Source: Selaginella moellendorffii
Taxonomy: Eukaryota > Plantae > Lycopodiophyta
Reading direction: 5' to 3'
Length of the DNA: 64,000 nucleotides
Assembly (NCBI RefSeq): GCF_000143415.4
Contig: NW_003314312.1
Span: 983,510-1,047,509 of the forward strand
Shown here: positions 1-64,000 of the stretch, one piece after another
Layout of the letters: every line of letters starts with the position of its first letter
How positions within the stretch are numbered: position 1 is the first letter of the stretch
Notes under the pieces: model-generated
Databases searched by the model: none
What the model saw: only the letters and a program-made list of their open reading frames with translations
What the model was told of the DNA's origin: nothing
Position numbers and translations under genes: made by a program

Positions 1-398
1 AGCTCCAACAGCGAGCTCCCCAAGAGCTTCGTCCAGTTTAGACTGTCTACTTTCACGGAAGTGCTGCAAAAGCAGAAGCTGGTGATTTTTTGTAGCCGGG
101 AAGTGACCATGGAGACCGAGGTTTGCACACAGTCGCATTCGTCCAGCTCTGCCTTGTGCTTGCAACACCGGCCCATTTCCGGGCATGAAATGCTGACGCC
201 CTCGAACCATTTCGTGTGATCGCGCCAGGAGCGGCAGACTCCCGAGAGCGCCAGCACGAACCGAAATTCATCCAGGTTCTCATAGCTGGAGACCACGATC
301 TGATATACTTTCAAGAGGACATCAAGCGGCAGTGCTGACCAATCGGCATTCTGTGCACGAGGAAAAGACTCGCAACTTACTCGTTTTCTCTTTTCCAT
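1..398 (-). CDS. F-box protein, 5' part (runs off the window edge)
   Basis: Manual translation from ATG at 398 gives MEKRKRVSCESFPRAQNADWSALPLDVLLKVYQIVV...LALSGVCRSWR..., which contains F-box hallmarks (W-x-x-LP-D-L...L-x-x-VCRSW). Open to position 1. Not in the ORF track because no stop lies in the window. Confidence 0.8.
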   Translation of the reverse strand, partial: MEKRKRVSCESFPRAQNADWSALPLDVLLKVYQIVVSSYENLDEFRFVLALSGVCRSWRDHTKWFEGVSISCPEMGRCCKHKAELDECDCVQTSVSMVTSRLQKITSFCFCSTSVKVDSLNWTKLLGSSLLE

Positions 399-537
399 AG
401 AAACGAGCCCTAAAAACCGTTTCCTTTCCAAGGAACGGGAAGACGTTTAAAGAATATGCCAAATGGCCCTAACTTCCATCTTTTAGGGGTTTTAAGGATT
501 AGGGTTCTTCCAAGAATGCGGGCGCGATGGTGGGGGG

Positions 538-2937
538 ATGATCCTGTCGGCGCTCCTTGCGGCGATCAAGGAATGCGGCATCGCCAGAAATCTGGAGCGC
601 GGGCGCAGGCTTCACGAGCAGGCCATCTACAGCGGCCACGATTCAAACAAGTATGTGGCTGGCAGCCTTCTCAGCATGTATGCCAAATGCGGCAGAATGG
701 AGGAGGCGCGCATGGTCTTCGATTCCATGCGCCACCGCGATGTGGTTCCCTGGACGGCGCTGGCAATGGGCTACGCGGAGAATGGGCAGGAGGAGGTCGC
801 GCTGGAAATTTTTGGGCGGATCGAGCAGCCCAATGCGCTGAGCTTCGTGGCGGCCATGAGGGCCGTGACGGGGCTAGCGCTGCGCGAGGCGGGGAGATTG
901 TTCCATGGGAGGATAGTCAGGGTGGAATCGCTCAAGAGAGGCGAGTGGATCCATTCGCAGCTCCACTGCCTCGTGTCGGATATGGTGGCGAATTCTCTGC
1001 TCGATATGTATGCCAAGTGTGGATGCTTGGAGAGGGCGCTCTGGATTTTCGAGAGGATGCCTTGCCACAGCATTGTGTCTTGGAACGCTCTCGTGCTGGG
1101 CTGTGCCGAGAATGACGAGGCAGCCATGGCGGTGGAGCTGTTTGAGAGAATGGTGGCCGGCAGCGCTTCTGGCCAGAGCTCCACTCCGCCGCCACCGAAT
1201 GGAAGAAGTTTCGTCTCGGCGCTCAAGGCTTGCTCGGTTCTAGCATCCCAGGAAGAGAGCAAAGAGATGGTAGATGGAAGAGCTGTGAAGAGTCGAGCTT
1301 TGGAGAGAGGGAAATGGATCCACTTGAGACTTTCAAGCAACAGCGAAGTTGGCCGAGACCACTATGTGTCGAGCGCACTTCTCGACTTCTACGCAAAGTG
1401 TGGGAGCATGGTGGACGCTCGCAGGGTGTTCGATCGAATGCCACAGCACGACTCGGTCACTTTGAACGCGCTACTGCTCGGATACACGGACAACGGCGAG
1501 GACGAGATGGCCTTGGAGCTGTTCTTGAGCCTCTCCAGAGCTCTCAGTGACGGGAGGAGTTTCGTGGCTCCTCTCAAAGCTTGCAGCAATCTGGCTGAGA
1601 AGGAACAAGGCCAGATCGTCCAAGGCCATGGGAAGCTTGTCAAGTTGGAAACTCTGGAAAGAGGCATGCTCGTGCACTCGCTGGCAGTGAAAAGCCAGTG
1701 TGAGACGGACGTCTTCGTGGCGAGCATCTTGGTGACGATGTACGCGAGGTGCGGAAGCATGGTGGACGCTCGCAAAGCGTTCGACCGGATGCCAAGTCGC
1801 AATGTGGTGTCCTGGAACTCACTCATCCTGGGATACTCCGAGAATGGAGAGCCCGAGCTGGCTATCGAGTCCTTCGAGAGCATGGAACTCCAGGGAAACT
1901 CTCCAACTTTTCTAGCAGCGCTCAAGGCTTGTTCCAGCCTTGCCGACAAGGAAGAGGCGAGCTACGTCGACGGGAAGCTTGTCAAGGCCAAGTCTCTCGA
2001 GAAAGGCGCAGCTCTTCACGTCCAAGCTTCCAGAGCTGGCTGTGACTCGGACACCTTTGTGGCGAATTGCTTGGTGGACATGTATGCCAAGTGTGGGGAC
2101 TTGGCCGAAGCGAGCAGGGTTTTCGAGAGCATGTCGAGCCACAGCGTGGTTTCTTTCAACGCTCTCATGCTGGCCTACGCCGAGAACCAACAGGGGGACG
2201 TGACTCTCAGCTTTTTCTCTCGAATGGTGCCGGAGGGATGCCAGCCGAATGCTCTCAGCTATGTTGCAGCGATCAAAGCGTGCTCGAGCTTGGTCACTCT
2301 GGACATTGGCAAGGGAATCCAGGCTCAAGTCTGCCGCCGCGGCTTGGAGAGTGACCCGGTTCTAGAGGCCAGTCTCGTCGACGTCTTTGGCAAGTGTGGA
2401 AGCATGATGAACGCTCAGCTGGTGTTTGATTCAGTCCCCGGCAGGGATCCAGTGACTTGGACGTCTCTCATGGTAGGCTACAGTCGACAATGTGATTCTC
2501 ACATCGTTTTCGAGCTTTTCCAGGAGATGAAAGAGCAGAGCTTGAGGCCAGACGCGGTGACTTTCATCGCCATTCTCACTGCTTGCAGTCACGCGGGCCT
2601 GGTGGAGAGAGGCAAGGGCTATTTTCGAGAGATGAGCTCCAGGTATGGAGTGGAGCCCCAGATCGAGCACTACTCTTGCATGGTGGACATTCTGGGACGA
2701 GCAAACCGGCTGCCCGAGGCGGTGGAGCTGCTGGAAAGAATGCCGGTGAGAGCGAGCAGGATCACTTGGTCGACGCTGCTGGGCGCGAGCAAAAAGTGGA
2801 AGAACCTGGAAGTCGGGAGGTTTGCATTTGATTCGCTCATGGCGCTGGATGACAGTGATCCCGCAGCCTATGTGCTCATGTCCAACCTCTATAACCAAAG
2901 CTCGCAAGAGATTGTGCCTCATGGAAGTTCTTCTTGA
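538..2937 (+). CDS. PLS-class pentatricopeptide repeat protein with E domain, no DYW (799 aa, intronless)
   Basis: Repeated P-L-S triplets (MYAKCG...A..VF..M...VVSW..L..GY). C-terminal L2-S2-E1-E2 signatures: TFIAILTACSHAGLV, EHYSCMVDILGRA, WSTLLGA, AAYVLMSNLY. Confidence 0.95.
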   Translation: MILSALLAAIKECGIARNLERGRRLHEQAIYSGHDSNKYVAGSLLSMYAKCGRMEEARMVFDSMRHRDVVPWTALAMGYAENGQEEVALEIFGRIEQPNALSFVAAMRAVTGLALREAGRLFHGRIVRVESLKRGEWIHSQLHCLVSDMVANSLLDMYAKCGCLERALWIFERMPCHSIVSWNALVLGCAENDEAAMAVELFERMVAGSASGQSSTPPPPNGRSFVSALKACSVLASQEESKEMVDGRAVKSRALERGKWIHLRLSSNSEVGRDHYVSSALLDFYAKCGSMVDARRVFDRMPQHDSVTLNALLLGYTDNGEDEMALELFLSLSRALSDGRSFVAPLKACSNLAEKEQGQIVQGHGKLVKLETLERGMLVHSLAVKSQCETDVFVASILVTMYARCGSMVDARKAFDRMPSRNVVSWNSLILGYSENGEPELAIESFESMELQGNSPTFLAALKACSSLADKEEASYVDGKLVKAKSLEKGAALHVQASRAGCDSDTFVANCLVDMYAKCGDLAEASRVFESMSSHSVVSFNALMLAYAENQQGDVTLSFFSRMVPEGCQPNALSYVAAIKACSSLVTLDIGKGIQAQVCRRGLESDPVLEASLVDVFGKCGSMMNAQLVFDSVPGRDPVTWTSLMVGYSRQCDSHIVFELFQEMKEQSLRPDAVTFIAILTACSHAGLVERGKGYFREMSSRYGVEPQIEHYSCMVDILGRANRLPEAVELLERMPVRASRITWSTLLGASKKWKNLEVGRFAFDSLMALDDSDPAAYVLMSNLYNQSSQEIVPHGSSS

Positions 2938-3053
2938 TCAACGGCCTTTCAGCTGATATGGAACGGCCAACGGCCATTCCACGATAATGCCGTACTACCT
3001 CGCGAATATTCGTACGAAACGCATAGCGACCTAGGGTTTATCGCGAGAGGGAC

Positions 3054-3286
3054 ATGGCGGCCAAGATCCAGCTTCCCTCCACATTCCTCTCGTATCTCAT
3101 CATGTTCACGGCGGCGTTCACCGGCGCATCGATCGTCCATAACATCGCCAAGCCGGATCTGGTAAGCGCGATTGATCCATCGATTATTTCTTTCTCATCC
3201 ACGTTTTCGTGGGGCAGAGATTGCCGAAGGTCGATGAAGCAGGCAACAAGATAGATGCTCGCGATTCTTCTGATTCTAGGGGATGA
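3054..3286 (+). CDS. BRAWNIN/UQCC6 (DUF4516)-like mitochondrial microprotein, 58 aa, exons 3054-3161 and 3218-3286
   Basis: GTAAGC...GGCAG 56-nt intron (3162-3217). Spliced product MAAKIQLPSTFLSYLIMFTAAFTGASIVHNIAKPDLRLPKVDEAGNKIDARDSSDSRG has a TM segment followed by GA.(V/I)VH...(R/K)PDL..P, as recalled for BRAWNIN. Telo-box (TAGGGTTT) at ~3032. Confidence 0.75.
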
Positions 3287-3409
3287 AGGAAGAATGCCGC
3301 TCTATTGCGATCGAGAAAGCCACAGCTTAGCAGCTCTGGCCAGCTTTCGCTCCATCTGACGATCCTCCCATCCATCCTGGTGCCTCTCTCCCTCTCAGCC
3401 AGAGCCGCG

Positions 3410-5345
3410 CAAGCCATGAGAGCCACCACTAAAGTAGCACCGCTAGGTGAGGAGCTTGGAGAGAGGGATGGCTGTCTAGCGGCCAAGTGTGGCTGGGACT
3501 CCAACCTCTTCGTGGCCAACACGCTCATTGGTATGTACTCAAAGTGTGGCTGTGTAGCCGAGGCTTGCGCTGTTTTCTCCAGGTTGACGCTCTGTCTTGG
3601 AACTCTCTCATGCTCACTGCACTCTCTGGCTATGGAGCTCGGCTTTGTGTCGGATGTCTACGTTGGAAGCACGCTGGTGGACATGTACGCGAGCTGTGGG
3701 AGACTGGACCGTGCTCGAGAGGTGTTTGAGAAGATGAGGCAGCGGGATGCTGTGTCGTGGACCACCATGATCCAGGGATGCATAGACAACGAGGAAGGGG
3801 AGATGGCTTTGCAGCTGTTTCGACGTGTGAGCTCCTGCGAAGATGGTGTTCTACCCGATGGTTCCACCTACGTGGCGGCGTTAACGGCTTGCGCTGGCCT
3901 GGCTGCGAGAGAAGTTGGATTCCAATGTGCTCGTATGAGGATCCGGGAAAGCTGGTGAAGCTCCAGTCTCTGCAGAAGGGGATGGAGATCCACAGGCAGG
4001 CTCCTACTCTTCGGACTTCTTCGTGGCCAGCTCCTTGGTGGTGATGTATGCCAAGTGTGGAAGTATGGCGGATGCTCGGGCAATCTTCGACAGGCTTCCT
4101 CGTTATGATGCGGTGTGCTGGACGGCACTGATACTCCGCTACGCGGAGAGCGACGAGACCGAGCTAGCTTTGGAGCTCTTCTGGTGCATGCAACGAGAAG
4201 TAGGCTGTCTTCCGAGCTCTCGGACGATTGTCACAGCACTGGTAGCTTGCACGGGACTGGCAGCGAAGGAACAAGGTCAGCAGATTGATGGAAAGCTCGT
4301 GAAAGTCTCGTGTTTGGACAAAGGCATGGCCATCCACTGTGAAGCTGCGAAGTTCGGGTGGGATTGTGACGTATTCGTAGCCAGCAGTCTCGTCGACTTT
4401 TATGGGAAGTGCGGAAGCGTGCTGAATGCGCGGCTTACCTTTGACAGAATGCCGCGGCATGACAGGGTGGTGTGGACAGCGATGATCCAGGCCTGTGGAG
4501 AGAATGGAGAGGATGAAGCGGCAGTGGAGTTATTCCATTGCATGGAGACTCGGGGGCTGCTGCCAAACGCTTGGACCTCTGTCGCTGCGCTGAGTTCCAT
4601 TGCTACTGTGGCTGCTGCAATGGAAGAAGAGGACTGCGTGGGGACGGACTACTTGGAGAGGGTGACGAGCATCCACTCTCGCTGCCGAGACGTCCACTTT
4701 TATCATGGAGAACACGCTGATTGACGCCTACTCCAAATGCGGTAGCGTGATGGATGCCCGGAAGGTGTTCGAGTCCTGGAACGCTCTCATACTTGGGCTC
4801 GTAGACAACGGGGAAGCCGAGCTTGCGACCGAGATGTTCGCACACATGACGCAGAACGAGAGCAGTCCAGCAGCGGCAGACACCCGGACTTTCGCCGCCG
4901 TGGTCACGGCTTGGAGCAACTTGGCAGCCTTGGAGACTGGAAAGCTCGTCCACGCTCGCGTTTGCCGGCTGGGGGTGGAGTGCGAGCCATACGTATCCAA
5001 TTCCCTGGTGGGACTCTACAGCAGATGCGGGTCTATAAGCGACGCCGAGGAGCTCTTTGGTTCCATCAGCGACCGGAAGAGCGTGGTGGCATGGTCGGCG
5101 CTGCTAGCCGGATACAGCAGCCAGGGAGCTTGCGAGAAAGCGTTTAGCTTTCTCGAAGGATCCACAGGGAAGGCTTAGTATGGCGTGGTGCAGGAGCTCA
5201 AGCACTACCACTGCATGATCGATATGCTTGGAAGGGCCAACCTGGTGGGTGAAGCGGTGGAGACGGTGGAAACCATGCCGTATAGAGCAACAGCCATGAC
5301 TTGGACGATTGTCTTGGCGGCGTGTCACAAATGGAACAATCACGC
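3410..5345 (+). pseudogene. Frameshifted PLS-E PPR pseudogene, paralog of 538-2937
   Basis: PPR motifs split over ORFs 3305-3958, 4023-4724, 4705-5178 and 5185-5586, with frameshifts and deletions. Ends in KHYHCMIDMLGRA...WTIVLAACHKW (E1). Confidence 0.88.
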
Positions 5346-6585
5346 CGCTGGGATTGGTGAAGCTGGAGCCAGAGAACGCGGCGGCCTACTTACAGCCACC
5401 GGGAGGTTGATCTCTCTCGCAATTAGTCGGTTTGGTTCCACTTCAGTTGAAAGTCTGATGTCAGCACCTAGAATGTTACATGGATTTGATGTGGTGCCTA
5501 TGTGGCACCCTGAGAGAGGGAGTGAAGCCCACACCATCGAGGATGAGAAGTGGATGCGATTGGAGGAGGCTTTGTGTTTTGAATGAAAATCCTTCAAACG
5601 TGTTCTAGGCTCTTTGATCTTGATCCCTTTGAACGCTGCCGATTCGATCAAACTTCGTGTCTTGGCTTTGTTGCCTTTTTGCAGCATTATTCATTGCCAC
5701 TACATTTGATGGTTTCACGACGGGCCACGTTCACACTGTTCTCATGGAAATGCAAGTCAGAGCTTTGAAAAACCATGGAACTTAAATTGTTACATCTTCA
5801 GATGAGCATAGCAACGGCTTACGGAGTCCCACGAAAAGTACGCTCCATTTCACAAGTAATTTCTTTTTCTATTTCTCTGTTCTTTTCGTTCCCAATGTGA
5901 TAATCTCGTGACAGCTTAAGCTCTCTGGAAAAACGAGAGGCTTGTAAAGACTGCCCGAGGTTCCAATGTTATTCAAGTAATTTCCATGTTTCAATGCTTT
6001 TTCATCTCTCCTGGTGTGGAGTATGGATGTTTTTACTAATCAACAGGAAATGGAAGAAAATGTTTCAGTTCGATCAAATTCGCTACTCCAGGGGACGACC
6101 ATCGTTTCTGCGCATGATTTAAATTTAAATTATCAGAACTTGGTTCCTCAGTTTGGGGCCCGACTTGGGAAGAGCTGCTCATGCAGTTGAAAAATGGTCA
6201 TCAATCTATGTGGTGTGCGACGCGTTACACTTGCGAGAGCCGTGCTTTGATCCCGCATTTAGCTTCGTCAAGTTTTATAACCAAACTGGCCTACCATGAA
6301 CCGGAATGGAAGCCCCTGAATGCCCTCCTTCTTCAGCTGCGCCGCGATCACCCTGGGGCGCCACCAGTAGACAGTCACGAATCACCATAGTGCTGCAGTG
6401 AAGAGGACGATGCAAGTGCTCAAGATCCATCTCCCTTCCATTTGCTGGATTAAGGGTAAAATGTGTGGGAGATGTGGGCGAGTACATTTAAGCCAAACAG
6501 ATGGAGTGGATCTATCCCTGTCACAGCAGCTTATTTGGGCATGGAAATGCTTGTGCAGCTATGATCTTAAAGAAGATCATAAAGA

Positions 6586-6760
6586 TCAGTCCACCAACTC
6601 CTCTAGTTGGCACTTGAGCTCCTTGAGTTCTTTTTCGTTCAAACGATAGGGGGGATGAACCACTGCCTCAGCACCCTCGACCAGCTTAATCTTATGTTCT
6701 ATCGGTCGTGTGGGGGGCAACCCTGTCGGTAACTCTTCCGGCATGGGATCCTGAAATTGG
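6586..6760 (-). mobile_element. Ty3/gypsy pol fragment (pre-RT region)
   Basis: FQDPMPEELPTGLPPTRPIEHKIKLVEGAEAVVHPPYRLNEKELKELKCQLEELVD is the typical sequence just before gypsy RT. Confidence 0.8.
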
Positions 6761-8454
6761 TCAAACACAGACCGCCATCTCGAGTGCCTCGAGAAATGCC
6801 TTGAGAAGTGCGAAGAAAACAACATTGCCCTCAACCCCGAGAAATGCGCCTTCTTCATCAAGTCTGGAGTACTTCTCGGCCACATTGTCTGCAAAGATGG
6901 CATACTCATCGACAAGGACAAAGTCGAAGTCATACTTCAGCTCGACCCGCCAAAGAACCAGAAGGACCTCCGAAGATTTCTCGGCAAGATCGGATACCAC
7001 CGAAGATTCATCCACAAGTACGCCGACATCGCCAAACCTCTCACCGACGGTCTCCAGCTCGACGCCCAGTGGATCTGGTTGGACACTCAGCAGACAGCAT
7101 TTGACAACCTCAAGCTCAAGCTCACTACTGCACCAATACTCGCCAAACCAGACTGGACCAAAGAGTTCCATATCCACGTTGACACCTCTGACATTGGCAC
7201 TGGCACAGTGCTTAGCCAAGCCCAGAGGGACAACTGAGACCAGCCGATCTACTACGCAAGCAGACTACTCACCTCGACCGAACACAACTACACCACCACT
7301 GAGAAAGAAGCCCTCGGCATGGTTTACGCCCTCCAGAAGTTTCGGCACTACATTCTTTCGAGCAAAGTTGTCATTTTCGTTGACCACAAGGCCCTCCTTT
7401 ACCTCATCAACAAGCCCATACTCTCCGGCCGAATTTCCAGATGGTTCCTTCTACTCCAAGAGTACAACTTCAAAATCGTCCACAAGCCCGGTCGACAGCA
7501 TGAACAGGCCGACTTCCTCAGCTGCATCACCACCGGAGAATCGCCCAATCGACTCACTGACGATTTGCCTGACTCCAACCTTTTCCGAATTTCAGTACCA
7601 GCAACATGGCTCGACGACATCTTTGCCTACCTCAGCTCAGCAAAAGTCCCAGCTCAGCATACAACGCCAGACCAGAGAAAGACTTTTGTCTCGAAAACCC
7701 ACCGATACTCCATCATCGGCGGCAGCCTCTACAAACTCGGCATCGACAACATACTTAGAAGATGCATCAAAGTTCCAGAGACCCTCCGGATTATAAACGA
7801 AGCACATTCTGGACCGTCTGGCGGCCACTTCGCCTCCGACACGACCGTCTGGAAGATTCTCCAGTCAGGACTCTGGTGGCCGACAATCTGGCGAGACACC
7901 GAAGACTTCTGCCGGAAATGCGATACCTGCTAGAGGAATCGACTTCCGCCGAAAACTCAGAGTCAACCGCTCAACCGCGCCTTTCCAGAGATGGGGACTC
8001 GACTTCGTTGGACCCCAAATCACCACAGCCTGGAAGAACCAGTACATCATTGTTGCCACCGACTACGCCACCAAATGGGCCGAAGCAGCTCCACTCAAGC
8101 AAGCAACCGCCAAGCCAACAGCCAAGTTCATCTACGAGAACATCATCACCCGCTTTGGAACACCACTCGAACTTGTCACCAACCGCGGCAGCCACTTCAT
8201 CAACGAAACCATTGGACACCTTACCGAAGAGTTCCAGATCCGACACAAGACATCAACGCCCTACTACCTGCAAGGCAGCGGCCAAGCTGAAGCCACCAAC
8301 AAGACCCTCAAGACAATTCTCAAGAAAGTCATCAGCGATTCCGGCAAAGATTGGGACGAGAAACTTGCAGACGTTCTCTGGGCCTACCGGACAGCATACA
8401 AGATCACCACCAACATGACACCGTTCAAGCTCGCCTTTGGAATAGAAGCCATAA
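6761..8454 (+). mobile_element. Ty3/gypsy pol fragment (RT C-terminus, RNase H, integrase), interrupted
   Basis: LNPEKC..LLGHIV; HVDTSD...YYASR...YTTTEKEALGMV...DHKAL; HSGPSGGHF...GLWWPT...CRKCDTC; WGLDFVGP, DYATKWAEA. In-frame stops present. Confidence 0.92.
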
Positions 8455-11400
8455 CAAACTCCATTTGACTCTATTTTGCATGTTGGTCCTGGCATTAGGA
8501 TGTTGGATGCTCTAGGACTATTACAAGTTGTTATACCTTCACTCCTTAGGCTATATGCTCAAGAGTTGCACCATTCTCAAGTTCTATTGTTCCTTGGTTC
8601 TATGCTTAAAAGTTTAGCACCCTTTTTTCGTTCAGTGGCCCAAGGCTCTAAAACTCAAGTTTCACACTACTGTCCTTTAGACATATAGCATGTGGCATCT
8701 GGCACATAGAGGGTTTAAGTTTTGTTTCATGGTTATCCAATAGTAAATCACTATAGGATGAAGGGTGAAAACCACGTGTGCTACATTTTGTATAAGAGGT
8801 GAGTCTTAGCAAGTACTATCAATAAAATTGGGCAAATAGTCTTGTTGCATATGTAAAGATGAAAATGATGATTCGAATGGGTACACGTTTGGGTGCTAAG
8901 AGTTCGCATTTGTTCCTTGGGTATGGATTTTGGTTACCTTTTGTATCATATTGTATGAGGTTGCACTTGGGCTCATAAGAAGGATTTGAGGTGTATTGTT
9001 TTACATGAGTTTACACTTGGGCTCATGAGTGAAACATATTAGCAACTCAAAGTTGTATTTTGAGTTAGCAGGATTAATGTTAGTCTATCGATGGTTCAAT
9101 GTATCATGGGTAAAAATAAACCTTCCCTAGGTTTGCTAAGAGTGGTAAATAGGTTGGTCTATAGCTATTTAGCATAGCATTAGTGAATCCTTCTTAGGCT
9201 TGATTATGAATGGATCAATCAAGACTGTAAGGATTAGTTTATTGGTTCAAATAATTATTCTCTCATAAACTTTTCTTGGATTGAATTGAAGGCAATGCGA
9301 ATATAAACTTTGAATCTATCTCATAGTCTTCACTTTAATTTTGATTGAGAGTTGATCATGCATAGCTAACCTCTTTAAAGCATCCTCAAAGTTATTGACT
9401 AGTTGTGTTAGTGAGTTTATTGTGGTTAAGTTGGATTTAAGTGGTCATTTAGTCTGTGTTTGTCTATGTACTTGAGGTGTTACCTTCTTGTTGGACAAGT
9501 ATAATTCGATGATGTGTGTTTAGTGTTTAGGTCTTATAAAGGCAAATTAAAGAGTGATTGTTGGTTGTTTGCAACTAGTGGTTACTTGTAGACTTTGTCA
9601 AGGACTTTTGACATTTGTTTTGCTCGATAAAGATTTATTAGTGATGGGCTTGTTTTGTTAGATGGTGTTGCGAAGGATCATGTCGTTAGACTTACATGAT
9701 TTTTCTATGTTAGCATATTGACTCTACCTTTGTCAATATCATTTGGTTACGTTTAGTCCATGGTATTGAATTTCATTAAGTCTTGGATGTGGTGAATCAC
9801 TCTTTGATGATGTGTTATCAATCACTCCTTGAGGATTGGTCTTAGGTTACTAATTAAGGTATCTTCGACTTTGGTTAACTTGGTTGCTATAGAGCTTTAA
9901 GTGGTAATTTACTTTTGCTTTTTATTAATTTTGTTATGGTGTTAATGGCATTCAAGTGATGCTTTGTTATTGACATTGTTAATATTGAGATTTAAGTAAG
10001 TGGGATGAGACGTCTCTCCATGGGATTAATAATGAGTTTTATTAGTTTCAATGGAGATTATATTAATGATTTGGCTGTAACTTTATGTTCTTAGCATTCG
10101 TGCATTTGCTAATTAGCAATTGTATTGGCATTCAAATAAACTGAGTGGCAAGTTGAGATAATTGTGTTCTAAACAAGATTATTTAATAAAGGTTGAGCTT
10201 TAGCTTTTCCTTGAAAAGTGATTTAGTCATAGACTATGCTACCTTTCCGAAAGAAAGAGTTAGTGATCGATATTGAAATATTTGAATCTTTGTTAGATTT
10301 GAGTTGGGGATATATTAATCATTGATGATTTTTCTTGTATTTGTTATGAAGTGAGTTATGTTTTGTTATAAATGGATTCATGGAGGATTATTTAGTGATC
10401 ACTTGTTAAGTATAACTTCATTGTGCTTAGCTTTTGGATTGATGCAGATATGCTCTTTATTAGTTTTGTATTATAAAGTTTAATTTATGAATGTGTTAAG
10501 GAGGATATTATAAGTTGTGCCATGATTTCTTCTTTAGCATTAAAGTTAGTTTATGTAATACTCGTAATCATTGTTAGACAAGATTTAGTTATATGCTTTT
10601 TTAAACTTTTGATTTTTTGAGTTTTATGCTCATTGTTCCATTTGTTATGAGTTGTTGGGGAAAACATTTTAGTTTATTAACTTTGATGTTCAAGTTAGTA
10701 TTTGCATCTGGCAATCATTAGTGATGATTGACTGTTATTTAGAATAGTTGATTATCCTTATCAAAGATTTTGCTAAATTATTGTTGATGTTGAATGATTT
10801 GCCATTCTTGGTAGATTGTTTCTTTGACAATGATTATGCATCTCTTTATTGTTTGGATGATTAATATTCTTTTATGATGGTTAGTTGTTCTCTTTGATAA
10901 CTTATAGCTTTTTGTATTATCACATGTTCTTTGTGGTTTACTCTGCTTAAGTTTAAAATATTGGTAAGATGTTGCTGACACTTGCTTAAGCAATTTGAGT
11001 TTCTCCGTATTGTTGACTAGGATCTATTTAGGTTAGCTAGTGTGATAGTTAGCATGAATAATTGTTTATTTGTTTTACAATTTTTATTCTGTTTTGTTGA
11101 TTGTTGTTTGAGTTGGTTTTAATAGATTAGGATATTATTTCTTTTGGATAATACATTCACAAGCATTTTGCTTACCATTCGATGATACTTTATATTCTTT
11201 AAGTTATATTTTGTAAGTTGTTTAGCATGCTATCTATAACTTTTGGTAGTTAAATTTTATCATTAAGTTTCTTGATGATATAATTTCTATTGAATTTTTT
11301 TGGATGGTGAATTCTATGTTTTCCAACTATATTAATCTTGGTGATTCCTATACTATCATTCTAATTTATCGGATGATAACTTACTTGGAATACATTTGCA

Positions 11401-12880
11401 TTCTAATCTAAAATTTATTCACTAATAATTAAGTCTCTAAAATATCATTATCTCTGACTTTGATAGTGATCTTTGACTTTGGGCCAGTTTAGGCATATTG
11501 GTTTCGGCACTTTGTGTGCATGGTCAAATTTTTATTCATGGGATAGCTACTGTCAATTAATCACATCACCTGCCTCTCTGTTAATGTTTTTTATTTCATT
11601 AAAAAAGGCGTGACTATATAAACAACTTTAACCACCTGGTTACAGTAGTCTATCTAAACCTTATTGATATGTTTGGATTCTTTGCTCATGAGGGTTGGGG
11701 CATCTAGCTTCTTTCTATATATCCTTGCGAGTAGGGGTGTATCACACTCTTGTAAGCTAGGTGACACCCAAAGTAGCAAGGGTGGCTAGCTCCGTTAATC
11801 ATTTTCTTGTCGACAATGGTCAAAAAATGTATGCATTAGACAAAGAGGTTACTTTAACTCATTTAAGTTGTGCATTTCTTATATAGTGTGATCACCGTGA
11901 ATTTTTTCTAGAGTTGTTTCTTTGCCGGTGGTCTTGACTGGAGTATGCATTGACAAGGATGTCGATCTTCCCTAAGGGGGGGAGAGTGTCACAAATGTAA
12001 CTTTGGGTATTAAAAGTTACCTATTTACTAGTCCTTTCGAATATTCTTTCCTTACTGTCACAACAGCAAGAGGTTGATATTGTTAGACTCGTTATCAATT
12101 CTCACTTGAGCTAGTTGAGAAATTGGTTAATGACCATATACTTAAATCGAATAAACATAAGATAGGAACTCTTATGTGTTTCTTGCTGAGTAGACTTAGC
12201 CTAGTTTGAGAAACTCTTGTAATTAGCTTGCACTTGCTAGGATCAAGAACCCCTGTGATATTGAGCTTAGTCCCTCAATATTCGCTAAATGATAACTGAC
12301 CATGTTTGCCAAACACTCTTGCTATTGTGCCCTTTGTGTTATTCTTAATAATGGGCCTCTTATTCCGGTCCCAAATGCTATTTATGGAAAGTGTCTAGAT
12401 TTGCTCATTTTGCATATCTATAGAATGTAGAAATTATTTTAAACACAACGGTGTTCATCCTGTGTCCAATTTCACAATCTAAAGACATTCTATATTTAAT
12501 AAGTTTTAAGTTTATCCCAAAGACTTACTCCTAATACTAAGGGTCACTAAAGGTGAAAGCCCAAAGCGTATGTTCCTCAAGGGGGGGGGGGGGGGGGGGG
12601 CAAGGGTGTGGGGGGTTCCAAAAATAAAAAAGGGATAGTAGGTAGGTTGAGCATGGGTGATTAACTTAAGATATAGTTTAGCTCCCGTTAATGTATCTAT
12701 TCTTGTTCTATGTCCAGCTTGGGTCTAAACCCAAGTTCTACACCATACTAGCTGATGGAGTACCCATGTCCTCATGTTAGGCAACCAATATGCTAAAATA
12801 GCACCAAACTCCATTTGGTTTTGTTTTGCATGTTAGTCCTTGTATTACGATGTTAGATGCTATAGAACTGTTCCAAGTTG
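8455..12880 (+). mobile_element. Heavily decayed LTR-retroelement-like segment
   Basis: PPT-like AAGGGGGGGAGAG at 11974-11986 followed by TGTCAC (LTR start at 11987). A 76-bp direct repeat at 8455-8530 and 12805-12880. The 11987 LTR start recurs near 42183. No intact ORF. Confidence 0.45.
12579..12600. repeat. Poly-G run (~22 nt)
   Basis: Direct read. Confidence 0.9.
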
Positions 12881-12889
12881 CTTCATGGC

Positions 12890-13597
12890 CTATGTATTAA
12901 TTCCGTTTCAAATCTATATACTATTAATAGTAAGTGTCTAGATCCACCCAAGAGGCATATCTACGGAATGTAGAGAGTGTCATAAACCCTATAGTGTTGT
13001 TCTTATTCCATTCTTCCATTTGTCCAAGCAAAGTCTGCCAAACACTTGAGTTATATGCAATTAGGACAATTACAACATTATAACTCCTATTATCGTCCAC
13101 CTGTAGAATACAAAATGGATGACTTAATGTTAGTCTGTTTTCCCAATTTTACAATATGTGGTTTGTTTAAAAGGCTCTTTGCTCAATGAAAGGGACTATA
13201 TCAAATGTTACAGCAAGTTGGATCACAAGTTTATGAGGTTTAGCATGACATCCAATAAGCCGATCCTCTAGAAATTGTACATATACAATGGCTAAAATGC
13301 TTCATACAAAGGGATCAAGAACAACTAACACTACTTACAGATACACTAATATCTTCTTCTGATGTTCCTTTAGATCCCGGCCTATCCACTACAAAACCAT
13401 GATTGTCTTTTATCATTCTAAGAGAAGAGGATGATGTGAGGTCCAAAGTGTATGGCTACAATGTTGTATACTAATATTAATGTAGTGGGATTTTAATAAT
13501 CATCGGATTGGTTTTAATTTGAACCACTCGCTCTTATATATAAACTAGGGTTTTTAGGTTAATTGATATGTACATTTTTATATTCCATACACTCACA
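12890..13597 (+). mobile_element. 3' end (integrase tail, PPT, LTR ~13435-13597) of the short-LTR gypsy family
   Basis: Reverse-complement homology to 18385-19100. LTR reads TGTGAGG...CACTCACA. Confidence 0.8.
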
Positions 13598-13755
13598 TTT
13601 TTTAGATAAATGTTTTATACAAATTGTGTTGCCAAATTATTGTATTCCTTTTTCTTATTTTAAAATAATCATCTTTCAATTATTGATCTTAAAAGAATTG
13701 CAATTAGGATATTTATGGAGATATAGTAAAATTTATTTTCATTAGATCTAATGAG

Positions 13756-14830
13756 ATGATTGAGCAGAAAATCAAATTGCTATACCAAAAGTTTGAAACA
13801 GCTACCCACTCTTATCACTCCCCCTTTCAAGCCTATCAAATTCATGCCAGACTATCCTTGATAAACTTAAATGATACTTCCTTATTAGGCTTCCATTCCA
13901 ACATTTCCATCCAGAACGATCAATCATGTTTACAACTTTTTTGCAGAATTGTCACCAAGAACTGCTTCCCCTGGGTGATGATGTTGCAAGCATTTGCCAC
14001 AAATGTTCATCCCCATGAAGTGGAACATCTCTTTTTCAAAATCCTGCAAACCAATCTTGTTGTTTGGAACCCAATGATAGCTGCTCATCACAAACAACGC
14101 TGGCACACTCGCTTTATGAATCAATGCCAACATGGAGCCTCATTTCTTCTACCACAATTCTTACTGCACTTGCTTGTTTTGGGGATTTGGAGAAAGCGAA
14201 GGTAGTTTTTTATTCGATGGAGGAACACGATCTCATTGCCTGGAACACAATGCTTGCTGCCTATACACACAGTGACAATATGGACGAACTCACTGCTATC
14301 CCCCAGCAGATGCCAGAACTTGATATTGTCTCGTGGAACACAATTCTTTCAGCATACGCACGATCTGGGGATTCTCACACCACAGAACAAATCTTCCATC
14401 GCATGACTGAAGCTGATCTCGTCTCCAGCACCACAATGCTTAAATTTTATGCAGAGAGCCGCGAGACAGATCAAGCCCAACAAGTCTCTTATGGATTGCC
14501 ACATTGCAATGACATCTCCTGGACAGTGATGATCAAAGCATATAGGGCTGCAAAGACCTTAACCTATGCTTTGATCTCTTTAACAAAGCCAGCAGTAGTG
14601 ATGTGGGAAGCTATGCTATGCGTATATACCAAGGCCGGGATGGCTAAACAAATTTTTTATTCCATTCCCGCTACAGCCCTCATGCCAGCATATGTTCAAT
14701 AAGACCATCACTTGAAGCGTCATGATCCACGGGTATGCCATGAAGGTCGCGCGAGTGATGCTTGGCGCCTATGCGAGCAATGGGGTCTTGGACGAGGCAA
14801 AAGGCTTCTTCGATTCCGAGCACGGTGATG
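13756..14830 (+). pseudogene. SS-type PPR pseudogene, copy 1
   Basis: 31-aa repeats (F..M.E.D..AWN.ML.AY...) broken by frameshifts across ORFs 13756, 14064 and 14722. Confidence 0.8.
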
Positions 14831-15163
14831 GCGGCCGAGTAATTTCGCATTTGTTGAAAATACAGGGGCATTGTGAGAATCGGGCTCGCGACCTCTCGCA
14901 CCCAAAACGAGAATCAAACCCATTAAGGACTAACGCCCTTCAAATATTTCAGTCATCGCTCCAGGCACGGCCCAGGACAAAATCAATAGACTGAAATCTG
15001 TGGATGTCACGGTTATAGAATCGCCAGCCAATATTGGTGAAGCAATGGACCAGGAATTTAAGAAGCGAAACCAATGTCGATCGGGAGGAATAACACGATA
15101 CTTCTAATTGTTCTCCATTTTGATGTACTCTAAAGCTTTTAATCACAGGAGTGATTCTTACAG

Positions 15164-15853
15164 TCAATGGTGGACGCTCTCCACACGGATTGGAGAGAAG
15201 TAACTGTTGCTCTTGTTCCCAGAGACATGGGAGAGGATCTCTTGAATCATGTTGTTTGTCTTGTTTGTGCAATCCTTGGCATGGATTTCCTTGGACATGT
15301 CCCGGCTCATGCTTGCGCTCCTCCCATCAAACATATACTTGAACAGCGTGCACAAGCTTCCACCTTCCTTAATCTGGACTCCATACCAGATCTTGTCTCC
15401 AGCACATCTAGTCGAGTGGCACAAGTCCTCGAGTCGCCTCATCATGTGGCATCTCGTCCCGCCAATCACCACCAAGAGCTGGGAGTTCCTCGAGGCACAA
15501 TCATCACGGTCTCTACTGCAGAGCTCTTGGGTGAGGAGGCTGTGAAGCTCTTGAGCTCTAGCACAGTGGAGGAAGTCCGGTGCCAGTAGCTTGGATGCCG
15601 ATCGTGGCCAAAAGTCATGAAAATCCCTGTGGGAAGTGATAACTAACCCATCAATCTTGTATACTACCTTGCTGCTCGGATTTTTCTTGGGGACCATGGG
15701 AGGCTCCTCCTGGAGCTCACGCCTTCTCTTTGGAGCACTAATCTTGGTATCAACTTGTCCTTCCTTGTTTCGCTGCCTCTTCTTTCCCTTCTTGATTGCA
15801 TCCATCGCCGCCACAGCGCTAGCCTTCTTGTCCACGCTCTCGATCACTGCCAT
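15164..15853 (-). CDS. Uncharacterised 229-aa ORF, copy 1
   Basis: Long ORF with a basic NLS-like N-terminus (KKGKKRQR, PKRRRE). Head-to-head with the PPR gene, telo-box-like sequence next to the ATG. No recognisable domain. Confidence 0.5.
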   Translation of the reverse strand: MAVIESVDKKASAVAAMDAIKKGKKRQRNKEGQVDTKISAPKRRRELQEEPPMVPKKNPSSKVVYKIDGLVITSHRDFHDFWPRSASKLLAPDFLHCARAQELHSLLTQELCSRDRDDCASRNSQLLVVIGGTRCHMMRRLEDLCHSTRCAGDKIWYGVQIKEGGSLCTLFKYMFDGRSASMSRDMSKEIHAKDCTNKTNNMIQEILSHVSGNKSNSYFSPIRVESVHH

Positions 15854-15989
15854 TAAACCCTGATTGTGTGAATCCTAAAGGGCCCTTTTATATGGTAACA
15901 AAAAATGCAATCAAATCAAAATCTAGTACGGACCGCGAATATTTTATTGATCGTTTATAAGACATGCTCCGTTTAATATAAAGAATCAA

Positions 15990-17702
15990 ATGAGTCCTAG
16001 TTCTTCCACTTCCCGACCTCGATCTTTCCGTTCCAAGCTTGACCGCGCCCACTCCAGCGATTGCGAGGTGAGGAGATTCCTTGCGTCGCTCAAGGAATGC
16101 TCGCGATCCCGGGATCTGGATTGGGGTAAGCAAATCCACGCCGAGGCGGAGTGCTGCGGCCTCGATTCCAATGCGTTCGTGGCGAGCAGCCTGGTGAATC
16201 TCTATGGCAAGTGCGGCTGCATGGACGAGGCGCGCAGGGCTTTCGACCGGATGAACTGCCCCGACCTCGTCGCGTGGAATTCTCTCATTCTGGGCTATGC
16301 CGTGAATGGGCATGGCGGGGTTGCGCTCCAGCTCTTCCTGGACATGGAATCGCGGGGCTTGAAAGGGAATTCTGTCACGTTTATTGGATTGCTCAAGGCC
16401 TGCGCGAGCCTCGCAGAGAAGGAGAATGGGATGGTTTTAGAAGATCTAGAGCTCGTCGTGAAGTTTTCTTCTCTTGAGAGAGGAATGGCTCTTCACTCCC
16501 TTGCCACTGCAAGGGGAATCGACACAAACGCTTTGGTAGCTAGCAGCCTGGTGGAAATGTATGCTCGGTGTGGAAGCGTGGTGGATGCGTGGAAGGTTTT
16601 TCATGGAGCTCCAAAGCGTGACGTAGTTCTATGGACTTCTTTGATGCAGGGTTTTGTAGAGAATGGGCAGAGCGAGGTGGTGCTTGAGCTCTTCGTGGAA
16701 ATGCAACGAGACAGCAGTGGAGCAAATGCCAGAACCTTTGTTGCGGTGTTCCAGGCCATCACTTCTTTAGCAAAGAGGGAACGAGGAGAAGAAACTATCC
16801 ATGGAAGGATACTCAAGCTGAAGTCTCTGGAAAGAGGTATGGCTTTTCACGCGCAAGCCTTGCGAATTACTAACCATCGCTTGGATATCTTTCTTCACAG
16901 CTGCTTGATCCAAATGTACGCGGCTTGTGGCAGCATGGGCGATGCTCTTGGAGTATTTAGCACCATTTTCCAGCCAAATCAAGTCTGCTGGACGGCATTG
17001 ATGCTCGGGTACGTTGAAAACAGCCAGGCCGAAACAGCACTACATTTTTTCTTGCTAATGCAGCTCGAGGGATGTTCTCCAGACGTGTGGACGCTCGTTT
17101 GCGTGCTCAAAGCTTGTGGAAGCTCAGTAGCCTTGAGGCTTGGCCGGATACTTCACGAAGAGATCACGAGCTTGGGGTTCCAGTTCCAGGGAGCCGTGAT
17201 CTCTTCGTTGGTAGATTTCTACAGCAGATGTGGGAGCATGGACGAAGCGGAGCTGGTTTTCAACTCGGTCTCGAGGAAGGATGCTGTGAGTTGGAGCTCA
17301 CTTATCGCGGGCTACAGCCGCCAGGGAGACAACGATCGAGTGATCCAGCTCTTTGAGAAGATGTGTGACGAGGGTGTCAAGCCGGACGGTGTAACTTATG
17401 TCTCGGTGCTCGCGACTTGCAGCCGGGCTGGGATGATCGAGCAAGGCAAGAAATTTTTCCAGGAGATGACGTCTAGGTGTGGATTAGATCCGGGCATTGA
17501 GCACTACCACTGCATGATCGACATGCTGGGACGAGCAAAGCAGATCGAAGAAGCTCTGGAGATGGTGGAAGCTATGCCGTTCGAAGCCACAATGGTCACT
17601 TGGACGAGTTTGCTGGCTGCTTGCTCGAAGTGGAAGAATGGGAGAGTGGAGAAGATTGCTTGTGACAACATCGTCTCTCTCCTGCAGAAGATTTCTCCAT
17701 AG
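15990..17702 (+). CDS. PLS-class PPR protein, 570 aa, ends within the E region (copy 1, intact ORF)
   Basis: PLS triplets; TYVSVLATCSRAG, EHYHCMIDMLGRA, WTSLLAAC. Confidence 0.92.
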   Translation: MSPSSSTSRPRSFRSKLDRAHSSDCEVRRFLASLKECSRSRDLDWGKQIHAEAECCGLDSNAFVASSLVNLYGKCGCMDEARRAFDRMNCPDLVAWNSLILGYAVNGHGGVALQLFLDMESRGLKGNSVTFIGLLKACASLAEKENGMVLEDLELVVKFSSLERGMALHSLATARGIDTNALVASSLVEMYARCGSVVDAWKVFHGAPKRDVVLWTSLMQGFVENGQSEVVLELFVEMQRDSSGANARTFVAVFQAITSLAKRERGEETIHGRILKLKSLERGMAFHAQALRITNHRLDIFLHSCLIQMYAACGSMGDALGVFSTIFQPNQVCWTALMLGYVENSQAETALHFFLLMQLEGCSPDVWTLVCVLKACGSSVALRLGRILHEEITSLGFQFQGAVISSLVDFYSRCGSMDEAELVFNSVSRKDAVSWSSLIAGYSRQGDNDRVIQLFEKMCDEGVKPDGVTYVSVLATCSRAGMIEQGKKFFQEMTSRCGLDPGIEHYHCMIDMLGRAKQIEEALEMVEAMPFEATMVTWTSLLAACSKWKNGRVEKIACDNIVSLLQKISP

Positions 17703-17909
17703 CTCATTACACGGGCTTTTTAAAAGAGATCATGTCGATCTCAATGATAGCTTATGGTCAGTGTGATTCGATTGATTCCTTTCTTACTTTGGTGTCACCA
17801 TCAAGATGAATGGCAATTGCCTCTACAAAGGAAGACAATTCCAAAAGTTGCGGGCAGACGGATGATCTCGACCTCTTGCATTACAAAAAATAGAAAATCT
17901 GTACCCAAG

Positions 17910-18303
17910 TGTTAGGCACCAGGTCAGGATAATAGGATAAGGAAAGGGCCCTGCAATCAAGTGATCACCCCTTTAGCTAGTTGGCTTAGGGTGTAAGGGA
18001 TAGGATCCTAACATTGGTATCGGAGCCCAGTTCGATTCTCGTGGCTGACGAGTGGGGCAGGAATATTCTGAAGGAATATTCAACATGGTGGATCTAAAGG
18101 GAGAACCAAGGTTTGGTAAACCCTAAGAGAAGGACCATGGTGACTGGATGGTGGCCTAAGTATGATCGTGGACGATCATTCCCTGACGAGGGGGAGGATT
18201 GTTAGGCACCAGGTCAGGATAATAGGATAAGGAAAGGGCCCTGCAATCAAGTGATCACCCCTTTAGCTAGTTGGCTTAGGGTGTAAGGGATAGGATCCTA
18301 ACA
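17910..18303 (+). mobile_element. TRIM (terminal-repeat retrotransposon in miniature), 394 bp
   Basis: Identical 104-bp LTRs (17910-18013 and 18200-18303; TGTTAGG...CCTAACA). PBS TGGTATCGGAGCC (tRNA-iMet type) at 18015-18027. PPT GAGGGGGAGGA. 5-bp TSD CCAAG. Empty site in the duplicate copy at 27720-27724. Confidence 0.96.
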
Positions 18304-18384
18304 CCAAGTGTGCATTATATCTTTAGAAATATTTTTCTTGACAAATTTTATAAAATTAAAACTATTTGATTTTCCTTTTCAAGC

Positions 18385-21300
18385 GGTGAGTGTTTGGAAT
18401 ATGGAAAGGGAATATAGAAAATGCACATATCAATTAGCCCAAAAACCTTAATTTATATATAGAAGCGAATGGTCTAGATTGAAATCAATTTGACAGTTAC
18501 TAAAATCCCATTACACTAATATTAGTATATAGCATCGTATTGGCCCTCACATCATCCCTTCCTTTTGAAATAATGGAAGGCCGTCAAGGTTTTTTTGTAA
18601 ATAGGCCAGGATTTGAAGGAACATTAGGAGGAGGCATCAGTGGATCTATAGATGATATTAATTGCTCCTGATCCCTTTGTATGAAGCGTTTCAACTGCTG
18701 CACATGCACAATCTCCAGAGGATTGGCTTGTTAGACATCATGCCAAACCTCATAAACTTGTGGTTCAACTTGCCACAACACCTAATACAGTACTTTTCAC
18801 TGTGCAAGGAGCCCCTTAAATAAACCATATATTGTAAGATGGGGAAAACGGACTAACACCAAATCTTCCACGTTGTACTCCGTAGGTGGACAATGATGGG
18901 AGTTGTATTGCCATTGTTGTCCCACTTGTATGCGGCCTAAGTGTTCGGCAGACTCCACTTGGACAAGTGGAAGAATGCTCATCAAATACTGATCCTATGA
19001 CCTAGCATCTGCAGCTTGTGGCAATCACGAAAGTAAACCCAGCTCCTTTGGTAATATTGGATCATAACCATATAGAAGTTTATATGGTAAAGCACTAACG
19101 GAACTCTGCACTCCTGTGACATATGCTTACCGAAGAGACGGCAAATAACCATCTTAATCCGAATGCTGAAAGTTCACATATTTCACAATCATCCCCTTGA
19201 ATGTCCGAACAAGCCGTTCCACCAGACCGTCTGATTGTGGATGATAAGCACTCGTGAAAGTGTGGCGTATCCCCAACCGAGACATCAAAACATGAAATGC
19301 CTCAGCCATAAATGCGGGACGATTATCCGAAAGAATCCGCTCTGGACAATAATGCTAGAACACCACTCAATTAAGGAGGAAGTATCCAACAACAGTTGTA
19401 GAGGCGCTAGCAAGAGCCCCAACTTCCACCCAATAAGTCAAGTAGTTAGACGCAATAATAATATACTCATTGCCAGCAGTTGACTGTGGAAAAGGTCCCA
19501 TAAGATCAAACGCCACCAACTCAAACGGATGGGAAATTGCAATTAACTCCAACCGTTTTTCCGCAACCCAAGGGGGAGTATTACGAGTTTAGCACCAAAC
19601 GCAACTACGCACATACCGGATAATATCACGTCACATCTTCAACTAATAGAAAGACTTGCACAGCTTCTCGGTTACATGACGATGTCCCATATGCCCACCT
19701 AGAACAGGAGAATCATGGTAGGCATAGAAAAATTGCGGAATAAAGATAGAAGGCACCACCAGCCGTAAATGATCCTTAGGATCCGTCCCCACAAAATAAA
19801 AAAGGCCATCTTCAAAGCGATATTGAGAATGTAAATGCCGAAAAGGCAAATCATCAGTAAGTGATGTAGGATTCTCAAACGCATCTCAAAGCCTTCGAAT
19901 CCACGGCTCAATCTTTTGAGCCTCACGAATCTTATCAAGAGAAGGTACATTTTGCTCTGCCCCTTGTGGACACTGAACATCAAGTACAGCAAACGCCGAT
20001 GGCACAGAATCCTCGTCTAGAAAATCCACAGAGGCTGGAATAACAGGCTCATCAGAAACATGAGAAGAGAATAGAAAAGGAAGGGGAGCTCAAGAAAGGG
20101 CATCAGCATCAGCCATAGAACTCCCTGGGCGATGAACAACATCAAAATCATATATCTGAAGCTTCAAAGCCCATCAAGTTGTACAACCAACTACGTTCTT
20201 TCGCTTCAATAATGAAGTAACAGTAGCATGATCACCTTTAAGTAACATTCGAGAACCATGTAGATATGCATGAAGTTTCTCGAAACCCCAAACTGCTGCT
20301 AAACACTCCTTCTTTGTTGTGGAGTAGTTCATTTCTGCTGGTTGTAATGTACGGTTTATATACGCAATGGGATGGCGCTGACCAGGCACACTCGAGCTCT
20401 CTTGCATCAACACACCTTCAAGACTAATGTCAGAAGCATCCACGCGCAAAATAAAAGGTCAAGTGTAATCAGGATATGCCAAAACTAGAGGAGTCGTTAA
20501 CAGTTTCTTGAGATCCCCGAACGCCCACTCATAATCCGGAGACCAGATGAAAGATGATGTTGATGACTTCAGCAATACTCACAACGGTGCAGTGCGATTA
20601 GAAAGATGATCCACAAAATGACCGAGATACTGCACCTTGCCCAAAAAGCGCTACACATCATTCACACAGTTCGGAGTAGAGAACTTTAGAATAGCCACAA
20701 GTTTGTTAGGATCAACTTGTAAACCCTCACGAGAAATACAGCACCCAAGATAAGTTGTATCCTTGGACCCAAACACGCACTTCGACTGCTTCAGCTTTAA
20801 ACCAACGTTGCGTAGCCGATCCAACACTTTACAAACATCACGAACGTGCTCCTCCCACGTCCCTTCCGAGTGGATCAAGACATCATCAATAAAGTCAGCA
20901 GTCACCTTTGACATATTACAAAGAACATTGTCCATCATCCGCTAAATAGTTGCTGGAGCATTATTCAAACCAAACAGCATCACCAAGAACTCGTACAAAT
21001 CAAATGGTGTACGAAAAACAGTCTTAGGAATATTTTCTTCGGCCATCGGTATTTGCCAGTACCCAGAAGCAAGATCTAACTTGGTGAATCAACGACTTCG
21101 CCCCAGACAATCCAAAAGATCAGTAGTGTGAGGAAGAGGGTACACATCAGGGATCGTCACTTCGTTTAACGGACGATAGTCAATGCAAAAACGAATACTC
21201 CCATCAAGTTTCGCCACAAAATGAGGTTCACATGCCCAAGGACTCCGCGACTTCCGAATAACACCCTTCTCCAACATCTCCTTGACATTTGCACGTAAAA

Positions 21301-23405
21301 TCCGGATCTCCTTGGGTGATTGACAACGAATGAAAACCTTGATTGGACGAGCATCCTCGGTTGGAATTGGATGACGTGTGGCAATCTTGGCCCTAGACAA
21401 TATGTCAAATTCAAAAGGATCAAAATACTCCTTCACGAGCCGGTCCACCACTGCAACACAAAGATCGTCAGAGAGATCGGAAAATGGAAGAGTAGAACAA
21501 GATGGAAACATAAGAGGAAATAGTGGGGGAACAAAAGTAATGGAAGCAGAGGTCGAAGTAAAGGGACAATGAGGTACAGAGAGGTACAGAAGTGAGAGGA
21601 ATGGATGAAACATAAGGAAGTATGAGACAAGGGGGAGAAGCCTCAAAATCACACTTGGCATGATTGTGCTGCAACCAATCCATACCAAGAATGAGGTCAA
21701 AAGTTTGACTCGGCACCACCTGCAATGACTGCAACTCAAACTCGAGATCGCCCACACGCACAACCAGGTCCACCTTATTTTGTGCACATGCATGTGTACG
21801 GCCGTTGCCATAAAGAATGAAAACTAGTTCCGCCGCATGACGCAAGTGTAGATGGCAACGTGTGGCAACAGGTTGAGCAATAGAAGATAAACTCAAACCT
21901 GTATCAAACAACACAGAGAGAATAATAGAAGATTTCTTGTTATAAAAACGAGCTTAGAAAGTAAACATTGGATGAACCAGTGCCAAGTGAACCCTTTAAT
22001 GATATTCCCAAAAGAAAGATGGAAGGGTCACTGACTTATTCGCACAAGATCCCTCCGTTACTCACACGACTCTTCGTTTCCCGGATGTATCTCAGTGTCC
22101 AAACCATCCACTGCAGTAGCACTAATGGGACGTTGCTGATGCCAAAGTCTCCACCCAGGAAATGGAGGTCGCCAATCCGAAAACCGTCGACAACGCCGAT
22201 AAGTATGACCAACTTCATCACACGCCTAGTAGCGGACATCACGGCCACAACCACGTCCTCGACCTTGTCCTTGGACTCGAGCAGCAGCAGCATCAACCTC
22301 CATTGGAACAGGACCATCACTCAAAGGAAGTGGAGCTGAAGGACGTGTAGTGAAAAGTGGAAGAGGCGATGTCTCATAACGTTGTGCCAAGCGAAGAGCA
22401 TCGTCAAGGGTGGTACGAGCAAGTGCATGCACAAGTCCGACAAAATCTTGACGAAGTGCTGGCCATAACATTCCTAGCTTGATCCGCTCCGACATATTTG
22501 GCTTCGCACGAAGCAAAAGACTTCGGAAACGAACGCTAAATTGCATCACCGACTCAGATGGCCCTTGGCGAAGATGATGCAATTGTTGGAAGGCATTATC
22601 ACAGTTGTCGGCATGTCCGAAGGCGCGTTTGAAGACGTCCGGGAGAACACTCCAATCCTCACAAGTGGCTGTGCTCAGACCATTGTACCATTGCACCATT
22701 GCAACGCCGTCCCTTGGAGACACGTGAGAAACTCACGCAAACGTCGAGCATCATCCCAAGAATAATATGTGGCAATCACCATGAAGTGATCGAACCAATG
22801 GTCCACAAAATCCCCAGGATTCCCACGAAAGAACTCCGGCTGAACGCGAGGATTAGCACCAAGAGCAAGAGGAGTTGTACCACGTGCCGTGAATGCTGCC
22901 ATCAATTAAGTTTGGTTGTTCAATTGCAAGCGCATAGCATCAAGCAATTGTATCAACTGTTGCTCCAGAGTCAAAGGAGGAGATTGCTAATTTGCCATGA
23001 AGACGGACAAAGAAAGAGCAAAAGAAGAGAAATAACAAAAAACGAGAAGGAAATGGGAGATCTAGACAATGCAAAAAAGTTAGATCTAAACCAAAATCCT
23101 GAAAGGGAAGAACAAAAGAAAAGGAATGGAAAAAGTTAAATCTAAATGATGCAAATGCTAGATCTAAACCAAAATCCCAAATTTAAGCACTCCTTAGGGA
23201 CAATCAAAAGCACCCCGCATTTCCACCAATGTGAGTGCTTAGAATATGGAAAGGGAATACAGAAAATGCGCATATCAATTAACCCAAAAACCTTAGCTTA
23301 TATATAGGAGCAAATGGTCCAAATTAAAACCAATTCAATGGCTACCAAAATCCAACTACACTAATATTAGTATACAACATCGTAACTGTACACTTGGCCT
23401 TCACA
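18385..23405 (-). mobile_element. Full-length but decayed Ty3/gypsy LTR retrotransposon (~5.0 kb)
   Basis: LTRs at 23230-23405 and 18385-18551. PBS at 23212-23228. Gag (QPEFFRGN..DHWF, GPVPMEVDA, CxxCxxxGH), protease (LFDTG), RT (FCIDYRPLN, FIDD), RNase H (VDAS..KECLA), integrase (GHMG, AFDLMGPFP). AAGC on both flanks. Confidence 0.95.
23212..23228 (-). promoter_or_regulatory. Primer-binding site complementary to the tRNA-Ala 3' end
   Basis: TGGTGGAAATGCGGGGT versus the recalled plant tRNA-Ala end ACCCCGCATCTCCACCA (1 mismatch). Decayed versions at ~46454 and 63721. Confidence 0.75.
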
Positions 23406-23555
23406 AAGCCTAAGTTTTTATAAAAGCTTTTGTTGCAAAATGCTTTTTCTTATTTAAAATAACCATCTTTCACTAAGAATTGCATATGAATAAAGGGGCA
23501 TATTTGCAAGTAGATATATGGCAAAATTTCTTTTGGTTGATAATGATCTAACCAG

Positions 23556-24645
23556 ATGACTGAGCAGAAAAGCAAATTACTATGCCAAGAGCTTGAAACA
23601 GCTATCCGCTCTTGTCACACCCTCCCTCAAGCCCATCAAATTCATGCGAAACTATCCTTAATAGACTTGAATGACACTTCCTCATTGGTCTTTCTTTCCA
23701 ATATTTCCATCCAGATGTTTGGACGATGCGGCAGCATCAGTCATGCTTACCAAATCTTTTGCAGAATTGTCACCAAAGACTGCTTCTCCTGGGTGATGAT
23801 GTTGCAAGCATTTGCCACAAATGGTCATCTCCATGAAGCGGAACATCTCTTTTTCAAAATCCCACAAACCAACCTTGTTGTTTGGAACGCAATGATAGCT
23901 GCTTACATCACAAACAACGCTCTTCTCAAGGCACAGTCACTTTAGGAATCAATGCCAGAATGGAATCTCATTTCTTCTACCACAATTCTTACTGCACTTG
24001 CTTGTTCTGGGAAGGGAAGGTAGTTTTATGTTCGATGGAGGAACACGATCTCATCGCCTGGAACGCAATGCTTGCTGCCTATACACACAGTGACAATATG
24101 GACGAACTCACTGTTATCCCCCAACAGATGCCAGAACTCGATATTGTCTCGTGGAACACAATTCTGTCAGCATACGCACGATCTGGGGATTCTCACACCA
24201 CAGAACAAATCTTCCATCGCATGATTGAAGCTGATCTTGTCTCCAGCACCACAATGCTTAAATTTTATGCAGAGAGCCGCGAGACAGATCAAGCCCAACA
24301 AGTCTCTGATGGATTGCCACATTGCAATGACATCTCCTGGACAGTGATGATCAAAGCATATAGGGCTGCAAGGACCTTAACCCATGCTTTGATCTCTTTA
24401 ACAAAGCCAGCAGCAGTGATGTGGGAAGCTATGCTATGCGTATATACCAAGGCCCGGATGGCTAAACAAATTTTTATTCCATGCCCGCTACAACCCTTGT
24501 GCCAGCATATGTTCAATAAGACCATCACTTGAAGCGTCATGATCCACGGGTAAGCATCACTCGCGCGACCTTCATGGCATGGCGCCTATGCGAGCAAGGG
24601 TCTTGGACGAGGCAAAAGGCTTCTTCGATTCCGAGCACGGTGATG
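23556..24645 (+). pseudogene. SS-type PPR pseudogene, copy 2
   Basis: Duplicate of 13756-14830. Retains QMFGRCGSISHAYQIF. Contains frameshifts and a 27-bp inversion. Confidence 0.8.
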
Positions 24646-24978
24646 GCGGCCGAGTAATTTCGCATTTGTTGAAAATACAGGGGCATTGTGAGAATCGGGC
24701 TCGCGACCTCTCGCACCCAAAACGAGAATCATACCCATTAAGGACTAACGCCCTTTAAATATTTCAGTCATCGCTCCAGGCACGGCCCAGGACAAAATCA
24801 ATAGACTGAAATCTGTGGATGTCACGGTTATAGAATCGCCAGCCAATATTGGTGAAGCAATGGACCAGGAATTTAAGAAGCGAAACCAATGTCGATCGGG
24901 AGGAATAACACGATACTTCTAATTGTTCTCCATTTTGATGTACTCTAAAGCTTTTAATCACAGGAGTGATTCTTACAG

Positions 24979-25668
24979 TCAATGGTGGACGCTCTCTACA
25001 CGGATTGGAGAGAAGTAACTGTTGCTCTTGTTCCCAGAGACATGGGAGAGGATCTCTTGAATCATGTTGTTTGTCTTGTTTGTGCAATCCTTGGCATGGA
25101 TTTCCTTGGACATGTCCCGGCTCATGCTTGCGCTCCTCCCATCAAACATATACTTGAACAGCGTGCACAAGCTTCCACCTTCCTTAATCTGGACTCCATA
25201 CCAGATCTTGTCTCCAGCACATCTAGTCGAGTGGCACAAGTCCTCGAGTCGCCTCATCATGTGGCATCTCGTCCCGCCAATCACCACCAAGAGCTGGGAG
25301 TTCCTCGAGGCACAATCATCACGGTCTCTACTGCAGAGCTCTTGGGTGAGGAGGCTGTGAAGCTCTTGAGCTCTAGCACAGTGGAGGAAGTCCGGTGCCA
25401 GTAGCTTGGATGCCGATCGCGGCCAAAAGTCATGAAAATCCCTGTGGGAAGTGATAACTAACCCATCAATCTTGTATACTACCTTGCTGCTCGGATTTTT
25501 CTTGGGGACCATGGGAGGCTCCTCCTGGAGCTCACGCCTTCTCTTTGGAGCACTAATCTTGGTATCAACTTGTCCTTCCTTGTTTCGCTGCCTCTTCTTT
25601 CCCTTCTTGATTGCATCCATCGCCGCCACAGCGCTAGCCTTCTTGTCCACGCTCTCGATCACTGCCAT
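24979..25668 (-). CDS. Uncharacterised 229-aa ORF, copy 2
   Basis: Protein identical to 15164-15853. Confidence 0.5.
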   Translation of the reverse strand: MAVIESVDKKASAVAAMDAIKKGKKRQRNKEGQVDTKISAPKRRRELQEEPPMVPKKNPSSKVVYKIDGLVITSHRDFHDFWPRSASKLLAPDFLHCARAQELHSLLTQELCSRDRDDCASRNSQLLVVIGGTRCHMMRRLEDLCHSTRCAGDKIWYGVQIKEGGSLCTLFKYMFDGRSASMSRDMSKEIHAKDCTNKTNNMIQEILSHVSGNKSNSYFSPIRVESVHH

Positions 25669-25804
25669 TAAACCCTGATTGTGTGAATCCTAAAGGGCCC
25701 TTTTATATGGTAACAAAAAATGCAATCAAATCAAAATCTAGTACGGACCGCGAATATTTTATTGATCGTTTATAAGACATGCTCCGTTTAATATAAAGAA
25801 TCAA

Positions 25805-27517
25805 ATGAGTCCTAGTTCTTCCACTTCCCGACCTCGATCTTTCCGTTCCAAGCTTGACCGCGCCCACTCCAGCGATTGCGAGGTGAGGAGATTCCTTGCG
25901 TCGCTCAAGGAATGCTCGCGATCCCGGGATCTGGATTGGGGTAAGCAAATCCACGCCGAGGCGGAGTGCTGCGGCCTCGATTCCAATGCGTTCGTGGCGA
26001 GCAGCCTGGTGAATCTCTATGGCAAGTGCGGCTGCATGGACGAGGCGCGCAGGGCTTTCGACCGGATGAACTGCCCCGACCTCGTCGCGTGGAATTCTCT
26101 CATTCTGGGCTATGCCGTGAATGGGCATGGCGGGGTTGCGCTCCAGCTCTTCCTGGACATGGAATCGCGGGGCTTGAAAGGGAATTCTGTCACGTTTATT
26201 GGATTGCTCAAGGCCTGCGCGAGCCTCGCAGAGAAGGAGAATGGGATGGTTTTAGAAGATCTAGAGCTCGTCGTGAAGTTTTCTTCTCTTGAGAGAGGAA
26301 TGGCTCTTCACTCCCTTGCCACTGCAAGGGGAATCGACACAAACGCTTTGGTAGCTAGCAGCCTGGTGGAAATGTATGCTCGGTGTGGAAGCGTGGTGGA
26401 TGCGTGGAAGGTTTTTCATGGAGCTCCAAAGCGTGACGTAGTTCTATGGACTTCTTTGATGCAGGGTTTTGTAGAGAATGGGCAGAGCGAGGTGGTGCTT
26501 GAGCTCTTCGTGGAAATGCAACGAGACAGCAGTGGAGCAAATGCCAGAACCTTTGTTGCGGTGTTCCAGGCCATCACTTCTTTAGCAAAGAGGGAACGAG
26601 GAGAAGAAACTATCCATGGAAGGATACTCAAGCTGAAGTCTCTGGAAAGAGGTATGGCTTTTCACGCGCAAGCCTTGCGAATTACTAACCATCGCTTGGA
26701 TATCTTTCTTCACAGCTGCTTGATCCAAATGTACGCGGCTTGTGGCAGCATGGGCGATGCTCTTGGAGTATTTAGCACCATTTTCCAGCCAAATCAAGTC
26801 TGCTGGACGGCATTGATGCTCGGGTACGTTGAAAACAGCCAGGCCGAAACAGCACTACATTTTTTCTTGCTAATGCAGCTCGAGGGATGTTCTCCAGACG
26901 TGTGGACGCTCGTTTGCGTGCTCAAAGCTTGTGGAAGCTCAGTAGCCTTGAGGCTTGGCCGGATACTTCACGAAGAGATCACGAGCTTGGGGTTCCAGTT
27001 CCAGGGAGCCGTGATCTCTTCGTTGGTAGATTTCTACAGCAGATGTGGGAGCATGGACGAAGCGGAGCTGGTTTTCAACTCGGTCTCGAGGAAGGATGCT
27101 GTGAGTTGGAGCTCACTTATCGCGGGCTACAGCCGCCAGGGAGACAACGATTGAGTGATCCAGCTCTTTGAGAAGATGTGTGACGAGGGTGTCAAGCCGG
27201 ACGGTGTAACTTATGTCTCGGTGCTCGCGACTTGCAGCCGGGCTGGGATGATCGAGCAAGGCAAGAAATTTTTCCAGGAGATGACGTCTAGGTGTGGATT
27301 AGATCCGGGCATTGAGCACTACCACTGCATGATCGACATGCTGGGACGAGCAAAGCAGATCGAAGAAGCTCTGGAGATGGTGGAAGCTATGCCGTTCGAA
27401 GCCACAATGGTCACTTGGACGAGTTTGCTGGCTGCTTGCTCGAAGTGGAAGAATGGGAGAGTGGAGAAGATTGCTTGTGACAACATCGTCTCTCTCCTGC
27501 AGAAGATTTCTCCATAG
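25805..27517 (+). pseudogene. PLS PPR copy 2 with a premature stop (CGA>TGA at 27152-27154)
   Basis: Protein otherwise identical to 15990-17702. Confidence 0.9.
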
Positions 27518-27800
27518 CTCATTACACGGGCTTTTTAAAAGAGATCACGTCGATCTCAATGATAGCTTATGGTCAGTGTGATTCGATTGATTCCTTTCTT
27601 ACTTTGGTGTCATCATCAAGATGAATGGCAATTGCCTCTACAAAGGAAGACAATTCCAAAAGTTGCGGGCAGACGGATGATCCTGACCTCTTGCATTACA
27701 AAAAATAGAAAATCTGTACCCAAGTGTGCATTATATCTTTAGAAATATTTTTCTTGACAAATTTTATAAAATTAAAACTATTTGATTTTCCTCTTCAAGC

Positions 27801-29009
27801 GGTGAGTGTTTGGAATATGAAAAGGGAATATAGAAAATGCACATATCAATTAGCCCAAAAACCCTAGTTTATACATAGAAGCGAGTAGTCTAGATTAAAA
27901 TTAATTTGACAGCTACTAAAATCCCACTACGCTAATATTAGTATATAACATCGTAACTGTATACTTGGCCCTCACATCATCCCCTCCTCTTGGAATAATG
28001 GAAGGCCGTCAAAGTTCTTTTGTAAACAGGCCAGGATTTGGAGGAACATTAGGAGGAGGCATCGGTGGATCTATAGATGATATTAATTGCTCCTGATCCC
28101 TTTGTATGAAGCGTTTTAACCGCTGCACATGCACAATCTCCAGAGGATTGGCCTGTTGGACATCATGTCAAACCTCATAAACTTGTGGTTCAACTTGCCG
28201 CAACATCTGATACGGTACTTTTCACTGTGCAAGGAGCCCTTTAAATAAACCATATACTGTAAAATGGGGAAAATGAACTAACACCAAATCATCCACGTTG
28301 TACTCCGCAGGTGGACGATGATGGGAGTTGTATTGCCGTTGTTATCCCACTTGTATGCGGCCTAAGTGTTCGGCAGACTCCACTTGGACAAGTGGAAGAA
28401 TACTCGTCAAATACTGATCTTATGACCTAGCATCCGCAACTTGTGGCAATTGCAAAAGTAAACCCAGCTCCTTTGGTAATATTGGATCATAACCATATAG
28501 GAGTTTATATGGTAAAGCACTAACGGAACTCTGCACTTCTGTGACATATGCATACCGAAGAGACGGCAAATAATCCGAATGCTGAAAGTTCACATACTTT
28601 GCAATCATCCCCTTGAATGTCCGAACAAGCCATTCCACCAGATCGTCTGATTGTGGATGATAAACACTTGTGAAAGTGTGGTGTATCCCCAACCGAGACA
28701 TCAAAATATGAAATGCCTCAGCCATAAATGCGGGACGATTATCCGAAAGAATTTGCTCTGGACAATAATGCTAAAACACCACTCAATTGAGAAGGAAGTA
28801 TCCAATAGCAGTTGTAGAGGCGCTAGCAAGAGCCCCAACTTCCACCCAACGAGTCAAATAGTTAGAAGCAATAATAATATACTCATTGGCAGCAGTTGAC
28901 TGTGGAAAAGATCCCATAAAATCAAACGCCACCAACTCAAATGGACGGGAAATTGCATTTGACTCCAACCGTCTTTTCGCAACCCGAGGGGGAGTATTAC
29001 GAGCTTAGC
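27801..29009 (-). mobile_element. Truncated copy of the short-LTR gypsy (3' LTR 27801-27976 plus integrase)
   Basis: Same insertion site and same GGTGAG terminus as 18385. Homology breaks at ~29009. Confidence 0.9.
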
Positions 29010-32000
29010 TGGAAACCTCCCCTAACACATGCACGCCCAGGAGCAGCTCCACTCACGACTGAAAGCCAAGTTCAAACGGCTACTAGTTTATTTCTATTCT
29101 AGGCATATGTTGGCGGTTAGAACCGCCAACAGGATAGTGGTTTTGAGAGACCCCAGCGCAGCTAGGGTTCCCCATCTCCTTTCCCACTCCATTGTACTTC
29201 AATACTCCTGAATCGCACCCCCTATTTGCATTATCTTTGTCTTGAGTCTCTCTCCCAGCCGATCCACCACTTCTTTCACCCCTCCTCAGCTGACGACCTC
29301 CGGAGATCAGGTGCCAGCTCTCAGATCGAGTTCTTGTGGTAGCAGTATTCTCATCCGCTTCACATTTTCCATTAAACATTTTGGCGACCACGGTGGGATG
29401 GATCGCTGAGAGAGATTCAAGAGCTTCAAGAACCACTCTTTCTCTCCACATTGAGTATGCCACCACCAACATGGGTACCCGGAACACGCCTCGCTGCAGT
29501 GACCACTAGAGGAAGAAAGCTACACCAGCAAATTTTTGAAGAAATTAAAGATCTTTCAATGAGACCTCCTAGCGCTCTATCCGAATGAGGAGAAGAAGAC
29601 CTTTGCAATCAACCCCAACATCAGCACCGAACTCTTCACCAGCCAGCACCGAGGAACCGACAGCAAGCCCGAGCAACTCCTCCGAGATCTTCTCCGACCA
29701 GCAATATGAGAGCCCAACTCCGAATTCGAGCAGAAGAACACCGGCTGCAAGCCAGAGAACTCGCCGGCAGAGCCTCCGAACTCTTCTCCGACAACAACTC
29801 TGCTTTACCGACCAGACAGAAGAACAGCAAGAATTCCGGCAACAGATCTTCCCGACCAATGCTTCTTCCACACATCAGCCGCACGTTCTCCTACGACAAG
29901 CCTCCGACACTCTATCCCAGCATTGGCCAAGTCACCAAAGGAAAGCTCCCGAACGCACCGAAAATCTTCCGACAGACTCTCCGACTGAGTGCCCAAACCA
30001 GCACCGAGGACATCATCCGATGATGACACGACGCTAATCTCCACACTGCCAAGACTCTGTTCGACCACGCCATCAAGTACGCCGGCCTAGAGACCATTGA
30101 CGACGAAATTGGGTCTGATCACCCCAACTAGTCCGACTATCCGAAACTCTTCGTCGAGCTTCATCTCGGCACCGGCACCTGGAAGACCAGCCTGCACTCA
30201 GCACCTCGTCTCGACAAATCGATTGGAGACTCCACCGACAAGCCCAAGCCAAAGAAAGAAACGAAGAAGAAACTCCTGGAGTACGACTGCTACCCACTTC
30301 TGGATGAGTTTTCCTCTGAGCGCCCGAACACCAGCCCGGACGACATCCCGACAACTTCTTCGACTGACCTGCATGACAGCTCTCCAATCACTACTACACC
30401 GAATCAGTCAACTCCCCGATGAGCTCCAAGAAATCATCCGGCAGAAGATTCGCGACCTTCTTCCGGCAACACACTTTGTTCAATTGACTGACAACATCCT
30501 CCTACTAGCGACCACTTTTTGGATCAGCACCGAGTTCGTCTGTCAGCAAAAGCTTGACAACCGACACCTCGACCAGCCAACAACGATCCTGCCCAACAAG
30601 AGTGGACCGACTACAAGAAGTTCTACAGCATAGTAACCCTTAGAAGATTATACAATAACTACTACCGAAGACTAGCTTCGAAGCTGCAGGCCTGAAGATA
30701 TTTCTGGAGCCTTGAGATTATCGTCGACACCGATTCGACATTCAGCCAGATACCCAACAACATCACCGACAACCAATTTGAGAGTTTGATGAAGACCTTC
30801 ATCCCCGAGATACCAACATCCAAGATAGTTTTAGTGTACAAGAACCCACGGCCGAAGAGAGCCACATGAACAAGCCAAGGAAAGCAGCCAGCAAACAACA
30901 AGAAGACATCGAAAGACTTCAACGACACCTCCATCGAGAGTTGAAGAGACTAGAAAAAGAGAGAAAAGAAAAAGCCACCCAGTGGTCCCACTTTGTACAA
31001 GTTTCTGAAAGAGAAAGGTACATTACTGATGAATTGTTTCCCAAAATTGCAGCCGGTGCAGACGCCGGAAGGATTTTAGAAGGCTACCAGAATTTTAGGA
31101 CACCGCCTACTTCTCCGACTGCAGCACCGGAGAATCCGCAAGAGACCCAGCCGGAAGTTCAGCACACTCCCCAGCACAGCTTCCACAACCCACTCTTCCG
31201 AGGACAGACCGACCCAAGAACTTATTTCTCCTGGACTGTACCGACAGCTTCACCAGCAGTCCTTGGCACACTGTTTTCGACACCAGTATCAGCTTCTACC
31301 TCGACCATGCCGTTCGCCTTCGCACCGGACTTCTACAACTTCCAGCAACAACCAGACTCCCCGAAGCTCAACTCAGTCGAATACGGCCTCCAACCGATAT
31401 ACATTGTCGACCCAGACGATCGACCAGCACATCACTAGCAATACGAGTTCGGCCAATCCTCCGAATACACACTTGACCAACTTTTTGACCAGGCGTTCAG
31501 CAGACCCCACCAACAACCAGAACCAGACATCGATCTTCAGCAACCGGACTTACAGAACACTCCACCAACTGCTCTGTCAAACATCCTGCCAAACGCTCCA
31601 CCGAACACTCTGCCACACAGTCTACCAGACATTCGCCCCGACATCGTCACCATGACAATGGTACTCCCCAACACAGTCATCAGCAAGCTTGTCACCTACC
31701 CACAATTCAAAGGGAAGAAGACCGAAGACCCAGAAAAGCATGTCATTCGCTTTAAGGAGGCCGTTTGAGTCAACGGCCAGCAAGACAACCTCGCATTCCT
31801 CTTCGGCTGCACCCTCAAAGGACGTGCCAGAGAATGGCTCCAGACGACCGACTCGAAACTCACCTTCAACGAGCTCACCAAAGCCTTCATCGACTACTTC
31901 AAGTCAGCACTCAGCCAGTTAGAGAAGCTTCAGAAGATACAGAACATCAAGATGCGTACTAGCGAAACTCTCAAAGAATACACCGAACGCTTCACCAAAC

Positions 32001-32870
32001 ATGCCAACCGCTGCAAGAGCTCTTCTACTGAAATACTTTTATACCAGTGGTACATGCAGGGACTAGCTTCACAGTTGAAGAAAGCCGCCACCAAAATCGA
32101 CACCAGCGATTACAAGACTCTTTCCAAAGATTTGAAAGAAGTTCAAATCCGCCGACAAACTGCCCGAGTTGATGAACCGGAAGACTTCGACTCTGAGGAA
32201 GATGAGGATGACCTCCTTGACAGCATCACCAGCAAGTCCAAGGACAAAGTCGGCATCCAAAAGATCCAGAAGCTCCTCACTAAATTCACTGCATTTGGCG
32301 ACAAATCCGACGTCTGAACCGGCATCTAGTGCACAAAATGCAAGAATGAAGGACACTCAGCCACCGACTGCAAACTCCAGCTCGTCAAGTGCCAAATCTG
32401 CGGGAAAGACAACCATGACGCCAAGACATGCAGATTCCGCAGCCAACCTGAAGTCCGACAAATCTCCAACTTCCCTTGGAGACCTCCCTGACAGTCTGAG
32501 TATTCGACCCAATATCCGGCTGCACCTCCGAACAACTGGCAACTGCCCCAGAACAACTACCTGCCGCGACAATGGAACACACCACCGAGATTCAACAACA
32601 ACTACAACAACCGACCCTACTTCAATGACCGATACTGACAACCCGACAACCGGCCATACCAACAATACCAACAAAACCAGATGGACTACAACAATAGCCA
32701 AGCCTATCCACGCTACCAGAATCAAGGGTATCAACGCTACAACAGATCTTAAGGCTATCAAGACCAGAGATATCAAGGCAACTACAACAGCCGCCCATGG
32801 AAACCCCAAATCCAAGACCAGCCCGGCCCTCCGAGACTCGGACCGCCGCCGCCCAGACACATTTACAATT
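29010..32870 (+). mobile_element. 5' part of a second Ty3/gypsy family: LTR remnant, tRNA-Arg PBS, extra ORF, gag with two zinc knuckles
   Basis: ...TTAAACA (29378), then TGGCGACCACGGTGGGA (29382-29398). Gag YPQFKGKKTEDPEKHVIRF...TLKGRAREW..ETLKEYTERF, CTKCKNEGHSATDC and CQICGKDNHDAKTC. A/C-rich like 6761-8454. Confidence 0.88.
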
Positions 32871-33849
32871 TCATAATACCTGCTAAAATTTATTTTACTA
32901 AGTTTAAAATTTGTACAAATGTTATTGTTAGTCACTTTTTAACTTAACATTAATTTATTTTTACTATCAGTAATATTAGTATTAAATAAATGACATGGAC
33001 AATAGTTGTATAAAAATGCATAAATAAAATATATTTTAAAATAATGTTATAAAAAGTGGATAAAAATTGTAAAAACTAATACTGATACTTTTATACCTTA
33101 TAAGAACATCATAATTTTGGTGACATTCAAATTTTTTATGAAGTTAAGAGGAAGAAAAAATAATGGCCTATTATAGTAATGTGTATTTACATACCAAATA
33201 ATAAATAATAATAAAAAATCAGTTAATTAATAAATATTTTTAAAATATAGAATTATTTAATGGGAGTAAAAGTTTTATAAATATATTTTTAGTTAAAATA
33301 AAAAATTTTATTTTAAGAAAACTACTAAAACTACCAAAAGATTTTATTTTTCACCTAGATTTTATTATATAGTAAAACTGTTTAATTAACATTGTTTCAT
33401 TATAAAATATTTTTGTACAGATATACATATATAAAGATGAGATGAGACCATTTATTGCCAAAGGTATTTTTTTAAAAAATTTTATAGCATTGATTGGATA
33501 AATTCCCCTTCCCATGATCATATAATTATAATGATCCTTATTAATTTTAATGGTTCAAATCATCTTCTGAATGCCCATTGTAAGAACACCATCATACTAA
33601 GTTTAAGTGAAGTATAACATTGAAAATTTTGTGAGCTCTTCCATTTTGGGCATAAGCAAAAATCATCTAATGTTAATTTTGTTAAAGAGAATTTCCACAT
33701 CATTAAACTATTTTATACTTTCTAAAAGAATGAAGAAAGAAAAACATGGAATTTACCAAGTTACATATTGCTAGCAAATTGAGATAAATCTCGTCAAAAG
33801 CGGGCAAAATAACAGCATAGAGCAGTATGAATTATTTCTGCTGCCAAAG

Positions 33850-34150
33850 ACGTAAATTTAACACTAGTAATGTATTAGATTTTTATGAAATGATGGTTTG
33901 CGTTTTGTGCTTTCATACCAAAGTGAAATAGTAAAATAATAAATTCTAAAATAGTGAAATAAACAAAGTAATTATTAGTAAGCATCAAAAAATAAAATGA
34001 TGGTTTGTATTTTATGTATCATTAACACTTTTAAACCAGAATGAAATAGTAAAATAGTGAAATAAACAAAGTTATTATTAGTAAGCATCAAAAAATAAAA
34101 CATGAGTTTAACGCCAGTAATGTATTAAATTTTTGTGAAATAAAAATTTG
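33850..34150. repeat. Degenerate AT-rich tandem duplication
   Basis: AAATAGTGAAATAAACAAAGT...TAGTAAGCATCAAAAAATAAAA occurs twice, as does TTTAAC.C.AGTAATGTATTA. Confidence 0.7.
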
Positions 34151-34842
34151 TGTTCTCATGATACATAGAAATAAAACAATACATAATGATATAAAATTAA
34201 TTGGGTTTGAAATTTAACTAGAAAATATAATATCTTAACTGGAAATGATATTATCATCAACTTGAGTATTTAAAAATCTATTTAAATTTTGTTCTATAAT
34301 CCTTTTTAAATTTAAATTCATAGTGGACTTACTAATAAAAAATATTAAATCTAGTATATTAAAATATTTACTATTATATAATTATAATTATTATAAGTTG
34401 GTTTTTGTGTTTTATGATAATTAAATAATAAAACTTAATTTTTATTTATATTCTATATTTTAAAACAAATATCATATCAAAAATTAAATAATTTAATATT
34501 AATATTTTTAAACTATCGCTAATGAATTTAATTGAGTTGAAAGAAATATAATTAGAAAATAGGCAAAAAATATTAATCTCAAAAGCCTATAAAAAACTTC
34601 ATACTAACAAAACTATCATGGATTCATGTAAAAATATGCATTTAATAATTTAGATGAAATTGATTTTTACATGTAAATTTAGAATTGTACATTTTATGTT
34701 TTTGAGAGAAAACTAAAAATAATTTTGGTGATAGAAATTAGAAAATGTAATATATTCATCCTAAATATTTTAAGAAAAAAATATTTTATATCATGAAATC
34801 AATTAATATTTTAGGAAAAAACCATTAGATATAATTTTTAAA

Positions 34843-34875
<33 letters not shown>

Positions 34876-36059
34876 CTCTATGAAAATGTGTTATTGTTGG
34901 TTGAGTTGTAGACTGAAAAATAATGAATCATAATTTTTATTATACTAATAGTTATAATGTTTTAAAGTTTAATAATTTATAATTTAATTTGATTCAGAAA
35001 TAAATTTATATTTTTTATTAACTTAAACATATCTATTTATTTCTTTTCTATTTTAATATTGAATTTTGTTTTCACTTTTGTTTTCTTTCAATAAATTTAC
35101 AAAACTCCAAATTCACTTAGATGGTTACAAAGAATGATAGTTTATTAAATTAGTAGGATGTTAAGTTAAAGATTGTAATATTTCATGATAGAAAGAATGT
35201 TTATTGTAGATACTATTATTATTACATGGTTTCAAATGTTTTAAGCTGCACAAAATTTAAACAAAGGACCTTAAAGAGAAAACCAAATGTGGGAAAAAAA
35301 AAAGCTGCTAAAGGCTAGTATATAGAAAAATTGAATTCACTTTTAAAAATGGATATTTGTGGGTGGAGCAATTGTTTTAGTTATCATTTACACAGACCAC
35401 ATTTCTGTTGAGACTACTTGCAATGTTTTTATTTTTTGCCACCTCTTGGGATGTTTTGAGTAACCATAGCTATGATCAATTAATGCAGCAATTTGACTAT
35501 TATTGTGGCTTTTGTTAGGATTTTAGCTTCTTAAACTTTTGCATCATATACAAATTGGTATTGTTACCTGGTTATGTGGTTCCAACATATATCACACCCA
35601 AAGCAACAAGGAGTGGAGCTTAGCATCTTCATGGAGCACAACCTCCAAATAAAATCTTTTGGATTTTGGATTTCAATTTGATTTAGATCTAGTATTTTGA
35701 TATTTTTGTTATTATGTTGAATGACATTAATTATGCACACTGCCATCAATAAATTGCAACAATTATCCCAAGGCTAGAAATCTACATTTGCCTATGCATT
35801 TGAATTCTAGATGGCTGCCATTGATATTTCATGGGATAATGCACAACACCAATAGTTCCTTAGTTCCAAGCCAAAGATTAGTATGCAACTATAGTTTAAG
35901 GGCATGTAGTCTAGGTTGCATAATTTTCACAACCAATTTAAACTCAGAATCACTATACACTCTAGCCAGTATTTAGGCCGAAATACGATAGAAATAAGGG
36001 ATAGGGATCAAGTGTTAACTCTCCTCTTTAACTACTCTTACATGGTGGTAATTGCCACT

Positions 36060-36940
36060 TCTTAAATCCTGACTGTCAAGATTGTAACCTTGAGTGTGAA
36101 AGTTGTGATCCTGGCTATCAAGAAAATGCTCAAATGCATAATTAATCAATTATACTCTATAAGAACTTATGCTTGAAGCTAGCTATGTCATCTTTATCCT
36201 ATTGAACAACCTCAACTTTATATATGAGGTTGTGATGTGTGTAGTAGAAGTTTGTTTCAAGTGATTCTTTTCCAGGTGCATTATGAATCTTATTGGTGTC
36301 AATATTATGGGTGTCCAAGGAAAGCATGAAAAGGTGAGTACGTATTTTATATTTTTATTTAATTTCTAAACTTTTTTATTTTCTAGATTGGACCTATCAT
36401 GCCTTTTGCAGAAACATATATGACAGGTTTCATGATAAAAAGTGTGCAACATGTGTTTTGCCTACGTATGACAATTCCACTTATATCATACCCAACCTTG
36501 TGAATGAGTAGATTCACAATATGTTTCCAAGGTACTGATTTCAAACTCCATTGACGATGCAAGTCTTACTTGAGCTTTATTCCCACCAAATGGTGTTATG
36601 ATTAATTATACAATAGGTAAAAATTCTATGGTGGAGGTAGCACATGACTTTGGCAGATTAGTGTTTGCTATTGAAGAACATCATTTCTTCAAATATCGGA
36701 TTAGAGGATTTTGTGAGTTGCCTCCAACTTTAGGGAGGTAAATTATGTTTATTAAGATTTTAATACATATTTAGTTCTGTTTTATAGATTACAGTCACTT
36801 AGAGTTTCTAGAATTGGAGGCTTTGGAAGTCTCTTCGACTATATAGAAGCTATGGTTCAACAAATGCAAAGTGAATCTTCCCCACAATACCAATATAAAA
36901 AGAGGCATAAAAAGAATTAATGTGTTGATAATGAGGTAAA
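36060..36940 (+). pseudogene. Intron-containing C4HC3 (PHD/RINGv-like) zinc-finger pseudogene
   Basis: CDVCSRSLF...CQYYGC..|DWTYHAFC...KKCATC across a GTGAGT..TTCTAG intron (~36334-36387). Second intron GTAAAT..TTATAG. Many stops. Inverted copy at ~43940-44820. Confidence 0.5.
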
Positions 36941-37165
36941 AGAAAGTTAATTGCATCCTTACATGAAATGAAAAGCTTGTTATATGTTAAATGTCTATAA
37001 AAGTGTTAGTGTTAGATATCATAATTGCAAATTATCATTCTCACCTATCAGTATCACTTTATACCACTTGTGTGTTGGCATTTCTTCCTTTAACATCTTA
37101 TAAACAATTGTATGTATAATAGTATCATCTAGAACAAGGTATATTACCTATAGCTAATATCATTT

Positions 37166-37167
<2 letters not shown>

Positions 37168-37221
<54 letters not shown>

Positions 37222-37232
37222 ATATATATATA
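37168..37232. repeat. (AT)n microsatellite
   Basis: Direct read. Confidence 0.95.
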
Positions 37233-38727
37233 TTCTTTTAAAAGTGACAATACTATAGTATAGTAAAGTAATTCTAAATCTTATATTCTACTATAGGGTA
37301 GCATAAAAACCCTATATTTCACACTAGTTAATGCAATGTTTATCAAGGGGATGTTGTTCCTCATTATGAAGCAATAGTGGATATGTATCTATAATTCATT
37401 CTTGAATCTATTGTACATTTACATATGCACATTTTATAGATTTATTATTGGCTAGTTGCTATAGTGCTCAAGAAAAGTTTGTAAACCTATAAAGCCATTT
37501 GTTTTATAAAAAAAAAGGTTATGCATTAGACATTAAATATAATAGTGTTTTATGCTTTCAAATAGTCCTGCCATGTTAGGAACAAGATCTTGCAAAACTA
37601 TATGGCATTATTATTGAAGCATTAAAGGCAATCCTTCTTTAGTAACAAGATTTAGAATTTCATATATAAAGAGCTCTAGTTCACCTTCTCTAAAACCCCC
37701 AATAAAAAGAGGAGTATTATGTGGAGGTAAAAGTGGAATATTGGTAGAACTTCGGGATAAAAGTGGAGATTAATATGAAATTTTTGGGGGCCAAGTATGA
37801 GTAACAATGACTTTCTTTCAAGCTATTTTGATACAAATTTCCAAGGAGCCTATATAGCCATTCAAATGTAATTAAGCTTGTATAAGATTAAATATAAAAA
37901 GCTTGATTAATATTGACCTCATATGTGATTTTATAATTGTTTATTTTCTTCCTTGATGCCATTACATGATCAATTTTTACTAACTAAGTGATATTTGCAA
38001 TTTCTCAAAAAGGGTAGGGGACTAAGGAAAAAAGGAAAAAAGGTATCCTAGTAAGAAAAAGATTTAATTAGTCCCACATAACAAGAATATTAGCTAAAAT
38101 GTATGGTGATATAAAATTTATCTTGGTTAAAAAAACTATGAAACCTAGAGTACCAACTTTTGCATTACAACTTTTACTCACAAATCTTTTATTTTCCTTG
38201 TTTCCCATCTTCTTTTGAATGAAAAAATAGTATGTACAGTTGTAAAAGTAATCAAATCAAAATATAACAATTACAACAGTAGTCATAATAAAATAATATA
38301 GCTTTACAAAAAATAAATTCTTAGTGTATCAAGTACATAGATAAAAGTTCCATGGGTCAGATGACGAAGCACAGTGCCACACTGCAACACAACTTGAAGA
38401 ACTGTTCTTCAATCTCTCAACTTGGGAGAGTTATAGCGCTTTCCTGACCCTGTGGGTTCATATATGGGAGAGCTTACCTTGAGGACAAACCAGCATTGCT
38501 TGTAGTAGAACGAGTTGTGTGCATCTTGTGGATGCTGGAGAGGACTCTTGTGCTGCTGGTGATTCTGGTGATGGAGCGACAGCGGTATTCGACGAGCCCT
38601 CACCCGGAATTCAAAAGTGATTGCTGTGGGGCTTTGATTACTCCGTGACGTGGCAGTTGCTTTGGGTTTTCAAGGAATCTTAGCCCTGGCATTGCAGCAC
38701 TCCTGGATCTCGGCCACGTAAATTTGC

Positions 38728-38758
<31 letters not shown>

Positions 38759-38866
38759 GCTCCTCGTCATTCCCTGCTGATCCCAGGATCTGAGGGAGAG
38801 AGAGAGCGAGCGAGAGAGAGGGCTACAAACGTTCGTCTCGTAATTCCAAAAGAGTTTGGCGTCTAT

Positions 38867-40000
38867 CTACAAGCGGCAAAGAGCAACGAAGATGCCCTCC
38901 ACAATGAGAGCTGCGAGCTCTCCCGGACTTCCCGTGGCTCCTGCGCGCGTGAGAACAGAGAGATACTGTCCATGTCTCGCCGGCGGAACGCCGCTCAAAT
39001 CCTCCGCATTCGCCGAGGCCCGCGTGAGTAAGGACCGCCACTCCTCCCTACCGATCAAACTCGCCTCGCCCAAGTGCCGCTCTGTCGAGCCAACATCCAG
39101 CAGCAGCGTAAGGGGGAAGTGGAGGCCAGTGACTCCCGAGACCAGGTACGTGAGCAGCAATCGTCCAAGCCGTCCATTCCCATCACCGAAGGGATGGATC
39201 GCCTGGAACTCCAAGAAGAAGCGCGCTGCCAATTTGGCCACGTCCACCACGAATGCAGCACTTCCCATCTCCCTCGCGTAGTACACGTTCTCCAGCTCGC
39301 TGTTGGTGGCGGCCACTAGCAGCTCCATCTCCTCCCTGATCATCTCCGGTGCCACTCTCTCGCTCGACAATGTGCCATCCAGCTGCTTTATCCAAGCTCG
39401 CTGGATCCGATAGTCACCTATCCGCGCATCCTCCTCTGTCGGACTCGCGACAACCACCGCGTGGAGCTTCTTGATCCTCGAGATGGAGAGGTGGGGCACG
39501 GGCACTCGGCTGCTCAGCTCCTTATCTTTCGAGATCCAATCCTTAATGTCTTCCAGCCCGTTGCAAAAGCTCACAAGCCGCCGCTTCTTATCCTCGTCCA
39601 CGTAAAAGCCTCCATCGCCGTCGCTTGCTCCAATCGCCACCGCCGTCTCGGCTACAGACTCCATTCCTACATAAGACCAATGTTAAAAGGCCTTTAACCT
39701 TTTCCTAGCTAGCTTTTTACCTGCATTCATCTCCCACACCCGCTTAGATCACTAGACTTCTCTGGAGCAGCGCTGCCCCGTCTTTCCTTGTCCATGCGTC
39801 GTGAATCGCCCGTCGCAGCAGCAGCGCCTCTACACCCTACCTATCTTGGTGCAAGCAGCAAACACGAACAGCGCGAGCATTGCACGATCTTGCTCCGGCG
39901 GCAGCGGCTGCGCGATCTTCGTCGATATAGCATCAGCCACAGTGGTGAGATCGCTCCAGCGCCAAGCCGGACGAAGCGGGACCCGAAACCCTAGCGCCAT
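38867..40000 (-). CDS. Fic/Fido-domain protein A (predicted 319 aa; exons 40000-39841 and 39666-38867)
   Basis: Catalytic motif HPFGDGNGRLGR (39161-39196), LSISRIKKLH and GDYR. The upstream exon MALGFRVPLRPAWRW...MLALFVFAACTKI joins in phase 1 (G|GA) and aligns with the N-terminus of Fic B (PAWR; ML..FV). TATAAAA at 40040-40046. Confidence 0.85.
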
Positions 40001-40735
40001 CACTACTAGCACAAAAGAAGAATACTACAAGCCCCGCCCTTTTATAGCCTCTTCCTTCCAGAATATTCTCTAGCTCTAGGGTTCTTCCGTGGGAGAAGCG
40101 CGGGAAATGCAGCCGGGGCGATCGATCACGCCAGCCGCGACGTCGCGAATCCGGCCGCATTCGCTAGGTCCGGAAATATTCCTCGCGGATTGGAGCTCGA
40201 GGCAGTGGCGAATATGGCCGTCCGGGTGGAGCTCGCAGATGGGGCGAAGCTCCAACGCTCTTCCCGCAAAGGTCGGGGCTGCGATCTCTCATTTCTTCTC
40301 TTCAAGCTTCTCATAGCTTTTTCGTATGTTTTTTTTTCCTTTCTTTGTTTGCTTTAGCTTCCGCCAGGCATTGAGATGGCTATCGATGCCACAGGAGCTC
40401 CACTTTTTGGAGATTGTTGTTTTTCTGGTGCGTTGATGCGTTGATATCACGGTAATTTAAGCTTTCACCTTATAGATTCTTTCCAATGACAGGTTCTCTC
40501 TTCTTCTTTATAGAATCCAATACGTTACTGCAAGATATTGTTCATCTTGTGTGGCTGCTAGCTTATGATCGATGCTTGTCTCAGTGGACGTCTACGCTCT
40601 CCAAAGGTACATGGCGTGACCATCCTCACTGTTGTGGATAAGCCACTCAAGGGCATCACGCCACTGGAGATCCATCTCCTGTTGCTTAACTTTTTTCGTT
40701 CTCTATGCCAAGGTAAGTCTCTGTGGCTTTAGCCT

Positions 40736-41701
40736 TCACTGAGAGTGTTGTCTTCCAGGATCATCATCAGTCCTACACGTTTGTGGAGCTTCCATCCCCG
40801 CCGCCACGAAAAACTTCTTCCACCCGACATAGAGGCCTTCGGTGTAGATGGCAATGAGTCGGCCGGGATCTCGGGTCTCTGAAGACGATGCGTGCTGCCC
40901 CTCCTGCTTCTCCTCCTGAAAGCAGCTGCGGTACAAGCCATAGTCAACAATGTCTTCACTGTCCACCAGGTACGCATTGTTGGGGGCCAGCTGAGGTGTG
41001 ATGCTGGAGAGGAGATAGGCGAGCAGGAGCCTTCCAACCCGTCCGTTTCCGTCTCGAAACGGATGAATAAGCTCGAAGTTGAGGAAGAAATCGACTGCCA
41101 GGTGCAAGAGCTTAGCAGTAAAGGTTGCAAGATCTTCTTGCTCGGTGCAGAAGACGTCGTCCAGCTTGGTGTTGGTGTCGCCCAGGAGCTGCTGCAACCT
41201 GTGAGGTACCTGGGAGTGCTCCACGAACTGGTGAAAGGAGCCGTCCTTGAGGCGAACCCAGACGTCGCGGTCCCTGAATCTGCCCGCCTCCGCCTCCCAT
41301 CCATCGCGGTTCTGGAAGAGGACCTTGTGGAGCCTCTGGATGGCCGATATCGTCAAAACTGGCTGCCGGGACTCGCCAGCAGCTTGCTCCACCAGGCGAT
41401 AGGCGTCGTGCAGGTTGACGGTGACAACGAAATCCTCCTCGTGTTGCTGCTGCGCGTCTCCTCGAGTAACTGCATCAATGACGGCCCGCGTCTGAGGGAT
41501 GGAATCGTAGCCTTCGCCGTTGATGGTGTTGACTTGGTACACGAAATCCACTAGCATTTGCTTCCGGCAGAGGGCCGCCGCTGCCTCGTTGATCTGTGTC
41601 GATGATTTGTAGAACTCGCCAAGGAAGCTCGCGATGGCTCTTACCAGCCAGGTCGTGCTGCGCCGCACCCTCTTCCGCCACGCCGGATGCTCAATCGCCA
41701 T
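40736..41701 (-). CDS. Fic/Fido-domain protein B (321 aa, intronless; class II-like with N-terminal inhibitory motif)
   Basis: HPFRDGNGRVGR (41030-41065), LTISAIQRLH, AGRFRDRDVWV, and FVYQVNTINGEG with TINGEG matching (S/T)xxxE(G/N). TATAAAA at 41749-41755. Confidence 0.92.
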   Translation of the reverse strand: MAIEHPAWRKRVRRSTTWLVRAIASFLGEFYKSSTQINEAAAALCRKQMLVDFVYQVNTINGEGYDSIPQTRAVIDAVTRGDAQQQHEEDFVVTVNLHDAYRLVEQAAGESRQPVLTISAIQRLHKVLFQNRDGWEAEAGRFRDRDVWVRLKDGSFHQFVEHSQVPHRLQQLLGDTNTKLDDVFCTEQEDLATFTAKLLHLAVDFFLNFELIHPFRDGNGRVGRLLLAYLLSSITPQLAPNNAYLVDSEDIVDYGLYRSCFQEEKQEGQHASSSETRDPGRLIAIYTEGLYVGWKKFFVAAGMEAPQTCRTDDDPGRQHSQ

Positions 41702-42459
41702 CTCTTGTGCTCTGCCCTAAGGTTTGGAATAGGTGCAACACTTTTCTATTTTATAGAACGCACTACCTTTTATTATGAATTTATCCATGTTGCTATTCCT
41801 TTTTTATTTATAAGCCTTTTTTGGGCATGTGACAGTGGTACAAAAGTACAGTGACCTTTTTGAATTCAAACACATAGGCAAATTAAGATTTAGAGCTTGC
41901 ACAACTGCTACACTTTTGTTTAATGTTGCTAAACATACTTATGAAGCATATAAAAAACAAAAAGATCAAAATTCTAAAGAATATCCTTCAAAAGGGTTAT
42001 ACATCCCATTTGATAATCTTGAATATCAATTATATTATGGTGATTTGAAGTTAAACTTAGTTGAAAAAGTCACGAAACATGGACGACATGCCATTAAACT
42101 TTGTTGTATATACCAATTTTTGGCTAAATTGCTCTTGATGTTAAATAATTTATTAGAGTTATGAGTGAAATGCTATATTAGTGTTGTAAATGTGACTATG
42201 GGTATTAAAAACTACTTGTCAATAGGTCTTTTTGAATATTCTTTTTATACTACTATAACAATAGGAGATTAGTATTGTTAGTTCCTTTTATTAGTCTCTG
42301 CCCATGCTAGTTTAGAAACCCATGCTTATAGCATTGAAATTGTAGCATGGATACATACCCAAAATAAATATAATTTCCTTTCCAAAAAAAGTAAGTAATA
42401 TTTTTTCTAGTTCTCAACCCTTTTTGGGGAGAGTGATCATGTTCTTTAGGATTTCAATG

Positions 42460-45400
42460 TTTTTATTATTTGAGTGCTTCATAAACATTGAGCAACACCA
42501 ATAAAACACATATCACCATTAACAAATTGTAACAATTGTGCCACAGCTCTAAATTTATGCATTTGAGCTTTAGATGGTCTCTGGTATAATACATATTTAA
42601 TGGAATAATGCACAACACCAAAAATGGCTCTTTTTTTTTCCAAATTAAAGGTTGATATATAAAGACATGTACTCTAGGTTTCATATTTTTCTCATAAGTT
42701 AAACTTTATATCACCTTACACTTTAGCCAATATTCTAAGATACTTTTTGTCCTTTTTCCCTTAGTCCCTTGCCCTTTTTGAGAAATTGCAAATATCACTT
42801 ACTTAGTAACCACTCAAAGAGAGAGAAACTAATTATGTAATGGCAATAAGGAAGAAAGTAAATAGTTATCTGGAAAGGGTGTTATTACTCTCGTACAAGC
42901 AATTAGAGTGGAATATTGAGTACATTGCATGGTAGGATCTTGTTGAGTCTAATATAAATCTAATTACATTTGAATGGGTGCCTAAAGCCAATTGTGTATG
43001 TTACTGTTATTTTTTACACTAATTACCACATGCTATATGGTAAAAAAATATTTTTGCTTTTTTCTTTCACAAATAAATGAGCTAGCAGATCCTCACATTA
43101 TCCATTGAGACATCAAATCATCAATAGCAATAAAACATAATAATAATTAATTCATCAAAGTGATAATTTTTGTAGTGAATAGTTTTCACCTATAAACATC
43201 ATCACTCAGGGAAAATATGGATGGATTGCTAATAATATGCTAAAGCAAGGGATGACCATAAAAAATTTGCTTCCCCATGATAGAGAGTGTTACATCATTA
43301 TCTTTGAGACAAGAGAGGTGTACCAGTAAGCAAAATTGGGATGATTAATAATGGTTAGGTGGTTTCATTTCACCCATGGGTGTCAAGATTCATGGCAAAG
43401 GAGTGGAACTCTCAATGAAGTGTTTAAGGAATAAGTATGAAATGAGTAATAAGTGAGTCTCTAGAAAAGGGATACAAGAGGACTAACATATGACATATGA
43501 AAGTGTCAAAATGGACCCAAGATGAAGTTCGAGATAGACCTGAGACAAAGTCCAAGATGGAATCTAAGATGGACCTGAGATGGAATCCAAAATGGACCCA
43601 AGATGGAGTCCGAAATGGAGTTCGAGATAGAGTTTGAGATAAAGTTCAAGATGGACTTGAGATGGAGTCTGAGATAGAGTCCGAGTTGGAGTCTAAGATG
43701 GAATCTGATATTAGTTATAGGTAATATACCTTCTTCTAGACAATGCTATCTTACATACAATTGTTTACAAGATATTGAAGGAGGAGATGGCAACACACAA
43801 GTGTTATAAAGAGATATTGATAGGTGAAAATGATAATTTGCAATTATTATATTTGACATTAACATTGTCACTAATATCTAACACTTTCACAAACATCTTA
43901 ATAAGTTTTTCATTTTATGTAAGGATGCAATTAACTTTCTTCTACCTTATCATCAATATATTGATTCCTTTTATACTTTTTCCTATAATGGTATTGTAGG
44001 GAAGATTCACTTTGCATTTGTTGAGCTATAGCTTCTGTATAGTTGAAGAGACTTCCAAAGCCTCAAATTCTAGAAACTCCAGGTAATTATGATCTATAAA
44101 ACAAAACTAAACATGTATTGAAAATCTTTATAGACATAATTTACCTCCTTAAGGTTAGAGGCAACTCATAAAATCCTCTAATTTAGCATTTGAAAAATAA
44201 TGTTCTTTAATAGCAAACAATGACCTACTAGAGTCATATGCTGCCTCCACTATAGAATCATTATCTGTTGTCCAATTAATCACAACACTATCTAGTGGGC
44301 AATAAAGCTCAAGCAAGATTTGCATCACTGATAAAGTTTGAAATTAATACTCTGGAAATGTGTTGTAGATTTGCTCATCCACAAGGTTGGGTATGATGTT
44401 AGTGGAACTATCATACTTAGAAAAACTATGTGCTACATACTTGTTATCACGAAACTTGTCATGTGTGTTTCTACAAAAGGCATGATAAGTCCAATCTGGA
44501 AAATAAGAAAGTTTAGAAATTAGATAAAAATATAAAGTATATACTCACCTTTTCAAGCTTCCCTTGGACGCCCATAATATTAACACCAATAGGTTTTATA
44601 ATCCACCCAGAAAAGAATGACTTGAAACAAACTTTTGCTGCATATATCATAAGCTTATACATAGAATCGAGGTTGTTTGGTAGGATGAAGACAACATGGC
44701 CAGCTTCAAGTATAAATGCTTATGAAATATAGTTGATTAACCATGCATTTGGGCATTTTCCTAACAATAAGAATTATGACCTTAACACTCAAGGTTACAG
44801 TCTTGATAGTTAGGACTTAGAAAGAAGTGGTAATTACCACCATGTAAGAGTATTTAAGGGGGAGTACTTAGGATTTTAATACCTTTCTTATTTAAGTGCT
44901 TCATAAGTATGTGAAACAACACTAATAAAAAACACACCACCATCAATAAGTTGTAGCAATTGTGCCAAAGCTCTAAATTTATATTTGCCTATGCATTTGA
45001 GTTTTAGATGGTCTCTATTAATATTTCATGGTACAATATATATTTCATGGGATAATGCATAACACTAAAAATGGATTTTTTAGTTCTAAACCAAATGTTG
45101 GTATATGAGGACATGTACTCTAGGTTTCATAGTTTTCTTAACCAAGTTAAACTTTATATCAATATACACTTTAGCCAATATTCTACTTTAATTTGTTATA
45201 TAAGATTAATTAAATCTTTTTCTTACTCCCTAACCAAACAAAAATCCATCTTAAAATAAATATATTACATAATATTAAATATTTTAAAGTAGTATATTTA
45301 ATATTTTTTATTAAGGTTGGGAATCTTCACACAACAACAAACTTGCTCTACATGAGAATGCCTTATTCATTGATTACCTCAAGAATGCCTAAGTTATGCT

Positions 45401-46278
45401 CATTTAAGTTTGATCTTAACTGTAAAGAAAATAACTATCGGAAAAAAATTAACTATCTCCTCCTAGTTGATATTTAAAATGATTATTCCAGATAGAAAAG
45501 CTTGAAAGAGTAACAACAACAATAAAGTATCATTAGTCAAGAAAGCAAGAAAAAACAATTTTGACTGAAAAATGGCTAAGTATTTATTATGCCATCCCAA
45601 TGGTGCATGATATTTTTTTAGATTCTAGACTCAACAGAGCAACCATGATCATGGTAGTGTGGGATGACGTAAAAAAATTTATTTAGAGCTTGTGCTCCAT
45701 GAAATATGCTAAGCTCCTCTCTTGTTTGCTTTGTATGTGCTAAATGTTGGAACCAGACAACACTAATTTGTATATAATGCAACTCAAGTTTAACAAACTA
45801 AAATCCTGACAAAAGCCACAATAATAGTTAAGTTGTTGAATTGATTGATTGTAACTCTAGTTCTTTGAAGAGATGGCAAAATAAAAAACAATGCAAACAA
45901 TTTCACCATTAATGTGACTCGTGAAAGTGATTATTAAAACAATCACGCCCACTGCAAATATGCATTTTGGAAGTGAATATAAGTTTTCTATGGTCTTCTC
46001 CTTGAGGTCCTTAAATCCTATATATTTTGAAAGATTTGTAATAATAATAATATCTACTATAAGTACATTCTTTTTTATCATGAATTATTGTAATCTTCAA
46101 TTTAACATCCTTCTATTTTAATAACGTATCATTCTTTGTTACCATGTAAGTGAATTTGGAGTTTTATACATTTATCAAGACCAAGACAAATTGAGAAAAA
46201 AACAATCTAACTTTTGTTTACATTAACTTAGAAATAGATATGTTCAAATTAGTAAGAACAATAAATACAAATTAATAT
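42460..46278 (-). repeat. Right arm of the inverted repeat (continues at ~51370-51950 beyond a gypsy insertion)
   Basis: See the left-arm matches. Also an internal ~280-bp direct repeat at 42460-42740 and 44880-45185. Confidence 0.8.
43510..43710. repeat. 11-12 bp minisatellite (consensus ~GATGGAGTCCGA), about 17 units
   Basis: Direct read: gatggacctga, gatggagtccga, gatagagtttga and similar units. Confidence 0.85.
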
Positions 46279-49200
46279 TATGAGGCCCAAGTGTACAACT
46301 ATGATGCCATATACTAATATTAGCATAGTGGGATTTTGGTAGTTATCAGATTGGTTTCAATTCAAACCATTCACTCCTTTATATAATCTAAAGTTTTTGA
46401 GTTAATTAATATGCATATTTCCGTATTCCATTTCTATATTCAATGCACTCACATTAGTGGAAGTGAGGGGCAACTTTGATTGTCTTTAAAGAGTGCTAAG
46501 ATTTGGGATTTTGGTTAGATTTAGTTTTTGCATTGTTTAAATCTCTTTTTTCTTATAATTTTTCTTAACTTTTTTTCTTTTGCTCTCTCCTTTTTGTTCA
46601 TCTTCATGGCAGAGCAGTAACCTCCTCCTTTAACTCTAGAGTAATAGTTGATGCAATTGCTCGATGCTATGCAATTACAATTAAACAATCAAACTCAGTT
46701 GATAACAGCATTCACAACATATGGTGTAGCTCCTCTTGCTCTTGCTACCAATCCTTGAGTCCAACCAAAGTTCTTCTATGGGAGTCCTGAGGATGATATA
46801 TATCATTGGTTTGATCACTTTATAGTGATTGCCATATACCATTCTTGGGATGATACTTAGTATTGCGTGAATTTCCTACGTGTGTTCAAGGGACAGTGTT
46901 GCAATGGTACAATGGTTTGAGTGCAGCCATTTGTAAGGATTAGAGCATTCTTTCTAATGTTTTCAAACATGCATTTGGATATGCTGATGATTGTGATGAT
47001 GCTTTCTAACTTATCTTTGTTATGGACTATTTGAGTCCATGATGCAATTTAGCATTTGTTTTCGAAACCTCTTGCTTCGTGCAAAGCTAAATATGTCAGA
47101 ATTGATCAAGTTGGGAATATTATGGCCTAGACTTCATCAAAATTTTNNNNNNNNNNNNNNNNNNNNNNNNNNNNNNNNNNNNNNNNNNNNNNNNNNNNNN
47201 NNNNNNNNNNNNNNNNNNNNNNNNNNNNNNNNNNNNNNNNNNNNNNTCAACAATGCTAGCAATGGTGTAGTACAAGAAAAAAGAGGATCAAGAAAACGGC
47301 TAAGATACTACACCTTGCCCAGAAAATGTTGCACATCATTTATACATTTCAGAGTAAGGAACTTTAGAATAACCATAAGTTTGTCAAGATAAACTTGCAA
47401 GCCCTCACAAGAAATATGATACCCAAGATAAGTTGTGCTTTTAGATCTAAACAAACATTTCGACTACTTCAACTTTAAACTAACTTCCTATAATCAATCC
47501 AACACCTTTCAAATATCACAGACATGTTCCTCCCACATCCCCTCTAAGTGGATCAAAATATCATCAATAAAGTTAGCAATAACTTCTAGAATATCATAAA
47601 AAACCTTGTCTATCATCTGCTGAAAAGTTAATGGAGCATTGTTCAAACCAAATGGTATCAATTAAAACTTATACAAACCAAATGGTGTACAAAAAGAAAT
47701 CTTAGGAATATTTTCCTCAACCATTAGCACTTGTTAGTACCTAAAAATAGAATCTAACTTGCCCAATTAACAACTTCTCCCTAAACAATCNNNNNNNNNN
47801 NNNNNNNNNNNNNNNNNNNNNNNNNNNNNNNNNNNNNNNNNNNNNNNNNNNNNNNNNNNNNNNNNNNNNNNNNNNNNNNNNNNNNNNNNNTATGCACTTG
47901 CTTCAGCCACCCTTAACAATGCTCTTCACTTGGCATAACATTATGGGATAATACATTTTCCACTTCTCATTACATGTCCTTCAGCTCCACTTCTTGTGGG
48001 AGATAGTCCTATTTTAATAGAGGTTGATATTATTGCTACCCAAGTTCAAGGACAAAAGCGAGGATGTGGTTGTGGCTATGATGTCCATTGTTGGGCATGT
48101 GATGAAGTTAGTCACACTTATCGGTGTTCTTGGTGTTTTCCAAATTGGTGACCTCTATTTCTTAAGTGGAGACCTTAGCATTAACAATGTCCTATTGGTG
48201 TTGCTATAGTAGAAGTTCTGGACACGAAGATGCTTTTACAAAATGAGAAGTCGTGCAAGTAGTAGAAGGGTCTTACACAAATAAGTCAGTAACCCCTTTA
48301 TCTTTCTTTTGGGAGTATCATGAAGGTTCACTTGACACTAATTTAGTGTTTATTTTCTAAGTTTATTTTTATAATAAAAAGTCTTCTATTATTCTCTCTA
48401 TGTTATTTGATACAAGCTTGAGCTTATCTTCTATTGCTTGGCCTGTTGCCACACATTGTCATTTACATTTGTACTGTGTAGCAAAGCTAGTTTTCATTCT
48501 ATATGGCAACATCCGTACATATGCATATGTACAAAATAAGGTAAACCTAGTTATGTGTGTGGGTGATTTTAAGCTTGAGTTGTAATCATTGCAAGTGGGG
48601 TTGAGTCAAGCTTTTGACCTCATCCTTGCTATAGATTAGTTGCAGCACAATCATGCCATTTCTGAAAGTGTGACATATCCTCAATTGAGACATCAAAATG
48701 TAAAGTGCCTTAGTTAAAAATATGGTTTAGGGTTTAGGGTTTAGGGTTTAGGGAATTCACTCCAGACACGAATGTTAGAACACTACTAGATTGAGGAGGA
48801 AGTATTGTAAAAAAAATTGCAGATACACTAGCAAGAGCACTAATTTTCATGTAGTGAGTTAAATAGTCAGAAGCAATAATGATATATTCATTATCAATAG
48901 TCAATCATGAAAAAAGCTCTATAATATCAAACACCATTAAATCAAATAGAAGGGAAATTACAACTCATTCCAATTATCTTTTTGCAACATGAGGAGGAGT
49001 ATTACAAGCTTGGCACCAAATGCAGTTGTGCACATACCAGATAATATCACGTCGCATCTTTGGTTACTAGAAACACTTATGCAACTTCTTAGTCACATGA
49101 CGATGCCCCATATGCCTGCCTAGAACAAGACAATCATAGTAGGCATGGAGAAAGTATATAATAAAAATCAAAGACACCACCACTTATAAATGATTATTAG

Positions 49201-51369
49201 AATCCGTCCTCATAAAATAAAGAAGACTATCCTCAAGGTGATATTAAAAATGTAAATGCCGAAATGGCAAGTTATCAATAAATAATGCAAGATTTTAAAA
49301 CTTATCGTGAAGCCTTCGAATCCATGACTCAATCTTTTGAACCTCACGAACCTCATCAAGAGAAGGTAATCTTGCTCTACACCTTGTGGACACTAAACAT
49401 CAAATACAATAACTGCCAATGGTATGGAATCGTTGTCTAAAAAATCCACAAATGTTAGAACAATAGACTTATCAAAAATATGAAAAGGAAGAGAAAAAGA
49501 AAAANNNNNNNNNNNNNNNNNNNNNNNNNNNNNNNNNNNNNNNNNNNNNNNNNNNNNNNNNNNNNNNNNNNNNNNNNNNNNNNNNNNNNNNNNNNNNNNN
49601 NNNNTCCCCGGGCAATGAACAATATCAAAATTATATATTTAAAACTTCAAAACCCATAAACAGTATAAGCAATTAAGTTCTTCCACTTTAATAATGAAGG
49701 AATTATAGCATAACCACCTTCTAGTAATATTCAAGAACCATGAAGATATGCATGAAGTTTCTCAAAACCCCAAACTTCTGTTAGACACTCATTTTCTATC
49801 ATGGAGTAGTTCACTTCCATTGGTTGTAATATATGGCTAATATATATAATAGGATGGCGATGGCATTAACTAGGCACACTCAAGCTTTTTTGCATCAACA
49901 TACTTCCAAGACTGATACTAGAAACATTCACGTGCAAAATGAAAAGTCAAGTGTAATTAACATATGCTAANNNNNNNNNNNNNNNNNNNNNNNNNNNNNN
50001 NNNNNNNNNNNNNNNNNNNNNNNNNNNNNNNNNNNNNNNNNNNNNNNNNNNNNNNNNNNNNNNNNNNNNNTTGATACAAAAATGAATATTTCTCATCAAG
50101 CTTTATCAAAAGATTAGGTTGACATGCTCAAGGACTCCATGAGTTTTGAATAGCACTCGTTTTCAACATCTTCTTAACGTTTGCAAGAAAAATCTTGATC
50201 TCTTTTGGTGACAAAAGACGAATAAAAATTTTAATTGGATGAGTATCCCCAATTGGAATAATATGACATTTTGCAATCTTAGCCCTAGACAACAAGTCAA
50301 ATTCAAAGAGATTGACACACTCCTTCATGAGCCAGTCAATTATTGCAACATAAAAACCATCTGAAGGATAAAAAAAGGGAATAGAGGAACAACATGGAAA
50401 TATAAGAGGAAGTAATAAAGTGACAAAAGTGATAAAAACAGAGTGACAGAAAGGAACAAAAGTAAGAGGAATGGAAAAAATATAAGAAATTATGAGATAA
50501 GGGGGAGAAACCTCAAACTTATACTTGTTTACCATCCACAATTAGATAGTTTTGTGGAATGATTTATTCGGACTTTGAAAGGGATGATTACGAAGTATAT
50601 AAACTTTTTGCATTCGAATTAGAATGTTATTTGCCATCTTTTCAGTATGCATATATCATAAGGGTGTAGAGTTCTATTGGTGCTTCACCATATAAACTTC
50701 TTTATGGTCATAATCCAATACTACCAATAGAGTTGGCTTTGTGATTGCCACAAGCTACTAATATTAGGTCAAAAATCAATATTTGACAAATATTTTTCCA
50801 CTTGTCCTAGCAAATTTTGTTGAACATCTTAGCCACGTACAATTAAGATAATAATGACGCTACAACTCCCATCATCGTCCACCTATAATATACAAAGTGG
50901 ATGACTTCATGTGAATCCATTTTCCCAATTTTACAGTATGTAGTTTGTCTAAAAGGCTCTTTGCTTAGTGAAAAGGATTGTATTGGGTGTTGCAACAAGT
51001 TGAACCACAAATTTATGAAAGTCAACATAACATCTAATAAGCTGATCCTCCAGAAATTATGCACATATAACAATTGAAACACTTTGTACAAAAGGATCAA
51101 GAACAACTAACATCACACCGATGCCTCCTCTTAATGTTTCTTTAGATTTTGGCTCATTAACGAGAGAATGTTGACAGTCTTCCATCATTCCAAGAGGAGG
51201 GGATGATATGAGATCCAAGTGTACAGCTACAATGCTATATATTAATATTAGCATAATGGGATTTTAATAATTGTCGAGTTGGTTTCAATTTGGACCATAT
51301 AATCTAGGGTTTTTGGGCTAATTGATATACACATTTCTGTATTCCATTTCCATATTCCATGCACTTATA
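46279..51369 (+). mobile_element. Decayed copy of the short-LTR gypsy with an internal inversion and four assembly gaps
   Basis: LTRs at ~46279-46452 and ~51206-51369. PBS remnant TAGTGGAAGTGAGGGG. Gag, protease, RT, RNase H and integrase remnants homologous to 18385-23405. N gaps at 47147-47246, 47791-47890, 49505-49604 and 49971-50070. Confidence 0.88.
48726..48753. repeat. Interstitial plant telomeric repeat (TTTAGGG)4
   Basis: Direct read. Confidence 0.92.
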
Positions 51370-51440
51370 ATACATTTTGAAATTTTAAGTTTATTTTTGA
51401 ATAAAATTCTTTTGTGAATTTTTCTATATGTATAAAAATA

Positions 51441-51446
<6 letters not shown>

Positions 51447-51527
<81 letters not shown>
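51447..51527. repeat. (AT)n microsatellite
   Basis: Direct read. Confidence 0.95.
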
Positions 51528-51530
<3 letters not shown>

Positions 51531-52859
51531 CTTTATATTATTTAAGAAATTATATTTGATGATTTTTTAGAAAACTTGATTGACTTAGTGATATAAATAA
51601 TAGTTTTGCTAAAATATTCAGAAAAATATATTTAAAGTTATAAATTCTATCACAAAATTATTTTTAGATTTTTCTCATAAAAGATAAAGTGTACAATTTT
51701 AAATTTTAATGTATAATAATTTTTTAAACTGAATCTGTAAATGTACATAAATCTATAGTTTTGGTAATATGCATTTTTTTATAAACTTCTGAGAATTATA
51801 TTTGTTATCTATTTTGTAATAATTTTACCATAGCTAGTAGTAGTGAATATACACTTTAATAAATATAGAGATAGTAAATATGTGATAGCCAACTAAACAA
51901 TAAGAATTTAATATTATTTATAAATAAATAAAACTTATATTTGGACCACTATTGTACATTTAATACCATTATTTTTATCTTATATAAAATATATATAATT
52001 TGTTTTAACTTTATTTAAAGGATAATAAGCTATACACACTATATTATATAAATTATTTATATTTTTTGAATATTACTTTTTTAATTCAAAACTCTTAAAA
52101 CCATTAATATTTTATTTTAAGTCATAATATGTGTTTGCTTATTTTTTGGATAAATAGTAAACTTTTATAAAAATAATTAAATATTTTTTATATGATTTCA
52201 AATTTAAAGAAAAAATTAACGAATTTTAGTATTTTTTTCAAGTGAGGAGAAGAACATTCTGAAATTATTTTATTTTTTAATATTAAACTATACACTTAGT
52301 TTTACACAAAACTCATTCATATATTTAGAAGTAATTTTAAAAATACATTTTTTAATAAATATTTTCTTTATTAATTTATTACATATTTAGTGATAAGAAA
52401 TTACGTTAGACCACTAGTTCAACTCTTGAATTTACTTTCATACAAAATTAATTTAAACGAATCTTGACACCGAAAATGAATATTCGTACCTTTCTGTTTG
52501 GGTGTTGGGAATCGAACCAATAATAGAGCGTGGTAGAGTGTGGCGTGGTGCTTTTCTACGGCTGCCAGCTTGCCACCTGTCGCCATCCCCTTGTAACTAA
52601 ACAACGCCGCCGGCGGGAACAGTCCGTCGCGCTCCCAACTTTAAAATGGCCGTCCCCTGTTCTTCGCTATTTTAGGGTTTATCGTGAGCTTTGCGGGAAG
52701 TTTTAGCGCACGGATTTCGTCACGAGCGCGCGCCTGAGAAGTAGCGCCTGGCATTGTGATCGCTGCATTCTTGTGGGGATCCTTCTGCTTCTTGCTCCAA
52801 TCTTGCGTCGCTCCAAGAAAGGCCTCTTCTTTGTTCTCTTCTTCTTTCGAGTGCGAGCT

Positions 52860-53519
52860 ATGGCGTCTCCAGCGGATGCCAAGCGCACAGGCAAGGTCAA
52901 GTGGTTCAATGTCACCAAGGGATTCGGCTTCATCACGCCCGACGATGGAAGCGAGGAGCTCTTCGTCCACCAATCGGCGATCTTCGCCGAGGGCTTCCGG
53001 TCGCTGCGCGAGGGTGAGATCGTGGAGTTCAGCGTAGAGCAAGGCGAGGATCAGCGCATGCGAGCGGCGGATGTCACGGGCCCTGACGGCAGCCACGTCC
53101 AGGGAGCTCCATCCAGCTTTGGATCTCGCGGAGGAGGAGGAGGAGGAGGCCGCGGCGGTGTTGGCGGCGGCGGACCTCCACGCGGCGGTCCTCGTGGCGG
53201 AGGCCGCGCTGCTGGCTATGGTGGTGGCGGCGGCTATGGCGGCGGAGGCGGAGGAGGATACTCGAGAGGTCGTGGCCGCGCTGGTGGAGGAGATAATCCC
53301 ATCGTCTGCTACAATTGCAATGAAGCTGGGCACGTCTCGCGGGATTGCAAGTACCAGCAGGAAGGGGGCGGGGGCGGCGGCGGCGGCGGCGGCGGCAGGG
53401 GTCCTCCATCTGGGCGCCGCGGCGGCGGCGCTGGCGGCGGCAGCGGTGGAGGAGGTCGCGGATGCTTCACCTGTGGCGCACAGGGACACATCTCACGGGA
53501 CTGCCCCAGCAATTACTGA
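52860..53519 (+). CDS. CSP: Cold-shock domain protein (CSD, Gly-rich region, two CCHC knuckles)
   Basis: [15 protein letters not shown]...[34 protein letters not shown]. Start taken at MASPADAK. Telo-box at ~52672. Confidence 0.97.
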
Positions 53520-54911
53520 ACGAACGCCTCCATTCTCGTGGTTTGTTCTCTCCTTTTCATCTCTCTCATCGTTTTGTGCCCTTCTCAGCTAGATCTCTCT
53601 CCCGGGAGAGAAGACGCAAGCTTTCCCTTCTGGGATTGATCGATCGATTTCTCCCTCTTTCCTCTCCTTTCTCTTTCGACACGATCCAGCATCCAGCAAG
53701 CCGAAGAAGAAGGCTCCGTCCTATCGATCGTCCGTGAGCTTGGAAAAAAGAATTTCTCAAAAACATTATCTCAATGGAATCGACAATCCTCCTCTCCTCC
53801 CCAGTCCATCCCCATTTTTGTGATGAACAACGAAGACCCAAAAAATGGTCCAACGACCCAAAAGATTGGATTGGATTGGACGGACTCTCGTTTTCTATAA
53901 TATCTGTGTTGCTTGTGGCTCTGGAGTTTCCTTGGCTGCGAATTCTCTCGCGAAATGGACGGCTGGATGCGACCATTGACCCTAATCCAATCGCTCCTTT
54001 ATAAATGTTACAAGGTATAGGTGGACCAATGACCAGGCGAAAAGAAGTTTGCCACCGCGAAAAACAAACAAACGCTTCCCTCATCCCCAGGAGCCCTAGA
54101 ATCGAAATCCAGTGGCACCGATCTCTCCAAGTTGGCGGACGAATCTCGCGAAAACCCCCAAAAACACTTGAAATTTTGGAACTAATGTGGCGCCAAACTA
54201 ACAAGCCACCACACACACTTGGGCTGACTTTGGCGGAGGGTACAAAATTACTTGCCACCCGTCCTAGACCGGTTAAACTAACAAAATATCTCGGGTAAAA
54301 GGTGCGCGCGCGCATTTTCGTTGTCACCTCACCACCTAACAAAGGGAGGATAATATTCGTTTGACCCCTAAGAGAAAAATGCTGCGAGGTTTCGTGTTTG
54401 AAATGAATTGCTAGATGCCGATGGAATCAATCAAACTCCACTGTAACTTACACACGTGAAAATCTCGTGTGCGAGAGATTTTTTTATAGTAAGTTAAGTT
54501 AAGCTGCGCGGTAATAACTCTAAGGATCCGGATTTGTTAGCGCAAATCTTACCGTTTTTCCAAGAAAAACTACGGGGGAATATTCACAGCAGCATCGTAT
54601 AAATGCGGTGTTAGGGTTTATGCTCCAAACGCTGATGCTTATCGAGTCGAGGCAAGAAAGAGGGAGAGATTGCTGCTGCTCCCCCGCAAGAATCCCCAAT
54701 CTTGAGCGAATTCTAGCGCGGCACCAGGGTTTTGAGGGGGATTGAAGATGAGAAGCGGCTGTGTGGCAGGCCGCGCTCCAGGGTTTCGTCTTGCAGGGCC
54801 TTGGCGATCGTCCTCACCAGAGAGAGGAGAGGAATCCATGGAGGTAATCTCCATTCTTAGTCCTAGCCGACCGGATTATCCATAGCGCCATAGCTTTGGA
54901 GGGATTTAGGA

Positions 54912-57367
54912 ATGTGCAAGGACGACATGGATGATGACGGCACAGGTTCACGGAAGAAGCCGGAGCTTGGAGCATTTCTGAGGAAGAAATCTAGCAAGGC
55001 GGAGAGTGGTGCCAGAAATCGGAGCCCTCGCTCAGGGGATTCATCAGATGAGGATTGGCTGCGCCATCCACTGCTGCCACCGCAGCTCAAGAGAAGCTTT
55101 GGGGGCAGCTATCTCTGCGACAATTTGAAGGATTTTAGCTGGAGGAGGCAAAAATGGCAGGTTCTTAGCGTCTGTGGATCCCTGGCAGTGCTGTTCTTCC
55201 TGGCTCTTGTGCTGGAGACTCTCAAGGACAGTGCCAACTTCTCGATGGCACGGGCCCTTTCGTGGCTCCTTTGCGTTCTTCTCTCGCTGCTGCTGCTCTA
55301 CTTTCTCTGCTGCGATTACGATGGAAGCAGGATTGTGTGTCAGGCACTCTTTCCTCTCGTCATTCTCTTGGCCTGCGCTGCGTGGTACGTGCCCAAGGTG
55401 ATGTGCGCTGTGAGAGAGGATTCAGCTCGTTGCAAGCTTGTGGATCCTCTGCCTGTGTTTCTTGTGAGCAGTCTTCCTCTTTTGCTTCTGAGCGCTCCCG
55501 TCATGGCTCTGCGCGTTGCGTGCGCTTTGGCCGGTTTGATCCTTTTGGTCATTCTTTCTTTCGCTGTTTACTCCTCGAGAGATTTGGAGTTCATCTCTAG
55601 TGCTCCCTGGGTTTTGTCTCCGTTCGTCTTCCTGTCGAGCGTGCTGGTGAGCTACCATGGATGGCGGTCAGAGAAAGAACTCTTTGCTTTGGCTTGCTCT
55701 CTCAAGAAGGCTCTGTCATGTTCGCGGCTTAACACGCGCGAGGTACAGGCGGAGCTGAGAAATGTGAAAAAGGATAGCTCGGAGAGGATTGCGAAGATGA
55801 GGCAGTTCATCAGCTACATCTTTCATGAAATTCGAGGTACGCTCCCTCAGAGTTTTGCTGCTTCGACTCATTGAAAATGTGTGCATGCAGTTCCATTTAA
55901 CGCTGTAGTCCTGGGAATTGGCCACCTTTTGGCAACCAACGTGTCAGAAGAGCAGCAAGAGGTTCTAAATATGATGGATTCATCGTCCTCGTCTATGATC
56001 CGGATCCTCAACGATGTTCTTGACATGGGTATGTTTTCTATTTACCTGAGCAGTGCTCACTTGTCGGTTTTTTGCAGGGAAGATAGAGTCCGGCAAATTG
56101 CAGCTTGAAAAACAGCCGTTTAATCTGGCAGAGCTTGTCAGCTCGTTGATATGGGCTTTCAAAGACACGTTAGAATCAAAGGGCCTCGAGTTTTCTCTTT
56201 GCGTGGATGACTGTACAAAGGAGTTCCTTTCCACGCACGACCTTGTTGGTGACAAGCACAGGATTAGACAGGTGAGAATTTCGTTGCCAGTTGATGCTCG
56301 CGTGGCTCACTTCACTGCACTGCTTAGGTGTTGGCCAACTATCTGTCGAATGCTACAAAGTTCACTCCCCGCGGTGGTAGAGTGAAGCTTCACGTTGTCT
56401 GGAACAGAACAAAACAGGACGGCTCTGGGGATGTACCCGCTGACTCCCCCGCTTCTCATGCCAAGCAAGAACTCTCGGAACTAAGCAAGAAACGGTGCGT
56501 TGCAAGCGTGACGGTTTCAGTAGAGGACACAGGTATCGGGATCAGCAAAGAAGATCAAGTGAGGTTATTCGAGCCGTATATACAAGTTCATACCGGATCC
56601 ACGCAATCCCAAGGTGGTACGGGCCTTGGCCTGTCCTTCGCAAAGAGGTACTACGGTTTCTTTCCCTTCATTGTTTTGCGTATACTCAGTAAACTTTGCA
56701 GGATTGTGGAACTCGCAGGAGGAAAGATTGGCGTGTTCTCGGACACGGGCAGAGGCAGTGTTTTCTCCTTCACAATCCCGTTCGAAGTTGCCGGCACGGT
56801 TTCAATCGAGGGAAAGGCAGCCGAGGAAGTGCTGGTGAATCCATTCGACCTTCCGGAGGAGAGCCGCGTGGAAACCGGCGTCGTGGCGGCGAGCGGTGGT
56901 TTGTCGAGCTCCCAGCAGCCACCACGGCCGACTCCAAAGGTTTTGATCGTGGAGGACAACCAGGTGAACAGGCGGATACTGAAAAAGCTCCTCGCCAGCT
57001 TCAACATCGAGAGCGATGCCGCGGAGGACGGGCTCCAGGCGGTGGATATGTGCCGCAGCGGTGCGCAGTACGACATGATACTGATTGACAAGGAGATGCC
57101 TGTGATGGACGGGCACGAGGTACGAGCTCTCGACTGCAATGTCAACGCGATGGAATCTCACGCTGTTTGGGTGGTGTGCTGTTGCTCCAGGCTACGCGAG
57201 AGATACGCGCGATGGGTGTCAAGACAACGATCGTCGGGCTCACGGGAAATGCTCTCGACAGCGATCGCAACCAGTTTCTTGCGGCCGGGGTGAACGATTT
57301 CTTCACGAAACCGTTGTCGCGGCACCAGTTGCTGAGGCTCTTGGAGGCTCACGGACTAGTCCGCTGA
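54912..57367 (+). CDS. Multi-TM hybrid histidine kinase (HisKA-HATPase-REC), 6 exons: 54912-55836, 55891-56028, 56078-56271, 56328-56647, 56702-57119, 57191-57367
   Basis: H-box FISYIFHEIRVPFN, N-box QVLANYLSNATKFT, G1 VEDTGIGI, G2 GTGLGL. Receiver IVEDN...ILIDKEMPVMDG...GLTGN...TKP. All introns GT-AG and in phase. Confidence 0.93.
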
Positions 57368-57660
57368 TTGTGACGAAACGAGACGACACGATCGACGTGA
57401 GAGCAAGGGAGACGGAGAAAAAGAGGAGATCTAGAGGTACTGTTCTTGGTCTCTCTCGTTTTTTTCTTCTTCTCCCATTCTTTGCGTGGTTGGATCCATC
57501 CTTTCAGGATTCTTGGGTGCTTTGTATTATAGACCGATTCATTGGAGAAAACAAAGTATAGGCGATTTGTAGAAAAAGTCCTTGCAAGAAAAGGAAAAGG
57601 TCCCTAAATAACTTGCCAAATATTTAGGGTTCTAAGTCAGGAGGAAAGGAGGAAAGGAGG

Positions 57661-58378
57661 ATGTTTCTAGTGGATTGGTTCTATGGCGTCTTAGCGAGCC
57701 TAGGGCTGTGGCAGAAGGAGGGCAAGATCTTGTTCCTAGGGCTCGACAACGCCGGCAAGACGACGCTGCTACACATGCTCAAGGACGAGGTAAGCGAATT
57801 TCTTGGAATTTCCTCCTCTAGGTCATGGATCTGGGGATTGCGCCTGCGCAGAGACTCGTCCAGCACCAGCCGACGCAGTACCCGACCTCGGAGGAGCTGA
57901 GCATCGGCAAGATCAAGTTCAAAGCGTTTGATTTGGGAGGTCACCAGATCGCTCGTCGCGTCTGGAAGGACTACTACGCCAAGGTTTGTGGGAAATCTTC
58001 TGTGTTCTTGGGTGAAAACTATAGCACTAATTGTTTCTCTTTTTTTTTTTTTGGCTATACAAGGTTGATGGCATCGTCTACTTAGTGGACGACGCTGACA
58101 AGGAGAGATTTCCCGAGGCAAAGAAGGAGCTGGACGCTCTCCTCGCGGACGATTCTCTCTCCCAGGTCCCGTTCCTGGTCCTGGGAAACAAGATCGACAT
58201 TCCTTACGCAGCGTCCGAGGAGGAGCTCCGCTGGTTCTTGGGTCTAAGCCACACCACTGGCAAAGGCAAGGCGGACCTCAGCAGTAACGTCCGCCCCATC
58301 GAGGTCTTCATGTGTAGCATCGTCCGGAAGATGGGTTATGGCGAAGGCTTCAGGTGGCTGTCTCAGTACATCAAGTGA
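57661..58378 (+). CDS. SAR1: SAR1 small GTPase (COPII), exons 57661-57789, 57852-57983, 58064-58378
   Basis: [51 protein letters not shown]. Confidence 0.98.
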
Positions 58379-58708
58379 GAGCTGCCTGGTTTGTAAGTCT
58401 CGATCGCTCGACTTTATACATTTGATCTCATCTTCCTCTTTATCGTTTTTGGTTCCTCGCTTTCCATTCACTGCTAACTTTGGTCATTCTCTTTCGCATT
58501 GTGTGCACTGGCTGGCTCTGTCCTAAAGTGGCTCTATTCTGGAAGATTGTTTTTTCAGGACAGGGCACGCATAGACATCGGGACAAATGGCGACCGTCTT
58601 CGATTGAAGAGGTTTGTGATTTCTTTTTATAACTTCGCTTTGTTTTCTTGAAGTTGAGAGTAGAAGAGACAGGGGTCTTGTCTTAAAGAGTTAAAAATCA
58701 AGCTCGGC

Positions 58709-58824
58709 TGTCAACTGGTTGGTAGCGGCTGGCTTTGTTTGAACAGACTGCGATCGCTTGAGATTTGTCAACTGGTTGGTAGCGGCTGGCTTTGTTTGAA
58801 CAGACTGCGATCGCTTGAGATTTG
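58709..58824. repeat. Perfect 57-bp tandem duplication
   Basis: TGTCAACTGGTTGGTAGCGG...GCTTGAGATT at 58709 and 58766. Confidence 0.92.
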
Positions 58825-59261
58825 ATGACCAGCATGACGCAACGGAATGTGATTGACAATCTGGCAAGCTTGCGACCAGGTAAATTTAGTGCTCCAAGCT
58901 TTTGCTTTTCTAAAAGTTTTTCGTTGCAGCAGCTCAGTAAGAGTCACGACTGCCAGAGAGAGAGAGAGAGAGAGCAGCCCAGAAGAGCTTCGCAAATACA
59001 CTACGTGGGTGAGGCATTTATGCATTGAAGTGAAGCTTCGCTTCTCTAACTCGGCTGCTTGCGTCAGATACATGATTGGAGAGAACTGTCGACATTGATT
59101 GAGCAAGGCGTGGTCTTTAGATCAACTTACAAATGTGTACAGAAGCCAAGCATTATTGTTTCAACAAGCAGCACCAGAAACTATACTAGCAAGAAGCACT
59201 CGGAGAAGAGACTTTACGAGAAGCCAGGGGCCAGAGAGGCACGAGCAGAGCAGTGACGGGC

Positions 59262-59818
59262 TCACGGGCACTTGTGTCCGCCTCTCGAGTTCTTCATCTC
59301 GTTGTAGCAGGCGCAGACCTCTCGGTTCCCAGCAGTTCCCGGTGGCACGCATTGGCATTTCCCGCAGCAGATGTTACAGTACTTGAGGCAGCGCTTGTGA
59401 AGGCCCGCCTTGGAGCAGCGGTAGTCGCAGGCAGCCGCGCAATCTATAAGAACAGAGGGGGTTGGATACATCAAAACTCTGGACACAATGAGAAGAAGAG
59501 GAGGAGTTCAACGTCTTCTCACTTAGATATGGAGACCTGTTCTTGGAGCCGACCAAAGCACCTTGCTTCTGCAAGACAAGTCACACAGAAAACTTTCAAG
59601 CCTCGCGACGAGAGATGGAATGGAGATGAGAGAGCATCCAACCTCGGTTTGCTCCAGTTGCTCGGTAGCACCAGCAGCAGCAATCTAGAATCAAACGAAG
59701 ACACAGAGTTACAAGCTTGGTCGGGAAATCGCAAAAGTAAGAACAACGAAGGAACCACCTCGAGGCAAACGAGCGTCGCGATGAAGATAGCGAGGAGCAG
59801 CATTTGATACTTGGCCAT
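59262..59818 (-). CDS. GASA: GASA/snakin cysteine-rich secreted peptide, 4 exons
   Basis: Signal peptide [20 protein letters not shown], small exons [14 protein letters not shown] and [15 protein letters not shown], then the 12-Cys domain CAAACDYRC...[18 protein letters not shown]...KCP. Confidence 0.93.
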
Positions 59819-60524
59819 CGCCCAAGAGCTTTCAAGGATATTGGGAAAGAGAGACGAAGAAGACGAAGAGAGACGTTCGTGTTGTGCTTCGAATTTGAGC
59901 TCCCCCCCCCCACAATATATACCTGTTTTTTGGCGCATACACACCACCACATACCATTACAGCTGTACAATACAGTCTCGGAGATGGTATCGGGTACGTA
60001 CATGTATGCCAATGCAAGCTGGCCAGGATCCGCTCCTTCGCAGGACCTTCGATTAGCAAACATCGAGGGTTCGACTCCCGCCACCTCCGCGATAATCCAC
60101 GCCCTAAAAGTTTGTTGATCGAATCAAACAAGGGCGTGGCGTGCTCGAAAGAAAATGTAAGTGGCTTGGGGTGTGTGCACGGCCAAGATATTCCGATTCG
60201 ATCCGGTGCCAGCTTTTTTTTTTTCCCGGGCTCCTTTTAACTTTGACAAAGCGCGCGAAAGTGCTGTCCGTACGGTGCGATGATGGGTGTTCTGTTTCTT
60301 GCCAGCCTGCCGCGACGGCAAGCTCGACTCGTGTCACGGGCCATGGCCGGTGACCTAATTTCTCCGACCTAATTCTCAAACTCTGGCCTAAACGTAAGTA
60401 TTGACTGAGTCGCTCCGTCTCCCAATGTGCCAAGAACTCTCTCGTTTCTCGGTACGTAACTCTTTCATGGGTCGTACAAAAGGCGCCTGGAAGAAACCTG
60501 AGCTCGAGAAATTGTTTAGAAAAG

Positions 60525-62216
60525 ATGGGATTGTTCCAGCAGCTGGTTTTTCTGCTGTTGATCTTGTTGGCGCTGCGTTTGTGCCATGCAACGCGGGAGT
60601 TCTCAGGTCTCAGTGACGCGCAGCGGGAGCTTATGGAGCGTGACATTGTCATCAACTTGGAGAAGGCCCAGCAAAACTTGCAGAAGGCCGCGCCGGCGGT
60701 CTTCTCGGATGAGGATTGCAAGGCGCAGATGAGCAACGTGCTGGGGATTCTGGCCAGAGTCGAGACATTCCTCCTCCAGGATGATTATGCCGGGGCAATC
60801 CAGCAGCTCTCGATCGCAAAGAAAATCCTTGGAGAGTGCAACACCGCGCTGGAAGCTAGTCACGTAAGAACTTTGCTTTGTACCTTTTTTACCAAGTCCG
60901 TTCGCTGTCAGGCACATTTGAGTCAAGCGCTCTTGTATCTCACGGGACAAGCGTTGACTCATGTGGATGCTGCCACAAATCTTCTCAATTCATTGGTAGA
61001 CAAAGACAAGCTCAAAGGCATCTATAATCCTCCTGTTGGAGTCAACGATGGTATTATATTGTTCTATTTGTTTGGAGCGATGAACTAATCAATTGATCTT
61101 TTTCGTAGTTGGATCCACCGAAGCTCCATGCGAAGTTGACGGAACCGTTTGCCAGTTTTCTCCCTGCGGGCAAGGTAAAAACCTTCCAGTTTGTGCTCTT
61201 GGATTTGCAGCTGGAGTTGTGGGAGGAGCAAATGGCCTGGCCTACGTTGTCACGAATCCACAAGACGATGATCCCAAAATACCGGTGCCAGGAACTCTGA
61301 GATATGGGGTCTCTCTCGGGAACTCCGATGGAAATGGCGTGTGGATAACTTTTGCCGGGAACATGACCATCTTCCTCCAGGAGATGCTCTGGATTCGAAG
61401 CATGACAACCATCGACGGGCGGGGCTTCAACGTAACAATCACCGGAAGAAACTTGGTGCTCGGTGGCGTGAGCAATGTCATCTTACACAACCTCCAGATT
61501 AGCTCGGTGGGCGAGAGTGATACGATCCACATCTACGCCGGCTCCAAGAAGATCTGGGTCGACCATGTATCCTCCTGGGACGCCAGGCTCGGCCTCGTCT
61601 CGGTGCTCCAAGGATCCACAGACGTGACAATCTCCAACTCGCTTCTCACAAATCCAAACTTTAACATGCTCCTCGGGGCATCTGATGCTGATACTGAGGA
61701 CAAGATCATGAAAGTCACGGTCTACAGAAATTGGTTCAAAGATTCAACGCAAAGAATGCCACACTGCAGGTATGTTCACGACACATTTTCCTCAACTTAC
61801 ATACGTAATTCACTGCTAGATGGGGTTACTGTCACGTCGTCAACAATCTATACACCAACTGGGGCTACTACGCGATAGGTGGAAGAGTGAACGCCAAGAT
61901 CTTAAGCGACAACAATGTATTTGTAGCTGGCCGGAGGAGCGAAGTCACGCCATGGTTCAGTCTGCATGGTCCCGAGTTCGACACCACCGCAACCATCACG
62001 TCCTCCAACGATCTCTTCCTCAATGGGTCCACCTTTCACCAGTTCATGGGTGTTGAGCCAATGTCTCTGACCGAAGTCCCTCCCGCGTATCCGACCCCGG
62101 ACCACAATCCTCCGATTCACTCCACGAGCACACTGCCGCAATTCTTGGAGCAATGCGCAGGAGCAATTTTTGGCGATAGTCTCGCGAGATGTATGTTTGC
62201 TTCCTCCAAAGTTTAA
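60525..62216 (+). CDS. Secreted PL1 pectate-lyase-like protein with an N-terminal PMEI-like helical domain; exons 60525-60863, 60912-61050, 61109-61769, 61820-62216
   Basis: Signal peptide; GFAAGVVGG, PGTLRYGV, TIDGRG, IWVDH, VTISN, RMPHCRWG, HVVNN, YAIGG. Introns GT-AG and in phase. Confidence 0.9.
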
Positions 62217-63531
62217 AGCCTTCAGTTTCCCTGTCGATGAAGTGTTTGTGCTGTCAACTTTGGCTATGGATCTGATATATGGTTGAGAACCGAGTTATCT
62301 TCGTGCTGCTGAAGAAACTCTTCTTCTTATTTAGTGCATACACATTGACTGATTTCTCCATCATCAAGCAGTTGTGCTTTGAACTATTTCCTGTGTAATT
62401 AGAGTGGAACAGGAAAGATGCTAAACATGAGCATATCCCTCCCAAGAACTGGAAAGATTCGCAGCAAGGAGTACTCTCCCTTCTGATGCAAAAAGAGAAA
62501 AGACCCGATTTTTAGGGTTCTTAAGAAAATAACAATAATTTAATTTCTTCCTTAGAATATTCGATTGTTCCCCAGTTCGTGATTTGGTCATTTTATTATT
62601 ATTACATACATTAAAACCCAACTGAGAAGTATAGGATTTTGAAATGGAAATTGGTCCAGCCGTCATTCACCCATCTATCTATGTTATAGCAAGAGACAAA
62701 GTGTCTAGATAGAAAATTCCATTAACTAATATGTTCTCCCAAAGCAGAGGTGGTTATTTATGAGCAGTCATTGCTACAGATAAACCATGAGGGATTACTT
62801 GTTTAATCACTCCTTGGGACTTTTCCGCAATAGCAAATGCATTAGTAAATTGTGGTGACTATATCTTGTCTTGTGAATCCTTATCATGACGACAGCATTA
62901 AAATGTTGGCTGCAACTCAGAAGAATGGTTTTGCTCAAGGCTCAACTCTTGTGGTAAACCTCCCAGGCCTGGGATCTTGTATTAACGAAAACACTACTAA
63001 CCATATTGATTGTTATGGAGGGTTTAGGAATTAAAATACTACCGTGAAATATGTATTAGTACTGCTAGATTGTTGTGTGAATAATGTTGATGGAAAACTT
63101 GAAATATACAATTTTCTAGAGATATAAGAAAAAACATTAGCTGGAAAATCCAGAATATGATTATAGATTTATTTTTAATTTATATTATTAGTGATATTTT
63201 ATTTTAAATAATAATATATAGATAATAAATTTTCTATGCATTGCATGTAACAATGCTTGGTTTGCTTAATAATAGTGTTATTCCTACTTATTAATCCAAT
63301 TGATCAAATAAAAGTTTATAATTATAAGCATGTTTGTAATTTATAAATACAAGATTAATCTGATGGTAGAATAAAATAGAATATACTAGAAAATGTTTAA
63401 GAAAGTTTATAAATTATAAATATAAGATTAATCTAAATGAATAAGAACTGTTAGATGATAGAATATTCTAGAATATCCAAGCATATTCTAGATATATTCA
63501 GTATCATCTTAAGCAAACCAAAAACTGCATT

Positions 63532-64000
63532 TGTGAGGTCCAATTGTATGGTCTGTATACTAATATTAACAGCTGTATATTAATATTAATATAATGGAAT
63601 TTTAATACCTGTCACATTGGTTTCAATCTAGACCACTCACTCATGTATATAAGTTAAAGTTTTTGGGCTGATTGATATACATATTTTTTAATTCCATTTC
63701 TATATTCTATACATTCACATTAGTGGAAATGAAGGGTAATTTTAATTGTCCTTGAGGGGTGTTTGGATTTAGGATTTTGGTGCTTTTCATTATCTATATT
63801 TCACTTTCTTTATAAGTTTTTTATTTTCTTCTCTTTTATTTTTTCCTTTCTGTTCATCTTCATAGCAAAGCAATAGCTTCTTCCTTATTTGACTATGAAG
63901 TATTAGTTAGGGCAATTGTTCAATGTTATGTGGTTGCAGTTAAACAATTAAACTCAGTTGATGGTAATATTCATGGCATGTGATACATCTCCTCTTACTC
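63532..64000 (+). mobile_element. 5' end of another short-LTR gypsy copy (LTR 63532-63719, PBS, start of gag)
   Basis: TGTGAGG...TTCACA followed by TTAGTGGAAATGAAGGG. Homologous to 46279-46750. Confidence 0.85.

Follow-up and report, generated by a model that had tools for sequence, protein, structure and literature searches.

The window analysed here, a 64,000-nucleotide stretch of the nuclear genome of the lycophyte Selaginella moellendorffii, carries two neighbouring genes for Fic proteins on its minus strand. Gene 2 (41701..40736) is an intronless open reading frame (ORF) of 321 amino acids, and the Fic ORF of gene 1 (39664..38867, with its ATG at 39664) encodes 265 amino acids. This is the same-strand pair that the original prediction, made from the letters of the sequence, had proposed, and the two genes have diverged from each other as it held, their proteins being 32% identical. 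HMMER scores both well above the Pfam Fic (PF02661) gathering cut-off of 24 bits, with gene 2 at 62.5 bits (E-value 7e-17) and gene 1 at 47.4 bits (E-value 3.6e-12). Each protein contains a full motif of the predicted HPFxDGNGRxxR type: HPFRDGNGRVGR in gene 2 (H213-PFRDGNGRVG-R224, 41065..41030, minus strand) and HPFGDGNGRLGR in gene 1 (H157-R168 of the 265-aa ORF, 39196..39161, minus strand). Both fit HPFxDGNGRxGR, and these columns are invariant across the family alignments.

The setting is that of a land-plant nuclear genome, as proposed, with PPR, CSD-CCHC, histidine-kinase and pectate-lyase genes in the same window and copies of the Fic genes on two scaffolds. The Fic block has a GC content of about 0.51 between AT-rich flanks, and all gene islands of the window show the same GC against AT-rich spacers. 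Both genes were in public databases beforehand; they are uncharacterised and labelled "AMP-protein transferase fic-1" in RefSeq and "Fido domain-containing protein" in UniProt. Early JGI models removed the catalytic core of gene 2, so that automated annotation partly hid the Fic family.

Ahead of its catalytic core, gene 2 carries a second motif, T59-I-N-G-E63-G64 (41510..41527, minus strand), which fits the inhibitory-helix consensus (S/T)xxxE(G/N) and lies at the end of a helix (residues 39–61) predicted by AlphaFold2 (AF2). In the HMMER alignment T59, E63 and G64 fall on TVAIEG in C. elegans FIC-1 (5jj6), the motif that is mutated in 5jj7 (E274G); a MAFFT family alignment shifts the motif by two residues relative to this register, and the side-chain position is thus provisional. 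Judged by its sequence, gene 2 retains a FICD-like inhibitory TxxxEG and carries the motif of class II Fic proteins. It also has P6-AWR9 (PxWR) near its N-terminus and P279...E288-G289 in a C-terminal EG helix. The AF2 model of gene 2, built from an alignment, reached a pLDDT of 89.8 and a pTM of 0.90 (single-sequence AF2 gave a pLDDT of only 33.8, and the fold evidence covers gene 2 only). It had 56 PDB matches at E<=1e-3, and the best 50 of the 56 are all Fic proteins. Two helices only are modelled ahead of the Fic core, and a flap hairpin, with strands 148–150 and 156–158, is predicted before the motif helix.

The RefSeq protein XP_024542721.1 equals the gene 2 ORF without residues 20–36, which are encoded by an in-frame 51-nt GT..AG segment (41594..41644, minus strand). 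This segment is kept in all RNA-like contigs, with no splice joint at it in the contigs of four runs, and its residues lie within a confident AF2 helix and align with the fern protein P0112. It is possibly an exitron. Contigs over gene 2 mostly stop at 41681–41732, with one extending to 41834, and a TATAAAA (41749..41755, minus strand) stands 48–54 nt before the ATG. Gene 1 has the same element (40040..40046, minus strand) 40–46 nt before ATG 40000, and these distances bear out the predicted spacing of 40–50 nt.

Gene 1 is interrupted by a 54-nt GT..AG intron (39667..39720, minus strand; plus-strand ends CT..AC; context CAG/GTAAAA ... TGTAG/G), which is skipped in RNA-like contigs from three studies, confirming the spliceosomal intron that had been predicted. 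The second exon (38867..39666, minus strand) holds the 265-aa Fic ORF plus 2 nt of the junction codon, and the joint 39665/39720 is present in contigs X1, X6 and X8. The first 10 nt of the RNA-supported coding sequence (39721..39730, minus strand; ATG AAT GCA G) yield M-N-A-G in the translated spliced mRNA, giving a 269-aa product (MNAG + 265), and the same N-terminus is found in RefSeq XP_024515748.1 and XP_024515750.1, which represent other copies. The predicted length of about 320 aa for each gene was therefore right for gene 2 (321 aa) and wrong for gene 1 as seen in contigs (269 aa), which comes close to it only in the JGI-type model EFJ17092.1 (donor 39840, acceptor 39667, 319 aa).

Upstream of the gene 1 Fic ORF lies a 56-codon ORF (39830..40000, minus strand; JGI "exon 1" is 40000..39841) that encodes the N-terminal PxWR helix of the family and what is left of the inhibitory helix, its Glu lost. 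In the spliced mRNA this upstream ORF and the Fic ORF are in one frame with three stops between them, and the two are not joined in the RNA-like contigs observed, whose coverage has a gap over 39952–40072. Compared with the other copies, the upstream ORF shows two indels, of 18 and 6 nt, both in frame. The leader ahead of the Fic ORF contains several upstream ATGs. Gene 1 has no (S/T)xxxE(G/N) motif: at the corresponding place the window sequence has TKIG and the other allele VIG, neither with a Glu, and the RNA-supported coding sequence starts downstream of this position. Gene 1 retains all family-invariant core residues in the alignment and has the C-terminal EG motif, with PAWR present only in its upstream ORF.

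Transcription of the pair is borne out: spliced RNA-like contigs drawn from several studies cover gene 1 and gene 2 equally well; the runs were taken as RNA by guess, and contigs give no strand, ends or minor isoforms. The Fic stretch is contained in 20 runs from 9 studies, and gene 2 has colinear RNA-like contigs in four runs. No depth was found over promoters and flanks in the RNA-like runs. Between the Fic genes lies a spliced plus-strand transcript (40107..40714; GT..AG joints 40272-40357 and 40427/40451-40492/40512) that runs away from the gene 1 promoter and towards the 3' end of gene 2. It is probably non-coding or carries a young ORF. A 120-aa ORF runs across its exons in the window; it is frame-shifted in the other copies and was rejected as a protein partner for this reason.

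Phylogenetic analysis placed both Selaginella genes in one clade (support 98/91) with two genes of the fern Adiantum nelumboides and an RNA-derived relative. Gene 2 pairs with Adiantum P0111 (99/71), and gene 1 forms the longest branch in the tree. A clade of gene 1 and gene 2 was not rejected by the AU test (p 0.16); the free tree instead puts gene 2 with the fern gene. The tree held no animal FICD sequence, and the relation to FICD is read from profile and fold scores only. One protein, P0145, had seemed FICD-like from its length and motif position, and a PDB search shows otherwise. Lycophyte–fern identity is only about 33%. The Adiantum genes are solitary rather than paired, on contigs of Mb scale with Ty3-type retrotransposons around them.

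The plant clade adjoins a wider non-FICD family in which an N-terminal PxWR precedes the Fic core and a C-terminal "P..L.A.I.EG" helix follows it; the plant proteins themselves, with PxWR and a C-terminal EG helix around the Fic core, belong to this family on sequence grounds. Together with the fern genes, these shared motifs overturn the view that the Fic family is private to this lineage. Family members include P0105 of the green alga Chlamydomonas euryale, EukProt P0071/P0251, animal-like contigs and a giant-virus-like contig, and their genes are mostly intronless. Taxon labels exist for few members, most being unnamed in ENA/Logan and some labelled from gene context only. A further search with the family alignment returned mainly generic Fic candidates and gained one EukProt member among the matches listed. 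Literature searches found no published description of a PxWR Fic family of eukaryotes and giant viruses. The named matches include no seed-plant protein, in line with the claim that Fic is not part of the angiosperm toolkit.

Gene 2, the plus-strand transcript and gene 1 together form a 3.6-kb block (38328..41909) that recurs twice on scaffold GL377636.1 (L001 and L002; blastn), at 92.5–92.8% including gaps and with 0.5–2% substitutions. The three copies, on two Mb-scale scaffolds with the same flanks, may be haplotypes plus one segmental duplication. The block sits between the arms of an imperfect inverted AT-rich repeat, the left arm (36021..37162) being 81% alike to 44864..43706 over 1160 nt; the repeat family of the right arm (43706..44864) also flanks the L001 and L002 copies. 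Between copies, divergence of the gene 2 coding sequence is four-fold below that of neighbouring non-coding DNA (5/957 vs 19/954, Fisher p 0.004). For gene 1 the divergence cannot be told apart from that of non-coding DNA (p 0.36), with 7 non-synonymous vs 4 synonymous changes (pN/pS 0.58); the between-copy changes, 5 in gene 2 and 11 in gene 1, are too few for a dN/dS verdict. Among variants, gene 1 carries coding-sequence indels of 21, 9 and 6 nt and gene 2 one of 9 nt, all of which preserve the reading frame.

We consider it likely that the pair comprises two genuine, transcribed nuclear genes for soluble Fic-fold nucleotidyl transferases, most likely AMPylases, within a fern-plus-lycophyte clade of a non-FICD family. 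The direct evidence concerns gene structure, motifs, fold, transcription, copies and relatives; we infer the chemistry (AMP or another group), regulation, cell location and targets, and the cytosolic and defence roles of the original prediction likewise stay conjectural. The same motif also occurs in Fic enzymes that transfer groups other than AMP. Gene 2 would encode a full class-II-type enzyme that inhibits itself. If it works as FICD and other Fic proteins do, His213 would activate the hydroxyl of a target Ser, Thr or Tyr for attack on the ATP alpha-phosphate, Asp217, Asn219, Arg221 and Arg224 would hold Mg-ATP, and the beta-hairpin flap (about residues 148–158) would dock the target. Glu63 of TINGEG would keep ATP from binding productively and could also help in de-AMPylation. 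The catalytic core is whole in gene 1, which has lost the inhibitory Glu and, in the transcripts seen, the N-terminal module. Lacking both, it could be an unrestrained AMPylase, produced in small amounts from behind upstream ORFs, or else a copy on which constraint has relaxed.

In a different account, rather unlikely in our estimate, gene 2 is the sole working enzyme and gene 1 a transcribed, decaying duplicate that stops and a shifted splice donor have severed from its N-terminal exon, with the remainder drifting. The three in-frame stops in the spliced mRNA, the lost inhibitory Glu (with a 6-codon deletion there in one allele), the near-neutral divergence between gene 1 copies and the long branch all point this way, as does the change of the 269-aa start codon in variant X5 (39730 T>C). 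Set against this, gene 1 keeps a 265-codon ORF with a perfect motif and all invariant core residues at 32% identity to its paralogue, the ORF is intact in all three genomic copies, the 3/3 indels in its most divergent variant are in frame, and its RNA-like contig coverage equals that of gene 2. A more elaborate proposal would make the two genes a writer and eraser, or a driver and brake, for cytosolic AMPylation in seed-free vascular plants, inherited or spread as a 3.6-kb unit. Gene 1, without the inhibitory Glu and the N-terminal module, would then AMPylate constitutively, its amount held down by upstream ORFs, and gene 2, with its FICD-type Glu, would be regulated and able to remove AMP, the two making up a non-FICD AMPylation system of plants; we regard this joint reading as improbable. 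Still less probable is a mobile or selfish cassette of toxin–antidote-like kind that carries the pair, in which gene 1, an uninhibited Fic core, would be checked by gene 2 or the upstream peptide and the whole would spread by duplication between inverted repeats. Three occurrences of the block with the same flanks, its position between inverted repeat copies, a stray gene 1 3'-end fragment adjoining an inverted flank copy at L002, and an inhibitory motif in gene 2 but not gene 1 are what such a cassette might leave. However, the repeat arms are only 68–81% alike and partly non-colinear, no clean terminal inverted repeats or target-site duplication were found around the block and no transposase inside it, neither the upstream peptide nor the plus-strand ORF contains (S/T)xxxE(G/N), the fern relatives are solitary, and the copies may be just haplotypes and one segmental duplication.

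The original prediction invoked horizontal acquisition, for which no donor was found among the prokaryotic genomes and viral contigs scanned; the nearest relatives are fern genes. A Fic family acquired from bacteria, a virus or another eukaryote and domesticated to give this lineage an AMPylation system is a less favoured explanation, and we doubt it. Its appeal lies in the patchy distribution of the family (Selaginella, Adiantum, one green alga, animal-like contigs and a giant-virus-like contig), the absence of seed-plant proteins among the named matches, the mostly intronless genes and the frequent transfer seen in Fic phylogenies generally (PMC4454073; PMC2686095). Yet the best prokaryote among 185,579 species genomes reaches 31% identity over residues 53–264, two thirds of the protein, and viral contigs, which carry distant generic Fic genes, reach at most 35% over partial stretches; fern genes are nearest to both Selaginella genes, and PxWR is common to the eukaryote and virus family and absent in archaeal P0004 and the few labelled prokaryotic rows surveyed. 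Recent bacterial transfer is unsupported. Ancient transfer into a deep ancestor is a possibility, and under a transfer reading only an old event fits, in or before the lycophyte–fern ancestor, or separate old transfers into each; the lycophyte–fern identity of about 33% is as compatible with deep vertical inheritance, followed by loss from seed plants, as with transfer. That the block is bacterial or other assembly contamination can be considered refuted for practical purposes. Fic genes are commonest in bacteria and the block is GC-rich between AT-rich flanks, but every gene island of the window has the same GC, the plant genes named above share the contig, the 54-nt intron is spliced, copies lie on two Mb-scale scaffolds, the 20 runs from 9 studies hold the stretch, and no close prokaryotic relative turned up among the genomes scanned.

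Work on Fic AMPylation deals with bacteria and, among animals, with the single ER enzyme FICD. The Selaginella pair are real members of this known kind of enzyme, from a little-known family that is shared with ferns. An expressed, motif-intact Fic clade in a lycophyte and a fern, free of TM and TPR regions, would give plant biology a tractable entry to Fic, together with a natural pair of genes with and without the inhibitory Glu. The advance is bounded in that databases listed the genes beforehand, the chemistry is as expected and cooperation between the two genes is conjectural. The reviews and surveys consulted place eukaryotic Fic in metazoa and a few fungi and mention plants only in passing (PMC2686095; PMC4454073, supplement), with plant Fic proteins named in the supplement of Khater & Mohanty 2015 (PMC4454073).

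Among known systems, human FICD/HYPE and C. elegans FIC-1 are ER-resident enzymes that AMPylate and de-AMPylate BiP. The Selaginella proteins share their Fic fold (TM about 0.6 for the gene 2 model) and complete HPFxDGNGRxxR motif, and FICD and FIC-1 are the best sequence matches among solved structures (family profile E 3.8e-20 and 4e-17); gene 2 in addition has the in-cis N-terminal TxxxEG that aligns on the FIC-1 TVAIEG. In contrast, identity in the structural alignment is about 19%, gene 1 is without the inhibitory Glu, and the Selaginella family has an N-terminal PxWR helix and a C-terminal EG helix of its own. As predicted, the TM/TPR region of FICD is missing: no TPR family matched at E<=0.01, the N-terminus is not TM-like, and the Kyte-Doolittle 19-residue maximum of 1.28–1.61 falls in core helices only, consistent with proteins lacking a membrane anchor.

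Class II Fic proteins of bacteria and archaea (BT_2513/3cuc, SoFic and the Fic_N+Fic+wHTH type) have the same motif and an N-terminal inhibitory helix. BT_2513 is the best structural match (TM 0.66/0.78), and these proteins are the nearest prokaryotic sequence relatives (E about 1e-8). The Selaginella proteins differ in having no Fic_N (PF13784) match and no C-terminal winged helix, and are at most about 31–35% identical to them over part of the protein; the prokaryotic proteins form a separate, well-supported clade (99/93). In its RNA-supported form gene 1 has a Fic core with no inhibitory helix in cis, and a small ORF ahead of it encodes the homologous helix, an arrangement that recalls the class I systems FicT/FicA and VbhT/VbhA. 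Unlike in those systems, the small ORF lacks the inhibitory Glu, and the trans-antitoxin motif (S/T)xxxE(G/N) was absent from both the 56-codon upstream ORF and the plus-strand 120-aa ORF; the Selaginella context is eukaryotic and monocistronic. Doc toxins, with HxFx(D/N)(A/G)NKR and no flap, are excluded, as both genes have GNGR and the gene 2 model contains a flap hairpin. In the PxWR family (P0105, P0071/P0251, the animal-like tandem arrays of L008 and the giant-virus-like L012/L013) the genes are usually intronless and often arranged in arrays. The Selaginella and fern genes, a clade of their own next to this wider family at about 20–25% identity, have in common with it PxWR, the Fic motif, a TPFP-like segment, the "P..L.A.I.EG.W" helix and a similar length of about 300–400 aa.

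We found that two neighbouring minus-strand genes encode Fic proteins. The ORFs of gene 2 (41701..40736, 321 aa) and gene 1 (39664..38867, 265 aa) score 62.5 and 47.4 bits against the Pfam Fic profile (gathering cut-off 24), and each contains a complete Fic motif on the minus strand, HPFRDGNGRVGR at 41065..41030 in gene 2 and HPFGDGNGRLGR at 39196..39161 in gene 1. The two proteins share 32% identity over ~210 residues. A minus-strand TATAAAA box lies ahead of each gene, at 41755..41749 on the gene 2 side and 40046..40040 on the gene 1 side, and neither protein gave a TPR match or has a hydrophobic N-terminal anchor. These observations indicate that the core of the original prediction is correct: two same-strand Fic genes with full motifs, each preceded by TATAAAA and lacking the TM/TPR region of animal FICD.

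Both are Selaginella moellendorffii proteins. Gene 2 is RefSeq XP_024542721.1 ("adenosine monophosphate-protein transferase fic-1"), the sole difference being residues 20-36, which RefSeq lacks; an older JGI model, SELMODRAFT_421388, splices the catalytic core away entirely. Gene 1 is SELMODRAFT_421387 (EFJ17092.1, 319 aa), a "Fido domain-containing protein" in UniProt. The window also holds three PPR genes and genes for a cold-shock-domain/CCHC protein, a hybrid histidine kinase and a pectate lyase; GC level is equal across all gene islands, and the spacers are AT-rich. With plant genes in the window and gene islands alike in GC, contamination as the source of the Fic block is ruled out for practical purposes. 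Elsewhere in the window, 15164-17702 and 24979-27154 form a recent tandem segmental duplication, ~9.8 kb apart, with two 100% identical 229-aa ORFs, each adjoined by a PPR gene.

Parts of the stretch are present in 20 runs from 9 studies, and we mapped contigs from four of these runs, one from each of four studies; such contigs give neither strand nor ends. Because they contain canonical splice joints, the mapped contigs derive from RNA, though the RNA type of the runs is only guessed. They span both Fic genes, with zero depth at the gene 1 promoter (39952-40072) and in the flank past ~41890. A 54-nt GT..AG intron of gene 1 (39720..39667, minus strand) is removed in contigs of three studies. 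The spliced mRNA carries an upstream ORF (ATG 40000 to TAG 39830) in the same frame as the Fic ORF, with three stops between them, and its first in-frame start adds MNAG to the 265 residues. The resulting 269-aa product is exactly the RefSeq model of the two other genomic copies. The length of ~320 aa originally given for gene 1 is thus not borne out, as the 319-aa model requires a donor at 39840 that is seen in no contig, although a minor isoform using this donor would be compatible with the contigs.

Gene 2 contigs are colinear with the genome in 4/4 runs. An in-frame 51-nt GT..AG segment (41644..41594, minus strand) that RefSeq removes is retained in all RNA-like contigs; it encodes part of a confidently predicted helix, has counterparts in a fern protein, and may be an alternatively spliced exitron. 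Between the Fic genes, a spliced plus-strand transcript (~40107-40714) with GT..AG joints and alternative donors and acceptors points away from the gene 1 promoter and converges on the gene 2 3' end. In the other block copies its 120-aa ORF carries a frame shift and is not conserved, so we treat the transcript as putatively non-coding or very young. Separately, highly expressed contigs (depth up to 142) match a 55-nt piece at 38530-38584 and bear no relation to the window on either side of it; the piece resembles an isolated exon or a fragment captured from some other gene.

The Fic genes lie in a 3.6-kb block (38328-41909) with two further copies on scaffold GL377636.1, L001 and L002, which are 98-99% alike, face opposite ways and are separated by ~120 kb. 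Between the window and L001, the gene 2 coding sequence differs at 5/957 positions (0.5%; 2 synonymous, 3 non-synonymous) and that of gene 1 at 11/800 (1.4%; 4 and 7), against 19/954 (about 2%) in neighbouring non-coding DNA (Fisher p 0.004 and 0.36, respectively), counts that are too few for a dN/dS verdict. Indels within coding regions are all multiples of three among the variants, and no core residue that is invariant in the family is changed in gene 1. On both sides the block is bordered by an AT-rich repeat in inverted copies, which are 68-81% alike and partly non-colinear; the same repeat lies beside L001 and L002, and we found no clean ends to these repeats. The pattern fits segmental duplication and does not demonstrate a mobile cassette. 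The gene 1 3' UTR contains a long GA/CT microsatellite (38722-38825) of variable length: indels of 58, 12 and 11 nt distinguish the copies. L002 also carries, ~8 kb from its full block, 245 extra nt derived from the 3' end of gene 1 (19110-19354), adjoining an inverted copy of the downstream flank. An assembly gap (a run of N, about 8589-8773), not a real disruption, interrupts its gene 2 copy, which is why the JGI model of that copy is truncated.

When 1.84 billion cluster representatives were searched with a profile, 367 proteins scored E<=1e-10; they have in common an N-terminal PxWR motif, the Fic motif, a TPFP-like segment and a C-terminal "P..L.A.I.EG.W" helix. Few could be assigned to a taxon, most being unlabelled. 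Those placed include Chlamydomonas euryale (EukProt), a Tara Oceans scaffold, two genes of Adiantum nelumboides, whose contigs measure 4.4 and 1.7 Mb, and RNA contigs close to one of these genes; in the one Adiantum neighbourhood scanned (L003), Ty3-type retrotransposons surround the Fic gene. A 620-kb contig (L008) with three tandem intronless Fic genes (4138-10927; 306, 401 and 308 aa) and an SH2 exon looks like an animal-type expansion of the wider family, and the best Atlas matches include a eukaryotic, mostly molluscan Fido cluster. A 50-row tree, built without any FICD sequence, resolved three well-supported groups. One holds the prokaryotic class II Fic proteins (support 99/93), one is a plant clade that unites genes 1 and 2 with the Adiantum proteins P0111 and P0129 and the RNA-derived P0112 (98/91), and the third takes in all other eukaryote and virus-like rows (99/94). 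The partner of gene 2 is P0111 (99/71); a Selaginella-only clade of genes 1 and 2 is not rejected by the AU test (p 0.16).

Genes 1 and 2 are therefore real plant genes of a Fic lineage common to at least one lycophyte and one fern, and this lineage is related to a wide non-FICD family with a patchy distribution. With Adiantum genes inside the plant clade, the family is not private to the Selaginella lineage; no seed-plant protein appeared among the named matches. Recent horizontal acquisition from bacteria is likewise unsupported: when viral contigs and a single genome for each prokaryotic species were scanned, the only Fic genes found were distant and generic, the best at 31% identity across residues 53-264. 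If there was an ancient transfer, large DNA viruses are possible carriers. The Fic gene for P0233, a member of the wider family with a canonical SNRIEN inhibitory motif (6001-6798 on L012/L013), neighbours 2C_adapt, PL14 lyase, protein kinase, PNK3P and Ro60/TROVE genes, a context that looks giant-virus-like and is a possible vehicle for spread among eukaryotes. Ancient descent with loss cannot be told apart from such a transfer with present labels. Among eukaryotes, Fic proteins were earlier described from metazoa and a small number of fungi (Kinch et al. 2009, PMC2686095), and unnamed plant Fic proteins appear in a mixed clade in the supplement of Khater & Mohanty 2015 (PMC4454073); our literature search found no publications on lycophyte or fern Fic enzymes.

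An AF2 model of gene 2 (80-sequence alignment; pLDDT 89.8, pTM 0.90) matched only Fic proteins among the Foldseek matches listed, with TM scores of 0.66/0.78 for BT_2513 and about 0.55-0.62 for FICD and FIC-1; among solved structures, those closest in sequence are C. elegans FIC-1 and human FICD. Within the plant clade, the inhibitory Glu-Gly is present in gene 2, P0111 and P0112 but has been lost from gene 1, which reads TKIG here and VIG in the other allele, and from P0129. As P0129 (L007, 3001-3885) reads KIEKGG, Gly replacing the inhibitory Glu, while the close P0112 (L004) reads KIEKEG, Glu loss is recurrent in the clade. Gene 1 is a core lacking the Glu, probably shortened at the N-terminus, and could be either an unrestrained enzyme or a relaxing copy. 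We saw no sign in this analysis that the two genes act jointly, and the fern relatives are solitary.

Gene 2 would be a FICD-type Fic AMPylase that inhibits itself. HMMER aligns its T59-INGE63-G64 on TVAIEG of FIC-1, a motif that carries the Glu mutation E274G in entry 5jj7, making TINGEG the putative counterpart; the MAFFT family alignment shifts this register by two residues, so the geometry of the inhibitory motif is a candidate placement. In terms of mechanism, gene 2 has all the features expected of a self-inhibited member of the FICD-type Fic AMPylases.
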